Source: Eledone cirrhosa
Lineage: Eukaryota
Assembly: GCA_964016885.1 (NCBI GenBank)
Contig: OZ024740.1
Span: forward strand, 231,012,001-231,076,000
Length of the DNA stretch: 64,000 bases
Direction: 5' to 3'
Shown here: positions 1 through 64,000 of the stretch, piece by piece
How the letters are laid out: every line of letters begins with the position of its first letter
Numbering within the stretch: position 1 is the first letter of the stretch
Program-made: the position numbers and the translations under genes
The notes under the pieces: generated by a model
The model's input: the letters and a program-made list of their open reading frames with translations, nothing else
Told to the model about the DNA's origin: nothing
Database searches by the model: none

Positions 1-514
1 ACCTAGCAGCATTGTGGAAATATCCACAGTAGTAGAGTGGGGTACATGGTGTTATGACCTGTCACATGATTTGGCATGGGGAGTGTGGACTGTGTAGTAG
101 AGCATGCAGGCTTAGTAATTTGGTTAGTGTGGTCAGAGCAAGAAGTATAAAAGATTATTGAAATTATATTATTTGGGAGAATAAGGTGCATAACTAGAAG
201 GAGACACTCATTACAGGGCTAGACAAGGGCACTAAATACTCTGGTGTCAACTGACCCTTACTGCAAGGAGCTTCAGCCTTCAATTATGGCATGTCCATAT
301 GCAAAATATCACATTTCTAATGAAATACACTGCCTATGTTTCAATTTATTTTGAAAAGAATTAAAAAAATTTGGAAGAATTTAATAAAACATCTACCATA
401 TTTATTAGTAAGCTAATGTTTGGAGTTTTACTTAATGAGAATAAAATTATGAGGGAAGGTTTTAATAAACACGCACCAGTCTGACCATGAAGATTATGAA
501 CAGGAGAGGTGACA

Positions 515-741
515 GTATGCACCCTTGGTAGAGTCCAACACCCACATTGAATAAATAATTGTTTCTACTTTTGGCAAAAGGCCAGCAATTATCCTAGTGT
601 AATACTGGTACTTTATTTTATCGACCCTGTAAGGATAAAATAAAGTACCAGCATTACACTGGGATAATTGCTGGCCTTGTGCCAAAAGTAGAAACAATTA
701 TTTATTCAATGTGGGTGTTGGTCTCTACCAAGGGTGCATAC
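515..741. repeat. Near-perfect inverted repeat (108-bp arms, 11-nt spacer) made of a SINE 3' end plus flanking DNA
   Basis: 515-622 (GTATGCACCCTTGG...CTTTATTTTATC) is the reverse complement of 634-741 (GATAAAATAAAG...CCAAGGGTGCATAC) with a few mismatches; spacer 623-633. Confidence 0.95.
555..636 (-). mobile_element. 5'-truncated tRNA-derived SINE (3' ~80 bp only)
   Basis: AATAATTGTTTCTAC...GGCCAGCAATT...GGTACTTTATTTTATCGACCC matches the 3' end of the other SINE copies; direct repeat CATTGAATAAATAA at 545-558 and 741-754 is a putative TSD. Confidence 0.85.
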
Positions 742-1057
742 ATTGAATAAATAACGAATGAATATTACATAATTTATGTAATAAATTTCGTATAAATTTC
801 GTAAACAAATTTAAAATTGACTTCTTTTCAAAGTTTCATTCACATTTCTACACTTCCGGTATATCGGCGCCACTTCAACTACCATATATATAGAAAGAGA
901 GAGTGTGTGATGAGAGAGATATAGAGATTATGATTTTCTACACGCTGACACGTATGAATGTGCACATATATACATCTATATGTATGAGTATATAACTATT
1001 ATGAGTATATAACTATAATCGCGCAAACACAAACTTATAAAAATACACCCTCACGGA

Positions 1058-1168
1058 TATTCACACAAATACACATACTTTCACACAAATATACATACAT
1101 TCACACATACTTTCACACAAACATACATACATCCACACATATACATTTACACGAACACACACATACAG
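1058..1168. repeat. CA-rich low-complexity repeat with ~20-bp TTCACACAAATACACATAC-like units
   Basis: Repeated TTCACACA/CATAC units visible directly. Confidence 0.75.
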
Positions 1169-1272
1169 TCATGATAGCAGCGTTCGGTGAATTGGAAATG
1201 GGAGGGTAAAACAAGTATAACGTTTTATTTATTCATTAACTCTTTATTTATTTATTAACTCTTTTTTTAAAA

Positions 1273-1311
1273 ACTCATTTAATATAATTGTTTCTACTCA
1301 TTTAATATAAT
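1273..1311 (-). mobile_element. Abortive SINE insertion: 7 bp of SINE 3' end between 16-bp direct repeats
   Basis: ACTCATTTAATATAAT (1273-1288) + TGTTTCT + ACTCATTTAATATAAT (1296-1311); the junction reads AATTGTTTCTAC, the SINE terminus. Confidence 0.65.
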
Positions 1312-1337
1312 GGTTACAGAACAAAAACACTAACAAA

Positions 1338-1522
1338 TATAATTGTTTCTACATTTTACACAAGGCCATCAATTATCCCAGTGTATTACTGGTACTTTAT
1401 GTTATCGACCCCGTAAGGATGAAAGGCAAAGTTAACCTCAACGGGATTTGAACTCAGACCGTAAAGGGACGTAACTATGCTGGAAAGCATGGCGTTCAGC
1501 CCTCTACCGATACTGCCAATTC
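1338..1522 (-). mobile_element. tRNA-derived SINE, near full length
   Basis: On - strand: A-box-like TGGCAGTATCGG, B-box GAGTTCAAATCC, central GCCTTTCATCCTTACGGGGTCGATAA, 3' GTAGAAACAATT; short TSD AATATAAT. Confidence 0.9.
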
Positions 1523-1690
1523 AATATAATATATACAAAGGAAAGAGAAAAGAAGAAAGAGAAAAAATACAAAAGCACGTAATACACACACCTTAGACCA
1601 CATAGAACAAAATGCAGACGAAAGAGTGGCAAAACGAGCCGCTACCAGAGCAAAAGATAGCAATATAGCAAGGAGCACTGGGAAACCTCT

Positions 1691-2135
1691 CTAATAATTT
1701 TTGAGGCAGGCCAGCACGCTCGCAACATTACCTTGGGTGATGGTGACGCTGAGGTGCTGGAACAACCAAGTGCCCTCACAAGCATCACCAGTTACCTCCG
1801 TTGGGTGAGCCACTAGTGAAGATAAGAATCTCGCTGTCAGTAGCCCGACTCCCCCAAACGTCTCGAACACCATAGGCTGGATAATGTAGTTAGCTAACAG
1901 AACACAGTATTTTAGGATTTTGTTCCGTTCAGCTGCGGATGCTGTAGCTCTCGTCCTTACTGCTGTATCTGGAATGTGGGAAGAAGCAAAAGAGTCACTA
2001 ACTGTGACGTCCCAGGTAAGGCACCTGCCTCTTGACCAGAAGCATAGAGTAAGACCGTCAAGTCTTTTCCCATCAATTCAGGACAACCCAGACGGTTCCA
2101 AAATTGAGGGGATGTTTGCCCGTGCCAGAGCTCTT
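1691..2135 (-). pseudogene. C-terminal restriction-like endonuclease region of a non-LTR retrotransposon, CRE-clade-like fragment
   Basis: - strand translation gives DGLTLCFWSRGRCLTWDVT...KY...IQPMVFETFGGVG...LFQHLSVTITQGNVASVL, matching the PDG..WD.T..P...ET.G..QRGN pattern of CRE-type elements. Confidence 0.7.
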
Positions 2136-2319
2136 GAGCGGTAATAGGACAGTGTGTGTATGTGCACGCGCGTGAGTTTGTTGGCGTTCTTAAATTAGAG
2201 ACACGTGTGTGTGTGTCACTGTTTTTAAGTTAGACATATATATGTGTGTATCCCTTCTCTTCCTTTTACACACACATACATTCACACAAACACACATACA
2301 CATTGCGTGATGGACGGGT

Positions 2320-2962
2320 GGACAGAAGTCCTTCAAATTTATATACATGTGAATGGAGTTCTACTGAAGCAGTTAGAGAAGTTCAAGTATCTTGGAGCCG
2401 TGTTCATGAGTGATGGAATGCAGGAGGCTGAATTAAGTGCAAGAATTGCAAAAGCTGATGCAGTAATGTGTCAGCCTCAGCAATCAGTTGAAGCGAGGTA
2501 GGTGTAAAAGCCAAACTTGATGTCTTCCTGGTATTCCTGCCAACTCTTACCGAGGATCATGAATCTTGAGCAATGACCAAAAGCGGCAGACATGGGATTC
2601 CTCTGAAGTGTCATTGGAGTAACGTTACTCGATAAAGTGCATAGCTCAGAGACCAGAGAGTCACTCCTGGTAGAGCCGCTACTTCTCTGAATTGAGAGAT
2701 CACAACTCTGATGTTATGGGAATGTGGTTAGAATGTCTCAGTAAAGAATCGCTGGACACATTTTATAGGCAAAACCAACCGACAAGAGACCCAGAGGTAG
2801 ACCTGAGCAAGATAGTTGGATAACAACCATGAGCTTGGCTGGTCACGCTTTGGGATCCAGCTGCATTAGAGGTGTTTGCTACTGAGAGACTCGCTGGAAG
2901 GGGTGTTTGAGAAGGACTCTGCCCCCACGACCCTCTCAGAAATAAGTGAGTGAAGAAGAAGA
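2320..2962 (+). pseudogene. RTE-clade LINE 3' fragment, degenerate
   Basis: ORF 2244-2501 contains LKQLEKFKYLGAVFMSDG...ARIAKA (post-RT F.YLG motif); downstream RPRGRP-like codons; ends in (GAA)n tail at ~2952-2962. Confidence 0.7.
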
Positions 2963-3098
2963 TATTGTCAATTTACTTTTCAATTTACATATATCTATAT
3001 GCATATATATATATATTTGCGTAATATACCAATATGCACACTACATATGCTAGCAGAAAATCACCCGAGGGCGGTTTTTCTGCTAGTTATTATAATGA

Positions 3099-5037
3099 GC
3101 CATTCCCGAAGGATCAATCCACGACAGCCTCCACCTTTTGATATATCATAGAAAGGATGGCTAAGGACCCTGGCACAGGTGGTGAACTGATCAACTTAGA
3201 TCAATCGAAAGCATTTGATAAGTCAAGCATTGGTACCTGGCGGTGGTCATCAAAGCAGGATTCTTTGCGCCCGTTTTCAAAGAGTGGATTGCTGCTATGC
3301 ACAGCAATAATGACTCTGGTTAGAGTGAATGGTCACCTCTCAGAACTGTTCAACATCATGCACTTGGTCCGCCAAGGCTGTCCACTCTCGTCCCTGTTGT
3401 ATGTATTGAGCTACTACTGCACAAATTAGAGACATTGAGGGGCATCCCGTGTGAACAAGGACATGGGAAATCTGTCTCAGCTTATGCTGATGACGTCACC
3501 GTTGATGTGTCGAGCACCAAATACATTGAGGTGATCGGCACTGCTCTGAGGGAATATGAAGCGTTGACAGGAGTGAAAATTAACCAGGAAAAGTCAGTGG
3601 GCTTGCAACTCGGCACATGGAGAGGCAGGTCTATGCTGTCCAACAGCATTGTCAGATGCTTGACAGATGGACTTGTTAAATTGCTTAGAGTCTGGCTCAG
3701 TCTGAATCTCCAGATGGCCAAAACTGGGATGAGGTGATGAGAAGGTGATGTGGCTAATCTCACCCAGAAATGGGCCAACAGAAAGCTGTCCCTGAAAGGT
3801 AGAGTAGAGTGGGCGAACGTGTACATGGCGTCCATCATCTACTACCACCTGACCATCATGCCTTGTCCTAGCGGTCCATCTGCTGTCAACACCTGCTGCA
3901 TGGAGGACTAGGAATGCCCTGGCTGATGATGCACAAACATGTGCTAAGGCTACATCTCCATCTTTTCCTTAACTGTGAACAGGTGTGGTCACTGTTCACC
4001 AGATGCATGTTCTTCCAGCTCATCTCCTTGAAGGAGCAGCAGTCCTGGGTCAAGTGGTGACCAAGGGGGGAGCGCTTGGGAACTGGAATGTCTTCAGGTG
4101 CTCGCAACCTTCCGCCAATTGGGTTGTATGATAGGTGGAAACTTCACCTTGGTGTTATATAGAGGGATAGTGGCAGATGAAGGTGACGGTGTTCTTGAGG
4201 AAATTCTAGGCATCGTCAAAAATCACTAGCCACACTCTTTTTGGGAAGACTTTTGGTCCTGGACCTATGGATGATTTCCAGAAATCCCTGGCCTGGCAGT
4301 GCAACTGAGGAGCTTTGCCAGTTTGAGATAAACTCTACAGGCATGGAAATGCCACTAGTTGGGCCTGTCAGAGATGCATGCAGGGCGACGAAACCATCCT
4401 GCATGCAATCATCCAGTACCCAAGCATTGTTGACTTTGGGTTTATGTCGAACACCTGCTGTCGTGTGTAGGACGAATCCGGCTGTCAGCCGAGTGATTGT
4501 GAAGACTGACGCACTGCCTTCCTTTAGTCAGAAAAGGCAGGCTGTTTTTATCTGTCTTGTGCCCATGGTGAAATATGTATGGTGGACGCACTTGAAAGGG
4601 TTGAAGACGAGCACTTTCCTCTTCGGCAAAGCGAAGATTAAATTCTTCAGGTTTCACTAGAAGAGGAATATCAGGGTGGAGAGGGAAGTGCTGACTTCAA
4701 AGCAATTTGTTGAGAGGTGAGCATGGCCTGAGTGAGTGGGCTCGCTCTGAGTGTGAGCCTGTAAATTAGAGGAAAACAACTGGGACAGGGTACTTACCCT
4801 AGATTTCAGGTTTTATGGGTTTTTTTTTCATGAGAGACCCTCAAACGTCTCCTCCCTATTGAGGAATACCCTTGTTTTAATTTTTATTGTTATCTTTCTT
4901 TTTTAACATTTAAAATTTGTTTATACGCAAAAGCCACACACCAACACACACACACTTTATGTTTTCGTTCTGTACTGTCATAATGTTTTTCTTGATGTAA
5001 ACCCTTTGTGGTTAATAAAGAAATCATTATTATTATT
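3099..5037 (+). mobile_element. 5'-truncated Tx1/L1-clade LINE, degenerate ORF2 (RT + C-terminus) and 3' UTR
   Basis: Motifs LDQSKAFD, VRQGCPLS, SAYADDVTV, GGLGMP in broken frames; clear homology to the element at 6.6-10.4 kb; ends AATAAAGAAATC(ATT)n. Confidence 0.85.
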
Positions 5038-5252
5038 GGCAGTACTGGTAGAACGTCAGACACCATGCTTTGTAGCACAGAGTTATGGCCCTTTCCGTTC
5101 TGAGTTCAAATCCCACCAAGGTTAGCTTTGCCTTTTATCCTTACAGTGTGATAAAATAAAGTACCAGTAATGCACTGTGGTCGATTTAATCGACTTTCCC
5201 CTCCCCCAAAATTGCTGTCCTTGCGCCTATAGTAGAAATCATTATTATTATT
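5036..5252 (+). mobile_element. tRNA-derived SINE, long subtype (extra TCGATTTAATCGACTTTCCCCTCCCCCAAA segment)
   Basis: TTGGCAGTACTGG A-box-like, GAGTTCAAATCC B-box, (ATT)n tail; AGAAATCATTATTATTATT at both 5019-5037 and 5234-5252. Confidence 0.9.
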
Positions 5253-5406
5253 AATTATGAACCTTCTAAACATAAGCCATGCATAGCATAAGCTCCAGTT
5301 TATTTTCAAGGTATTTTAACCTTTTTTACCTTCTCTAAGATTTTATTTAAGTTTTAAACTTAATAAAAGTTAAGGTAAATCTGCCTGCTTCCTGCAGGTA
5401 GACTAT

Positions 5407-5903
5407 TTTGTGCTATTTTGGGCTGTCTTACAGTAATAGATTTTGGTTGTCACCTATATATTTTATTTTAATGTATAAAACAATGACGGAGACATCACAA
5501 CACGTTTCTGAAACTAGATATATAAGAGAGAGTCAAAGTTTAACGAAGGGTAAAAATAAGAAATATTTATTGTCTGATGGATTAAAAGAAGTTGTTAGAT
5601 GAAATAACAAGGTATAATAATAATAATTGTTTCTACTATTGGCACAAGGCCAGAAATTACTCAGTACATTACTGGTACTTTATTTTATCGACCCCGTAAG
5701 GATGAAAGGCAAAGTTAACCTCGGCGGGATTTGAACTCAGAATGGCAAGGGCCGTAACTCTATGCGTCAAAGCATGGCGTCCGACCCTCTACCGATACTG
5801 CCAAACGTGTTGTGATGTCTCCGTCATTGTTTTATACATTAAAATAAAATATATAGGTGACAACCAAAATCTATTACTGTAAGACAGCCCAAAATAGCAC
5901 AAA
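5407..5903. repeat. 101-bp inverted repeat pair (5407-5507 / 5803-5903)
   Basis: TTTGTGCTATTTTGGG...CACAACACGTTT reads as the reverse complement of AAACGTGTTGTG...CCCAAAATAGCACAAA; no mismatch seen by eye. Confidence 0.95.
5620..5804 (-). mobile_element. tRNA-derived SINE, near full length, with templated 5' extension
   Basis: Same A/B boxes and core as other copies; TSD AAGGTATAATAATAA at 5609-5623 and 5902-5916. Confidence 0.92.
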
Positions 5904-5994
5904 GGTATAATAATAAACGATTTTAGTTTATATATGGTTTACTTCACGTGAATCAATTAAAAAGTACAATAAAACAGTTATCAAAAGTTGAGAA

Positions 5995-6180
5995 GGTTGA
6001 CGTCGTTGTCGTGCGTCTGAGACCATAGTGAGTTAGAGAGAGTAATGGTTTGTATACCTCTGAATGGTCTGTAGTAGTTGGTTGACGTTGTCGTCGTGAG
6101 TCTGAGATCACAGTGAGTGAGAGAGAGTAATGGTTTGTATACCTCTGAATGGTCTGTAGTAGTTGGTTGACGTTGTCGTT
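5995..6180. repeat. 85-bp tandem repeat, ~2.2 copies
   Basis: GGTTGACG at 5995, 6080, 6165 with near-identical intervening sequence. Confidence 0.9.
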
Positions 6181-6189
6181 AGTCTATTC

Positions 6190-6445
6190 TCTCTGTATTT
6201 CTGTAGACCACTGGGGTCTACTAGCGGTGAATCTTTACATAGCTTGTTGTAATTCGTAGAGCTCCGATGTCTCTGTGTTTCTGTAGACCTCAAGGGCCTG
6301 AAGGTAGCGGTGGATTTTTACATAGTTAGTTGCTAGCGTAATGCTCCCATCTTTCTGTCTTTCTGTAGACCACTGGGGTCTGTTGATAGTGGTGAATCTT
6401 TCACATAGCTTGTTCTGTAGTGGGGTGCTCCGATGTCTCTATGTA
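6190..6445. repeat. Diverged ~81-bp tandem repeat, ~3 copies
   Basis: TTCTGTAGACC at ~6199, 6279, 6361, each followed by GGTGAATCTTT/CATAGCTTG/GCTCCGATGTCTCT-like blocks. Confidence 0.8.
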
Positions 6446-6717
6446 AATGTGGGATGATAAAAGCTTTATATACCTGTCGCTTCCTGCCTCCCACCTTGAG
6501 GGGATAGCCAACGCATCAACCTGTTCACGCCAAAAGAGTGGTGATCTAGAATTTGACCTTTAGATTTCACCCAAGGTTCAAGGCGTGGACAGATATCGCT
6601 ACAAAAGTACAGTTTCAACGTCGGCTGTCTACAGGCAGTCAGCAAGGAAAATAAACAAAGGGAAAACTCTATTTATATGGTAAAAAAAGGACAAAAAACA
6701 ATTTTTTCAATGGCAAA

Positions 6718-6886
6718 AACAACAGCAGCGACAACGACAACAACAGCTCCAACAGCAGCAGCAGCAGTTGCAGCAGTAACAACAGCAACAGCAACAACAT
6801 CAACAATGAGAGGATGAGCGACAGCAACAAGCCAAATAACAACACCAACAACAGCAACAATAACAACGTCAACAACAACAACAGCA
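6718..6886. repeat. (CAA/CAG)n compound trinucleotide microsatellite
   Basis: Direct reading; explains the spurious poly-Leu ORF 6669-6929. Confidence 0.9.
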
Positions 6887-7106
6887 CTGTCCCTGCTGTG
6901 GATGCAAAAAAAAAAGAGGATATTTCCATATGGACTTATCAGACAACGAAGAACGTTTGGCCCAGGCTTGGAAATTGATCAAATGAGAGAAAACCCTGGC
7001 CAACCTAACCGTCCCAGCCGAAGTAATGGTGGCAACACAATGGAGAACTTTAATATGTAGATATTGCAGTGCAAACCCACAAAGTGGAATTAACCCCTCA
7101 ATCTAA

Positions 7107-7258
7107 AGTAGGGGCTGCACTCAAATGCATTGAGTATATAGCAAGGGGTTAACAGTTCAGCACCATCTTTAAAACAGTAGGGGCTGCACTGAAATGCATT
7201 GGAGAAGATATTGAGTATATAGCAAGGGGTTAACAGTTCAGCACCATCTTTAAAACAG
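7107..7258. repeat. Tandem duplication (~70 and ~83 bp copies) within the LINE ORF1 remnant
   Basis: AGTAGGGGCTGCACT...CACCATCTTTAAAACAG twice; first copy lacks ~12 bp. Confidence 0.9.
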
Positions 7259-10200
7259 AGGCCTTAGCCATTAAACCCTTTGTGGCCCCCTGCAGAATGG
7301 GCCGCATTGTAATGTACCCATCCCACATAGGCAGAAGAACTGTAAAGGTCTGCATTCTCAAGGTCCCACCAGAACTGGATTTATGGTGGCTCCTGGGATG
7401 CATGATTGAGGAGAGTACAAGGAGGTTTAGCCAACTGACATCCATGAGCACCCGAAGGTAAGTAACCCCACCTTTTTTTTCCTCTTGACCAGCCAGCTAG
7501 CCAACCAACATGGCAATCATGAGAATGGGTTGCATAAATGTTCGTGGAAGCATGGTCACTTGTTGAATGACCTCAGGTCACTAGATATGGATGTGACTGC
7601 TGTTGGCAAAACCAGGATTTCCAACATACATGAACTAGCCTCTATTTTTGATGACTACCAGATCTTTGCATCTCTTAGTCAGCCAGAAATGGGAGGTGGG
7701 GTCACAGTGCTGTTTAGGAAAGGCCTGGATCTTGAGGTAAGGACGAATTTCCTGGGCCTGGATGGTAAATTGGTGGTCCTGGACATGGGCAATAGCAAAG
7801 GTGGTGCCTTTAAACAGGTACCTGTCTATGCCATGACTGGAGCTGGCTGGCTGGATTTCTTTAGGTGTCTGGAAGCCTTTCAAGGAATGTTTCACCCTTT
7901 ACTATTAGCAGGGGACTGGAACGGCATCTTAGACACATACTGGGATTGTGTGGGAGTAGCTGATCAGCCAGTTCCAACTATCTGACAGGTACTGCTGGGC
8001 TGTTCGGGGGGGGGGGGGGGGTCGGAGACTGGTGGACTTCACTTCCTACCTCGACGGTCTACCATGTCTCTTGCCAGCTGATGTTGAGTGCTGCAAGAGG
8101 CCCATAACATCAGCCAAAATTTGGTATGTCCTGGTCGGCTGCATGAGGTGCAAGTTAGCTGGTTTGGATGATATGCCCTACCAGTTTTATGTAGATATGC
8201 CAGACTTGTTCTCTGATCTCCTCAAAGCCGTCTACTGTAACTGGCAGCAGAATGAGAGTATTCCCAGTTTGGTGAGCCAAGGGTAGTAACACTGATGAGG
8301 AAAGATTAGAACAAGAGGGACACTTTAGATAATTTCAGGCCCATAACTCTGCTAAACACAGAGTTCAAGATTTTGGCCAAGGTGTTAGTGAAGAGGTTGG
8401 CATTTGTTATCAAGGGTTTGGTAGTGGAGGCACAAACTTGCACAATCTCGATCTTGTTCATACACGACAACCTCCACCTTATGTGATACATCATAGAGGC
8501 AAGGAATAAGACTTGCTTCGGTGGGGCTATGACCAATTTAGATCAATTGAAAGCTTTCGATAGGGCTGACCATCGATATCTGGAGGCTGTCTTCAAGGCA
8601 GCTGGCTTCAGGCCCATCTTCAGAGGCTGGATTGCTGCAATGCACAATGGCATCTGCTCAGTGGTCAAAGTTAATAGCCATCTTTTGGAACCATTTCAGA
8701 TCACGTGATCGGTCCATCAAGGGTGCCCTCTCTCCTCCCTTCTGTAGGTATTGATTCTCGAGCCTTAACTGTGGGAACTGGTGCTGGTTCAGGGCATCCC
8801 ACTTGAACTGGGATGGGGAAGGGCTGTGTTGGCATATACGGATGACATCACCGTGATGGTGTTGAACACCTCGGAAATCGAGGTTGTCGGTACCCTCTTA
8901 AAGGAATATGAAAGGTTGATGAGAGCGAAACTAAACCTGGAAAAGTCAGTGGGCTTGCAGCTCAGCACCTGGAGAGGCAAATCCCTGCTGTTCAACAGTG
9001 TCATTGGATGCTGGACAGACGGACCGGTAAAGTTGCTCGAGGTCTGGTTTGGACCAGACCTCCAGGTGGATAAGAACTGGGATGAGGTAATAAGCAGGGT
9101 GGCCACTCTCACCCAGAAATGGATTGAGAGGAAGCTATCCCTGAAAGGTCAGGTGGAGGTGGTGAACACGTACATCACATCCATCATCTATTACTGCCTG
9201 ACTGTCATGTCTTGCCCCCATTTGCACCTCACCAAATTGGAACGCCTACTCTTTAACTTCTTGTAGAAGGGACAGATTCCATTGGAGAGGAAGTCCATTT
9301 GCTGCCAGCACCCTCTATGTGGAGGGCTGGGCATGCTGTGGCTGATGATGCACAAACATGCGCTGAGGCTACAGCATCATCAGATGTTCTTAAACAGCGA
9401 ACATGTCTGGTTGCCATTTGTGAGACGGGCCTTTCCACAGCTTGTCTCTTTGACTGACCTGCAGTCCTGGGTCAAGAAGAGATTGGGACTGGGCGTCTGG
9501 CATCTGGGATGTTACCAGGTGCTCACTGCCCTCTACCAGTTTGACAATTCAGTCACTAGAAATTTGGCGCTAGACTTCTATAGGGGATTAGTGGTGGGCA
9601 AGTGCAACACCACTCTCAGAGAGGCTCTGGTTGTCAACAAAATCACAACTGACCAGTCTGTTCAAGAGGACTTTCGAACCGGGAACTATGGATAACTTTA
9701 AAAAATCTCTCGCTTGGCAGTGCTACTGGGGAACACTGCTGGTTCCAGATAAACTCTACAGGCATGGAAGTGTTGTCAGACGGACCTGCTTGAGATGCGC
9801 GCAGAGTGACAAAATCATTCTGCATGCATTCGTCCAGTGTCCATGCATTACTAACTGATGGAGTTATGTCGAACAGCATGTAGAACAGATCTGTCTATCG
9901 GCTGAGTCCATAGTGAATATCAACTTGTTGCCTTCTATTGGCCAGGAAGAAGTTGTATGATTGACCAGGTTGAAAGGACTGAAGACAGACACTTTTCTCT
10001 TTGGCCAATCCCTCATCAACTTTTTCAAGTTTCACTCAGAAAGAAAGGTGAGGGTGGAAAGGGAAGTGCTGCTCCCCAGTATATTTGCTGAAAGGCAGGT
10101 GAATGTGGCCAGAATGGTTCTGAGCATGCACCTAGGCTGGTTAATTTGAAGAGGAGAGGGGTGCCCTCAAAGCATTGGGTGATTCAGCATTGGTGGGGTA

Positions 10201-10366
10201 CCTGAGTTGACCCTGGGTGGTTATCCCCCCTATTGGGGAATTCTCATTTTTGTTGTTATTTTGTTATTGTTATTTATAGTGTTTACAAGAATTTATGTTA
10301 AACCACTACTGTCCTTGTCTTTTGTATTGTCCCCAATATGTCGGCGCTCGTGGCCTATAAAGAAAT

Positions 10367-10522
10367 TATCGGTAGAGGGTTGGACGCCATGCTTTTTCAG
10401 CAAAGAGTTACGGCCCTTTATGGTCTGAGTTCAAATCCTTACGGGGTCGATAAAATAAAGTACCAGTAATACACTGGGTAATTGCTGGCCTTGTGCCAAA
10501 AGTAGAAACAATTATTATTATT
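10367..10522 (+). mobile_element. tRNA-derived SINE, slightly 5'-truncated, with ~27-bp internal deletion
   Basis: TATCGGTAGAGGG...GAGTTCAAATCC joined directly to TTACGGGGTCG (deletion between two ATCC); (ATT)n tail. Confidence 0.9.
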
Positions 10523-10541
10523 TTTAAGTAGTAACATTTTC

Positions 10542-11962
10542 AAATAATAATAATAATGAAATTATTGTGTAAAGTGCTCAGGTGCACTACAACTCGTCAA
10601 AGTTGCATGTATAGTACATAGAATAATATACAAATGTCAGGGAAGTGAATAGTGTATGAGTCATGATATACATGTGTGTATGTGTATGGAGGGGGAACAT
10701 TAGGTGTAGTGTTGGCGAATCTCGGGAAGCATGGATGTTTTAAAGGATGCAGTGTCTCGACAGCTAACAACTGATGCAGGTAGTTTGTTCCATGCTTCAG
10801 CAACTCTGAGCGTGAAAAAATGTTTCGAAAGTCATGGGAACTGTGCTGTTTTCTGAATTTGTGGGTATTCCCATGTGTGTTAGACACATGGAAATCAAAA
10901 AGGCACTCAGGGTTGTTGTTGGCAAGATGGTTAATAATTTTGTGGGTGTTTACCAAGTCAGTTGCCATGCGTCGGAGCTTCAATGTATCCATGCCCAGGG
11001 AAGCAAGGCGTTCAGAATATGGTAGATGCCTGATGGAGGGTATTCGCTTGGTTGAACGTCTCTGAACAGTTTCCAGGCGGTCAATGTTCTGAGCAAGATA
11101 GGAGCTCCAGACTGGTGATGCAAATCCCTCGGCCCTCTTGACAAGTTTAGAGACGTGCTTTGTCCAACGCAAATCGCTGCTGACCGTAATGCCCAGGTCA
11201 CGTTCACAAGAAGACTTCTTGATATTAGTGCTGTGGAGGGAGTATGTGGACGCTGGGTTTTTACTCCCAAAATGCATGGTGGTGCACTTGTCCACAGCTA
11301 GCTTGAGTTGCCAGTCTGAGATCCATTGTTGCATTGTGTCCAGGTCAGACTGCAAGCAAGATCTATAGTGTTCAGGATCTGTCCTTTTTATCTCAAGGTA
11401 CAGCTTGATGTAATCTGTGTACTTCAGTACTCTGGCATTCTTTAAGTTGGCATCTATATCATTAATATATGCCACAACCAAAAGGGGGCCAAGAACAGAT
11501 CCTGTGGTACACCAGATGACATCTCATATGGTGAGGATTGCTGTCCCAGAACCGTGACTACCTCTCTTCGACTGAGAATGAAGGACTTCAACCAGTTAAA
11601 AAGATCATCCTTCACACCTATTGCAGAGAGTTTTGCCATAAGCCTTTTGTGTGGCACAGAATTGAAAGCCTTCGCAAAGTCAAGGTAAACATAAACAACA
11701 TCCACCCATGAGCTGCCATCAGTGATCCGGGTGATGTCTTCAAGAAACTCGATAATTTGATCACAGCAGCTGGAGTTGGGGATAAATCCAAATTGCGAGG
11801 GCCGGATAAGATTGTGAGGGTTCCAGAAGTTCCAAAGTGTTTCTCTGACACAGGATTCCATCAGTTTGGCAATGCAACTAGTAAGACTGACTGGACGATA
11901 GTTTACAGGTGATGTGCGGTCACCCTTTTTGAACACAGGAATGACACTGGCAGTTTTCCATA
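10542..11962 (-). mobile_element. 5'-truncated CR1-group LINE (RT and 3' UTR), frameshifted
   Basis: ORFs 11454-11978 and 10597-11481: WKTASVIPVFKKGD, NYRPVSLTS, YLDFAKAFNSVPH, SGVPQ, YTDYIKL (degenerate ADD motif), ERDLGI, LETVQRR; (TTA)n tail near 10543-10557. Confidence 0.9.
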
Positions 11963-12449
11963 AGCAATTTTGTATCATAAAACTATGTTGGTTTCAGGAG
12001 GGTTGGTATCAAAAGGGTTAATGATGAATATTAAAAAAAAAAATGTATATACTGAAGAAAGTCAATTGGTTGACAATTACACTTGAGCTGAAATCAACTC
12101 AAGTTACCCCTTCATATATATTTGTATAGAAGAGTTTGTCTTTCACAATGTATGTTCTACTTCAGATAAGACATGGTCTGGAGTACTTACAAAATAAAAA
12201 ATATATTAAGTTAAAAAATATTACTCTTTAATCCTGTTGTAGTTAGTATTGGAGACTTAGGTGTTAAACATGTATAAAAGTACATACACATAAAAACAAA
12301 ATTAAGTAATGAAAGGAGAATGGAAGGGGTAAAGGAGGGCAGATCTGACTGTTTAGGAAAGTAAAGGATTATAAATGACATAAATGAGAGGAAAAGGAGG
12401 GAAAAAGCAAGGACAATTAAGCCATGGAAGAAAGAGAGGGTGATAGGCT

Positions 12450-12930
12450 CTGTGCCTATCGCAGGGTGGTGTTTTGGCTGCATCCTGTGGACAAAACTGC
12501 AAAGGATTTCCATGGACAATAGCCCCTCACTGGGATCCTTCCTCAGATGGGCTGCTGATTTTCTGATTTTCTGGAAGAGCTTGGCAGTACAAGGTCCGAG
12601 GCTGCCTGACCAGTGCAAAATGAAGTAGCTGGACAAACCCTGGTATTTACTTGTTGTCTTGTTCTCTTCATTGTGAGCTGCACTGTCGGGGTTTGTGGCC
12701 AAAATGACTAAGTTGGAGGTGGCGAACATGTCACAGCATATGGTGTTCCAGATGGGAGATTTACTTCCTTCAAATGGAGAAAGGGTATATCTGTCAGGGA
12801 ACTTGCCATCTCTGCGGTCAAGGCTTGCTGGCTCCAGTTGTCATGGGAAGCCAGATGCATCCAGGTTAATATGTTGTTGAAAGCAGCCAGTTGGGGGAAC
12901 CTGCCTGCACTCACGTGGCATGACAGTGAG
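12450..12930 (-). pseudogene. Second CRE-like restriction-like endonuclease fragment
   Basis: - strand LEPASLDRRDGKFPDRYTL.PFEGSK..IWNTICCDMFA...KYQGL...GSLGP, same architecture as 1691-2135 but a divergent sequence. Confidence 0.6.
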
Positions 12931-13345
12931 TGGAGGCCTAACTCATCATTGACAACACCACAATGAGTAGTGAGTACTCTTTAGTCTGGTGAGTCCCAAG
13001 ACAGCCTCACTATTACTGATGCCAGGATGAAATGCACCCAGTCCTCTCTGCGAAGTGGTTAGCATCCAGCTGTAGTTGTTCATACTGATTAACTGTATTG
13101 TGTCCTACTACTGGTATCTGTTCATCTTTAGTTGTTAATAAATTAGAAAAATAACATTGTTTTGTGCTATTATTGTTATTAGAACTGTAGATAATAATGT
13201 TAAAAACAGCATTTTAGAATTACCCTATTCTCATTAAATATTGTAATGTGCTGAGGTGAGGTAATTATTATTATATACGGATTGGAAATATGATTACTGA
13301 AATATATTTATTGAAACAATAAAAAATAAACTCTTTTGAAACAAT

Positions 13346-13566
13346 AAACTCTTTTGATATCAAATCACTTAAAACTGCCCCTGGTTCTACAATACAATGC
13401 TGTTTACTCTAAAAAATCTTCCATCATAACTTTATGTAAGAACTTTTAAGTTATGCTCCAAACACCCAGTTGAATAATGAGAAAGTTAGTTATTTTACTA
13501 AATCTCTCCAAATTCTTCATTATTTTCAAAATTATTTCCTTAGAAATATAGCAACAAAATGGTTAA
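13346..13566. mobile_element. Degenerate MITE-like dispersed repeat with TTAA-CC-type ends; related partial copies at ~325-440 (opposite strand) and ~11965-12021
   Basis: Ends AACTCTTTTGATATC...GCAACAAAATGGTTAA; GCTCCAAACA...TTACTAAAT...TTTTCAAAAT resembles the reverse complement of 340-427; GGTATCAAAAGGGTTAA at ~12005-12021. Confidence 0.4.
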
Positions 13567-13889
13567 AATTATCGAACCTTGTTTCTAAAATGTAAAATCA
13601 TGATGACAATATCAATTCTAGCTTATCCATTACTCTAAAGAAATAAAATAAAAAAATGTAATCATATCTTAAAACATAAAAGTCAATGTATATGTGTATG
13701 ATATTTCATGTTGTATATCACAGTTTTGCACCAAGTTAGCTGGGATTTTGCATAGGGGTTGGTCTTTTTAGAGAGGTTATATTTTTGTCATAATTAAAAA
13801 AAAATTAATTAATAATGAAGAATATACATCTACAAGAGAAGGAAATTATTTCTATAATGAAGAAAAAAAGGGAGAGTGAATGTGTAAAT

Positions 13890-14230
13890 ATTTAAGATAG
13901 TGGAAAGGCAGACATATAAATTCAACCAACCGTATTTAGTTGTTATTGACTGCATTTCTTATTCTGTCGTCTGCATTTGCTTGATACAAGAAATGGAGGA
14001 TATCTACGGACCATCAATGAGGAGTTTGCAGATCCAGTACTCAGAATACACATTCAGCTTTATACCTGTTATTATTGGAGCTGCAGGTTATATACCAACC
14101 TGCCTGGTCAAAAATATGGCTGAACTTGGATTCTGGAAGAAAGAATGCAGCTCCTTAATTCATAAACTACAAATGACCATGATGTCTCGAACCTTCAAAA
14201 TCTGTAAAACATTCTTATAATTTAAAAGAT
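13890..14230 (+). pseudogene. 3' fragment of an R4/Dong-like non-LTR element (restriction-like endonuclease C-terminus)
   Basis: ORF 13900-14220: LVVIDC...Y..FIPVIIGAAG.IP..L...KLQ...TFKICKTFL resembles the PVIIGALG C-terminal motif. Confidence 0.5.
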
Positions 14231-14324
14231 GAACAATTACACAAAGGACAACAGAAATCTTTTCTTTGCAACATTGTCACCGAGAAGGTGACAGGTAAAT
14301 AATACTCACAAAACATACATACAA

Positions 14325-14486
14325 TGGTGGGTGTTCCAGTTGATGGATCAATGGAACAGCCTGCTAATGAAATTAATTTATAAGTGACTGAGCATTCCAC
14401 AGGCACGTGTACCCTTACCATAATTCTCTGGAAGACCCAGTCTAACACAGTGTGTGATATAGCTGGTCTTTTGAATTAGGTACAGA
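14325..14486. repeat. Fragment of a dispersed repeat recalled from octopus genomes
   Basis: GTTCCAGTTGATGGATCAATGGAACAGCCTGCT...ACGTGTACCCTTA...AGGTAC; recognition from memory only, single copy here. Confidence 0.4.
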
Positions 14487-14552
14487 CCATCTCTTGGGCT
14501 TCCAAACTGTCCCCATCAATTCAATTTCATTCACAAGACATCGTTACTTTAC

Positions 14553-15008
14553 TACCAAATTTGACGTCTTATAAGACAAAAAGAAAAAAAAAAATCCCAG
14601 AAAATCACCTTGTGTCTTATAAAGTCAAGGGTCAGTTTGGGTTACTGGCTAGTGAAGTTCTGACGCTGTGGTGGCCTTTGAAATAAAACGAAAACATATC
14701 CGCAAATGTAAGTAAGATGGCTACAATCAAAGCTACAATTTTAATTAATTTTATGATGAATAAAATAAATTTATTTTCACTTACTTTTGTTTTTAAAATG
14801 TTCTAAATATTTCAACTAAAAAATACGATGTAGAGAATGAAATGAATTTATTTTCACACATCCTTGTTTTAAAAATGTACTAAAATATTACTAGAATTAT
14901 GATTTAAGATAATAATAAAAAAATACGATGTAAAACTTTATACCCTTCACCTGACATTTGTAATTTAAACTCATTTGCAGTGCATTTTATAAGCCGCCAA
15001 ATACAGTA
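14553..15008. mobile_element. Non-autonomous Tc1/mariner-pogo-like DNA transposon remnant
   Basis: Imperfect TIRs TACCAAATTTGACGTCTTATAAGA versus reverse complement of right end TACTGTATTTGGCGGCTTATAAAA (18/24), TA at both ends. Confidence 0.5.
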
Positions 15009-15339
15009 ATTCAACTCTATCAGACGATCAAAGGGAAACAATTACTAATTTTGAATTTCTAATACGTTGATTAAGAGTTGTTTCCCTTGTTAAAAATACT
15101 AATTAATGAAAAGTTAAAAAAATCCGGAAAATTTGAATCCCCGTCTAATACGAGACGGTAAGGGACTCTGGAGGTCATCTCAATTTTTTATTCTTTTGTT
15201 TACTTTCACAAACCAGACGTGCTGAAGAATGACATCTTAGTTATAAATTCTTCTTAGTTAATGTTTAACGGATTTTCGGTATACACAAAACACCTCTATT
15301 AATAAAATTACTAAGGGAAATGTTTTCCAAATTTTAACT

Positions 15340-15925
15340 CATCATCATCATTCTTTTACGTCCGCTTTTCCGTCCTTGCATGTGTTGGATAGGTCTCTCC
15401 CAACACGGCTTCCTTCCACCTACTGCAGTCCTTTGTCATTTCCTCTGTGAGGTTCAACGTGTTTATATCAGCTCTCACTACTTTTACCCAGATCTTTCTT
15501 GGTCTTCCTATATGGCAGATTCCTTCCACTAGGAACTACTGGTACATACAAGTGCAGTCTATTCTTCTGCACATTACATTTAATTCCTCTTATACACAAT
15601 TTTTCTGGCAGTCCATCTTTGCTTTACCTTCATATTAACATCATAAATCCACCAAAGCATACTCACTTCATTTCTTTCCAGGCTCCACATATCTTCTGCA
15701 TTTACTGTCCATGTGTCACTCCTATGAAACTTCCAATATTGCATGCAAGCATCATACAGCTATCCTTTTGTTGGTAGAAAGAAACCTTTTGCCAACACAG
15801 GCAATAGTGCTGAACTTTTTCCATCCTCATCTTATTCTAGCTACTATATATTCAAGACAATCATCTCCACTGCTAATCAGGTCACCTAGGTAGCAGAAGC
15901 TATCAGTTACTTCTATGAATGGTGA
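15340..15925 (-). pseudogene. RTE-clade LINE 3' fragment
   Basis: - strand IEVTDSFCYLGDLISSG..C...VARIR; (ATG)n tail seen as CATCATCATCAT at ~15340-15352. Confidence 0.7.
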
Positions 15926-16299
15926 AAGTTTATTACACAGAGCCCTTACTCATAATAGTATTGCTCCTATCATTTTTTTCTTGGTGGTGGTAGTGGTGGG
16001 GGATGGGCATGAGGCGTGCAGACGTTCATAATTTTCCAACAAATATTTATGCAAGCCAATAATTATTATGACATCTTTATTCATTATTGTATTGTACATA
16101 TTTTATTATGTTTTTTGTAATTAAAATAAATGAGCAAAATATACAATATTATTTTAATTTAAGAATTTTCCGACAATTTTTTTGGGGGGTGCAGCTGCAC
16201 CCCAAGCACTCTCAGAAACATGTCACTACCCTTACTACAAACTACCCCTGTACAGCATCTACATACAAAGTCTACCTTTTCTGTAAGTCTGATAAACAA

Positions 16300-17040
16300 A
16301 CAAGAAAAAGATGCAGCAACATCTCAGCTACTTCACAATGACAGCTTTTTTTATAACTTCCACAAAGAACTACCAAAAGAATCTACTGCCTCCTAATAAA
16401 TAAAAGTGTCAAGAAAAATCTACTACTATAACAAAGAAGATAACTCTAAAAACCATAACAAAATTAAGACTACCAAATGTTCACCACTGAATATTCTACT
16501 ACTAGCTTTCGATGGAGAGGAGATGGGCTCCACCAGGTTTTAAAGGCCTAGGAAATGCTGTATATCATTACAGTGCCCTCTATGACTCAATCAGGAGTTT
16601 CAGGTCCATACATACCTTTCAATAACAAACCTTTTGTATGGTTAAAAATATGAAATTCAATAAGAGGTTGAATCCCCTACAACAAACATTGTGTCAAAGT
16701 AAATCAAAACATCTTTGCTAATTTGGACAAAACAGAATTCCTTTGAAGTAATTACTCGTTCCTGTTATCTTCTCATCCATTCATCTAAAACTCCATTTTT
16801 AGCACATTAAAAATTACTAAAAAAAAACAAAAACGGCATGGTAGCAACCTTATAGAGTAATGAGAGCCACACACACCAATCCTCTAATACTGCATTCAAC
16901 ATCAGCCTACCTGCCAATACTTTTAAAAAAGCTCTATTATCAGCAACATAAAGAGAAAACACTAACGCCACACCCTCATACTACACATGGTCACTGAAAC
17001 ATTAATATCATCTGTAATGTAATCAGAAAAGAATTTCATT
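16300..17040 (+). pseudogene. Possible highly decayed Penelope-like element fragment
   Basis: Frameshifted remnants resembling WFNPPY (TTGAATCCCCTACAACAAA, ~16668) and FK..Y..H...SYYTWSLK (~16921-17000). Confidence 0.3.
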
Positions 17041-17059
17041 TACCTTAGCTTACCAAGCC

Positions 17060-17236
17060 AATAATGGTTTCTGATTTAGGTGCAAGGCCAACAATTTTTG
17101 GGAAGGGGAAAGTTGATTAAATCGACCTCAGTGTGTTACTGGTACTTTATTTTATCGGCCCCATAAGGATGAAAGTCATAGCTGACCTTGGCAGGATTTG
17201 AATTCAGAAAGTAAAAAGCCAGAACTAAATACTGTC
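17060..17236 (-). mobile_element. tRNA-derived SINE, older long subtype, 5'-truncated
   Basis: ATAATGGTTTCT...AAGGCCA...GGTACTTTATTTTATCG...GGATTTGAATTCAGAA. Confidence 0.85.
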
Positions 17237-17253
17237 ATTAAAACTACCCAATT

Positions 17254-17440
17254 AATAATTGTTTCTACGTTAGGCACAAGGCCAGCAATTACCCAGTGTA
17301 TTACTGGTACTTTATTTTATCGACCCCGTAAGGATGAAAGGCAAAGTCAACCTCGGCGGGATTTGAACTCAGATCGTAAAGGGACATAACTATGCTGGAA
17401 AGCATGGCGTCCGACCCTCTACCGATACTGCCAATCCACC
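17254..17440 (-). mobile_element. Full-length young tRNA-derived SINE with 13-bp TSD
   Basis: 5' end GGTGGATTGGCAGTATCGG, B-box GAGTTCAAATCC; TSD CCCAATTAATAAT at 17247-17259 and 17440-17452. Confidence 0.95.
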
Positions 17441-17453
17441 CCAATTAATAATG

Positions 17454-17694
17454 ATAATAATTGTTTCTACTTTTGGCACAAGGCCAAACATTTTGGGAGA
17501 AGGGGAAAGTCAATTAAACCAAACTCACTGCATTACTGTTACTTTATTTTATTGACCCCAGTGTATTACAGGTGCTTTATTTTATTGACCCCCATAAGGA
17601 TGAAAGGCAAAGCTAACCTCTGTGGGATTTGAACTCAGAACATAAAGGGATGCAAAGCATGTTGTCCGATGCTCTAATGATACTGCAAATCCAC
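17454..17694 (-). mobile_element. tRNA-derived SINE, long subtype with internal ~33-bp duplication
   Basis: Same termini; CTTTATTTTATTGACCCC occurs twice (~17542 and ~17575). Confidence 0.88.
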
Positions 17695-17699
17695 TTCCC

Positions 17700-18850
17700 T
17701 AGGGTCCTTCATAATAAAATTGGTCCATCTTTCAACCATCCAGCTTGGCACTTCACTCTGTGCAACAAATTTTATAGCTTACATTAAAATGCTTAATCCA
17801 GTAGCCATGGATATGGCTTGGTCCTGGAGTCTTCCAGTTTTGCAAACTTTTGGCTTCTATATTGACGTCATCACTAATGAATGGAACTGAGTCCTGTTTA
17901 GGTATTTCTTTAAGCTCTTCAGATATTAACAAACCAATATTTACATTGTGGTTTAAAGGTACTTCCCACAGGTAACTCCAGAAAGTTGTATCTTCATGAG
18001 TGATTAATCTTTAACACCATCACTCCTTAGACTTTATAAAAAACTATTTTTGACAGCTTTTCAATAGACTTTTTATTTTTGAAGTAAAGCATTCTTTGTG
18101 TGTATTGTTGGATTTTTTACACTTCACGCACTGTGTTGCACTATGTTGGCCTAGTTCTCTAAGCTGGTATTTTCTGTCCAACCTTCTTTATTTCATTCCC
18201 ACCTTTTTCTCCACAATCATTTCTGCTCAGATCTTTATGTAATGTTTTAATGCCACTTTCTATCCTTCACTTCCACGAGGGTAGTCTTTTCTTGTTGTTT
18301 GTAGCCTACTAGCCTTCTACAATGCTGCTTATTGTAGAAGATTTCTTGCTTCTGTTATTTTCTGAATTGCTATTATCTCAATGAAATCATTCACAGCATT
18401 GTTTTCTTTCTTTAATTTGTGTCCTGAGACAGTTTTGAGATTAGATACAATGGACATCACAGCACCTGACATGATCTTTTTTAGTCTATTCACTATTAAT
18501 AATTTGTCCTTATCTATATTATCTAAATCCGATTCACTACTCCCTCTTGAATATTCTTCTACTTTCCCAGTCTGAATTTTATCTTCCTCCATTGCCACTA
18601 CATGTCTCTCAATTACGTTACAACTTAGATCTACATTCCTTCAATTCTAAACATATGTCTCTTGACCTCCTCAATTTCCTGTTAAAAGCCATTATTTCCA
18701 CTTTGCTGAGTCTAGTCACTTAACCTTTGTTTGCCTATGTTGGACATACACATTTTGGGCCAGAACACATTCTGTCCATGAATCCAATTTGTTTTGACTT
18801 ACTTCAAATATGATACTCCATGATATTACATAACTGCCCTGTTGACCTTA
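17700..18850 (-). pseudogene. N-terminal/pre-RT fragment of an R4/Dong-like non-LTR element
   Basis: - strand ITEARNLL, PSWK*RIE..I..L.KDLS, FWSYLWE....HN, NWKTPGPSHIHGYWIKHF. Confidence 0.6.
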
Positions 18851-18910
18851 TTCCAGTCAATTTGTTCTACTTTCAGGTAAGGTGGAATAGTCTGTACATT
18901 TTCAGCAGTT

Positions 18911-19186
18911 GAAGGGTAATAACCAGCCCCACATCTCATGCTGTACAATGAGACACCTATCATGAGTTCAAAGGTAATGACCCCCCCCCCACCAGTACAA
19001 GGAAACACCTGTCAGGAGTTAAAAGGTAATGACCAGCCCCCCCTCCCTCATGTTGTACAATGACACACCTGTCAGGAGTAAAAAGGTAATGACCAGTCCC
19101 CACTCCCTCCTGTTGTACAATGAAACACCAGTACCCCCACTTCCTGTTGAGACACCTGTCAACAGGTTGTACAATGAGACACTTAT
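18911..19186. repeat. Degenerate minisatellite (~50-60 bp units)
   Basis: Recurrent TGTACAATGAGACACCTGTC and AAAGGTAATGACCAG blocks; generates the repetitive ORFs 18960-19289 etc. Confidence 0.8.
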
Positions 19187-19259
19187 CAGCATCAACATCT
19201 TTACTATGGCTACCAGTTTCATTTCCATTGTTCTGGAACAAATCCTTATTTGCTAAGAT

Positions 19260-19426
19260 TAGAGGGTTGGACGCCATCCTTTCTAGCATAGTTACGTCCC
19301 TTTACAGTCTGAGTTCAAATCCCGCTGAGGTTAACTTTGCCTTTCATCCTTACGGGGTCGATAAAATAAAGTACCAGTAATGTACTGGATAATTGCTGGC
19401 CTTGTGCCTAAAGTAGAAACAATTAT
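19260..19426 (+). mobile_element. tRNA-derived SINE, 5'-truncated by ~15 nt, 10-bp TSD
   Basis: TAGAGGGTTGGACGCC...GAGTTCAAATCC...GTAGAAACAATTATT; TSD TTATTTGCTA at 19246-19255 and 19423-19432. Confidence 0.92.
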
Positions 19427-19484
19427 TTGCTACTACTATCAATATCATTGCTGCTATGAAAGGGGAGATTAATAATATGGTTGT

Positions 19485-22400
19485 TATTACAACCCTACTA
19501 TAATAGGGTATGTCTCTAGGACTACTATTACAACCCTACTATAATAGGGTATATCTCTAGGACTACCATTACAACCCTACTATAATAGAGGATGTCTCTA
19601 GGACTACTATTACAACCTTACTATAATAGGGTATGTCTCTAGGACTACTATTACAACCCTACTATAATAGGGGATGTCTCTAGGACTACTATTACAACCC
19701 TACTATAATAGGGTATGTCTCTAGGACTACTATTACAACCCTACTATAATGGGGTATGTCTCTAGGACTACTATTACAATCCTACTATAATGGGGGATGT
19801 CTCTAGGACTACTATTACAACCCTACTATAATGGGCGATGTCTCTAGGACTACTATTACAACCCTACTATAATGGGAGATGTCTCTAGGACTACTATTAC
19901 AACCCTACTATAATGGGCGATGTCTCTAGGACTACTATTACAACACTACTATAATAGGGGATGTCTCTAGGACTAATATTACAACCCTACTATAATGGGG
20001 GATGTCTCTAGGACTATTATTACAACCCTACTATAATAGAGGATGTCTCTAGGACTACTATTACAACCCTACTATAATAGGGTATGTCTCTAGGACTACT
20101 ATTACAACCCTACTATAATAGGGGATGTCTCTAGGACTACTATTACAACCCTACTATAATAGGGGATGTCTCTAGGACTACTATTACATCCCTACTATAA
20201 TAGGGGATGTCTCTAGGACTACTATTACAACCCTACTATAATGGGGGATATCTCTAGGACTACTATTACAACCCTACTATAATGGGGGATATCTCTAGGA
20301 CTACTATTACAATCCTACTATAATAGGGGATATCTCTAGGACTACTATTACAACCCTACTATAATGGGGGATATCTCTAGGACTACTATTACAACCCTAC
20401 TATAATAGGGTATGTCTCTAGGACTACTATTACAACCCTACTATAATAGGGGATGTCTCTAGGACTACTATTACAACCCTATTATAATAGGGGATGTCTC
20501 TAGGACTACTATTACAACCATACTATAATAGGGGATGTCTCTAGGACTACTATTACAACCCTACTATAATAGGGGATGTCTCTAGGACTACTATTACAAC
20601 CCTACTATAATGGGGGATATCTCTAGGACTACTATTACAACCCTACTATAATGGGGGATATCTCTAGGACTACTATTACAACCCTACTATAATAGGGGAT
20701 ATATCTAGGACTACTATTACAACCCTATTATAATAGAGGATGTCTCTAGGACTACTATTACAACCCTACTATAATAGGGTATGTCTCTAGGACTACTATT
20801 ACAACCCTACTATAATAGGGGATGTCTCTAGGACTACTATTACAACCCTACTATAATAGGGGATGTCTCTAGGACTACTATTACAACACTACTATAATAG
20901 GGGATGTCTCTAGGACTACTATTACAACCCTACTATAATGGGGGATATCTCTAGGACTACTATTACAACCCTACTATAATGGGGGATATCTCTAGGACTA
21001 CTATTACAACCCTACTATAATGGGGGATATCTCTAGGACTACTATTACAACCCTACTATAATGGGGGACGTCTCTAGGACTACTATAACAACCCTACTAT
21101 AATAGGGTATGTCTCTAGGACTACTATTACAACCCTACTATAATAGGGTATGTCTCTAGGACTACTATTACAACCCTACTATAATAGGGTATGTCTCTAG
21201 GACTACTATTACAACCCTACTATAATGGGGTATGTCTCTAGGACTACTATTACAACCCTACTATAATGGGGGATGTCTCTAGGACTACTATTACAACCCT
21301 ACTATAATGGGAGATGTCTCTAGGGCTACTATTACAACCCTACTATAATGGAGGATGTCTCTAGGGTTACTATTACAACCCTACTATAATGTGGGATGTC
21401 TCTAGGACTACTATTACAACCCTACTATAATGGGAGATGTCTCTAGGACTACTATTACAACCCTACTATAATAGGGGATGTCTTTAGGACTACTATTACA
21501 ACCCTACTATAATGTGGTATGTCTCTAGGACTACTATTACAACCCTACTATAATGGGGTATGTCTCTAGGACTACTATTACAACACTACTATAATGGGGG
21601 ATGTCTCTAGGACTACTATTACAACCCTACTATAATGGGGTATGTCTCTAGGACTACTATTACAACCCTACTATAATGGGGTATGTCTCTAGGACTATTA
21701 TTACAACCCAACTATAATGGGGTATGTCTCTAGGACTACTGTTACAACCCTATTATAATGGGGTATGTCTCTAGGGCTACTATTACAACCCTACTATAAT
21801 GGGGGATGACTCTAGGGCTACTATTAAAACCCTGCTATAATAGGGGATGTCTCTAAGACTACTATTACAACCCTACTATAATAGGGAATGTCTCTAGGAC
21901 TACTATTACAACCCTACTATAATGGGGGATGTCTCTAGGACTACTATTACAACCCTACTATAATGGCGGATGTCTCTAGGTCTACTATTACCACCCTACT
22001 ATAATGGGGGATATCTCTAGGACTACTATTACAACACTACTATAATAGGGGATGTCTCTAGGACTACTATTACAACACTACTATAATGGGAAATATCTCT
22101 AGGACTACTATTACAACCCTACTATAATAGGGGATGTCTCTAGAACTACTATTACAACCCTACTATAATGGGGGATGTCTCTAGGACTACTATTACAACC
22201 CTACTATAATGGGGTATGTCTCTAGGGCTACTATTACAACCCTACTATAATGGGAGATGTCTCTAGGACTACTATTACAACCCTACTATAATGGGAGATG
22301 TCTCTAGGACTACTATTACAACCCTACTATAATGGGGTATGTCTCTAGGACTACTATTACAACCCTACTATAATGGGAGATGTCTCTAGGACTACTATTA

Positions 22401-25400
22401 CAACCCTACTATAATGGAGGATGTCTCTAGGACTACTATTACAACCCTACTATAATGGGGTATGTCTCTAGGGCTACTATTACAACCCTACTATAATGGG
22501 AGATGTCTCTAGGACTACTATTACAACCCTACTATAATGGGAGATGTCTCTAGGACTACTATTACAACCCTACTATAATGGGGTATGTCTCTAGGACTAC
22601 TATTACAACCCTACTATAATGGAGGATATCTCTAGGACTACTGTTACAACCCTACTATAATAGGGGATGTCTCTAGGACTACTATTACAACCCTACTATA
22701 ATGTGGAATGTCTCTAGGACTACTATTACAACCCTACTATAATGGGGGATATCTCTAGGACTACTGTTACAACCCTACTATAATAGGGGATGTCTCTAGG
22801 ACTACTATTACAACCCTACTATAATGGGAGATGTCTCTAGGACTACTATTACAACCCTACTATTATAGGGGATGTCTCTAGGACTACTATTACAACCCTA
22901 CTATAATGGGAGATGTCTCTAGGACTACTATTACAACACTACTATAATAGGGGATGTCTCTAGGACTACTATTACAACCCTACTATAATGGGAGATGTCT
23001 CTAGGACTACTATTACAACCCTACTATAATAGGGGATGTCTCTAGGACTACTATTACAACACTACTATAATAGGGGATGTCTCTAGGGCTACTATTACAA
23101 CCCTACTATAATGGGGGATGACTCTAGGGCTACTATTAAAACCCTACTATAATAGGGGATGTCTCTAAGGCTACTATTACAACCCTACTATAATAGGGAA
23201 TGTCTTTAGGACTACTATTACAACCCTACTATAATGGGGGATGTCTCTAGGACTACTATTACAACCCTACTATAATGGGGGATGACTCTAGGGCTACTAT
23301 TAAAACCCTACTATAATAGGGGATGTCTCTAAGACTACTATTACAACCCTACTATAATAGGGAATGTCTCTAGGACTACTATTACAACCCTACTATAATG
23401 GGGTATGTCTCTAGGACTATTATTACAACCCAACTATAATGGGGTATGTCTCTAGGACTACTGTTACAACCCTATTATAATGGGGTATGTCTCTAGGGCT
23501 ACTATTACAACCCTACTATAATGGGGGATGACTCTAGGGCTACTATTAAAACCCTACTATAATAGGGGATGTCTCTAAGACTACTATTACAACCCTACTA
23601 TAATAGGGAATGTCTCTAGGACTACTATTACAACCCTACTATAATGGGGGATGTCTCTAGGACTACTATTACAACCCTACTATAATGGCGGATGTCTCTA
23701 GGTCTACTATTACCACCCTACTATAATGGGGGATATCTCTAGGACTACTATTACAACACTACTATAATAGGGGATGTCTCTAGGACTACTATTACAACAC
23801 TACTATAATGGGAAATGTCTCTAGGACTACTATTACAACCCTACTATAATAGGGGATGTCTCTAGAACTACTATTACAACCCTACTATAATGGGGGATGT
23901 CTCTAGGACTACTATTACAACCCTACTATAATGGGGTATGTCTCTAGGGCTACTATTACAACCCTACTATAATGGGAGATGTCTCTAGGACTACTATTAC
24001 AACCCTACTATAATGGGAGATGTCTCTAGGACTACTATTACAACCCTACTATAATGGGGTATGTCTCTAGGACTACTATTACAACCCTACTATAATGGGA
24101 GATGTCTCTAGGACTACTATTACAACCCTACTATAATGGAGGATGTCTCTAGGACTACTATTACAACCCTACTATAATGGGGTATGTCTCTAGGGCTACT
24201 ATTACAACCCTACTATAATGGGAGATGTCTCTAGGACTACTATTACAACCCTACTATAATGGGAGATGTCTCTAGGACTACTATTACAACCCTACTATAA
24301 TGGGGTATGTCTCTAGGACTACTATTACAACCCTACTATAATGGAGGATATCTCTAGGACTACTGTTACAACCCTACTATAATAGGGGATGTCTCTAAGG
24401 CTACTATTACAACCCTACTATAATAGGGAATGTCTTTAGGACTACTATTACAACCCTACTATAATGGGGGATGTCTCTAGGACTACTATTACAACCCTAC
24501 TATAATGGCGGATGTCTCTAGGACTACTATTACCACCCTACTATAATGGGGGATATCTCTAGGACTACTATTACAACACTACTATAATAGGGGATGTCTC
24601 TAGGACTACTATTACAACACTACTATAATGGGAAATGTCTCTAGGACTACTATTACAACCCTACTATAATAGGGGATGTCTCTAGAACTACTATTACAAC
24701 CCTACTATAATGGGGATGTCTCTAGGGCTACTATTACAACCCTACTATAATGGGAGATGTCTCTAGGACTACTATTACAACCCTACTATAATGGGAGATG
24801 TCTCTAGGACTACTATTACAACCCTACTATAATGGGGTATGTCTCTAGGACTACTATTACAACCCTACTATAATGGGAGATGTCTATAGGACTACTATTA
24901 CAACCCTACTATAATGGGGTATGTCTCTAGGACTACTATTACAACCCTACTATAATGGAGGATATCTCTAGGACTACTGTTACAACCCTACTATAATAGG
25001 GGATGTCTCTAGGACTACTATTACAACCCTACTATAATGGGAGATGTCTCTAGGACTACTATTACAACACTACTATAATAGGGGATGTCTCTAGGACTAA
25101 TATTACAACCCTACTATAATGGGAGATGTCTCTAGGACTACTATTACAACCCTACTATAATGGAGGATGTCTCTAGGACTACTATTACAACCCTACTATA
25201 ATAGGGGATGTCTCTAGGACTACTGTTACAACCCTACTATAATGGGAGATGTCTCTAGGACTACTATTACAACCCTACTATAATAGGAGATGTCTCTAGG
25301 ACTACTTTTACAACCCTACTATAATGGAGGATGTCTCTAGGACTACTATTACAACCCTACTATAATAGGGGATGTCTCTAAGACTACTATTACAACCCTA

Positions 25401-28400
25401 CTATAATGTGGTATGTCTCTAGGACTACTATTACAACCCTACTATAATGGGGTATGTCTCTAGGACTACTATTACAACACTACTATAATGGGGGATGTCT
25501 CTAGGACTACTATTACAACACTACTATAATGGGGGATGTCTCTAGGATTACTATTACAACCCTACTATAATAGGGGATGTCTCTAGGTCTACTATTACTA
25601 CACTACTATAATGGGAGATGTCTCTAGGATTACTATTACAACCCTACTATAATAGGGGATGTCTCTAGAACTACTATTACAACCCTACTATAATGGGAGA
25701 TGTCTCTAGGACTACTATTACAACCCTACTATAATGGAGGATGTCTCTAGGACTACTATTACAACCCTACTATAATGGGGTATGTCTCTAGGGCTACTAT
25801 TACAACACTACTATAATGGGAGATGTCTCTAAGACTACTATTACAACCCTACTATAATGGGAGATGTCTCTAGGACTACTATTACAACCCTACTATAATG
25901 GGAGATGTCTCTAGGGCTACTATTACAACCCTACTATAATGGAGGATGTCTCTAGGACTACTATTACAACCCTACTATAATAGGGGATGTCTCTAGGACT
26001 ACTATTACAACCCTACTATAATGGGGTATGTCTCTAGAACTACTATTACAACCCTACTATAATGGGGTATATCTCTAGGACTACTATTACAACACTACTA
26101 TAATAGGGGATGTCTCTAGGACTACTATTACAACCCTACTATAATGGGAGATGTCTCTAGGACTACTATTACAACCCTACTATAATGGAGGATGTCTCTA
26201 GGACTACTATTACAACCCTACTATAATGGGGTACTATTACAGCCCTACTATAATGGGGGATATCTCTAGGACTACTGTTACAACCCTACTATAATAGGGG
26301 ATGTCTCCAGGACTACTATTACAACCCTACTATAATGGGAGATGTCTCTAGGACTACTATTACAACACTACTATAATAGGGGATGTCTCTAGGACTACTA
26401 TTACAACCCTACTATAATGGGAGATGTCTCTAGGACTACTATTACAACCCTACTATAATAGGGGATGTCTCTAGGACTACTATTACAACCCTACTATAAT
26501 GGGGGATGTCTCTAGGACTACTATTACAACCCTAATATAATGGCGGATGTCTCTAGGACTAATATTACAACCCTATTATAATGGGGGATATCTCTAGGAC
26601 TACTATTACAACACTACTATAATAGGGGATGTCTCTAGGACTACTATTACAACACTACTATAATGGGAGATGTCTCTAGGACTACTATTACAACCCTACT
26701 ATAATGGGAGATGTCTCTAGGACTACTATTACAACCCTACTATAATGGGAGATGTCTCTAAGACTACTATTACAACCCTACTATAATGGGAGATGTCTAT
26801 AGGACTACTATTACAACCCTACTATAATGGGGTATGTCTCTAGGACTACTATTACAACCCTACTATAATGGAGGATATCACTAGGACTACTGTTACAACC
26901 CTACTATAATAGGGGATGTCTCTAGGACTACTATTACAACCCTACTATAATGGGAGATGTCTCTAGGACTACTATTACAACACTACTATAATAGGGGATG
27001 TCTCTAGGACTAATATTACAACCCTACTATAATGGGAGATGTCTCTAGGACTACTATTACAACCCTACTATAATGGAGGATGTCTCTAGGACTACTATTA
27101 CAACCCTACTATAATGGGAGATGTCTCTAGGACTACTATTACAACCCTACTATAATAGGAGATGTCTCTAGGACTACTTTTACAACCCTACTATAATGGA
27201 GGATGTCTCTAGGACTACTATTACAACCCTACTATAATAGGGGATGTCTCTAAGACTACTATTACAACCCTACTATAATGTGGTATGTCTCTAGGACTAC
27301 TATTACAACCCTACTATAATGGGGTATGTCTCTAGGACTACTATTACAACACTACTATAATGGAGGATGTCTCTAGGACTACTATTACAACCCTACTATA
27401 ATGGGAGATGTCTATAGGACTACTATTACAACCCTACTATAATAGGGGATGTCTCTAGGACTACTATTACAACCCTACTATAATGGAGGATGTCTCTAGG
27501 ACTACTATTACAACCCTACTATAATGGGGTACTATTACAGCCCTACTATAATGGGGGATATCTCTAGGACTACTGTTACAACCCTACTATAATAGGGGAT
27601 GTCTCTAGGACTACTATTACAACCCTACTATAATGGGAGATGTCTCTAGGACTACTATTACAACACTACTATAATAGGGGATGTCTCTAGGACTACTATT
27701 ACAACCCTACTATAATGGGAGATGTCTCTAGGACTACTATTACAACCCTACTATAATAGGGGATGTCTCTAGGACTACTATTACAACCCTACTATAATGG
27801 GGGATGTCTCTAGGACTACTATTACAACCCTAATATAATGGCGGATGTCTCTAGGACTACTATTACAACCCTACTATAATGGGGGATATCTCTAGGACTA
27901 CTATTACAACACTACTATAATAGGGGATGTCTCTAGGACTACTATTACAACACTACTATAATGGGAGATGTCTCTAGGACTACTATTACAACCCTACTAT
28001 AATGGGAGATGTCTCTAGGACTACTATTACAACCCTACTATAATAGGGGATGTCTCTAGGACTACTATTACAACACTACTATAATGGGAGATGTCTCTAG
28101 GACTACTATTACAACCCTACTATAATAGGGGATGTCTCTAGAACTACTATTACAACCCTACTATAATGGGAGATGTCTCTAGGACTACTATTACAACCCT
28201 ACTATAATGGAGGATGTCTCTAAAACTACTATTACAACCCTACTATAATGGGGTATGTCTCTAGGGCTACTATTACAACCCTACTATAATGGGAGATGTC
28301 TCTAGGACTACTATTACAACCCTACTATAATGGGGGATATCTCTAGGACTACTATTACAACCCTACTATATTGGAGGATGTCTCTAGGGCTACTATTACA

Positions 28401-31400
28401 ACCCTACTATAATGGGAGATGTCTCTAAGACTACTATTACAACCCTACTATAATGGGAGATGTCTATAGGACTACTATTACAACCCTACTATAATGGGGT
28501 ATGTCTCTAGGACTACTATTACAACCCTACTATAATGGAGGATATCTCTAGGACTACTGTTACAACCCTACTATAATAGGGGATGTCTCTAGGACTACTA
28601 TTACAACCCTACTATAATTGGAGATGTCTCTAGGACTACTATTACAACACTACTATAATAGGGGATGTCTCTAGGACTAATATTACAACCCTACTATAAT
28701 GGGAGATGACTCTAGGACTACTATTACAACCCTACTATAATAGGGGATGTCTCTAGGACTACTATTACAACCCTACTATAATGGGGGATGTCTCTAGGAC
28801 TACTATTACAACCCTACTATAATGGAGGATGTCTCTTGGACTACTATTACAACCCTACTATAATAGGGGATGTCTCTAAGACTACTATTACAACCCTACT
28901 ATAATGGGGTATGTCTCTAGGACTACTATTACAACACTACTATAATGGGGGATGTCTCTAGGACTACTATTACAACACTACTATAATGGGGGATGTCTCT
29001 AGGATTACTATTACAACCCTACTATAATAGGGGATGACTCTAGGACTACTATTACTACACTACTATAATGGGAGATGTCTCTAGGACTACTATTACAACC
29101 CTACTATAATAGGGGATGTCTCTAGAACTACTATTACAACCCTACTATAATGGGAGATGTATCTAGGACTACTATTACAACCCTACTATAATGGAGGATG
29201 TCTCTAGGACTACTATTACAACCCTACTATAATGGGGTATGTCTCTAGGGCTACTATTACAACACTACTATAATGGGAGATGTCTCTAAGACTACTATTA
29301 CAACCCTACTATAATGGGAGATGTCTCTAGGACTACTATTACAACCCTACTATAATGGGAGATGTCTCTAGGGCTACTATTACAACCCTACTATAATGGA
29401 GGATGTCTCTAGGACTACTATTACAACCCTACTATAATAGGGGATGTCTCTAGGACTACTATTACAACCCTACTATAATGGGGGATGTCTCTAGAACTAC
29501 TATTACAACCCTACTATAATGGGGTATATCTCTAGGACTACTATTACAACACTACTATAATAGGGGATGTCTCTAGGACTACTATTACAACCCTACTATA
29601 ATGGGGTATGTCTCTAGGGCTACTATTATAATCCTACTATAATGAGGTATGTCTCTAGGGCTACTATTACAGCCCTACTATAATGGGGGATATCTCTTGG
29701 ACTACTGTTACAACCCTACTATAATAGGGGATGTCTCTAGGACTACTATTACAACCCTACTATAATGGGAGATGTCTCTAGGACTACTATTACAACACTA
29801 CTATAATAGGAGATGTCTCTAGGACTACTATTACAACCCTACTATAATGGGAGATGTCTCTAGGACTACTATTACGACCCTACTATAATAGGGGATGTCT
29901 CTAGGACTACTATTACAACCCTACTATAATGGGAGATGTCTCTAGGACTACTATTACAACCCTACTATAATAGGAGATGTCTCTAGGACTACTATTACAA
30001 CCCTACTATAATGGAGGATGTCTCTAGGACTACTATTACAACCCTACTATAATGGGAGATGTCTCTAGGGCTACTATTACAACCCTACTCTAATGGGGGA
30101 TGTCTCTAGGACTACTATTACAACCCTACTATAATGGGAGATGTCTCTAGGACTATTATTACAACCCTACTATAATAGGGGATGTCTCTAGGACTACTAT
30201 TACAACCCTACTATAATGGGAGATGTCTCTAGGACTACTATTACAACCCTACTATAACGGAGGATGTCTCTAGGACTACTATTACAACCCTACTATAATA
30301 GGGGATGTCTCTAGGACTACTATTACAACCCTACTATAATGGGAGATGTCTCTAGGACTACTATTACAACCCTACTATAATAGGGGATGTCTCTAGGACT
30401 ACTATTACAACCCTACTATAATAGAGGATGTCTCTAGGACTACTGTTACAACCCTACTATAATGGAGGATATCTCTAGGACTACTGTTACAACCCTACTA
30501 TAATAGGGGATGTCTCTAGGACTACTATTACAACCCTACTATAATAGGGGATGTCTCTAGGACTACTATTACAACCCTACTATAATGGGAGATGTCTCTA
30601 GGACTACTATTACAACGCTACTATAATAGGGGATGTCTCTAAGACTACTATTACAACCATACTATAATAGGGGATATCTCTAGGACTACTGTTACAACCC
30701 TACTATAATAGGGCATGTCTCTAGGACTACTATTACAACGCTACTATAATAGGGGATGTCTCTAGGACTACTATTACAACCCTACTATAATGGGAGATGT
30801 CTCTAGGACTACTGTTACAACCCTACTATAATAGGGGATGTCTCTAGGGCTACTATTACAACCCTACTATAATGGGGGATGTCTCTAGGACTACAATTAC
30901 AACCCTACTATAATAGGGGATGTCTCTAAGACTACTATTACAACCATACTATAATAGGGGATATCTCTAGGACTACTATTACAACCCTACTATAATGGCG
31001 GATGTCTCTAGGACTACTATTACAACCCTACTATAATGGGGTATGTCTCTAGGGCTACTATTACAACCCTACTATAATGGGAGATGTCTCTAGGACTACT
31101 ATTACAACACTACTATAATAGGGGATGTCTCTAGGACTACTATTACAACCCTACTATAATAGGGGATGTCTCTAGGACTACTGTTACAACCCTACTATAA
31201 TGGAGGATATCTCTAGGACTACTGTTACAACCCTACTATAATGGAGGATATCACTAGGACTACTATTACAACCCTACTATAATGGGAAATGTCTCTAGGA
31301 TTACTATTACAACCCTACTATAATGGAGGATGTCTCTAGGACTACTATTACAACCCTACTATAATGGGAGATGTCTATAGGACTACTATTACAACCCTAC

Positions 31401-34400
31401 TATAATAGGGGATGTCTCTAGGACTACTATTACAACCCTACTATAATAGGGGATGTCTCTAGGACTACTATTACAACCCTACTATAATGGGAGATGTCTC
31501 TAGGACTACTATTACAACCCTACTATAATGGGGTATGTCTCTAGGACTACTATTACAACACTACTATAATGGGGGATGTCTCTAGGACTACTATTACAAC
31601 ACTACTATAATGGGGGATGTCTCTAGGATTACTATTACAACCCTACTATAATAGGGGATGTCTCTAGGACTACTATTACTACACTACTATAATGGGAGAT
31701 GTCTCTAGGACTACTATTACAACCCTACTATAATAGGGGATGTCTCTAGGACTATTATTACTACCCTACTATAATGGGGGATATCTCTAGGACTACTATT
31801 ACAACCCTACTATAATGGGAGATGTCTCTAGGACTACCATTACAACCCTACTATAATAGGGGATGTCTCTAGGACTATTATTACAACCCTACTATAATGG
31901 GGTATATCTCTAGGGCTACTATTACAACCCTACTATAATGGGGTACGTCTCTAGGGCTACTATTACAGCCCTACTATAATGGGGTACGTCTCTAGGACTA
32001 CTATTACAACCCTACTATAATGGGGTATGTCTCTAGGACTACTATTACAACCCTACTATAATGGGGGATGTCTCTAGGACTATTATTACAACCCTACTAT
32101 AATGGGGGATGTCTCTAGGACTACTATTACAACACTACTATAATGGGAGATGTCTCTAGGGCTACTATTACAACCCTACTATAATGGAGGATGTCTCTAG
32201 GACTACTATTACAACCCTACTATAATAGGGGATGTCTCTAGGACTACTATTACAACCCTACTATAATGGGGGATGTCTCTAGAACTACTATTACAACCCT
32301 ACTATAATGGGGTATATCTCTAGGACTACTATTACAACACTACTATAATAGGGGATGTCTCTAGGACTACTATTACAACCCTACTATAATGGGGTATGTC
32401 TCTAGGGCTACTATTATAATCCTACTATAATGAGGTATGTCTCTAGGGCTACTATTACAGCCCTACTATAATGGGGGATATCTCTTGGACTACTGTTACA
32501 ACCCTACTATAATAGGGGATGTCTCTAGGACTACTATTACAACCCTACTATAATGGGAGATGTCTCTAAGACTACTATTACAACACTACTATAATAGGAG
32601 ATGTCTCTAGGACTACTATTACAACCCTACTATAATGGGAGATGTCTCTAGGACTACTATTACGACCCTACTATAATAGGGGATGTCTCTAGGACTACTA
32701 TTACAACCCTACTATAATGGGAGATGTCTCTAGGACTACTATTACAACCCTACTATAATTGGAGATGTCTCTAGGACTACTATTACAACCCTACTATAAT
32801 GGAGGATGTCTCTAGGACTACTATTACAACCCTACTATAATGGGAGATGTCTCTAGGGCTACTATTACAACCCTACTCTAATGGGGGATGTCTCTAGGAC
32901 TACTATTACAACCCTACTATAATGGGAGATGTCTCTAGGACTATTATTACAACCCTACTATAATAGGGGATGTCTCTAGGACTACTATTACAACCCTACT
33001 ATAATGGGAGATGTCTCTAGGACTACTATTACAACCCTACTATAACGGAGGATGTCTCTAGGACTACTATTACAACCCTACTATAATAGGGGATGTCTCT
33101 AGGACTACTATTACAACCCTACTATAATGGGAGATGTCTCTAGGACTACTATTACAACCCTACTATAATAGGGGATGTCTCTAGGACTACTATTACAACC
33201 CTACTATAATAGAGGATGTCTCTAGGACTACTGTTACAACCCTACTATAATGGAGGATATCTCTAGGACTACTGTTACAACCCTACTATAATAGGGGATG
33301 TCTCTAGGACTACTATTACAACCCTACTATAATAGGGGATGTCTCTAGGACTACTATTACAACCCTACTATAATGGGAGATGTCTCTAGGACTACTATTA
33401 CAACGCTACTATAATAGGGGATGTCTCTAAGACTACTATTACAACCATACTATAATAGGGGATATCTCTAGGACTACTGTTACAACCCTACTATAATAGG
33501 GCATGTCTCTAGGACTACTATTACAACCCTACTATAATAGGGGATGTCTCTAGGACTACTATTACAACCCTACTATAATGGGAGATGTCTCTAGGACTAC
33601 TGTTACAACCCTACTATAATAGGGGATGTCTCTAGGGCTACTATTACAACCCTACTATAATGGGGGATGTCTCTAGGACTACAATTACAACCCTACTATA
33701 ATAGGGGATGTCTCTAAGACTACTATTACAACCATACTATAATAGGGGATATCTCTAGGACTACTATTACAACCCTACTATAATGGCGGATGTCTCTAGG
33801 ACTACTATTACAACCCTACTATAATGGGGTATGTCTCTAGGGCTACTATTACAACCCTACTATAATGGGAGATGTCTCTAGGACTACTATTACAACACTA
33901 CTATAATAGGGGATGTCTCTAGGACTACTATTACAACCCTACTATAATAGGGGATGTCTCTAGGACTACTGTTACAACCCTACTATAATGGAGGATATCT
34001 CTAGGACTACTGTTACAACCCTACTATAATGGAGGATATCACTAGGACTACTATTACAACCCTACTATAATGGGAAATGTCTCTAGGATTACTATTACAA
34101 CCCTACTATAATGGAGGATGTCTCTAGGACTACTATTACAACCCTACTATAATGGGAGATGTCTATAGGACTACTATTACAACCCTACTATAATAGGGGA
34201 TGTCTCTAGGACTACTATTACAACCCTACTATAATGGGAGATGTCTCTAGGACTACTATTACAACCCTACTATAATGGGGTATGTCTCTAGGACTACTAT
34301 TACAACACTACTATAATGGGGGATGTCTCTAGGACTACTATTACAACACTACTATAATGGGGGATGTCTCTAGGATTACTATTACAACCCTACTATAATA

Positions 34401-37400
34401 GGGGATGTCTCTAGGACTACTATTACTACACTACTATAATGGGAGATGTCTCTAGGACTACTATTACAACCCTACTATAATGGGGTATATCTCTAGGGCT
34501 ACTATTACAACCCTACTATAATGGGGTACGTCTCTAGGGCTACTATTACAGCCCTACTATAATGGGGTACGTCTCTAGGACTACTATTACAACCCTACTA
34601 TAATGGGGTATGTCTCTAGGACTACTATTACAACCCTACTATAATGGGGGATGTCTCTAGGACTATTATTACAACCCTACTATAATGGGGGATGTCTCTA
34701 GGACTACTATTACAACCCTACTATAATGGGGGATGTCTCTAGGGCTACTATTACAACCCTACTATAATAGGGGATGTCTCTAGGACTACTATTACAACCC
34801 TACTATAATGGGGGATGTCTCTACGACTACTATTACAACCCTACTATAATGGGGGATATCTCTACGACTACTATTACAACACTACTATAATAGGGGATGT
34901 CTCTAGGACTACTATTACAACACTACTATAATGGGGGATGTCTCTAGGACTACTATTACAACCCTACTATAATAGGGGATGTCTCTAGGACTACTATTAC
35001 AACACTACTATAATGGGAGATGTCTCTAGGACTACTATTACAACCCTACTATAATAGGGGATGTCCCTAGACCTACTATTACAACCCTATTATAATGGGA
35101 GATGTCTCTAGGACTACTATTACAACCCTACTATAATGGAGGATGTCTCTAGGACTACTATTACAACCCTACTATAATGGGGTATGTCTCTAGGGCTACT
35201 ATTACAACCCTACTATAATGGGAGATGTCTCTAGGACTACTATTACAACCCTACTATAATGGGGGATATCTCTAGGACTACTATTACAACCCTACTACAA
35301 TATGGGATGTCTCTAGGACTACTATTACAACCCTACTATAATGGGAGATGTCTCTAGGACTACTATTACAACACTACTATAATAGCGGATGTCTCTAGGA
35401 CTAATATTACAACCCTACTATAATGGGAGATGACTCTAGGACTACTATTACAACCCTACTATAATAGGGGATGTCTCTAGGACTACTATTACAACCCTAC
35501 TATAATAGGGGATGTCTCTAAGACTACTATTACAACCCTACTATAATGGGGTATGTCTCTAGGACTACTATTACAACACTACTATAATGGGGGATGTCTC
35601 TAGGACTACTATTACAACACTACTATAATGGGGGATGTCTCTAGGATTACTATTACAACCCTACTATAATAGGGGATGACTCTAGGACTACTATTACTAC
35701 ACTACTATAATGGGAGATGTCTCTAGGACTACTATTACAACCCTACTATAATAGGGGATGTCTCTAGAACTACTATTACAACCCTACTATAATGGGAGAT
35801 GTATCTAGGACTACTATTACAACCCTACTATAATGGAGGATGTCTCTAGGACTATTATTACAACCCTACTATAATGGGGTATATCTCTAGGGCTACTATT
35901 ACAACCCTACTATAATGGGGTATATCTCTAGGGCTACTATTACAACCCTACTATAATGGGGTACGTCTCTAGGGCTACTATTACAGCCCTACTATAATGG
36001 GGTACGTCTCTAGGACTACTATTACAACCCTACTATAATGGGGTATGTCTCTAGGACTACTATTACAACCCTACTATAATGGGGGATGTCTCTAGGACTA
36101 TTATTACAACCCTACTATAATGGGGGATGTCTCTAGGACTACTATTACAACACTACTATAATGGGAGATGTCTCTAGGGCTACTATTACAACCCTACTAT
36201 AATGGAGGATGTCTCTAGGACTACTATTACAACCCTACTATAATAGGGGATGTCTCTAGGACTACTATTACAACCCTACTATAATGGGGGATGTCTCTAG
36301 AACTACTATTACAACCCTACTATAATGGGGTATATCTCTAGGACTACTATTACAACACTACTATAATAGGGGATGTCTCTAGGACTACTATTACAACCCT
36401 ACTATAATGGGGTATGTCTCTAGGGCTACTATTATAATCCTACTATAATGAGGTATGTCTCTAGGGCTACTATTACAGCCCTACTATAATGGGGGATATC
36501 TCTTGGACTACTGTTACAACCCTACTATAATAGGGGATGTCTCTAGGACTACTATTACAACCCTACTATAATGGGAGATGTCTCTAGGACTACTATTACA
36601 ACACTACTATAATAGGAGATGTCTCTAGGACTACTATTACAACCCTACTATAATGGGAGATGTCTCTAGGACTACTATTACGACCCTACTATAATAGGGG
36701 ATGTCTCTAGGACTACTATTACAACCCTACTATAATGGGAGATGTCTCTAGGACTACTATTACAACCCTACTATAATTGGAGATGTCTCTAGGACTACTA
36801 TTACAACCCTACTATAATGGAGGATGTCTCTAGGACTACTATTACAACCCTACTATAATGGGAGATGTCTCTAGGGCTACTATTACAACCCTACTCTAAT
36901 GGGGGATGTCTCTAGGACTACTATTACAACCCTACTATAATGGGAGATGTCTCTAGGACTATTATTACAACCCTACTATAATAGGGGATGTCTCTAGGAC
37001 TACTATTACAACCCTACTATAATGGGAGATGTCTCTAGGACTACTATTACAACCCTACTATAACGGAGGATGTCTCTAGGACTACTATTACAACCCTACT
37101 ATAATAGGGGATGTCTCTAGGACTACTATTACAACCCTACTATAATGGGAGATGTCTCTAGGACTACTATTACAACCCTACTATAATAGGGGATGTCTCT
37201 AGGACTACTATTACAACCCTACTATAATAGAGGATGTCTCTAGGACTACTGTTACAACCCTACTATAATGGAGGATATCTCTAGGACTACTGTTACAACC
37301 CTACTATAATAGGGGATGTCTCTAGGACTACTATTACAACCCTACTATAATAGGGGATGTCTCTAGGACTACTATTACAACCCTACTATAATGGGAGATG

Positions 37401-40400
37401 TCTCTAGGACTACTATTACAACGCTACTATAATAGGGGATGTCTCTAAGACTACTATTACAACCATACTATAATAGGGGATATCTCTAGGACTACTGTTA
37501 CAACCCTACTATAATAGGGCATGTCTCTAGGACTACTATTACAACCCTACTATAATAGGGGATGTCTCTAGGACTACTATTACAACCCTACTATAATGGG
37601 AGATGTCTCTAGGACTACTGTTACAACCCTACTATAATAGGGGATGTCTCTAGGGCTACTATTACAACCCTACTATAATGGGGGATGTCTCTAGGACTAC
37701 TATTACAACCCTACTATAATGGGAGATGTCTCTAGGACTACTGTTACAACCCTACTATAATAGGGGATGTCTCTAGGGCTACTATTACAACCCTACTATA
37801 ATGGGGGATGTCTCTAGGACTACAATTACAACCCTACTATAATAGGGGATGTCTCTAAGACTACTATTACAACCATACTATAATAGGGGATGTCTCTAGG
37901 ACTACTATTACAACACTACTATAATGGGAGATGTCTCTAGGACTACTATTACAACCCTACTATAATAGGGGATGTCCCTAGACCTACTATTACAACCCTA
38001 TTATAATGGGAGATGTCTCTAGGACTACTATTACAACCCTACTATAATGGAGGATGTCTCTAGGACTACTATTACAACCCTACTATAATGGGGTATGTCT
38101 CTAGGGCTACTATTACAACCCTACTATAATGGGAGATGTCTCTAGGACTACTATTACAACCCTACTATAATGGGGGATATCTCTAGGACTACTATTACAA
38201 CCCTACTACAATATGGGATGTCTCTAGGACTACTATTACAACCCTACTATAATGGGAGATGTCTCTAGGACTACTATTACAACACTACTATAATAGCGGA
38301 TGTCTCTAGGACTAATATTACAACCCTACTATAATGGGAGATGACTCTAGGACTACTATTACAACCCTACTATAATAGGGGATGTCTCTAGGACTACTAT
38401 TACAACCCTACTATAATGGGGGATGTCTCTAGGACTACTATTACAACCCTACTATAATGGAGGATGTCTCTAGGACTACTATTACAACCCTACTATAATA
38501 GGGGATGTCTCTAAGACTACTATTACAACCCTACTATAATGGGGTATGTCTCTAGGACTACTATTACAACACTACTATAATGGGGGATGTCTCTAGGACT
38601 ACTATTACAACACTACTATAATGGGGGATGTCTCTAGGATTACTATTACAACCCTACTATAATAGGGGATGACTCTAGGACTACTATTACTACACTACTA
38701 TAATGGGAGATGTCTCTAGGACTACTATTACAACCCTACTATAATAGGGGATGTCTCTAGAACTACTATTACAACCCTACTATAATGGGAGATGTATCTA
38801 GGACTACTATTACAACCCTACTATAATGGAGGATGTCTCTAGGACTATTATTACAACCCTACTATAATGGGGTATATCTCTAGGGCTACTATTACAACCC
38901 TACTATAATGGGGTACGTCTCTAGGGCTACTATTACAGCCCTACTATAATGGGGTACGTCTCTAGGACTACTATTACAACCCTACTATAATGGGGTATGT
39001 CTCTAGGACTACTATTACAACCCTACTATAATGGGGGATGTCTCTAGGACTATTATTACAACCCTACTATAATGGGGGATGTCTCTAGGACTACTATTAC
39101 AACCCTACTATAATGGGGGATGTCTCTAGGGCTACTATTACAACCCTACTATAATAGGGGATGTCTCTAGGACTACTATTACAACCCTACTATAATGGGG
39201 GATGTCTCTACGACTACTATTACAACCCTACTATAATGGGGGATATCTCTAGGACTACTATTACAACCCTACTATAATGGGAGATGTCTCTAGGACTACT
39301 ATTACAACCCTACTATAACGGAGGATGTCTCTAGGACTACTATTACAACCCTACTATAATAGGGGATGTCTCTAGGACTACTATTACAACCCTACTATAA
39401 TGGGAGATGTCTCTAGGACTACTATTACAACCCTACTATAATAGGGGATGTCTCTAGGACTACTATTACAACCCTACTATAATAGAGGATGTCTCTAGGA
39501 CTACTGTTACAACCCTACTATAATGGAGGATATCTCTAGGACTACTGTTACAACCCTACTATAATAGGGGATGTCTCTAGGACTACTATTACAACCCTAC
39601 TATAATAGGGGATGTCTCTAGGACTACTATTACAACCCTACTATAATGGGAGATGTCTCTAGGACTACTATTACAACGCTACTATAATAGGGGATGTCTC
39701 TAAGACTACTATTACAACCATACTATAATAGGGGATATCTCTAGGACTACTGTTACAACCCTACTATAATAGGGCATGTCTCTAGGACTACTATTACAAC
39801 CCTACTATAATAGGGGATGTCTCTAGGACTACTATTACAACCCTACTATAATGGGAGATGTCTCTAGGACTACTGTTACAACCCTACTATAATAGGGGAT
39901 GTCTCTAGGGCTACTATTACAACCCTACTATAATGGGGGATGTCTCTAGGACTACTATTACAACCCTACTATAATGGGAGATGTCTCTAGGACTACTGTT
40001 ACAACCCTACTATAATAGGGGATGTCTCTAGGGCTACTATTACAACCCTACTATAATGGGGGATGTCTCTAGGACTACAATTACAACCCTACTATAATAG
40101 GGGATGTCTCTAAGACTACTATTACAACCATACTATAATAGGGGATGTCTCTAGGACTACTATTACAACACTACTATAATGGGAGATGTCTCTAGGACTA
40201 CTATTACAACCCTACTATAATAGGGGATGTCCCTAGACCTACTATTACAACCCTATTATAATGGGAGATGTCTCTAGGACTACTATTACAACCCTACTAT
40301 AATGGAGGATGTCTCTAGGACTACTATTACAACCCTACTATAATGGGGTATGTCTCTAGGGCTACTATTACAACCCTACTATAATGGGAGATGTCTCTAG

Positions 40401-43400
40401 GACTACTATTACAACCCTACTATAATGGGGGATATCTCTAGGACTACTATTACAACCCTACTACAATATGGGATGTCTCTAGGACTACTATTACAACCCT
40501 ACTATAATGGGAGATGTCTCTAGGACTACTATTACAACACTACTATAATAGCGGATGTCTCTAGGACTAATATTACAACCCTACTATAATGGGAGATGAC
40601 TCTAGGACTACTATTACAACCCTACTATAATAGGGGATGTCTCTAGGACTACTATTACAACCCTACTATAATGGGGGATGTCTCTAGGACTACTATTACA
40701 ACCCTACTATAATGGAGGATGTCTCTAGGACTACTATTACAACCCTACTATAATAGGGGATGTCTCTAAGACTACTATTACAACCCTACTATAATGGGGT
40801 ATGTCTCTAGGACTACTATTACAACACTACTATAATGGGGGATGTCTCTAGGACTACTATTACAACACTACTATAATGGGGGATGTCTCTAGGATTACTA
40901 TTACAACCCTACTATAATAGGGGATGACTCTAGGACTACTATTACTACACTACTATAATGGGAGATGTCTCTAGGACTACTATTACAACCCTACTATAAT
41001 AGGGGATGTCTCTAGAACTACTATTACAACCCTACTATAATGGGAGATGTATCTAGGACTACTATTACAACCCTACTATAATGGAGGATGTCTCTAGGAC
41101 TATTATTACAACCCTACTATAATGGGGTATATCTCTAGGGCTACTATTACAACCCTACTATAATGGGGTACGTCTCTAGGGCTACTATTACAGCCCTACT
41201 ATAATGGGGTACGTCTCTAGGACTACTATTACAACCCTACTATAATGGGGTATGTCTCTAGGACTACTATTACAACCCTACTATAATGGGGGATGTCTCT
41301 AGGACTATTATTACAACCCTACTATAATGGGGGATGTCTCTAGGACTACTATTACAACCCTACTATAATGGGGGATGTCTCTAGGGCTACTATTACAACC
41401 CTACTATAATAGGGGATGTCTCTAGGACTACTATTACAACCCTACTATAATGGGGGATGTCTCTACGACTACTATTACAACCCTACTATAATGGGGGATA
41501 TCTCTACGACTACTATTACAACACTACTATAATAGGGGATGTCTCTAGGACTACTATTACAACACTACTATAATGGGGGATGTCTCTAGGACTACTATTA
41601 CAACCCTACTATAATAGGGGATGTCTCTAGGACTACTATTACAACACTACTATAATGGGAGATGTCTCTAGGACTACTATTACAACCCTACTATAATAGG
41701 GGATGTCCCTAGACCTACTATTACAACCCTATTATAATGGGAGATGTCTCTAGGACTACTATTACAACCCTACTATAATGGAGGATGTCTCTAGGACTAC
41801 TATTACAACCCTACTATAATGGGGTATGTCTCTAGGGCTACTATTACAACCCTACTATAATGGGAGATGTCTCTAGGACTACTATTACAACCCTACTATA
41901 ATGGGGGATATCTCTAGGACTACTATTACAACCCTACTACAATATGGGATGTCTCTAGGACTACTATTACAACCCTACTATAATGGGAGATGTCTCTAGG
42001 ACTACTATTACAACACTACTATAATAGGGGATGTCTCTAGGACTACTATTACAACCCTACTATAATGTGGAATGTCTCTAGGACTACTATTACAACCCTA
42101 CTATAATGGGGGATATCTCTAGGACTACTGTTACAACCCTACTATAATAGGGGATGTCTCTAGGACTACTATTACAACCCTACTATAATGGGAGATGTCT
42201 CTAGGACTACTATTACAACCCTACTATTATAGGGGATGTCTCTAGGACTACTATTACAACCCTACTATAATGGGAGATGTCTCTAGGACTACTATTACAA
42301 CACTACTATAATAGGGGATGTCTGTAGGACTACTATTACAACCCTACTATAATGGGAGATGTCTCTAGGACTACTATTACAACCCTACTATAATAGGGGA
42401 TGTCTCTAGGACTACTATTACAACACTACTATAATAGGGGATGTCTCTAGGGCTACTATTACAACCCTACTATAATGGGGGATGACTCTAGGGCTACTAT
42501 TAAAACCCTACTATAATAGGGGATGTCTCTAAGGCTACTATTACAACCCTACTATAATAGGGAATGTCTTTAGGACTACTATTACAACCCTACTATAATG
42601 GGGGATGTCTCTAGGACTACTATTACAACCCTACTATAATGGGGGATGACTCTAGGGCTACTATTAAAACCCTACTATAATAGGGGATGTCTCTAAGACT
42701 ACTATTACAACCCTACTATAATAGGGAATGTCTCTAGGACTACTATTACAACCCTACTATAATGGGGTATGTCTCTAGGGCTACTATTACAACCCTACTA
42801 TAATGGGGTATGTCTCTAGGACTATTATTACAACCCAACTATAATGGGGTATGTCTCTAGGACTACTATTACAACCCTACTATAATGGGAGATGTCTCTA
42901 GGACTATTATTACAACCCTACTATAATAGGGGATGTCTCTAGGACTACTATTACAACCCTACTATAATGGGAGATGTCTCTAGGACTACTATTACAACGC
43001 TACTATAATAGGGGATGTCTCTAAGACTACTATTACAACCATACTATAATAGGGGATGTCTCTAGAACTACTATTACAACCCTACTATAATGGGGGATGT
43101 CTCTAGGACTACTATTACAACCCTACTATAATGGCGGATGTCTCTAGGACTACTATTACCACCCTACTATAATGGGGGATATCTCTAGGACTACTATTAC
43201 AACACTACTATAATAGGGGATGTCTCTAGGACTACTATTACAACACTACTATAATGGGAAATGTCTCTAGGACTACTATTACAACCCTACTATAATAGGG
43301 GATGTCTCTAGAACTACTATTACAACCCTACTATAATGGGGATGTCTCTAGGGCTACTATTACAACCCTACTATAATGGGAGATGTCTCTAGGACTACTA

Positions 43401-46400
43401 TTACAACCCTACTATAATGGGAGATGTCTCTAGGACTACTATTACAACCCTACTATAATGGGGTATGTCTCTAGGACTACTATTACAACCCTACTATAAT
43501 GGGAGATGTCTATAGGACTACTATTACAACCCTACTATAATGGGGTATGTCTCTAGGACTACTATTACAACCCTACTATAATGGAGGATATCTCTAGGAC
43601 TACTGTTACAACCCTACTATAATAGGGGATGTCTCTAGGACTACTATTACAACCCTACTATAATGGGAGATGTCTCTAGGACTACTATTACAACACTACT
43701 ATAATAGGGGATGTCTCTAGGACTAATATTACAACCCTACTATAATGGGAGATGTCTCTAGGACTACTATTACAACCCTACTATAATGGAGGATGTCTCT
43801 AGGACTACTATTACAACCCTACTATAATAGGGGATGTCTCTAGGACTACTGTTACAACCCTACTATAATGGGAGATGTCTCTAGGACTACTATTACAACC
43901 CTACTATAATAGGAGATGTCTCTAGGACTACTTTTACAACCCTACTATAATGGAGGATGTCTCTAGGACTACTATTACAACCCTACTATAATAGGGGATG
44001 TCTCTAAGACTACTATTACAACCCTACTATAATGTGGTATGTCTCTAGGACTACTATTACAACCCTACTATAATGGGGTATGTCTCTAGGGCTACTATTA
44101 CAACACTACTATAATGGGAGATGTCTCTAAGACTACTATTACAACCCTACTATAATGGGAGATGTCTCTAGGACTACTATTACAACCCTACTATAATGGG
44201 AGATGTCTCTAGGGCTACTATTACAACCCTACTATAATGGAGGATGTCTCTAGGACTACTATTACAACCCTACTATAATAGGGGATGTCTCTAGGACTAC
44301 TATTACAACCCTACTATAATGGGGTATGTCTCTAGAACTACTATTACAACCCTACTATAATGGGGTATATCTCTAGGACTACTATTACAACACTACTATA
44401 ATAGGGGATGTCTCTAGGACTACTATTACAACCCTACTATAATGGGAGATGTCTCTAGGACTACTATTACAACCCTACTATAATGGAGGATGTCTCTAGG
44501 ACTACTATTACAACCCTACTATAATGGGGTACTATTACAGCCCTACTATAATGGGGGATATCTCTAGGACTACTGTTACAACCCTACTATAATAGGGGAT
44601 GTCTCCAGGACTACTATTACAACCCTACTATAATGGGAGATGTCTCTAGGACTACTATTACAACACTACTATAATAGGGGATGTCTCTAGGACTACTATT
44701 ACAACCCTACTATAATGGGAGATGTCTCTAGGACTACTATTACAACCCTACTATAATAGGGGATGTCTCTAGGACTACTATTACAACCCTACTATAATGG
44801 GGGATGTCTCTAGGACTACTATTACAACCCTAATATAATGGCGGATGTCTCTAGGACTAATATTACAACCCTATTATAATGGGGGATATCTCTAGGACTA
44901 CTATTACAACACTACTATAATAGGGGATGTCTCTAGGACTACTATTACAACACTACTATAATGGGAGATGTCTCTAGGACTACTATTACAACCCTACTAT
45001 AATGGGAGATGTCTCTAGGACTACTATTACAACCCTACTATAATGGGAGATGTCTCTAAGACTACTATTACAACCCTACTATAATGGGAGATGTCTATAG
45101 GACTACTATTACAACCCTACTATAATGGGGTATGTCTCTAGGACTACTATTACAACCCTACTATAATGGAGGATATCACTAGGACTACTGTTACAACCCT
45201 ACTATAATAGGGGATGTCTCTAGGACTACTATTACAACCCTACTATAATGGGAGATGTCTCTAGGACTACTATTACAACACTACTATAATAGGGGATGTC
45301 TCTAGGACTAATATTACAACCCTACTATAATGGGAGATGTCTCTAGGACTACTATTACAACCCTACTATAATGGAGGATGTCTCTAGGACTACTATTACA
45401 ACCCTACTATAATGGGAGATGTCTCTAGGACTACTATTACAACCCTACTATAATAGGAGATGTCTCTAGGACTACTTTTACAACCCTACTATAATGGAGG
45501 ATGTCTCTAGGACTACTATTACAACCCTACTATAATAGGGGATGTCTCTAAGACTACTATTACAACCCTACTATAATGTGGTATGTCTCTAGGACTACTA
45601 TTACAACCCTACTATAATGGGGTATGTCTCTAGGACTACTATTACAACACTACTATAATGGAGGATGTCTCTAGGACTACTATTACAACCCTACTATAAT
45701 GGGAGATGTCTATAGGACTACTATTACAACCCTACTATAATAGGGGATGTCTCTAGGACTACTATTACAACCCTACTATAATGGAGGATGTCTCTAGGAC
45801 TACTATTACAACCCTACTATAATGGGGTACTATTACAGCCCTACTATAATGGGGGATATCTCTAGGACTACTGTTACAACCCTACTATAATAGGGGATGT
45901 CTCTAGGACTACTATTACAACCCTACTATAATGGGAGATGTCTCTAGGACTACTATTACAACACTACTATAATAGGGGATGTCTCTAGGACTACTATTAC
46001 AACCCTACTATAATGGGAGATGTCTCTAGGACTACTATTACAACCCTACTATAATAGGGGATGTCTCTAGGACTACTATTACAACCCTACTATAATGGGG
46101 GATGTCTCTAGGACTACTATTACAACCCTAATATAATGGCGGATGTCTCTAGGACTACTATTACAACCCTACTATAATGGGGGATATCTCTAGGACTACT
46201 ATTACAACACTACTATAATAGGGGATGTCTCTAGGACTACTATTACAACACTACTATAATGGGAGATGTCTCTAGGACTACTATTACAACCCTACTATAA
46301 TGGGAGATGTCTCTAGGACTACTATTACAACCCTACTATAATAGGGGATGTCTCTAGGACTACTATTACAACACTACTATAATGGGAGATGTCTCTAGGA

Positions 46401-49400
46401 CTACTATTACAACCCTACTATAATAGGGGATGTCTCTAGAACTACTATTACAACCCTACTATAATGGGAGATGTCTCTAGGACTACTATTACAACCCTAC
46501 TATAATGGAGGATGTCTCTAAAACTACTATTACAACCCTACTATAATGGGGTATGTCTCTAGGGCTACTATTACAACCCTACTATAATGGGAGATGTCTC
46601 TAGGACTACTATTACAACCCTACTATAATGGGGGATATCTCTAGGACTACTATTACAACCCTACTATATTGGAGGATGTCTCTAGGGCTACTATTACAAC
46701 CCTACTATAATGGGAGATGTCTCTAAGACTACTATTACAACCCTACTATAATGGGAGATGTCTATAGGACTACTATTACAACCCTACTATAATGGGGTAT
46801 GTCTCTAGGACTACTATTACAACCCTACTATAATGGAGGATATCTCTAGGACTACTGTTACAACCCTACTATAATAGGGGATGTCTCTAGGACTACTATT
46901 ACAACCCTACTATAATGGGAGATGTCTCTAGGACTACTATTACAACACTACTATAATAGGGGATGTCTCTAGGACTAATATTACAACCCTACTATAATGG
47001 GAGATGACTCTAGGACTACTATTACAACCCTACTATAATAGGGGATGTCTCTAGGACTACTATTACAACCCTACTATAATGGGGGATGTCTCTAGGACTA
47101 CTATTACAACCCTACTATAATGGAGGATGTCTCTTGGACTACTATTACAACCCTACTATAATAGGGGATGTCTCTAAGACTACTATTACAACCCTACTAT
47201 AATGGGGTATGTCTCTAGGACTACTATTACAACACTACTATAATGGGGGATGTCTCTAGGACTACTATTACAACACTACTATAATGGGGGATGTCTCTAG
47301 GATTACTATTACAACCCTACTATAATAGGGGATGACTCTAGGACTACTATTACTACACTACTATAATGGGAGATGTCTCTAGGACTACTATTACAACCCT
47401 ACTATAATAGGGGATGTCTCTAGAACTACTATTACAACCCTACTATAATGGGAGATGTATCTAGGACTACTATTACAACCCTACTATAATGGAGGATGTC
47501 TCTAGGACTACTATTACAACCCTACTATAATGGGGTATGTCTCTAGGGCTACTATTACAACACTACTATAATGGGAGATGTCTCTAAGACTACTATTACA
47601 ACCCTACTATAATGGGAGATGTCTCTAGGACTACTATTACAACCCTACTATAATGGGAGATGTCTCTAGGGCTACTATTACAACCCTACTATAATGGAGG
47701 ATGTCTCTAGGACTACTATTACAACCCTACTATAATAGGGGATGTCTCTAGGACTACTATTACAACCCTACTATAATGGGGGATGTCTCTAGAACTACTA
47801 TTACAACCCTACTATAATGGGGTATATCTCTAGGACTACTATTACAACACTACTATAATAGGGGATGTCTCTAGGACTACTATTACAACCCTACTATAAT
47901 GGGGTATGTCTCTAGGGCTACTATTATAATCCTACTATAATGAGGTATGTCTCTAGGGCTACTATTACAGCCCTACTATAATGGGGGATATCTCTTGGAC
48001 TACTGTTACAACCCTACTATAATAGGGGATGTCTCTAGGACTACTATTACAACCCTACTATAATGGGAGATGTCTCTAGGACTACTATTACAACACTACT
48101 ATAATAGGAGATGTCTCTAGGACTACTATTACAACCCTACTATAATGGGAGATGTCTCTAGGACTACTATTACGACCCTACTATAATAGGGGATGTCTCT
48201 AGGACTACTATTACAACCCTACTATAATGGGAGATGTCTCTAGGACTACTATTACAACCCTACTATAATAGGAGATGTCTCTAGGACTACTATTACAACC
48301 CTACTATAATGGAGGATGTCTCTAGGACTACTATTACAACCCTACTATAATGGGAGATGTCTCTAGGGCTACTATTACAACCCTACTCTAATGGGGGATG
48401 TCTCTAGGACTACTATTACAACCCTACTATAATGGGAGATGTCTCTAGGACTATTATTACAACCCTACTATAATAGGGGATGTCTCTAGGACTACTATTA
48501 CAACCCTACTATAATGGGAGATGTCTCTAGGACTACTATTACAACCCTACTATAACGGAGGATGTCTCTAGGACTACTATTACAACCCTACTATAATAGG
48601 GGATGTCTCTAGGACTACTATTACAACCCTACTATAATGGGAGATGTCTCTAGGACTACTATTACAACCCTACTATAATAGAGGATGTCTCTAGGACTAC
48701 TATTACAACCCTACTATAATAGAGGATGTCTCTAGGACTACTGTTACAACCCTACTATAATGGAGGATATCTCTAGGACTACTGTTACAACCCTACTATA
48801 ATAGGGGATGTCTCTAGGACTACTATTACAACCCTACTATAATAGGGGATGTCTCTAGGACTACTATTACAACCCTACTATAATGGGAGATGTCTCTAGG
48901 ACTACTATTACAACGCTACTATAATAGGGGATGTCTCTAAGACTACTATTACAACCATACTATAATAGGGGATATCTCTAGGACTACTGTTACAACCCTA
49001 CTATAATAGGGCATGTCTCTAGGACTACTATTACAACCCTACTATAATAGGGGATGTCTCTAGGACTACTATTACAACCCTACTATAATGGGAGATGTCT
49101 CTAGGACTACTGTTACAACCCTACTATAATAGGGGATGTCTCTAGGGCTACTATTACAACCCTACTATAATGGGGGATGTCTCTAGGACTACAATTACAA
49201 CCCTACTATAATAGGGGATGTCTCTAAGACTACTATTACAACCATACTATAATAGGGGATATCTCTAGGACTACTATTACAACCCTACTATAATGGCGGA
49301 TGTCTCTAGGACTACTATTACAACCCTACTATAATGGGGTATGTCTCTAGGGCTACTATTACAACCCTACTATAATGGGAGATGTCTCTAGGACTACTAT

Positions 49401-52400
49401 TACAACACTACTATAATAGGGGATGTCTCTAGGACTACTATTACAACCCTACTATAATAGGGGATGTCTCTAGGACTACTGTTACAACCCTACTATAATG
49501 GAGGATATCTCTAGGACTACTGTTACAACCCTACTATAATGGAGGATATCACTAGGACTACTATTACAACCCTACTATAATGGGAAATGTCTCTAGGATT
49601 ACTATTACAACCCTACTATAATGGAGGATGTCTCTAGGACTACTATTACAACCCTACTATAATGGGAGATGTCTATAGGACTACTATTACAACCCTACTA
49701 TAATAGGGGATGTCTCTAGGACTACTATTACAACCCTACTATAATAGGGGATGTCTCTAGGACTACTATTACAACCCTACTATAATGGGAGATGTCTCTA
49801 GGACTACTATTACAACCCTACTATAATGGGGTATGTCTCTAGGACTACTATTACAACACTACTATAATGGGGGATGTCTCTAGGACTACTATTACAACAC
49901 TACTATAATGGGGGATGTCTCTAGGATTACTATTACAACCCTACTATAATAGGGGATGTCTCTAGGACTACTATTACTACACTACTATAATGGGAGATGT
50001 CTCTAGGACTACTATTACAACCCTACTATAATAGGGGATGTCTCTAGGACTATTATTACTACCCTACTATAATGGGGGATATCTCTAGGACTACTATTAC
50101 AACCCTACTATAATGGGAGATGTCTCTAGGACTACCATTACAACCCTACTATAATAGGGGATGTCTCTAGGACTATTATTACAACCCTACTATAATGGGG
50201 TATATCTCTAGGGCTACTATTACAGCCCTACTATAATGGGGTACGTCTCTAGGACTACTATTACAACCCTACTATAATGGGGTATGTCTCTAGACACTAC
50301 TATTACAACCCTACTATAATGGGGGATGTCTCTAGGACTATTATTACAACCCTACTATAATGGGGGATGTCTCTAGGACTACTATTACAACACTACTATA
50401 ATGGGAGATGTCTCTAGGGCTACTATTACAACCCTACTATAATGGAGGATGTCTCTAGGACTACTATTACAACCCTACTATAATAGGGGATGTCTCTAGG
50501 ACTACTATTACAACCCTACTATAATGGGGGATGTCTCTAGAACTACTATTACAACCCTACTATAATGGGGTATATCTCTAGGACTACTATTACAACACTA
50601 CTATAATAGGGGATGTCTCTAGGACTACTATTACAACCCTACTATAATGGGGTATGTCTCTAGGGCTACTATTATAATCCTACTATAATGAGGTATGTCT
50701 CTAGGGCTACTATTACAGCCCTACTATAATGGGGGATATCTCTTGGACTACTGTTACAACCCTACTATAATAGGGGATGTCTCTAGGACTACTATTACAA
50801 CCCTACTATAATGGGAGATGTCTCTAAGACTACTATTACAACACTACTATAATAGGAGATGTCTCTAGGACTACTATTACAACCCTACTATAATGGGAGA
50901 TGTCTCTAGGACTACTATTACGACCCTACTATAATAGGGGATGTCTCTAGGACTACTATTACAACCCTACTATAATGGGAGATGTCTCTAGGACTACTAT
51001 TACAACCCTACTATAATTGGAGATGTCTCTAAGACTACTATTACAACCCTACTATAATGGAGGATGTCTCTAGGACTACTATTACAACCCTACTATAATG
51101 GGAGATGTCTCTAGGGCTACTATTACAACCCTACTCTAATGGGGGATGTCTCTAGGACTACTATTACAACCCTACTATAATGGGAGATGTCTCTAGGACT
51201 ATTATTACAACCCTACTATAATAGGGGATGTCTCTAGGACTACTATTACAACCCTACTATAATGGGAGATGTCTCTAGGACTACTATTACAACCCTACTA
51301 TAACGGAGGATGTCTCTAGGACTACTATTACAACCCTACTATAATAGGGGATGTCTCTAGGACTACTATTACAACCCTACTATAATGGGAGATGTCTCTA
51401 GGACTACTATTACAACCCTACTATAATAGGGGATGTCTCTAGGACTACTATTACAACCCTACTATAATAGAGGATGTCTCTAGGACTACTGTTACAACCC
51501 TACTATAATGGAGGATATCTCTAGGACTACTGTTACAACCCTACTATAATAGGGGATGTCTCTAGGACTACTATTACAACCCTACTATAATAGGGGATGT
51601 CTCTAGGACTACTATTACAACCCTACTATAATGGGAGATGTCTCTAGGACTACTATTACAACGCTACTATAATAGGGGATGTCTCTAAGACTACTATTAC
51701 AACCATACTATAATAGGGGATATCTCTAGGACTACTGTTACAACCCTACTATAATAGGGCATGTCTCTAGGACTACTATTACAACCCTACTATAATAGGG
51801 GATGTCTCTAGGACTACTATTACAACCCTACTATAATGGGAGATGTCTCTAGGACTACTGTTACAACCCTACTATAATAGGGGATGTCTCTAGGGCTACT
51901 ATTACAACCCTACTATAATGGGGGATGTCTCTAGGACTACAATTACAACCCTACTATAATAGGGGATGTCTCTAAGACTACTATTACAACCATACTATAA
52001 TAGGGGATATCTCTAGGACTACTATTACAACCCTACTATAATGGCGGATGTCTCTAGGACTACTATTACAACCCTACTATAATGGGGTATGTCTCTAGGG
52101 CTACTATTACAACCCTACTATAATGGGAGATGTCTCTAGGACTACTATTACAACACTACTATAATAGGGGATGTCTCTAGGACTACTATTACAACCCTAC
52201 TATAATAGGGGATGTCTCTAGGACTACTGTTACAACCCTACTATAATGGAGGATATCTCTAGGACTACTGTTACAACCCTACTATAATGGAGGATATCAC
52301 TAGGACTACTATTACAACCCTACTATAATGGGAAATGTCTCTAGGATTACTATTACAACCCTACTATAATGGAGGATGTCTCTAGGACTACTATTACAAC

Positions 52401-55400
52401 CCTACTATAATGGGAGATGTCTATAGGACTACTATTACAACCCTACTATAATAGGGGATGTCTCTAGGACTACTATTACAACCCTACTATAATGGGAGAT
52501 GTCTCTAGGACTACTATTACAACCCTACTATAATGGGGTATGTCTCTAGGACTACTATTACAACACTACTATAATGGGGGATGTCTCTAGGACTACTATT
52601 ACAACACTACTATAATGGGGGATGTCTCTAGGATTACTATTACAACCCTACTATAATAGGGGATGTCTCTAGGACTACTATTACTACACTACTATAATGG
52701 GAGATGTCTCTAGGACTACTATTACAACCCTACTATAATGGGGTATATCTCTAGGGCTACTATTACAACCCTACTATAATGGGGTACGTCTCTAGGGCTA
52801 CTATTACAGCCCTACTATAATGGGGTACGTCTCTAGGACTACTATTACAACCCTACTATAATGGGGTATGTCTCTAGGACTACTATTACAACCCTACTAT
52901 AATGGGGGATGTCTCTAGGACTATTATTACAACCCTACTATAATGGGGGATGTCTCTAGGACTACTATTACAACCCTACTATAATGGGGGATGTCTCTAG
53001 GGCTACTATTACAACCCTACTATAATAGGGGATGTCTCTACGACTACTATTACAACCCTACTATAATGGGGGATATCTCTACGACTACTATTACAACACT
53101 ATTATAATAGGGGATGTCTCTAGGACTACTATTACAACACTACTATAATGGGGGATGTCTCTAGGACTACTATTACAACCCTACTATAATAGGGGATGTC
53201 TCTAGGACTACTATTACAACACTACTATAATGGGAGATGTCTCTAGGACTACTATTACAACCCTACTATAATAGGGGATGTCCCTAGACCTACTATTACA
53301 ACCCTATTATAATGGGAGATGTCTCTAGGACTACTATTACAACCCTACTATAATGGAGGATGTCTCTAGGACTACTATTACAACCCTACTATAATGGGGT
53401 ATGTCTCTAGGGCTACTATTACAACCCTACTATAATGGGAGATGTCTCTAGGACTACTATTACAACCCTACTATAATGGGGGATATCTCTAGGACTACTA
53501 TTACAACCCTACTACAATATGGGATGTCTCTAGGACTACTATTACAACCCTACTATAATGGGAGATGTCTCTAGGACTACTATTACAACACTACTATAAT
53601 AGCGGATGTCTCTAGGACTAATATTACAACCCTACTATAATGGGAGATGACTCTAGGACTACTATTACAACCCTACTATAATAGGGGATGTCTCTAGGAC
53701 TACTATTACAACCCTACTATAATGGGGGATGTCTCTAGGACTACTATTACAACCCTACTATAATGGAGGATGTCTCTAGGACTACTATTACAACCCTACT
53801 ATAATAGGGGATGTCTCTAAGACTACTATTACAACCCTACTATAATGGGGTATGTCTCTAGGACTACTATTACAACACTACTATAATGGGGGATGTCTCT
53901 AGGACTACTATTACAACACTACTATAATGGGGGATGTCTCTAGGATTACTATTACAACCCTACTATAATAGGGGATGACTCTAGGACTACTATTACTACA
54001 CTACTATAATGGGAGATGTCTCTAGGACTACTATTACAACCCTACTATAATAGGGGATGTCTCTAGAACTACTATTACAACCCTACTATAATGGGAGATG
54101 TATCTAGGACTACTATTACAACCCTACTATAATGGAGGATGTCTCTAGGACTATTATTACAACCCTACTATAATGGGGTATATCTCTAGGGCTACTATTA
54201 CAACCCTACTATAATGGGGTATATCTCTAGGGCTACTATTACAACCCTACTATAATGGGGTACGTCTCTAGGGCTACTATTACAGCCCTACTATAATGGG
54301 GTACGTCTCTAGGACTACTATTACAACCCTACTATAATGGGGTATGTCTCTAGGACTACTATTACAACCCTACTATAATGGGGGATGTCTCTAGGACTAT
54401 TATTACAACCCTACTATAATGGGGGATGTCTCTAGGACTACTATTACAACACTACTATAATGGGAGATGTCTCTAGGGCTACTATTACAACCCTACTATA
54501 ATGGAGGATGTCTCTAGGACTACTATTACAACCCTACTATAATAGGGGATGTCTCTAGGACTACTATTACAACCCTACTATAATGGGGGATGTCTCTAGA
54601 ACTACTATTACAACCCTACTATAATGGGGTATATCTCTAGGACTACTATTACAACACTACTATAATAGGGGATGTCTCTAGGACTACTATTACAACCCTA
54701 CTATAATGGGGTATGTCTCTAGGGCTACTATTATAATCCTACTATAATGAGGTATGTCTCTAGGGCTACTATTACAGCCCTACTATAATGGGGGATATCT
54801 CTTGGACTACTGTTACAACCCTACTATAATAGGGGATGTCTCTAGGACTACTATTACAACCCTACTATAATGGGAGATGTCTCTAGGACTACTATTACAA
54901 CACTACTATAATAGGAGATGTCTCTAGGACTACTATTACAACCCTACTATAATGGGAGATGTCTCTAGGACTACTATTACGACCCTACTATAATAGGGGA
55001 TGTCTCTAGGACTACTATTACAACCCTACTATAATGGGAGATGTCTCTAGGACTACTATTACAACCCTACTATAATTGGAGATGTCTCTAGGACTACTAT
55101 TACAACCCTACTATAATGGAGGATGTCTCTAGGACTACTATTACAACCCTACTATAATGGGAGATGTCTCTAGGGCTACTATTACAACCCTACTCTAATG
55201 GGGGATGTCTCTAGGACTACTATTACAACCCTACTATAATGGGAGATGTCTCTAGGACTATTATTACAACCCTACTATAATAGGGGATGTCTCTAGGACT
55301 ACTATTACAACCCTACTATAATGGGAGATGTCTCTAGGACTACTATTACAACCCTACTATAACGGAGGATGTCTCTAGGACTACTATTACAACCCTACTA

Positions 55401-58400
55401 TAATAGGGGATGTCTCTAGGACTACTATTACAACCCTACTATAATGGGAGATGTCTCTAGGACTACTATTACAACCCTACTATAATAGGGGATGTCTCTA
55501 GGACTACTATTACAACCCTACTATAATAGAGGATGTCTCTAGGACTACTGTTACAACCCTACTATAATGGAGGATATCTCTAGGACTACTGTTACAACCC
55601 TACTATAATAGGGGATGTCTCTAGGACTACTATTACAACCCTACTATAATAGGGGATGTCTCTAGGACTACTATTACAACCCTACTATAATGGGAGATGT
55701 CTCTAGGACTACTATTACAACGCTACTATAATAGGGGATGTCTCTAAGACTACTATTACAACCATACTATAATAGGGGATATCTCTAGGACTACTGTTAC
55801 AACCCTACTATAATAGGGCATGTCTCTAGGACTACTATTACAACCCTACTATAATAGGGGATGTCTCTAGGACTACTATTACAACCCTACTATAATGGGA
55901 GATGTCTCTAGGACTACTGTTACAACCCTACTATAATAGGGGATGTCTCTAGGGCTACTATTACAACCCTACTATAATGGGGGATGTCTCTAGGACTACT
56001 ATTACAACCCTACTATAATGGGAGATGTCTCTAGGACTACTGTTACAACCCTACTATAATAGGGGATGTCTCTAGGGCTACTATTACAACCCTACTATAA
56101 TGGGGGATGTCTCTAGGACTACAATTACAACCCTACTATAATAGGGGATGTCTCTAAGACTACTATTACAACCATACTATAATAGGGGATGTCTCTAGGA
56201 CTACTATTACAACACTACTATAATGGGAGATGTCTCTAGGACTACTATTACAACCCTACTATAATAGGGGATGTCCCTAGACCTACTATTACAACCCTAT
56301 TATAATGGGAGATGTCTCTAGGACTACTATTACAACCCTACTATAATGGAGGATGTCTCTAGGACTACTATTACAACCCTACTATAATGGGGTATGTCTC
56401 TAGGGCTACTATTACAACCCTACTATAATGGGAGATGTCTCTAGGACTACTATTACAACCCTACTATAATGGGGGATATCTCTAGGACTACTATTACAAC
56501 CCTACTACAATATGGGATGTCTCTAGGACTACTATTACAACCCTACTATAATGGGAGATGTCTCTAGGACTACTATTACAACACTACTATAATAGCGGAT
56601 GTCTCTAGGACTAATATTACAACCCTACTATAATGGGAGATGACTCTAGGACTACTATTACAACCCTACTATAATAGGGGATGTCTCTAGGACTACTATT
56701 ACAACCCTACTATAATGGGGGATGTCTCTAGGACTACTATTACAACCCTACTATAATGGAGGATGTCTCTAGGACTACTATTACAACCCTACTATAATAG
56801 GGGATGTCTCTAAGACTACTATTACAACCCTACTATAATGGGGTATGTCTCTAGGACTACTATTACAACACTACTATAATGGGGGATGTCTCTAGGACTA
56901 CTATTACAACACTACTATAATGGGGGATGTCTCTAGGATTACTATTACAACCCTACTATAATAGGGGATGACTCTAGGACTACTATTACTACACTACTAT
57001 AATGGGAGATGTCTCTAGGACTACTATTACAACCCTACTATAATAGGGGATGTCTCTAGAACTACTATTACAACCCTACTATAATGGGAGATGTATCTAG
57101 GACTACTATTACAACCCTACTATAATGGAGGATGTCTCTAGGACTATTATTACAACCCTACTATAATGGGGTATATCTCTAGGGCTACTATTACAACCCT
57201 ACTATAATGGGGTACGTCTCTAGGGCTACTATTACAGCCCTACTATAATGGGGTACGTCTCTAGGACTACTATTACAACCCTACTATAATGGGGTATGTC
57301 TCTAGGACTACTATTACAACCCTACTATAATGGGGGATGTCTCTAGGACTATTATTACAACCCTACTATAATGGGGGATGTCTCTAGGACTACTATTACA
57401 ACCCTACTATAATGGGGGATGTCTCTAGGGCTACTATTACAACCCTACTATAATAGGGGATGTCTCTAGGACTACTATTACAACCCTACTATAATGGGGG
57501 ATGTCTCTACGACTACTATTACAACCCTACTATAATGGGGGATATCTCTAGGACTACTATTACAACCCTACTATAATGGGAGATGTCTCTAGGACTACTA
57601 TTACAACCCTACTATAACGGAGGATGTCTCTAGGACTACTATTACAACCCTACTATAATAGGGGATGTCTCTAGGACTACTATTACAACCCTACTATAAT
57701 GGGAGATGTCTCTAGGACTACTATTACAACACTACTATAATAGGGGATGTCTCTAGGACTACTATTACAACCCTACTATAATAGAGGATGTCTCTAGGAC
57801 TACTGTTACAACCCTACTATAATGGAGGATATCTCTAGGACTACTGTTACAACCCTACTATAATAGGGGATGTCTCTAGGACTACTATTACAACCCTACT
57901 ATAATAGGGGATGTCTCTAGGACTACTATTACAACCCTACTATAATGGGAGATGTCTCTAGGACTACTATTACAACGCTACTATAATAGGGGATGTCTCT
58001 AAGACTACTATTACAACCATACTATAATAGGGGATATCTCTAGGACTACTGTTACAACCCTACTATAATAGGGCATGTCTCTAGGACTACTATTACAACC
58101 CTACTATAATAGGGGATGTCTCTAGGACTACTATTACAACCCTACTATAATGGGAGATGTCTCTAGGACTACTGTTACAACCCTACTATAATAGGGGATG
58201 TCTCTAGGGCTACTATTACAACCCTACTATAATGGGGGATGTCTCTAGGACTACTATTACAACCCTACTATAATGGGAGATGTCTCTAGGACTACTGTTA
58301 CAACCCTACTATAATAGGGGATGTCTCTAGGGCTACTATTACAACCCTACTATAATGGGGGATGTCTCTAGGACTACAATTACAACCCTACTATAATAGG

Positions 58401-61400
58401 GGATGTCTCTAAGACTACTATTACAACCATACTATAATAGGGGATGTCTCTAGGACTACTATTACAACACTACTATAATGGGAGATGTCTCTAGGACTAC
58501 TATTACAACCCTACTATAATAGGGGATGTCCCTAGACCTACTATTACAACCCTATTATAATGGGAGATGTCTCTAGGACTACTATTACAACCCTACTATA
58601 ATGGAGGATGTCTCTAGGACTACTATTACAACCCTACTATAATGGGGTATGTCTCTAGGGCTACTATTACAACCCTACTATAATGGGAGATGTCTCTAGG
58701 ACTACTATTACAACCCTACTATAATGGGGGATATCTCTAGGACTACTATTACAACCCTACTACAATATGGGATGTCTCTAGGACTACTATTACAACCCTA
58801 CTATAATGGGAGATGTCTCTAGGACTACTATTACAACACTACTATAATAGCGGATGTCTCTAGGACTAATATTACAACCCTACTATAATGGGAGATGACT
58901 CTAGGACTACTATTACAACCCTACTATAATAGGGGATGTCTCTAGGACTACTATTACAACCCTACTATAATGGGGGATGTCTCTAGGACTACTATTACAA
59001 CCCTACTATAATGGAGGATGTCTCTAGGACTACTATTACAACCCTACTATAATAGGGGATGTCTCTAAGACTACTATTACAACCCTACTATAATGGGGTA
59101 TGTCTCTAGGACTACTATTACAACACTACTATAATGGGGGATGTCTCTAGGACTACTATTACAACACTACTATAATGGGGGATGTCTCTAGGATTACTAT
59201 TACAACCCTACTATAATAGGGGATGACTCTAGGACTACTATTACTACACTACTATAATGGGAGATGTCTCTAGGACTACTATTACAACCCTACTATAATA
59301 GGGGATGTCTCTAGAACTACTATTACAACCCTACTATAATGGGAGATGTATCTAGGACTACTATTACAACCCTACTATAATGGAGGATGTCTCTAGGACT
59401 ATTATTACAACCCTACTATAATGGGGTATATCTCTAGGGCTACTATTACAACCCTACTATAATGGGGTACGTCTCTAGGGCTACTATTACAGCCCTACTA
59501 TAATGGGGTACGTCTCTAGGACTACTATTACAACCCTACTATAATGGGGTATGTCTCTAGGACTACTATTACAACCCTACTATAATGGGGGATGTCTCTA
59601 GGACTATTATTACAACCCTACTATAATGGGGGATGTCTCTAGGACTACTATTACAACCCTACTATAATGGGGGATGTCTCTAGGGCTACTATTACAACCC
59701 TACTATAATAGGGGATGTCTCTAGGACTACTATTACAACCCTACTATAATGGGGGATGTCTCTACGACTACTATTACAACCCTACTATAATGGGGGATAT
59801 CTCTACGACTACTATTACAACACTACTATAATAGGGGATGTCTCTAGGACTACTATTACAACACTACTATAATGGGGGATGTCTCTAGGACTACTATTAC
59901 AACCCTACTATAATAGGGGATGTCTCTAGGACTACTATTACAACACTACTATAATGGGAGATGTCTCTAGGACTACTATTACAACCCTACTATAATAGGG
60001 GATGTCCCTAGACCTACTATTACAACCCTATTATAATGGGAGATGTCTCTAGGACTACTATTACAACCCTACTATAATGGAGGATGTCTCTAGGACTACT
60101 ATTACAACCCTACTATAATGGGGTATGTCTCTAGGGCTACTATTACAACCCTACTATAATGGGAGATGTCTCTAGGACTACTATTACAACCCTACTATAA
60201 TGGGGGATATCTCTAGGACTACTATTACAACCCTACTACAATATGGGATGTCTCTAGGACTACTATTACAACCCTACTATAATGGGAGATGTCTCTAGGA
60301 CTACTATTACAACACTACTATAATAGGGGATGTCTCTAGGACTACTATTACAACCCTACTATAATGTGGAATGTCTCTAGGACTACTATTACAACCCTAC
60401 TATAATGGGGGATATCTCTAGGACTACTGTTACAACCCTACTATAATAGGGGATGTCTCTAGGACTACTATTACAACCCTACTATAATGGGAGATGTCTC
60501 TAGGACTACTATTACAACCCTACTATTATAGGGGATGTCTCTAGGACTACTATTACAACCCTACTATAATGGGAGATGTCTCTAGGACTACTATTACAAC
60601 ACTACTATAATAGGGGATGTCTCTAGGACTACTATTACAACCCTACTATAATGGGAGATGTCTCTAGGACTACTATTACAACCCTACTATAATAGGGGAT
60701 GTCTCTAGGACTACTATTACAACACTACTCTAATAGGGGATGTCTCTAGGGCTACTATTACAACCCTACTATAATGGGGGATGACTCTAGGGCTACTATT
60801 AAAACCCTACTATAATAGGGGATGTCTCTAAGGCTACTATTACAACCCTACTATAATAGGGAATGTCTTTAGGACTACTATTACAACCCTACTATAATGG
60901 GGGATGTCTCTAGGACTACTATTACAACCCTACTATAATGGGGGATGACTCTAGGGCTACTATTAAAACCCTACTATAATAGGGGATGTCTCTAAGACTA
61001 CTATTACAACCCTACTATAATAGGGAATGTCTCTAGGACTACTATTACAACCCTACTATAATGGGGTATGTCTCTAGGGCTACTATTACAACCCTACTAT
61101 AATGGGGTATGTCTCTAGGACTATTATTACAACCCAACTATAATGGGGTATGTCTCTAGGACTACTATTACAACCCTACTATAATGGGAGATGTCTCTAG
61201 GACTATTATTACAACCCTACTATAATAGGGGATGTCTCTAGGACTACTATTACAACCCTACTATAATGGGAGATGTCTCTAGGACTACTATTACAACGCT
61301 ACTATAATAGGGGATGTCTCTAAGACTACTATTACAACCATACTATAATAGGGGATATCTCTAGGACTACTGTTACAACCCTACTATAATAGGGCATGTC

Positions 61401-64000
61401 TCTAGGACTACTATTACAACCCTACTATAATAGGGGATGTCTCTAGGACTACTATTACAACCCTACTATAATGGGAGATGTCTCTAGGACTACTGTTACA
61501 ACCCTACTATAATAGGGGATGTCTCTAGGGCTACTATTACAACCCTACTATAATGGGGGATGTCTCTAGGACTACAATTACAACCCTACTATAATAGGGG
61601 ATGTCTCTAAGACTACTATTACAACCATACTATAATAGGGGATATCTCTAGGACTACTATTACAACCCTACTATAATGGCGGATGTCTCTAGGACTACTA
61701 TTACAACCCTACTATAATGGGGTATGTCTCTAGGGCTACTATTACAACCCTACTATAATGGGGTATGTCTCTAGGACTATTATTACAACCCAACTATAAT
61801 GGGGTATGTCTCTAGGACTACTGTTACAACCCTATTATAATGGGGTATGTCTCTAGGGCTACTATTACAACCCTACTATAATGGGGGATGACTCTAGGGC
61901 TACTATTACAACCCTACTATAATAGGGGATGTCTCTAAGACTACTATTACAACCCTACTATAATAGGGAATGTCTCTAGGACTACTATTACAACCCTACT
62001 ATAATGGGGGATGTCTCTAGGACTACTATTACAACCCTACTATAATGGCGGATGTCTCTAGGTCTACTATTACCACCCTACTATAATGGGGGTTATCTCT
62101 AGGACTACTATTACAACACTACTATAATAGGGGATGTCTCTAGGACTACTATTACAACACTACTATAATGGGAAATGTCTCTAGGACTACTATTACAACC
62201 CTACTATAATAGGGGATGTCTCTAGAACTACTATTACAACCCTACTATAATGGGGGATGTCTCTAGGACTACTATTACAACCCTACTATAATGAGGTATG
62301 TCTCTAGGGCTACTATTACAACCCTACTATAATGGGAGATGTCTCTAGGACTACTATTACAACCCTACTATAATGGGAGATGTCTCTAGGACTACTATTA
62401 CAACCCTACTATAATGGGGTATGTCTCTAGGACTACTATTACAACCCTACTATAATGGGAGATGTCTCTAGGACTACTATTACAACCCTACTATAATGGA
62501 GGATGTCTCTAGGACTACTATTACAACCCTACTATAATGGGGTATGTCTCTAGGGCTACTATTACAACCCTACTATAATGGGAGATGTCTCTAGGACTAC
62601 TATTACAACCCTACTATAATGGGAGATGTCTCTAGGACTACTATTACAACCCTACTATAATGGGGTATGTCTCTAGGACTACTATTACAACCCTACTATA
62701 ATGGAGGATATCTCTAGGACTACTGTTACAACCCTACTATAATAGGGGATGTCTCTAGGACTACTATTACAACCCTACTATAATGGAGGATATCTCTAGG
62801 ACTACTATTACAACCCTACTATAATGTGGAATGTCTCTAGGACTACTATTACAACCCTACTATAATGGGGGATATCTCTAGGACTACTGTTACAACCCTA
62901 CTATAATAGGGGATGTCTCTAGGACTACTATTACAACCCTACTATAATGGGAGATGTCTCTAGGACTACTATTACAACCCTACTATTATAGGGGATGTCT
63001 CTAGGACTACTATTACAACCCTACTATAATGGGAGATGTCTCTAGGACTACTATTACAACACTACTATAATAGGGGATGTCTCTAGGACTACTATTACAA
63101 CCCTACTATAATGGGAGATGTCTCTAGGACTACTATTACAACCCTACTATAATAGGGGATGTCTCTAGGACTACTATTACAACACTACTATAATAGGGGA
63201 TGTCTCTAGGGCTACTATTACAACCCTACTATAATGGGGGATGACTCTAGGGCTACTATTAAAACCCTACTATAATAGGGGATGTCTCTAAGGCTACTAT
63301 TACAACCCTACTATAATAGGGAATGTCTTTAGGACTACTATTACAACCCTACTATAATGGGGGATGTCTCTAGGACTACTATTACAACCCTACTATAATG
63401 GCGGATGTCTCTAGGACTACTATTACCACCCTACTATAATGGGGGATATCTCTAGGACTACTATTACAACACTACTATAATAGGGGATGTCTCTAGGACT
63501 ACTATTACAACACTACTATAATGGGAAATGTCTCTAGGACTACTATTACAACCCTACTATAATAGGGGATGTCTCTAGAACTACTATTACAACCCTACTA
63601 TAATGGGGATGTCTCTAGGGCTACTATTACAACCCTACTATAATGGGAGATGTCTCTAGGACTACTATTACAACCCTACTATAATGGGAGATGTCTCTAG
63701 GACTACTATTACAACCCTACTATAATGGGGTATGTCTCTAGGACTACTATTACAACCCTACTATAATGGGAGATGTCTATAGGACTACTATTACAACCCT
63801 ACTATAATGGGGTATGTCTCTAGGACTACTATTACAACCCTACTATAATGGAGGATATCTCTAGGACTACTGTTACAACCCTACTATAATAGGGGATGTC
63901 TCTAGGACTACTATTACAACCCTACTATAATGGGAGATGTCTCTAGGACTACTATTACAACACTACTATAATAGGGGATGTCTCTAGGACTAATATTACA
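19485..64000. repeat. 41-bp satellite DNA array, ~1,085 head-to-tail monomers, continues past the window end
   Basis: Period 41 (ACTAC at 19521 and 19562); consensus ACTACTATTACAACCCTACTATAATRGGRKATGTCTCTAGG; single orientation; no ORFs in the ORF track beyond 19380. Confidence 0.99.

What the first reader, a model, noticed from the sequence alone, without database searches (positions are those of the whole stretch)
515..754. Fold-back SINE insertion: 108-bp palindrome that copies both the new SINE end and ~40 bp of flanking DNA
Seen: a truncated SINE (555-636) is followed by an inverted copy of its own 3' end, of the target site, and of ~30 bp of DNA lying outside the left TSD; the sequence then resumes with CATTGAATAAATAA (741-754), a repeat of 545-558. 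Because the inverted arm includes genomic flank, L1-type twin priming on the RNA cannot explain it. Inference: the nascent cDNA snapped back on itself and was extended through the target DNA before joining the second end, leaving a cruciform/dsRNA-capable hairpin.
Basis: partly seen in the sequence, partly recalled or inferred. Interest (0 to 1): 0.72.

Follow-up and report, generated by a model that had tools for sequence, protein, structure and literature searches.

The report
SINE snap-back palindrome copying host flank
A short jumping gene (SINE) sits here inside a 227-base mirror-image duplication that also copies its landing site and neighbouring DNA, likely made when its fresh DNA copy folded back during insertion; several other copies in this genome have the same build, a rare variant of a known kind of insertion accident.

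Summary
The palindrome is real in the assembly: arms 515-622 and 634-741, 4 mismatches, 11-base loop, then a 15-base duplication (544-558/740-754). The outer-arm junction is unique in the 3-Gb genome, so this is not a MITE. The same turning point (ATC-loop-GAT in the SINE) recurs: 12 of 78 matches have arms of 12-311 bases and 6 run past the SINE's 3' end, against 120,572 ordinary copies. In 4 of 9 long fold-backs a 12-18-base duplication follows the arm directly. Across 12 loci the arms share 1 rare base against 41 differences, so folding happened when the copies were new. This supports snap-back during insertion. Corrections: the 'flank' is a 72-base LINE fragment, and the right side is a Helitron-like repeat whose site here is a SINE hot spot (1,820 filled, 3,115 empty). 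The two are joined through 9 shared bases, so the target was itself rearranged. Snap-backs are known (R2/PRINT; human L1), but reported L1 duplications are on the upstream end; here synthesis likely ran through tail and target into the downstream flank. The scan noted this build before on other DNA of this genome. Not verified in reads.

The parts
481..552 (-). 72-bp fragment of a LINE reverse-transcriptase region ('X'), cut at both ends; its last 38 bases (515-552) lie in the left arm
   Evidence: 97% to L022 over 72 nt; translates to FNVGVGLYQGCILSPLLFIIFMV; the relative's frame hits Pfam RVT_1 at E 4.4e-11, above cut-off; relatives continue differently after 552; that continuation was not found in 9 kb upstream or window 1-19,500
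515..622 (+). left (original) arm: 29 nt flank + duplicated target site + SINE 3' part
   Evidence: continuous with the loop as in ordinary SINE copies and with the flank left of 515
544..558 (+). left copy of the target-site duplication; 544-552 (9 nt) is shared by the LINE fragment and the repeat R
   Evidence: D4; LINE relatives carry these 9 bases; R copies carry the whole 15-mer
559..636 (-). 5'-truncated SINE; 3' end at 559 with ATAA at 555-558 shared with the target; ends at GAT 634-636
   Evidence: 90% to a full copy, L066; 120,572 exact matches of the ordinary junction pattern
623..633 (+). loop; native SINE sequence between ATC (620-622) and GAT (634-636), the likely 3-bp snap-back primer
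   Evidence: same turning point at 8 exact places
634..741 (+). right arm: inverted copy of the SINE end, the target site and 29 nt of flank (likely DNA-templated synthesis, 637-741)
   Evidence: shares the rare base at 602/654 with the left arm, seen in 0 of 73 ordinary copies; junction 23-mer occurs only in the two arms genome-wide
740..754 (+). right copy of the target-site duplication; overlaps the arm end by 2 nt (3 nt, TAC 739-741, if read against R's native sequence)
739..1292 (+). Helitron-like repeat R without its first ~90 bp; the site at 754/755 is a SINE insertion hot spot
   Evidence: 88% to L009; 5' part not found in 9 kb upstream or window 1-19,500; 1,820 filled and 3,115 empty exact matches

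Best explanation
This is one SINE insertion with a 108-bp mirror copy of its own end, target site and flank, likely made during target-primed reverse transcription when the new cDNA folded back on itself and was extended on its own strand before being joined to the far side. Steps: (1) inferred: a LINE endonuclease nicked the hot spot ...ATAA|YG at 558, with a second nick about 15 nt away; (2) inferred: cDNA grew from 559 to GAT at 636 and left the RNA; (3) inferred from sequence: its 3' GAT paired with ATC at 620-622; (4) shown as product, enzyme unknown: 105 nt were copied back through SINE, target site and 29 nt of flank, which would need the opposite strand resected or displaced beyond the second nick; (5) inferred: the new end was released and joined through 2-3 shared bases to the other end's overhang, leaving the duplication. 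The LINE-fragment/repeat junction inside the duplicated site likely came first, as a microhomology deletion after an earlier cut at the same hot spot; a 3'-side deletion in the same event is also possible.
For: Arms, loop and duplication. Outer junction unique: 2 matches genome-wide, both in this palindrome. Both arms share a base absent from 73 of 73 ordinary copies, so one was copied from the other. The turning point recurs: 8 exact matches; of 78 relaxed matches, all examined, 12 have arms of 12-311 nt and 6 pass the SINE 3' end. Nine long fold-backs gave rows: a 12-18-nt duplication (one mismatch allowed) sits at the arm end in 4 (window, L113, L041, L018), a 6-nt one in L104, none in 4; none in the 8 opposite orientations printed. 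Where the loop shows the direction (window, L113, L041, L104) the duplication is on the predicted side. Timing: 12 loci, about 62 aligned bases each, 1 shared rare base against 41 arm differences; P about 9e-7 if folding fell at a random later time; for the 7 loci with copied flank, 1 against 19 (P about 0.003 by hand). Snap-back junctions are an observed class in R2 insertions (PMC11371274, passages).
Against: The only shared rare base of the 12 loci is at this locus, so a short lag between insertion and folding is not excluded here. No duplication was found at L116, L119, L032 or L093. In L110 the loop faces the other way, which needs loop inversion or another route. The primer is only 3 bp, and the predicted DNA fold of 601-636 is -0.4 kcal/mol with a different hairpin. 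None of 30 sampled hot-spot-motif loci pairs a foreign left flank with R on the right, so this locus needs a second rearrangement. No empty allele was seen.
Confidence: 0.76

Rival explanations
1. An ordinary SINE inserted in the hot spot first. A later replication or repair template switch (possibly the same break that removed R's 5' part and brought in the LINE fragment) replaced the SINE's 5' half with the inverted copy.
For: One rare base is shared by both arms. The locus needed a rearrangement anyway: R's first ~90 bp are missing and a 9-nt microhomology joins it to the LINE fragment.
Against: The switch would have to return exactly at the old duplication, as also at L113, L041 and L018. 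Shared-to-different bases are 1 to 41 across 12 loci.
Confidence: 0.13
2. One composite retrotransposition into the LINE fragment: a read-through RNA from a SINE sitting in an R copy primed on the 9 shared bases, snapped back, then returned to the RNA and copied R as 5' cargo.
For: It explains the 9-nt match and why R lacks exactly the part beyond the SINE's 3' end. R copies with this variant of the site, some SINE-filled, exist (34 matches, 20 viewed).
Against: The LINE's continuation is absent from 9 kb upstream and 19.5 kb of the window; no duplication brackets such a composite; it needs two more template jumps.
Confidence: 0.05
3. Assembly or library fold-back artefact.
For: No read-level confirmation was obtained; perfect palindromes such as L116 (311 nt, 0 mismatches) can be chimeras (general knowledge).
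Against: The arms differ at 4 substitutions, two derived on each arm. The arm ends in a 15-nt duplication at the family's usual target phase. Sister loci repeat the build.
Confidence: 0.04
4. A SINE-derived MITE, or two independent SINE RNAs primed head-to-head from both nicks.
For: SINE-only palindromes in (TA)n (L104, L033, L034) could be double insertions, and some arm differences fall on subfamily-variable sites.
Against: Outer arms differ at every locus viewed and this one is unique. Neither route copies 29 nt of flank beyond the duplication.
Confidence: 0.02

Closest known systems
Snap-back 5' junctions of R2-protein insertions (PRINT; PMC11371274, passages)
   Same: The cDNA 3' end primes further synthesis on the cDNA before the 5' junction forms, giving antisense sequence next to the target.
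   Different: Engineered R2 in human cells at rDNA; the passages mention priming on cDNA or, less often, nearby rDNA, not read-through from cDNA across the tail into the downstream flank. Here it is a SINE copy in an assembled genome with 12-18-nt duplications.
Fold-back inversion / inverted duplication at human L1 insertions (PMC10191854, passages; 10.1101/2024.12.14.628481, 2026 version, passages)
   Same: A short inverted duplication of target DNA (52-220 bp; 3 cases, 0.3%), primed by about 2-bp microhomology, with the duplication preserved, attributed to resection and self-annealing.
   Different: The reported duplications are on the upstream (reciprocal) end and hold genomic DNA only; one inversion, not a duplication, is reported on the cDNA end. 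Here the cDNA end folds and the arm holds SINE + target + downstream flank.
Templated insertions in L1 events (10.1101/2024.08.27.596794, passages)
   Same: Under 250 bp of DNA from within 15 bp of the site is copied into the insertion after the cDNA leaves the RNA (22 cases).
   Different: The passage does not give orientation or side; the supplementary figure that may show the same geometry was not seen.
Twin priming (5' inversion; described in PMC12016303, passages)
   Same: Inverted element sequence at the 5' end, bracketed by a target-site duplication.
   Different: It inverts a different, more 5' part of the RNA and cannot copy flank; here the inverted part duplicates the 3' end and 44 nt beyond it.

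Membership tests
Snap-back (cDNA self-primed) retrotransposon insertion | Inverted copy begins at the cDNA 3' end by short self-complementarity | tested here: met
   ATC 620-622 / GAT 634-636; loop continuous with the left arm
Snap-back (cDNA self-primed) retrotransposon insertion | Whole structure lies inside one target-site duplication | tested here: met
   544-558 / 740-754; also L113, L041, L018; not found in 4 of 9 long loci
Snap-back (cDNA self-primed) retrotransposon insertion | Duplication as old as the insertion | tested here: inconclusive
   Met for the class (1 shared against 41 different); this locus holds the one shared base
Snap-back (cDNA self-primed) retrotransposon insertion | Empty allele with one copy of the target | tested here: inconclusive
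   No contig laid spans the site
Twin-priming 5' inversion | Inverted part comes from RNA 5' of the break and holds no flank | tested here: not met
   The inverted part repeats the 3' end and 44 nt beyond it
MITE | Many copies with the same terminal inverted repeats | tested here: not met
   Outer junction only in this palindrome; other loci have their own outer arms
SINE (core element) | Short, high copy, 5'-truncated copies, simple tail, variable target duplications | tested here: met
   About 190 nt; 120,572 exact matches; varied 5' ends and duplications of 0-20 nt
SINE (core element) | tRNA-derived head with Pol III boxes | tested here: inconclusive
   ARAGORN 0 genes in 4 loci; no tRNA match in Rfam at E up to 10; an A/B-box-like look is by eye only
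Non-autonomous Helitron (repeat R) | 5' TC start after a host A | tested here: met
   29 of 38 copies with the head motif have ATC there, of 59 copies examined
Non-autonomous Helitron (repeat R) | 3' hairpin and CTRR end | tested here: inconclusive
   One candidate end motif searched: 0 of 59 within up to 1.5 kb; R's 3' end is not mapped, so R is only 'Helitron-like'
Tx1-clade LINE as mobiliser | SINE 3' tail homologous to the LINE 3' end; shared target | tested here: inconclusive
   Two LINE remnants end near 5030 and 10365 in a short hairpin plus TAAAG..AGAAA/ATT like the SINE tail, each followed by a SINE (by eye); Pfam gives only a weak RVT_1 hit; the Tx1 label is from recall and note e1-8836506

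The most novel reading that the evidence does not exclude
This SINE's partner enzyme routinely frees the cDNA 3' end, which folds at built-in micro-hairpins and drives synthesis back across the nick into up to ~250 bp of host DNA. The genome would then hold a countable fossil series of resection and second-strand intermediates on the cDNA end, and a steady source of locus-specific long hairpins that could become RNA-editing substrates in a lineage rich in A-to-I editing.
Probability: 0.25. Interest if true: 0.68.

Novelty: new variant of a known kind. Interest (0 to 1): 0.42.

Why it matters
How non-LTR retrotransposons finish the 5' junction and second strand is still open. These loci preserve the order of events (cDNA release, self-priming, synthesis 13-248 nt past the element's end, joining to the staggered far end) on the cDNA side, where the human L1 passages read here report mostly upstream-end events. 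A fixed turning point in a family of over 120,000 copies makes rates and tract lengths measurable. The events are rare (6 long ones at this turning point) and no function is shown, so the locus itself is a neutral fossil. The hot spot (37% of exact R sites filled) is a ready substrate for testing the endonuclease's target rule.

Tried and rejected
Reads: no RNA holder listed. Contigs of 5 runs were laid. In X1, 100-342 is matched exactly and a 49-nt contig matches 524-572 exactly, but it has only 20 letters on the SINE side, too few to count as bridging. 726-738 had no cover at 98% likeness in 4 of 4 runs, and 466-478 none in 3 of 4; no listed piece spans the fold or the right junction. Holes in filtered contigs prove nothing, and the best run may be the assembly's own source, so this is used neither for nor against. 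Micro snap-backs: 20 copies carry two substitutions that lengthen the hairpin to 8 bp, against about 9 expected from the single changes (674 x 1,649 / 120,572); a twofold excess fits age spread, so it was not used. The class labels printed and the short-arm lengths are script faults; arm lengths were read's numbers. One search's copy search found only 1 copy (wrong spacer) and was redone. L072 and L160 gave no row. Dong/R4 as partner (TAA targeting, PMC3812793 passage): not tested beyond the ATAA preference. Rfam: nothing at gathering score in 1-20,000. A look-up by sequence in earlier findings was blank. No ADAR-type bias in the 4 arm differences.

Full report
Observation. The window lies at G000:C1:231,012,001 in a 3.0-Gb animal assembly; that it is an octopus is my inference from recall of the repeat and from note e1-8836506, not a tool result. 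The inverted repeat is as described: arms 515-622 and 634-741, 96% complementary, 11-nt loop, fold z-score -27.4. A 15-nt direct repeat lies at 544-558 and 740-754. The arms differ at four places. Against 73 ordinary SINE copies and 7 LINE relatives, two of the differences are derived on the left (577, 595) and two on the right (652, 722). Both arms carry A at 602/654 where 73 of 73 ordinary copies have T. So one arm was copied from the other and both have since drifted, about 1.9% each. With the octopus calibration quoted in PMC13282606 (0.09 = 25 million years; passage) that is roughly 5 million years, a loose figure.

What the pieces are. The core (559-636, minus strand) is the 3' part of a ~190-nt SINE whose ordinary junction pattern occurs 120,572 times exactly. 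The left 'flank' (481-552) is a 72-bp piece of a LINE reverse-transcriptase region. Its relatives share the bases up to 552 and then read on differently; that continuation is not within 9 kb upstream or window 1-19,500. The right side (739 to about 1292) is a common repeat R that elsewhere starts with A|TC like a Helitron (29 of 38 copies with a head, of 59 examined); its 3' end was not mapped. Here R lacks its first ~90 bp. The duplicated 15-mer is native R sequence in a minor variant (34 exact matches, 20 viewed), and its first 9 bases are also native to the LINE fragment. The junction of the two repeats therefore lies inside the duplicated site.

The hot spot. R's site is filled by this SINE in 1,820 exact matches and empty in 3,115 (a few 'empty' matches are right-hand duplications). 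The SINE-end/target 21-mer occurs 2,783 times. Of the first 30, all on contig C1, 24 have R on the left, 4 follow another SINE in tandem and 2 are unrelated sites with the same motif; 5' ends and duplication lengths (0-20 nt) vary widely, which points to independent insertions. Away from the hot spot, 49 insertions show ATAA at the last four target bases in 92-100% per position. None of the 30 pairs a foreign left flank with R on the right, so this locus is atypical. The simplest reading is that an earlier cut at the hot spot was repaired by deletion through the 9 shared bases, leaving the target intact for a second hit. Deletions on the 3' side of L1 insertions are also reported (10.1101/2024.12.14.628481, passage), so a single event is possible.

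Recurrence. The 23-mer joining LINE fragment and target occurs only in the two arms, which removes the MITE reading. The turning point itself recurs: 8 exact matches of the 33-nt fold junction and 78 of a relaxed pattern. All 78 were examined: 12 have arms of 12 nt or more (two of them tandem at one locus) and 6 run past the SINE's 3' end; the rest have arms under 12 nt or a broken arm, and most are ordinary SINEs with substitutions. Further fold-backs with other loops came (L018, L032, L033, L034, L072) and L093. Arms pass the SINE end by 13-248 nt, each with its own flank. Of 24 loci given to, 22 gave rows. Among the 9 long ones, a duplication of 12-18 nt stands right at the arm end in 4, a 6-nt one in L104 and none in 4; none appears in the 8 opposite orientations printed. 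Among 13 short-arm loci picked by eye, 7 have a duplication of 12 nt or more, but such short arms can be chance in A/T-rich sites.

Timing. If folding were a later accident, the arms would share mutations gathered before it. In 12 loci there is 1 shared rare base and 41 differences (binomial 9e-7 for an expected third). Some of the 12 may be two separate insertions; the 7 with copied flank give 1 and 19. The one shared base is at this locus, so the argument is strong for the class and weaker here.

Mechanism. Most likely (0.76) the cDNA stopped at GAT 636, paired with ATC 620-622, and was extended 105 nt along its own strand through target site and flank. The opposite strand beyond the second nick must have been resected or displaced. 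The end was then joined by 2-3 shared bases to the far overhang. The product is shown; nick positions, order and enzyme are inferred. The 3-bp primer is weak, and L110 has its loop the other way round. Rivals: later template switch (0.13), composite read-through insertion (0.05), artefact (0.04), MITE or double insertion (0.02). Read-level confirmation is still open.

Comparison with what is known. Snap-back junctions are a named class in R2-protein insertions (PMC11371274, passages). Human L1 insertions show short fold-back duplications upstream of the target (PMC10191854, passages), inverted duplications on the reciprocal end primed by 2-bp homology with the duplication kept (10.1101/2024.12.14.628481, passages; earlier version PMC11702581, passages), and templated insertions near the site (10.1101/2024.08.27.596794, passages). 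I saw passages only, no figures; I did not open supplements, and those of the preprints may show this geometry. Eight searches showed no listing of SINE snap-backs that read through into the downstream flank, or of this in octopus; the passages of the O. vulgaris repeat paper have no 'palindrom' hit. Natural R2 snap-backs in Drosophila are recalled, not seen. It works like an R2/L1 snap-back and meets the structural features tested; the cDNA-side read-through is the variant.

Earlier notes of the scan describe the same build at another place in this genome (e1-10308502), a related composite (e1-10313550) and a SINE hot spot in a Helitron family (e1-9559433). They are not independent support; my counts come from my own loci.

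Verdict. Real in the assembly, well explained, rare and probably neutral: a new variant of a known insertion outcome. Interest 0.42.

Noticed in passing
window 19485-64000: A 41-bp satellite, about 1,085 copies, 91% matches, fills the rest of the window; a 68-bp variant block recurs at 26164, 27462, 44462 and 45760 (spacings 1,298 and 18,298), suggesting higher-order repeats.
   Followed up: no
window 1274-1310: A 9-bp stub of the SINE's 3' end sits between two perfect 14-bp target duplications inside R: an almost minimal insertion.
   Followed up: partly
window 1343-1523; L009, L017: A second site near R's far end also holds a SINE at the same base in several R copies, likely a second hot spot.
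   Followed up: no
genome-wide; L063-L092: One site in repeat R is SINE-filled in 1,820 of 4,935 exact matches (37%), often in tandem runs about 200 bp apart.
   Followed up: partly
window 4995-5035 and 10340-10367: Two LINE remnants end in a short hairpin and tail resembling the SINE's 3' end, each followed directly by a SINE: candidate partner LINE sharing the target.
   Followed up: partly
L116:1195-1827 (G000:C3 near 128.96 Mb): A perfect 311-bp-arm SINE fold-back with about 215 bp of unique flank and no duplication found: very young or an assembly chimera; best candidate for an empty allele.
   Followed up: partly
L072 (G000:C1 near 23.13 Mb) and L093: Fold-backs that turn further 5' in the SINE, around GCAAAGT; L072 stops at the SINE end and is followed by the hot-spot duplication.
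   Followed up: partly
L037:1435-1860: A 110-bp unit (short snap-back SINE plus duplication) occurs twice in tandem before a longer SINE.
   Followed up: no
L033:508-843; L030:1749-1868: Other long palindromes (336 and 120 bp) not centred on this SINE's turning point lie near fold-back loci.
   Followed up: no

What the first reader, a model, noticed from the sequence alone, without database searches (positions are those of the whole stretch)
5407..5916. SINE with 101 bp of locally templated, inverted genomic DNA captured inside its TSD
Seen: TSD AAGGTATAATAATAA (5609-5623, 5902-5916) encloses the SINE plus 5803-5903, an apparently exact reverse complement of 5407-5507, which lies 100-200 bp beyond the SINE 3' end; both junctions have only AA microhomology. 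Inference: after finishing the RNA, synthesis jumped to nearby genomic DNA, copied 101 nt, then joined the target. Arm identity implies a recent event. Templated 5' junction inserts are known for mammalian L1 insertions; I do not know of them being described for this SINE family.
Basis: partly seen in the sequence, partly recalled or inferred. Interest (0 to 1): 0.75.

Follow-up and report, generated by a model that had tools for sequence, protein, structure and literature searches.

The report
SINE insertion carrying inverted neighbouring DNA
A very young short jumping element (SINE) sits next to an exact 101-base backwards copy of DNA from 100-200 bases away, both inside one pair of insertion-site repeats; it was likely made in a single insertion when the new DNA end copied nearby DNA before being joined, a rare but already described by-product of retrotransposition.

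Summary
Arms 5407-5507 and 5803-5903 are 100% complementary, and a 15-bp TSD (5609-5623, 5902-5916) encloses the SINE plus the second arm. An arm 20-mer occurs only at these two places in the 3-Gb genome, so the arm is not a transposon terminal repeat or a transduction. The target is an older repeat: 8 of 8 paralogues lack both SINE and arm. The SINE is very young (4 other copies 100% identical) and lacks its first 10 nt, so 'after finishing the RNA' is not exact. Most likely TPRT was followed by snap-back of the cDNA end onto its own strand and 2-nt microhomology joining; priming from the other DNA end gives the same sequence. Among 204 other copies I found 2 candidate analogues and no shown enrichment over controls. 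Genotyping failed for lack of coverage. The junction class is published for R2 (snap-back), L1 and zebrafish LINEs, and this scan has noted it before in this genome and another. Verdict: a real, clean natural example of a known kind.

The parts
5407..5507 (+). Template arm: single-copy host DNA on the SINE's 3' flank, 101-202 nt beyond the TSD
5508..5608 (.). Spacer of 101 nt; 5539-5608 is the left part of an older host repeat into which the SINE inserted
5609..5623 (-). TSD copy on the SINE 3' side; overlaps the (ATT)n tail, and its start fits the family target consensus Y/ATTATT
5624..5804 (-). Young tRNA-type SINE, nt 11-191 of the full-length element (5' 10 nt missing); B-box-like motif present; 4 other copies 100% identical over 179 nt
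5803..5903 (-). Captured 101-nt inverted copy of 5407-5507, with 2-nt microhomology at each end
5902..5916 (-). TSD copy on the SINE 5' side
5917..6000 (.). Continuation of the host repeat; follows 5539-5623 in paralogous copies (proxy empty site)
5035..5253 (+). Older, oppositely oriented SINE of the long form (86% over 144 nt), not part of the event

Best explanation
The SINE and the 101-nt inverted copy lie inside one 15-bp target-site duplication and likely arose in one LINE-driven insertion, in which the new cDNA end likely folded back and copied flanking DNA of its own strand before being joined. Inferred steps: (1) a LINE endonuclease nicked at a Y/ATTATT site, and the (ATT)n tail primed reverse transcription on the window + strand; (2) cDNA synthesis ended, or was trimmed, 10 nt short of the SINE 5' end; (3) after the second nick 15 bp away, the opposite strand was resected or displaced for at least about 100 nt; (4) the cDNA 3' end (AA) primed on TT at 5506-5507, closing a loop of about 300 nt, and was extended 101 nt away from the break by a host polymerase (Pol theta-like) or by the LINE RT; (5) the product was released, annealed by AA/TT to the TSD overhang and filled in. 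Shown: the anatomy, uniqueness of the arm, the proxy empty site and the youth of the SINE. Inferred: steps 1-5 and the enzyme. That it was one insertion event with locally templated synthesis is about 0.87 likely; this particular polarity is about 0.55.
For: The TSD encloses both parts and is intact at both ends. Its length lies in the family range, 10-21 bp in 63 copies, and its start matches the family target consensus. The arm is unique and local. Paralogues of the host repeat lack both SINE and arm in 8 of 8 cases; 6 of 8 join left to right flank with little or no extra sequence, and 2 carry a 20-30 nt AT-rich linker. SINE and arms both show zero divergence. Chance of at least 2-nt microhomology is about 13% at junction 1 and 22% at junction 2. 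Logan contigs of two runs of one sample both end exactly at 5507, as a branch point there would cause, with depth ratios 1.41 and 1.61 against 1.52 expected for two arm copies. Other copies show synthesis at the 5' junction: L082 (47-nt inverted piece from +300, unique, inside a 10-bp TSD), L057 (about 19-nt fold-back inside a 20-bp TSD) and L144 (TSD copied twice). The source lies on the cDNA-primed side in inverted orientation, which matches the published definition of snap-back onto nearby DNA (PMC11371274, PMC11331408; passages).
Against: The microhomology is only 2 nt at each end, and the product is identical under priming from the other end. L057 shows that the upstream end does fold back in this family, which favours the first rival. 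No junction-adjacent antisense copy of the SINE itself was found in 205 copies: all 5 loci hit were AT-rich or palindromic TSD matches. The survey shows no enrichment over controls: 7 of 204 other junctions against 22 of 820 pseudo-junctions had an exact inverted match. For arms of at least 40 nt and 97%, it was 3 of 204, of which 2 were pre-existing repeats, against 2 of 3280. No listed contig bridges either junction, and no true empty allele was seen. The read sample may be the one the assembly came from.
Confidence: 0.55

Rival explanations
1. Same single insertion with opposite polarity. The 3' overhang of the upstream target end (ending TT) primed on the minus strand of the far flank at 5407, in cis or on the sister chromatid, copied towards the break, ran off at a 5' end resected to 5507, and was then joined to the cDNA end by 2 nt.
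For: It gives the identical sequence, and run-off at a resected end would explain the stop at 5507. L057 shows the TSD overhang priming local synthesis in this family. L1 papers attribute such inserts to processing of the reciprocal end (PMC11702581 sections 7 and 13).
Against: It needs the normally resected strand as template, or strand invasion on 2 nt of homology.
Confidence: 0.27
2. Two events: an ordinary SINE insertion, then a later double-strand break at its 5' end repaired with a templated inverted insertion that removed 10 nt of the SINE.
For: Templated inversions are a general end-joining scar (established knowledge, recalled). Inverted local repeats unrelated to SINEs exist in this genome (44 of 3280 pseudo-junctions).
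Against: The break would have to fall exactly between an intact TSD and the SINE head, in an element with zero divergence. 5' truncation is common without such inserts: 20 of 116 copies not chosen for their junction lack 8 nt or more.
Confidence: 0.08
3. The LINE RT jumped from the SINE RNA onto a local nascent + strand RNA ending near 5507 and copied 101 nt of RNA.
For: The orientation fits a + strand RNA template. RNA template jumps ('extra template') are known for R2 (PMC11371274, passages).
Against: There is no evidence of transcription here: no ORF of 150 aa or more overlaps the site, and run X20 (type unrecorded) has no cover of the arm.
Confidence: 0.05
4. Assembly artefact (chimeric or fold-back read, or polishing); arm and spacer both being 101 nt recalls a common short-read length.
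For: 100% arm identity, the 101/101 coincidence, and no listed contig bridging the junctions.
Against: The precise TSD lies outside the arm, and paralogues have a single TSD copy. Read-derived contigs break at 5507 in two runs and have raised depth.
Confidence: 0.04
5. The arms are terminal inverted repeats of a multi-copy DNA transposon, or a pre-existing inverted repeat into which the SINE landed.
For: This explained look-alikes in the survey: L085 (971 candidate copies) and L058, L111, L222.
Against: The arm is unique, the TSD lies inside one arm and outside the other, and paralogous empty sites lack the arm.
Confidence: 0.01

Closest known systems
'Snap-back' 5' junctions of R2-protein PRINT insertions (PMC11371274; PMC11331408; passages read)
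   Same: The cDNA 3' end is extended by priming on a nearby DNA strand, leaving reverse-complemented local DNA at the 5' junction; low frequency.
   Different: Those are engineered, site-specific rDNA insertions in human cells, mostly snapping back on the cDNA itself. Here it is a natural germline SINE with a 15-bp TSD and a flank template about 300 nt back.
L1-mediated insertions with genomic DNA templated near the integration site, inversions and inverted duplications (PMC11702581; sections 7 and 13 and passages read, supplementary figures S9/S10 not seen)
   Same: TPRT hallmarks plus local templated or inverted genomic DNA, attributed to end processing before ligation.
   Different: Human L1 over-expression in cultured cells with poly-A tails. 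Here it is an invertebrate tRNA-type SINE with an (ATT)n tail and an unknown LINE partner.
'Extra nucleotides' of the annealing 5'-joining pathway of zebrafish ZfL2-1/2 LINEs (PMC4760211; parts 1-2 of 4 read)
   Same: 1-2 bp microhomology, 5' truncation, and extra nucleotides templated from flanking genomic DNA.
   Different: LINEs in cell lines with short TSDs; the passages read give no length or orientation comparable to a 101-nt inverted piece.
5' extranucleotides of Alu (about 12% of insertions; PMC2912911; passages read)
   Same: A SINE mobilised in trans with extra bases between TSD and 5' end.
   Different: The passages read do not trace the Alu extra bases to inverted flanking DNA.

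Membership tests
SINE inserted by TPRT | Short, non-coding, high-copy interspersed element | tested here: met
   191-nt full length; 5,943 exact copies of a 46-mer
SINE inserted by TPRT | Pol III internal promoter / tRNA-derived head | tested here: inconclusive
   B-box-like motif at nt 79; the strict A-box pattern (recalled) is not matched; ARAGORN found 0 and Rfam no relevant hit
SINE inserted by TPRT | Simple-repeat 3' tail and variable-length TSDs | tested here: met
   (ATT)n tail; TSDs of 10-21 bp in 63 of 116 copies not chosen for their junction; target consensus Y/ATTATT
SINE inserted by TPRT | Identified partner LINE sharing the 3' end | not tested
   No LINE tail comparison was run
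Named octopus SINE family (OK/OR1/OR2 type; names recalled) | Sequence match to a published consensus | not testable with these tools
   No repeat library is available; the octopus resemblance is recalled and echoed by unchecked earlier notes
Snap-back / locally templated 5' junction insertion | Extra DNA lies between the 5' TSD and the element 5' end | tested here: met
Snap-back / locally templated 5' junction insertion | Extra DNA is the reverse complement of unique nearby genomic DNA | tested here: met
Snap-back / locally templated 5' junction insertion | Pre-insertion site lacks both element and extra DNA | tested here: inconclusive
   Met in 8 of 8 paralogous repeat copies; no orthologous empty allele was covered by reads
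Snap-back / locally templated 5' junction insertion | Synthesis primed by the cDNA 3' end | not testable with these tools
   The product is symmetric with respect to priming order
DNA transposon / MITE with TIRs | Arms are multi-copy and flanked outside by a TSD | tested here: not met
   Arm occurs twice, both local; the TSD geometry does not fit
Twin-primed 5' inversion or transduction | Inverted or extra part derives from the element RNA or the donor locus | tested here: not met
   The extra part derives from the target locus only

The most novel reading that the evidence does not exclude
This SINE family leaves tens to hundreds of germline snap-back scars whose template distance and length follow a fixed ruler (here 101 nt of spacer plus 101 nt copied, about one nucleosome repeat), or which are copied by the LINE RT from nascent host RNA. 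The set would then be a natural in vivo map of end resection and 5' joining at TPRT intermediates.
Probability: 0.08. Interest if true: 0.55.

Novelty: new member of a known kind. Interest (0 to 1): 0.27.

Why it matters
How the 5' end of a non-LTR insertion is joined is still incompletely known, and most evidence comes from cultured vertebrate cells. This is a base-perfect natural example in an invertebrate-type germline, showing that a SINE can duplicate and invert unique host DNA and create a long hairpin. As a single locus it cannot separate the competing mechanisms. Its value lies in a genome-wide collection: about 4,000 copies match the non-canonical-head pattern, and 2 of 89 sampled were candidates, so tens of cases may exist (inference).

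Tried and rejected
Genotyping: RAD runs X21-X23 gave 0, 1 and 0 reads on 5262-5640, so there was no test. X20 and X1 do not cover the unique part, and SINE contigs swamped. Partial depth at 5820-5881 in X17/X19 fits junction contigs or a short paralogous match equally well and was not used. Survey: 220 loci fetched, 5 duplicates and 10 without a recognisable tail dropped, 205 examined including the query. Rejected look-alikes: L058, L111 and L222 (pre-existing inverted repeats), L085 (multi-copy inverted repeat), L052, L013, L040, L080, L139 and L143 (palindromic TSD or simple/minisatellite context), and L218 (21 nt, about 1 kb away, background level). L057 came from the exact screen and was missed by the blast screen; its genome-wide uniqueness was not tested. 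The search for self snap-back (antisense SINE at the 5' junction) found none in 205. Rfam and ARAGORN gave nothing relevant. The genome search returned nothing because common words are skipped, so it is uninformative. Paper searches for a report in this SINE family found none; subscription papers and the supplementary figures of PMC11702581 were not seen and may hold closer cases. PMC13295347 (outline and abstract), 10.1101/2024.05.03.592410 and PMC9115989 (passages) added nothing decisive.

Full report
Observation. The region reads, on the + strand: unique DNA 5407-5507, a 101-nt spacer, AAGGTATAATAATAA (5609-5623), a minus-strand SINE (5624-5804), the exact reverse complement of 5407-5507 (5803-5903), and the same 15-mer again (5902-5916). 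Each end of the insert shares 2 nt with its neighbour.

The SINE. The window lies at G000:C1:231012001-231076000 in a 3.0-Gb assembly. Of 400 candidates, 40 were scored; 4 other copies are 100% identical over 179 nt and all 40 are at least 97% identical. A 46-mer of the head occurs 5,943 times exactly. Full-length copies begin 10 nt further 5' (L012, L013), so this copy is 5'-truncated; 20 of 116 copies not selected for their junction lack 8 nt or more. In 63 of those 116 copies a TSD of 10-21 bp adjoins the element, starting at a Y/ATTATT target that overlaps the (ATT)n tail; the TSD here fits. A B-box-like motif is present, but a strict A-box pattern is not matched. The resemblance to octopus tRNA-derived SINEs is recalled and was not tested.

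The captured arm. A DNA search with 5400-5610 finds the full arm only at its two local places (this tool skips common words, and it also gave one 62-nt hit at 82% over part of the arm). A 20-mer with up to one mismatch also occurs only there. The arm is therefore neither a transposon terminal repeat nor a transduction from a donor locus.

Proxy empty site. The insertion sits in an older repeat. In 8 of 8 paralogues examined, the left part (5539-5623) is followed by the right part (5917 onward) without SINE or arm. Six of the 8 do so with little or no extra sequence, L005 with one TSD-like copy, and two carry a short AT-rich linker. This confirms the TSD and shows that SINE and arm are both inserted, but it does not order the two in time.

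Reads. Logan contigs of runs X17 and X18 (one sample, possibly the assembly's source) each hold a 166-nt contig 5342-5507 that ends exactly at the arm end, as expected if two different sequences follow it. Depth ratios to the upstream contig are 1.41 and 1.61, against 1.52 expected for two arm copies and 1.0 for one. This evidence is indirect: no listed contig bridges a junction, the contig is not broken at the other arm end, and a variant at 5321 may lower the reference depth. Three RAD runs had no usable cover, so the locus was not genotyped.

Is it recurrent? I examined 205 non-redundant copies (220 fetched; 5 duplicates and 10 without tail dropped): 39 nearest copies including the query, 89 chosen for a non-canonical head, and 77 from the 46-mer list. 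Most junction-adjacent inverted matches were pre-existing repeats (L058, L111, L222) or a multi-copy element (L085). Two candidates remain, both from the enriched set (2 of 89; 0 of 115 others). L082 has a unique 47-nt inverted piece (46/47 identical) from 300 nt downstream inside a 10-bp TSD. L057 has a fold-back of about 19 nt of upstream flank primed from a hairpin-forming 20-bp TSD. L144 has its TSD copied twice at the 5' junction. Against controls there is no shown enrichment: 7 of 204 junctions against 22 of 820 pseudo-junctions in the exact screen, and 1 retained of 204 against 2 of 3280 for long, near-perfect arms. No antisense SINE at the 5' junction was found in 205. The class is rare, on the order of 1% or less.

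Mechanism. The cDNA is the + strand, primed at 5609-5623. Continuing it past the SINE head gives 5803-5903, which is what a polymerase would write by reading the same + strand from 5507 back to 5407. The simplest model (inferred) is exposure of that strand by resection or displacement after the second nick, fold-back of the cDNA end on 2 nt, 101 nt of synthesis away from the break, release, and 2-nt joining to the TSD overhang. Chance of 2 nt or more of microhomology is about 13% and 22% at the two junctions, which is mild support for annealing-guided joining. The older antisense-oriented SINE at 5035-5253 would have offered far more pairing and was not used, suggesting that exposure did not reach it (inference). 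Priming from the upstream target end on the minus strand gives the same product and remains a strong rival (0.27). Later repair (0.08), a nascent RNA template (0.05) and artefact (0.04) are weaker. The equal 101-nt lengths of arm and spacer are unexplained.

What is known. Snap-back junctions, where the cDNA end primes on the cDNA or less often on nearby DNA, are defined for R2-based insertions (PMC11371274 and PMC11331408, passages). L1-driven insertions with locally templated DNA, inversions and inverted duplications are reported in PMC11702581 (sections 7 and 13 and passages). Flank-templated extra nucleotides with 1-2 bp microhomology are reviewed for zebrafish LINEs (PMC4760211, parts 1-2 of 4). 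About 12% of Alu insertions have 5' extra bases (PMC2912911, passages). Eight answered paper searches found no report for this SINE family; subscription papers and unseen supplements may hold one. Unchecked notes of this scan describe the same class in another genome and twice in this one; I treat them as leads only, and my sample did not reproduce the self-fold-back type they describe.

Verdict. The feature is real and precisely described, and it is very likely one insertion event with locally templated synthesis. It is a new member of a known kind. Interest 0.27.

Noticed in passing
window 5508-5608: The spacer between arm and TSD is exactly as long as the arm (101 nt); unexplained and possibly chance.
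   Followed up: partly
window 5035-5253, 5407-5507, 5615-5804, 5803-5903: Two interleaved inverted repeats (old SINE with new SINE, arm with arm) would give a pseudoknot-like or competing double-stranded structure if transcribed.
   Followed up: no
window 5019-5037 and 5234-5252: A 19-nt perfect direct repeat around the older SINE, probably its TSD plus tail.
   Followed up: no
window 19485-64000: A 44.5-kb satellite of a 41-nt unit (about 1085 copies, 91% matches) with recurring 68-nt variant units at 26164, 27462, 44462 and 45760, suggesting a higher-order repeat.
   Followed up: no
window 7431-9266 (+) and 10597-11993 (-): Broken ORFs that look by eye like endonuclease/reverse-transcriptase fragments of two LINEs; not scanned against Pfam.
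   Followed up: no
L057 (G000:C1:16313795-16316821), SINE 5' junction: A hairpin-forming 20-bp TSD followed by a fold-back copy of about 19 nt of upstream flank.
   Followed up: partly
L082 (G000:C1:41403758-41406784), SINE 5' junction: 67 extra nt including a unique 47-nt inverted copy from 300 nt downstream and a recopied piece of the TSD.
   Followed up: yes
L144 (G000:C1:2779171-2782216): The TSD is copied twice in tandem at the SINE 5' junction.
   Followed up: partly
L056, L075: Tandem arrays of the SINE head (about 33-45-nt units) upstream of the element; in L075 they lie inside a 19-bp TSD.
   Followed up: no
L012, L013, L017, L027, L050, L061, L064, L111: Young SINEs often insert at the ATTATT tail of an earlier SINE, making tandem dimers.
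   Followed up: no
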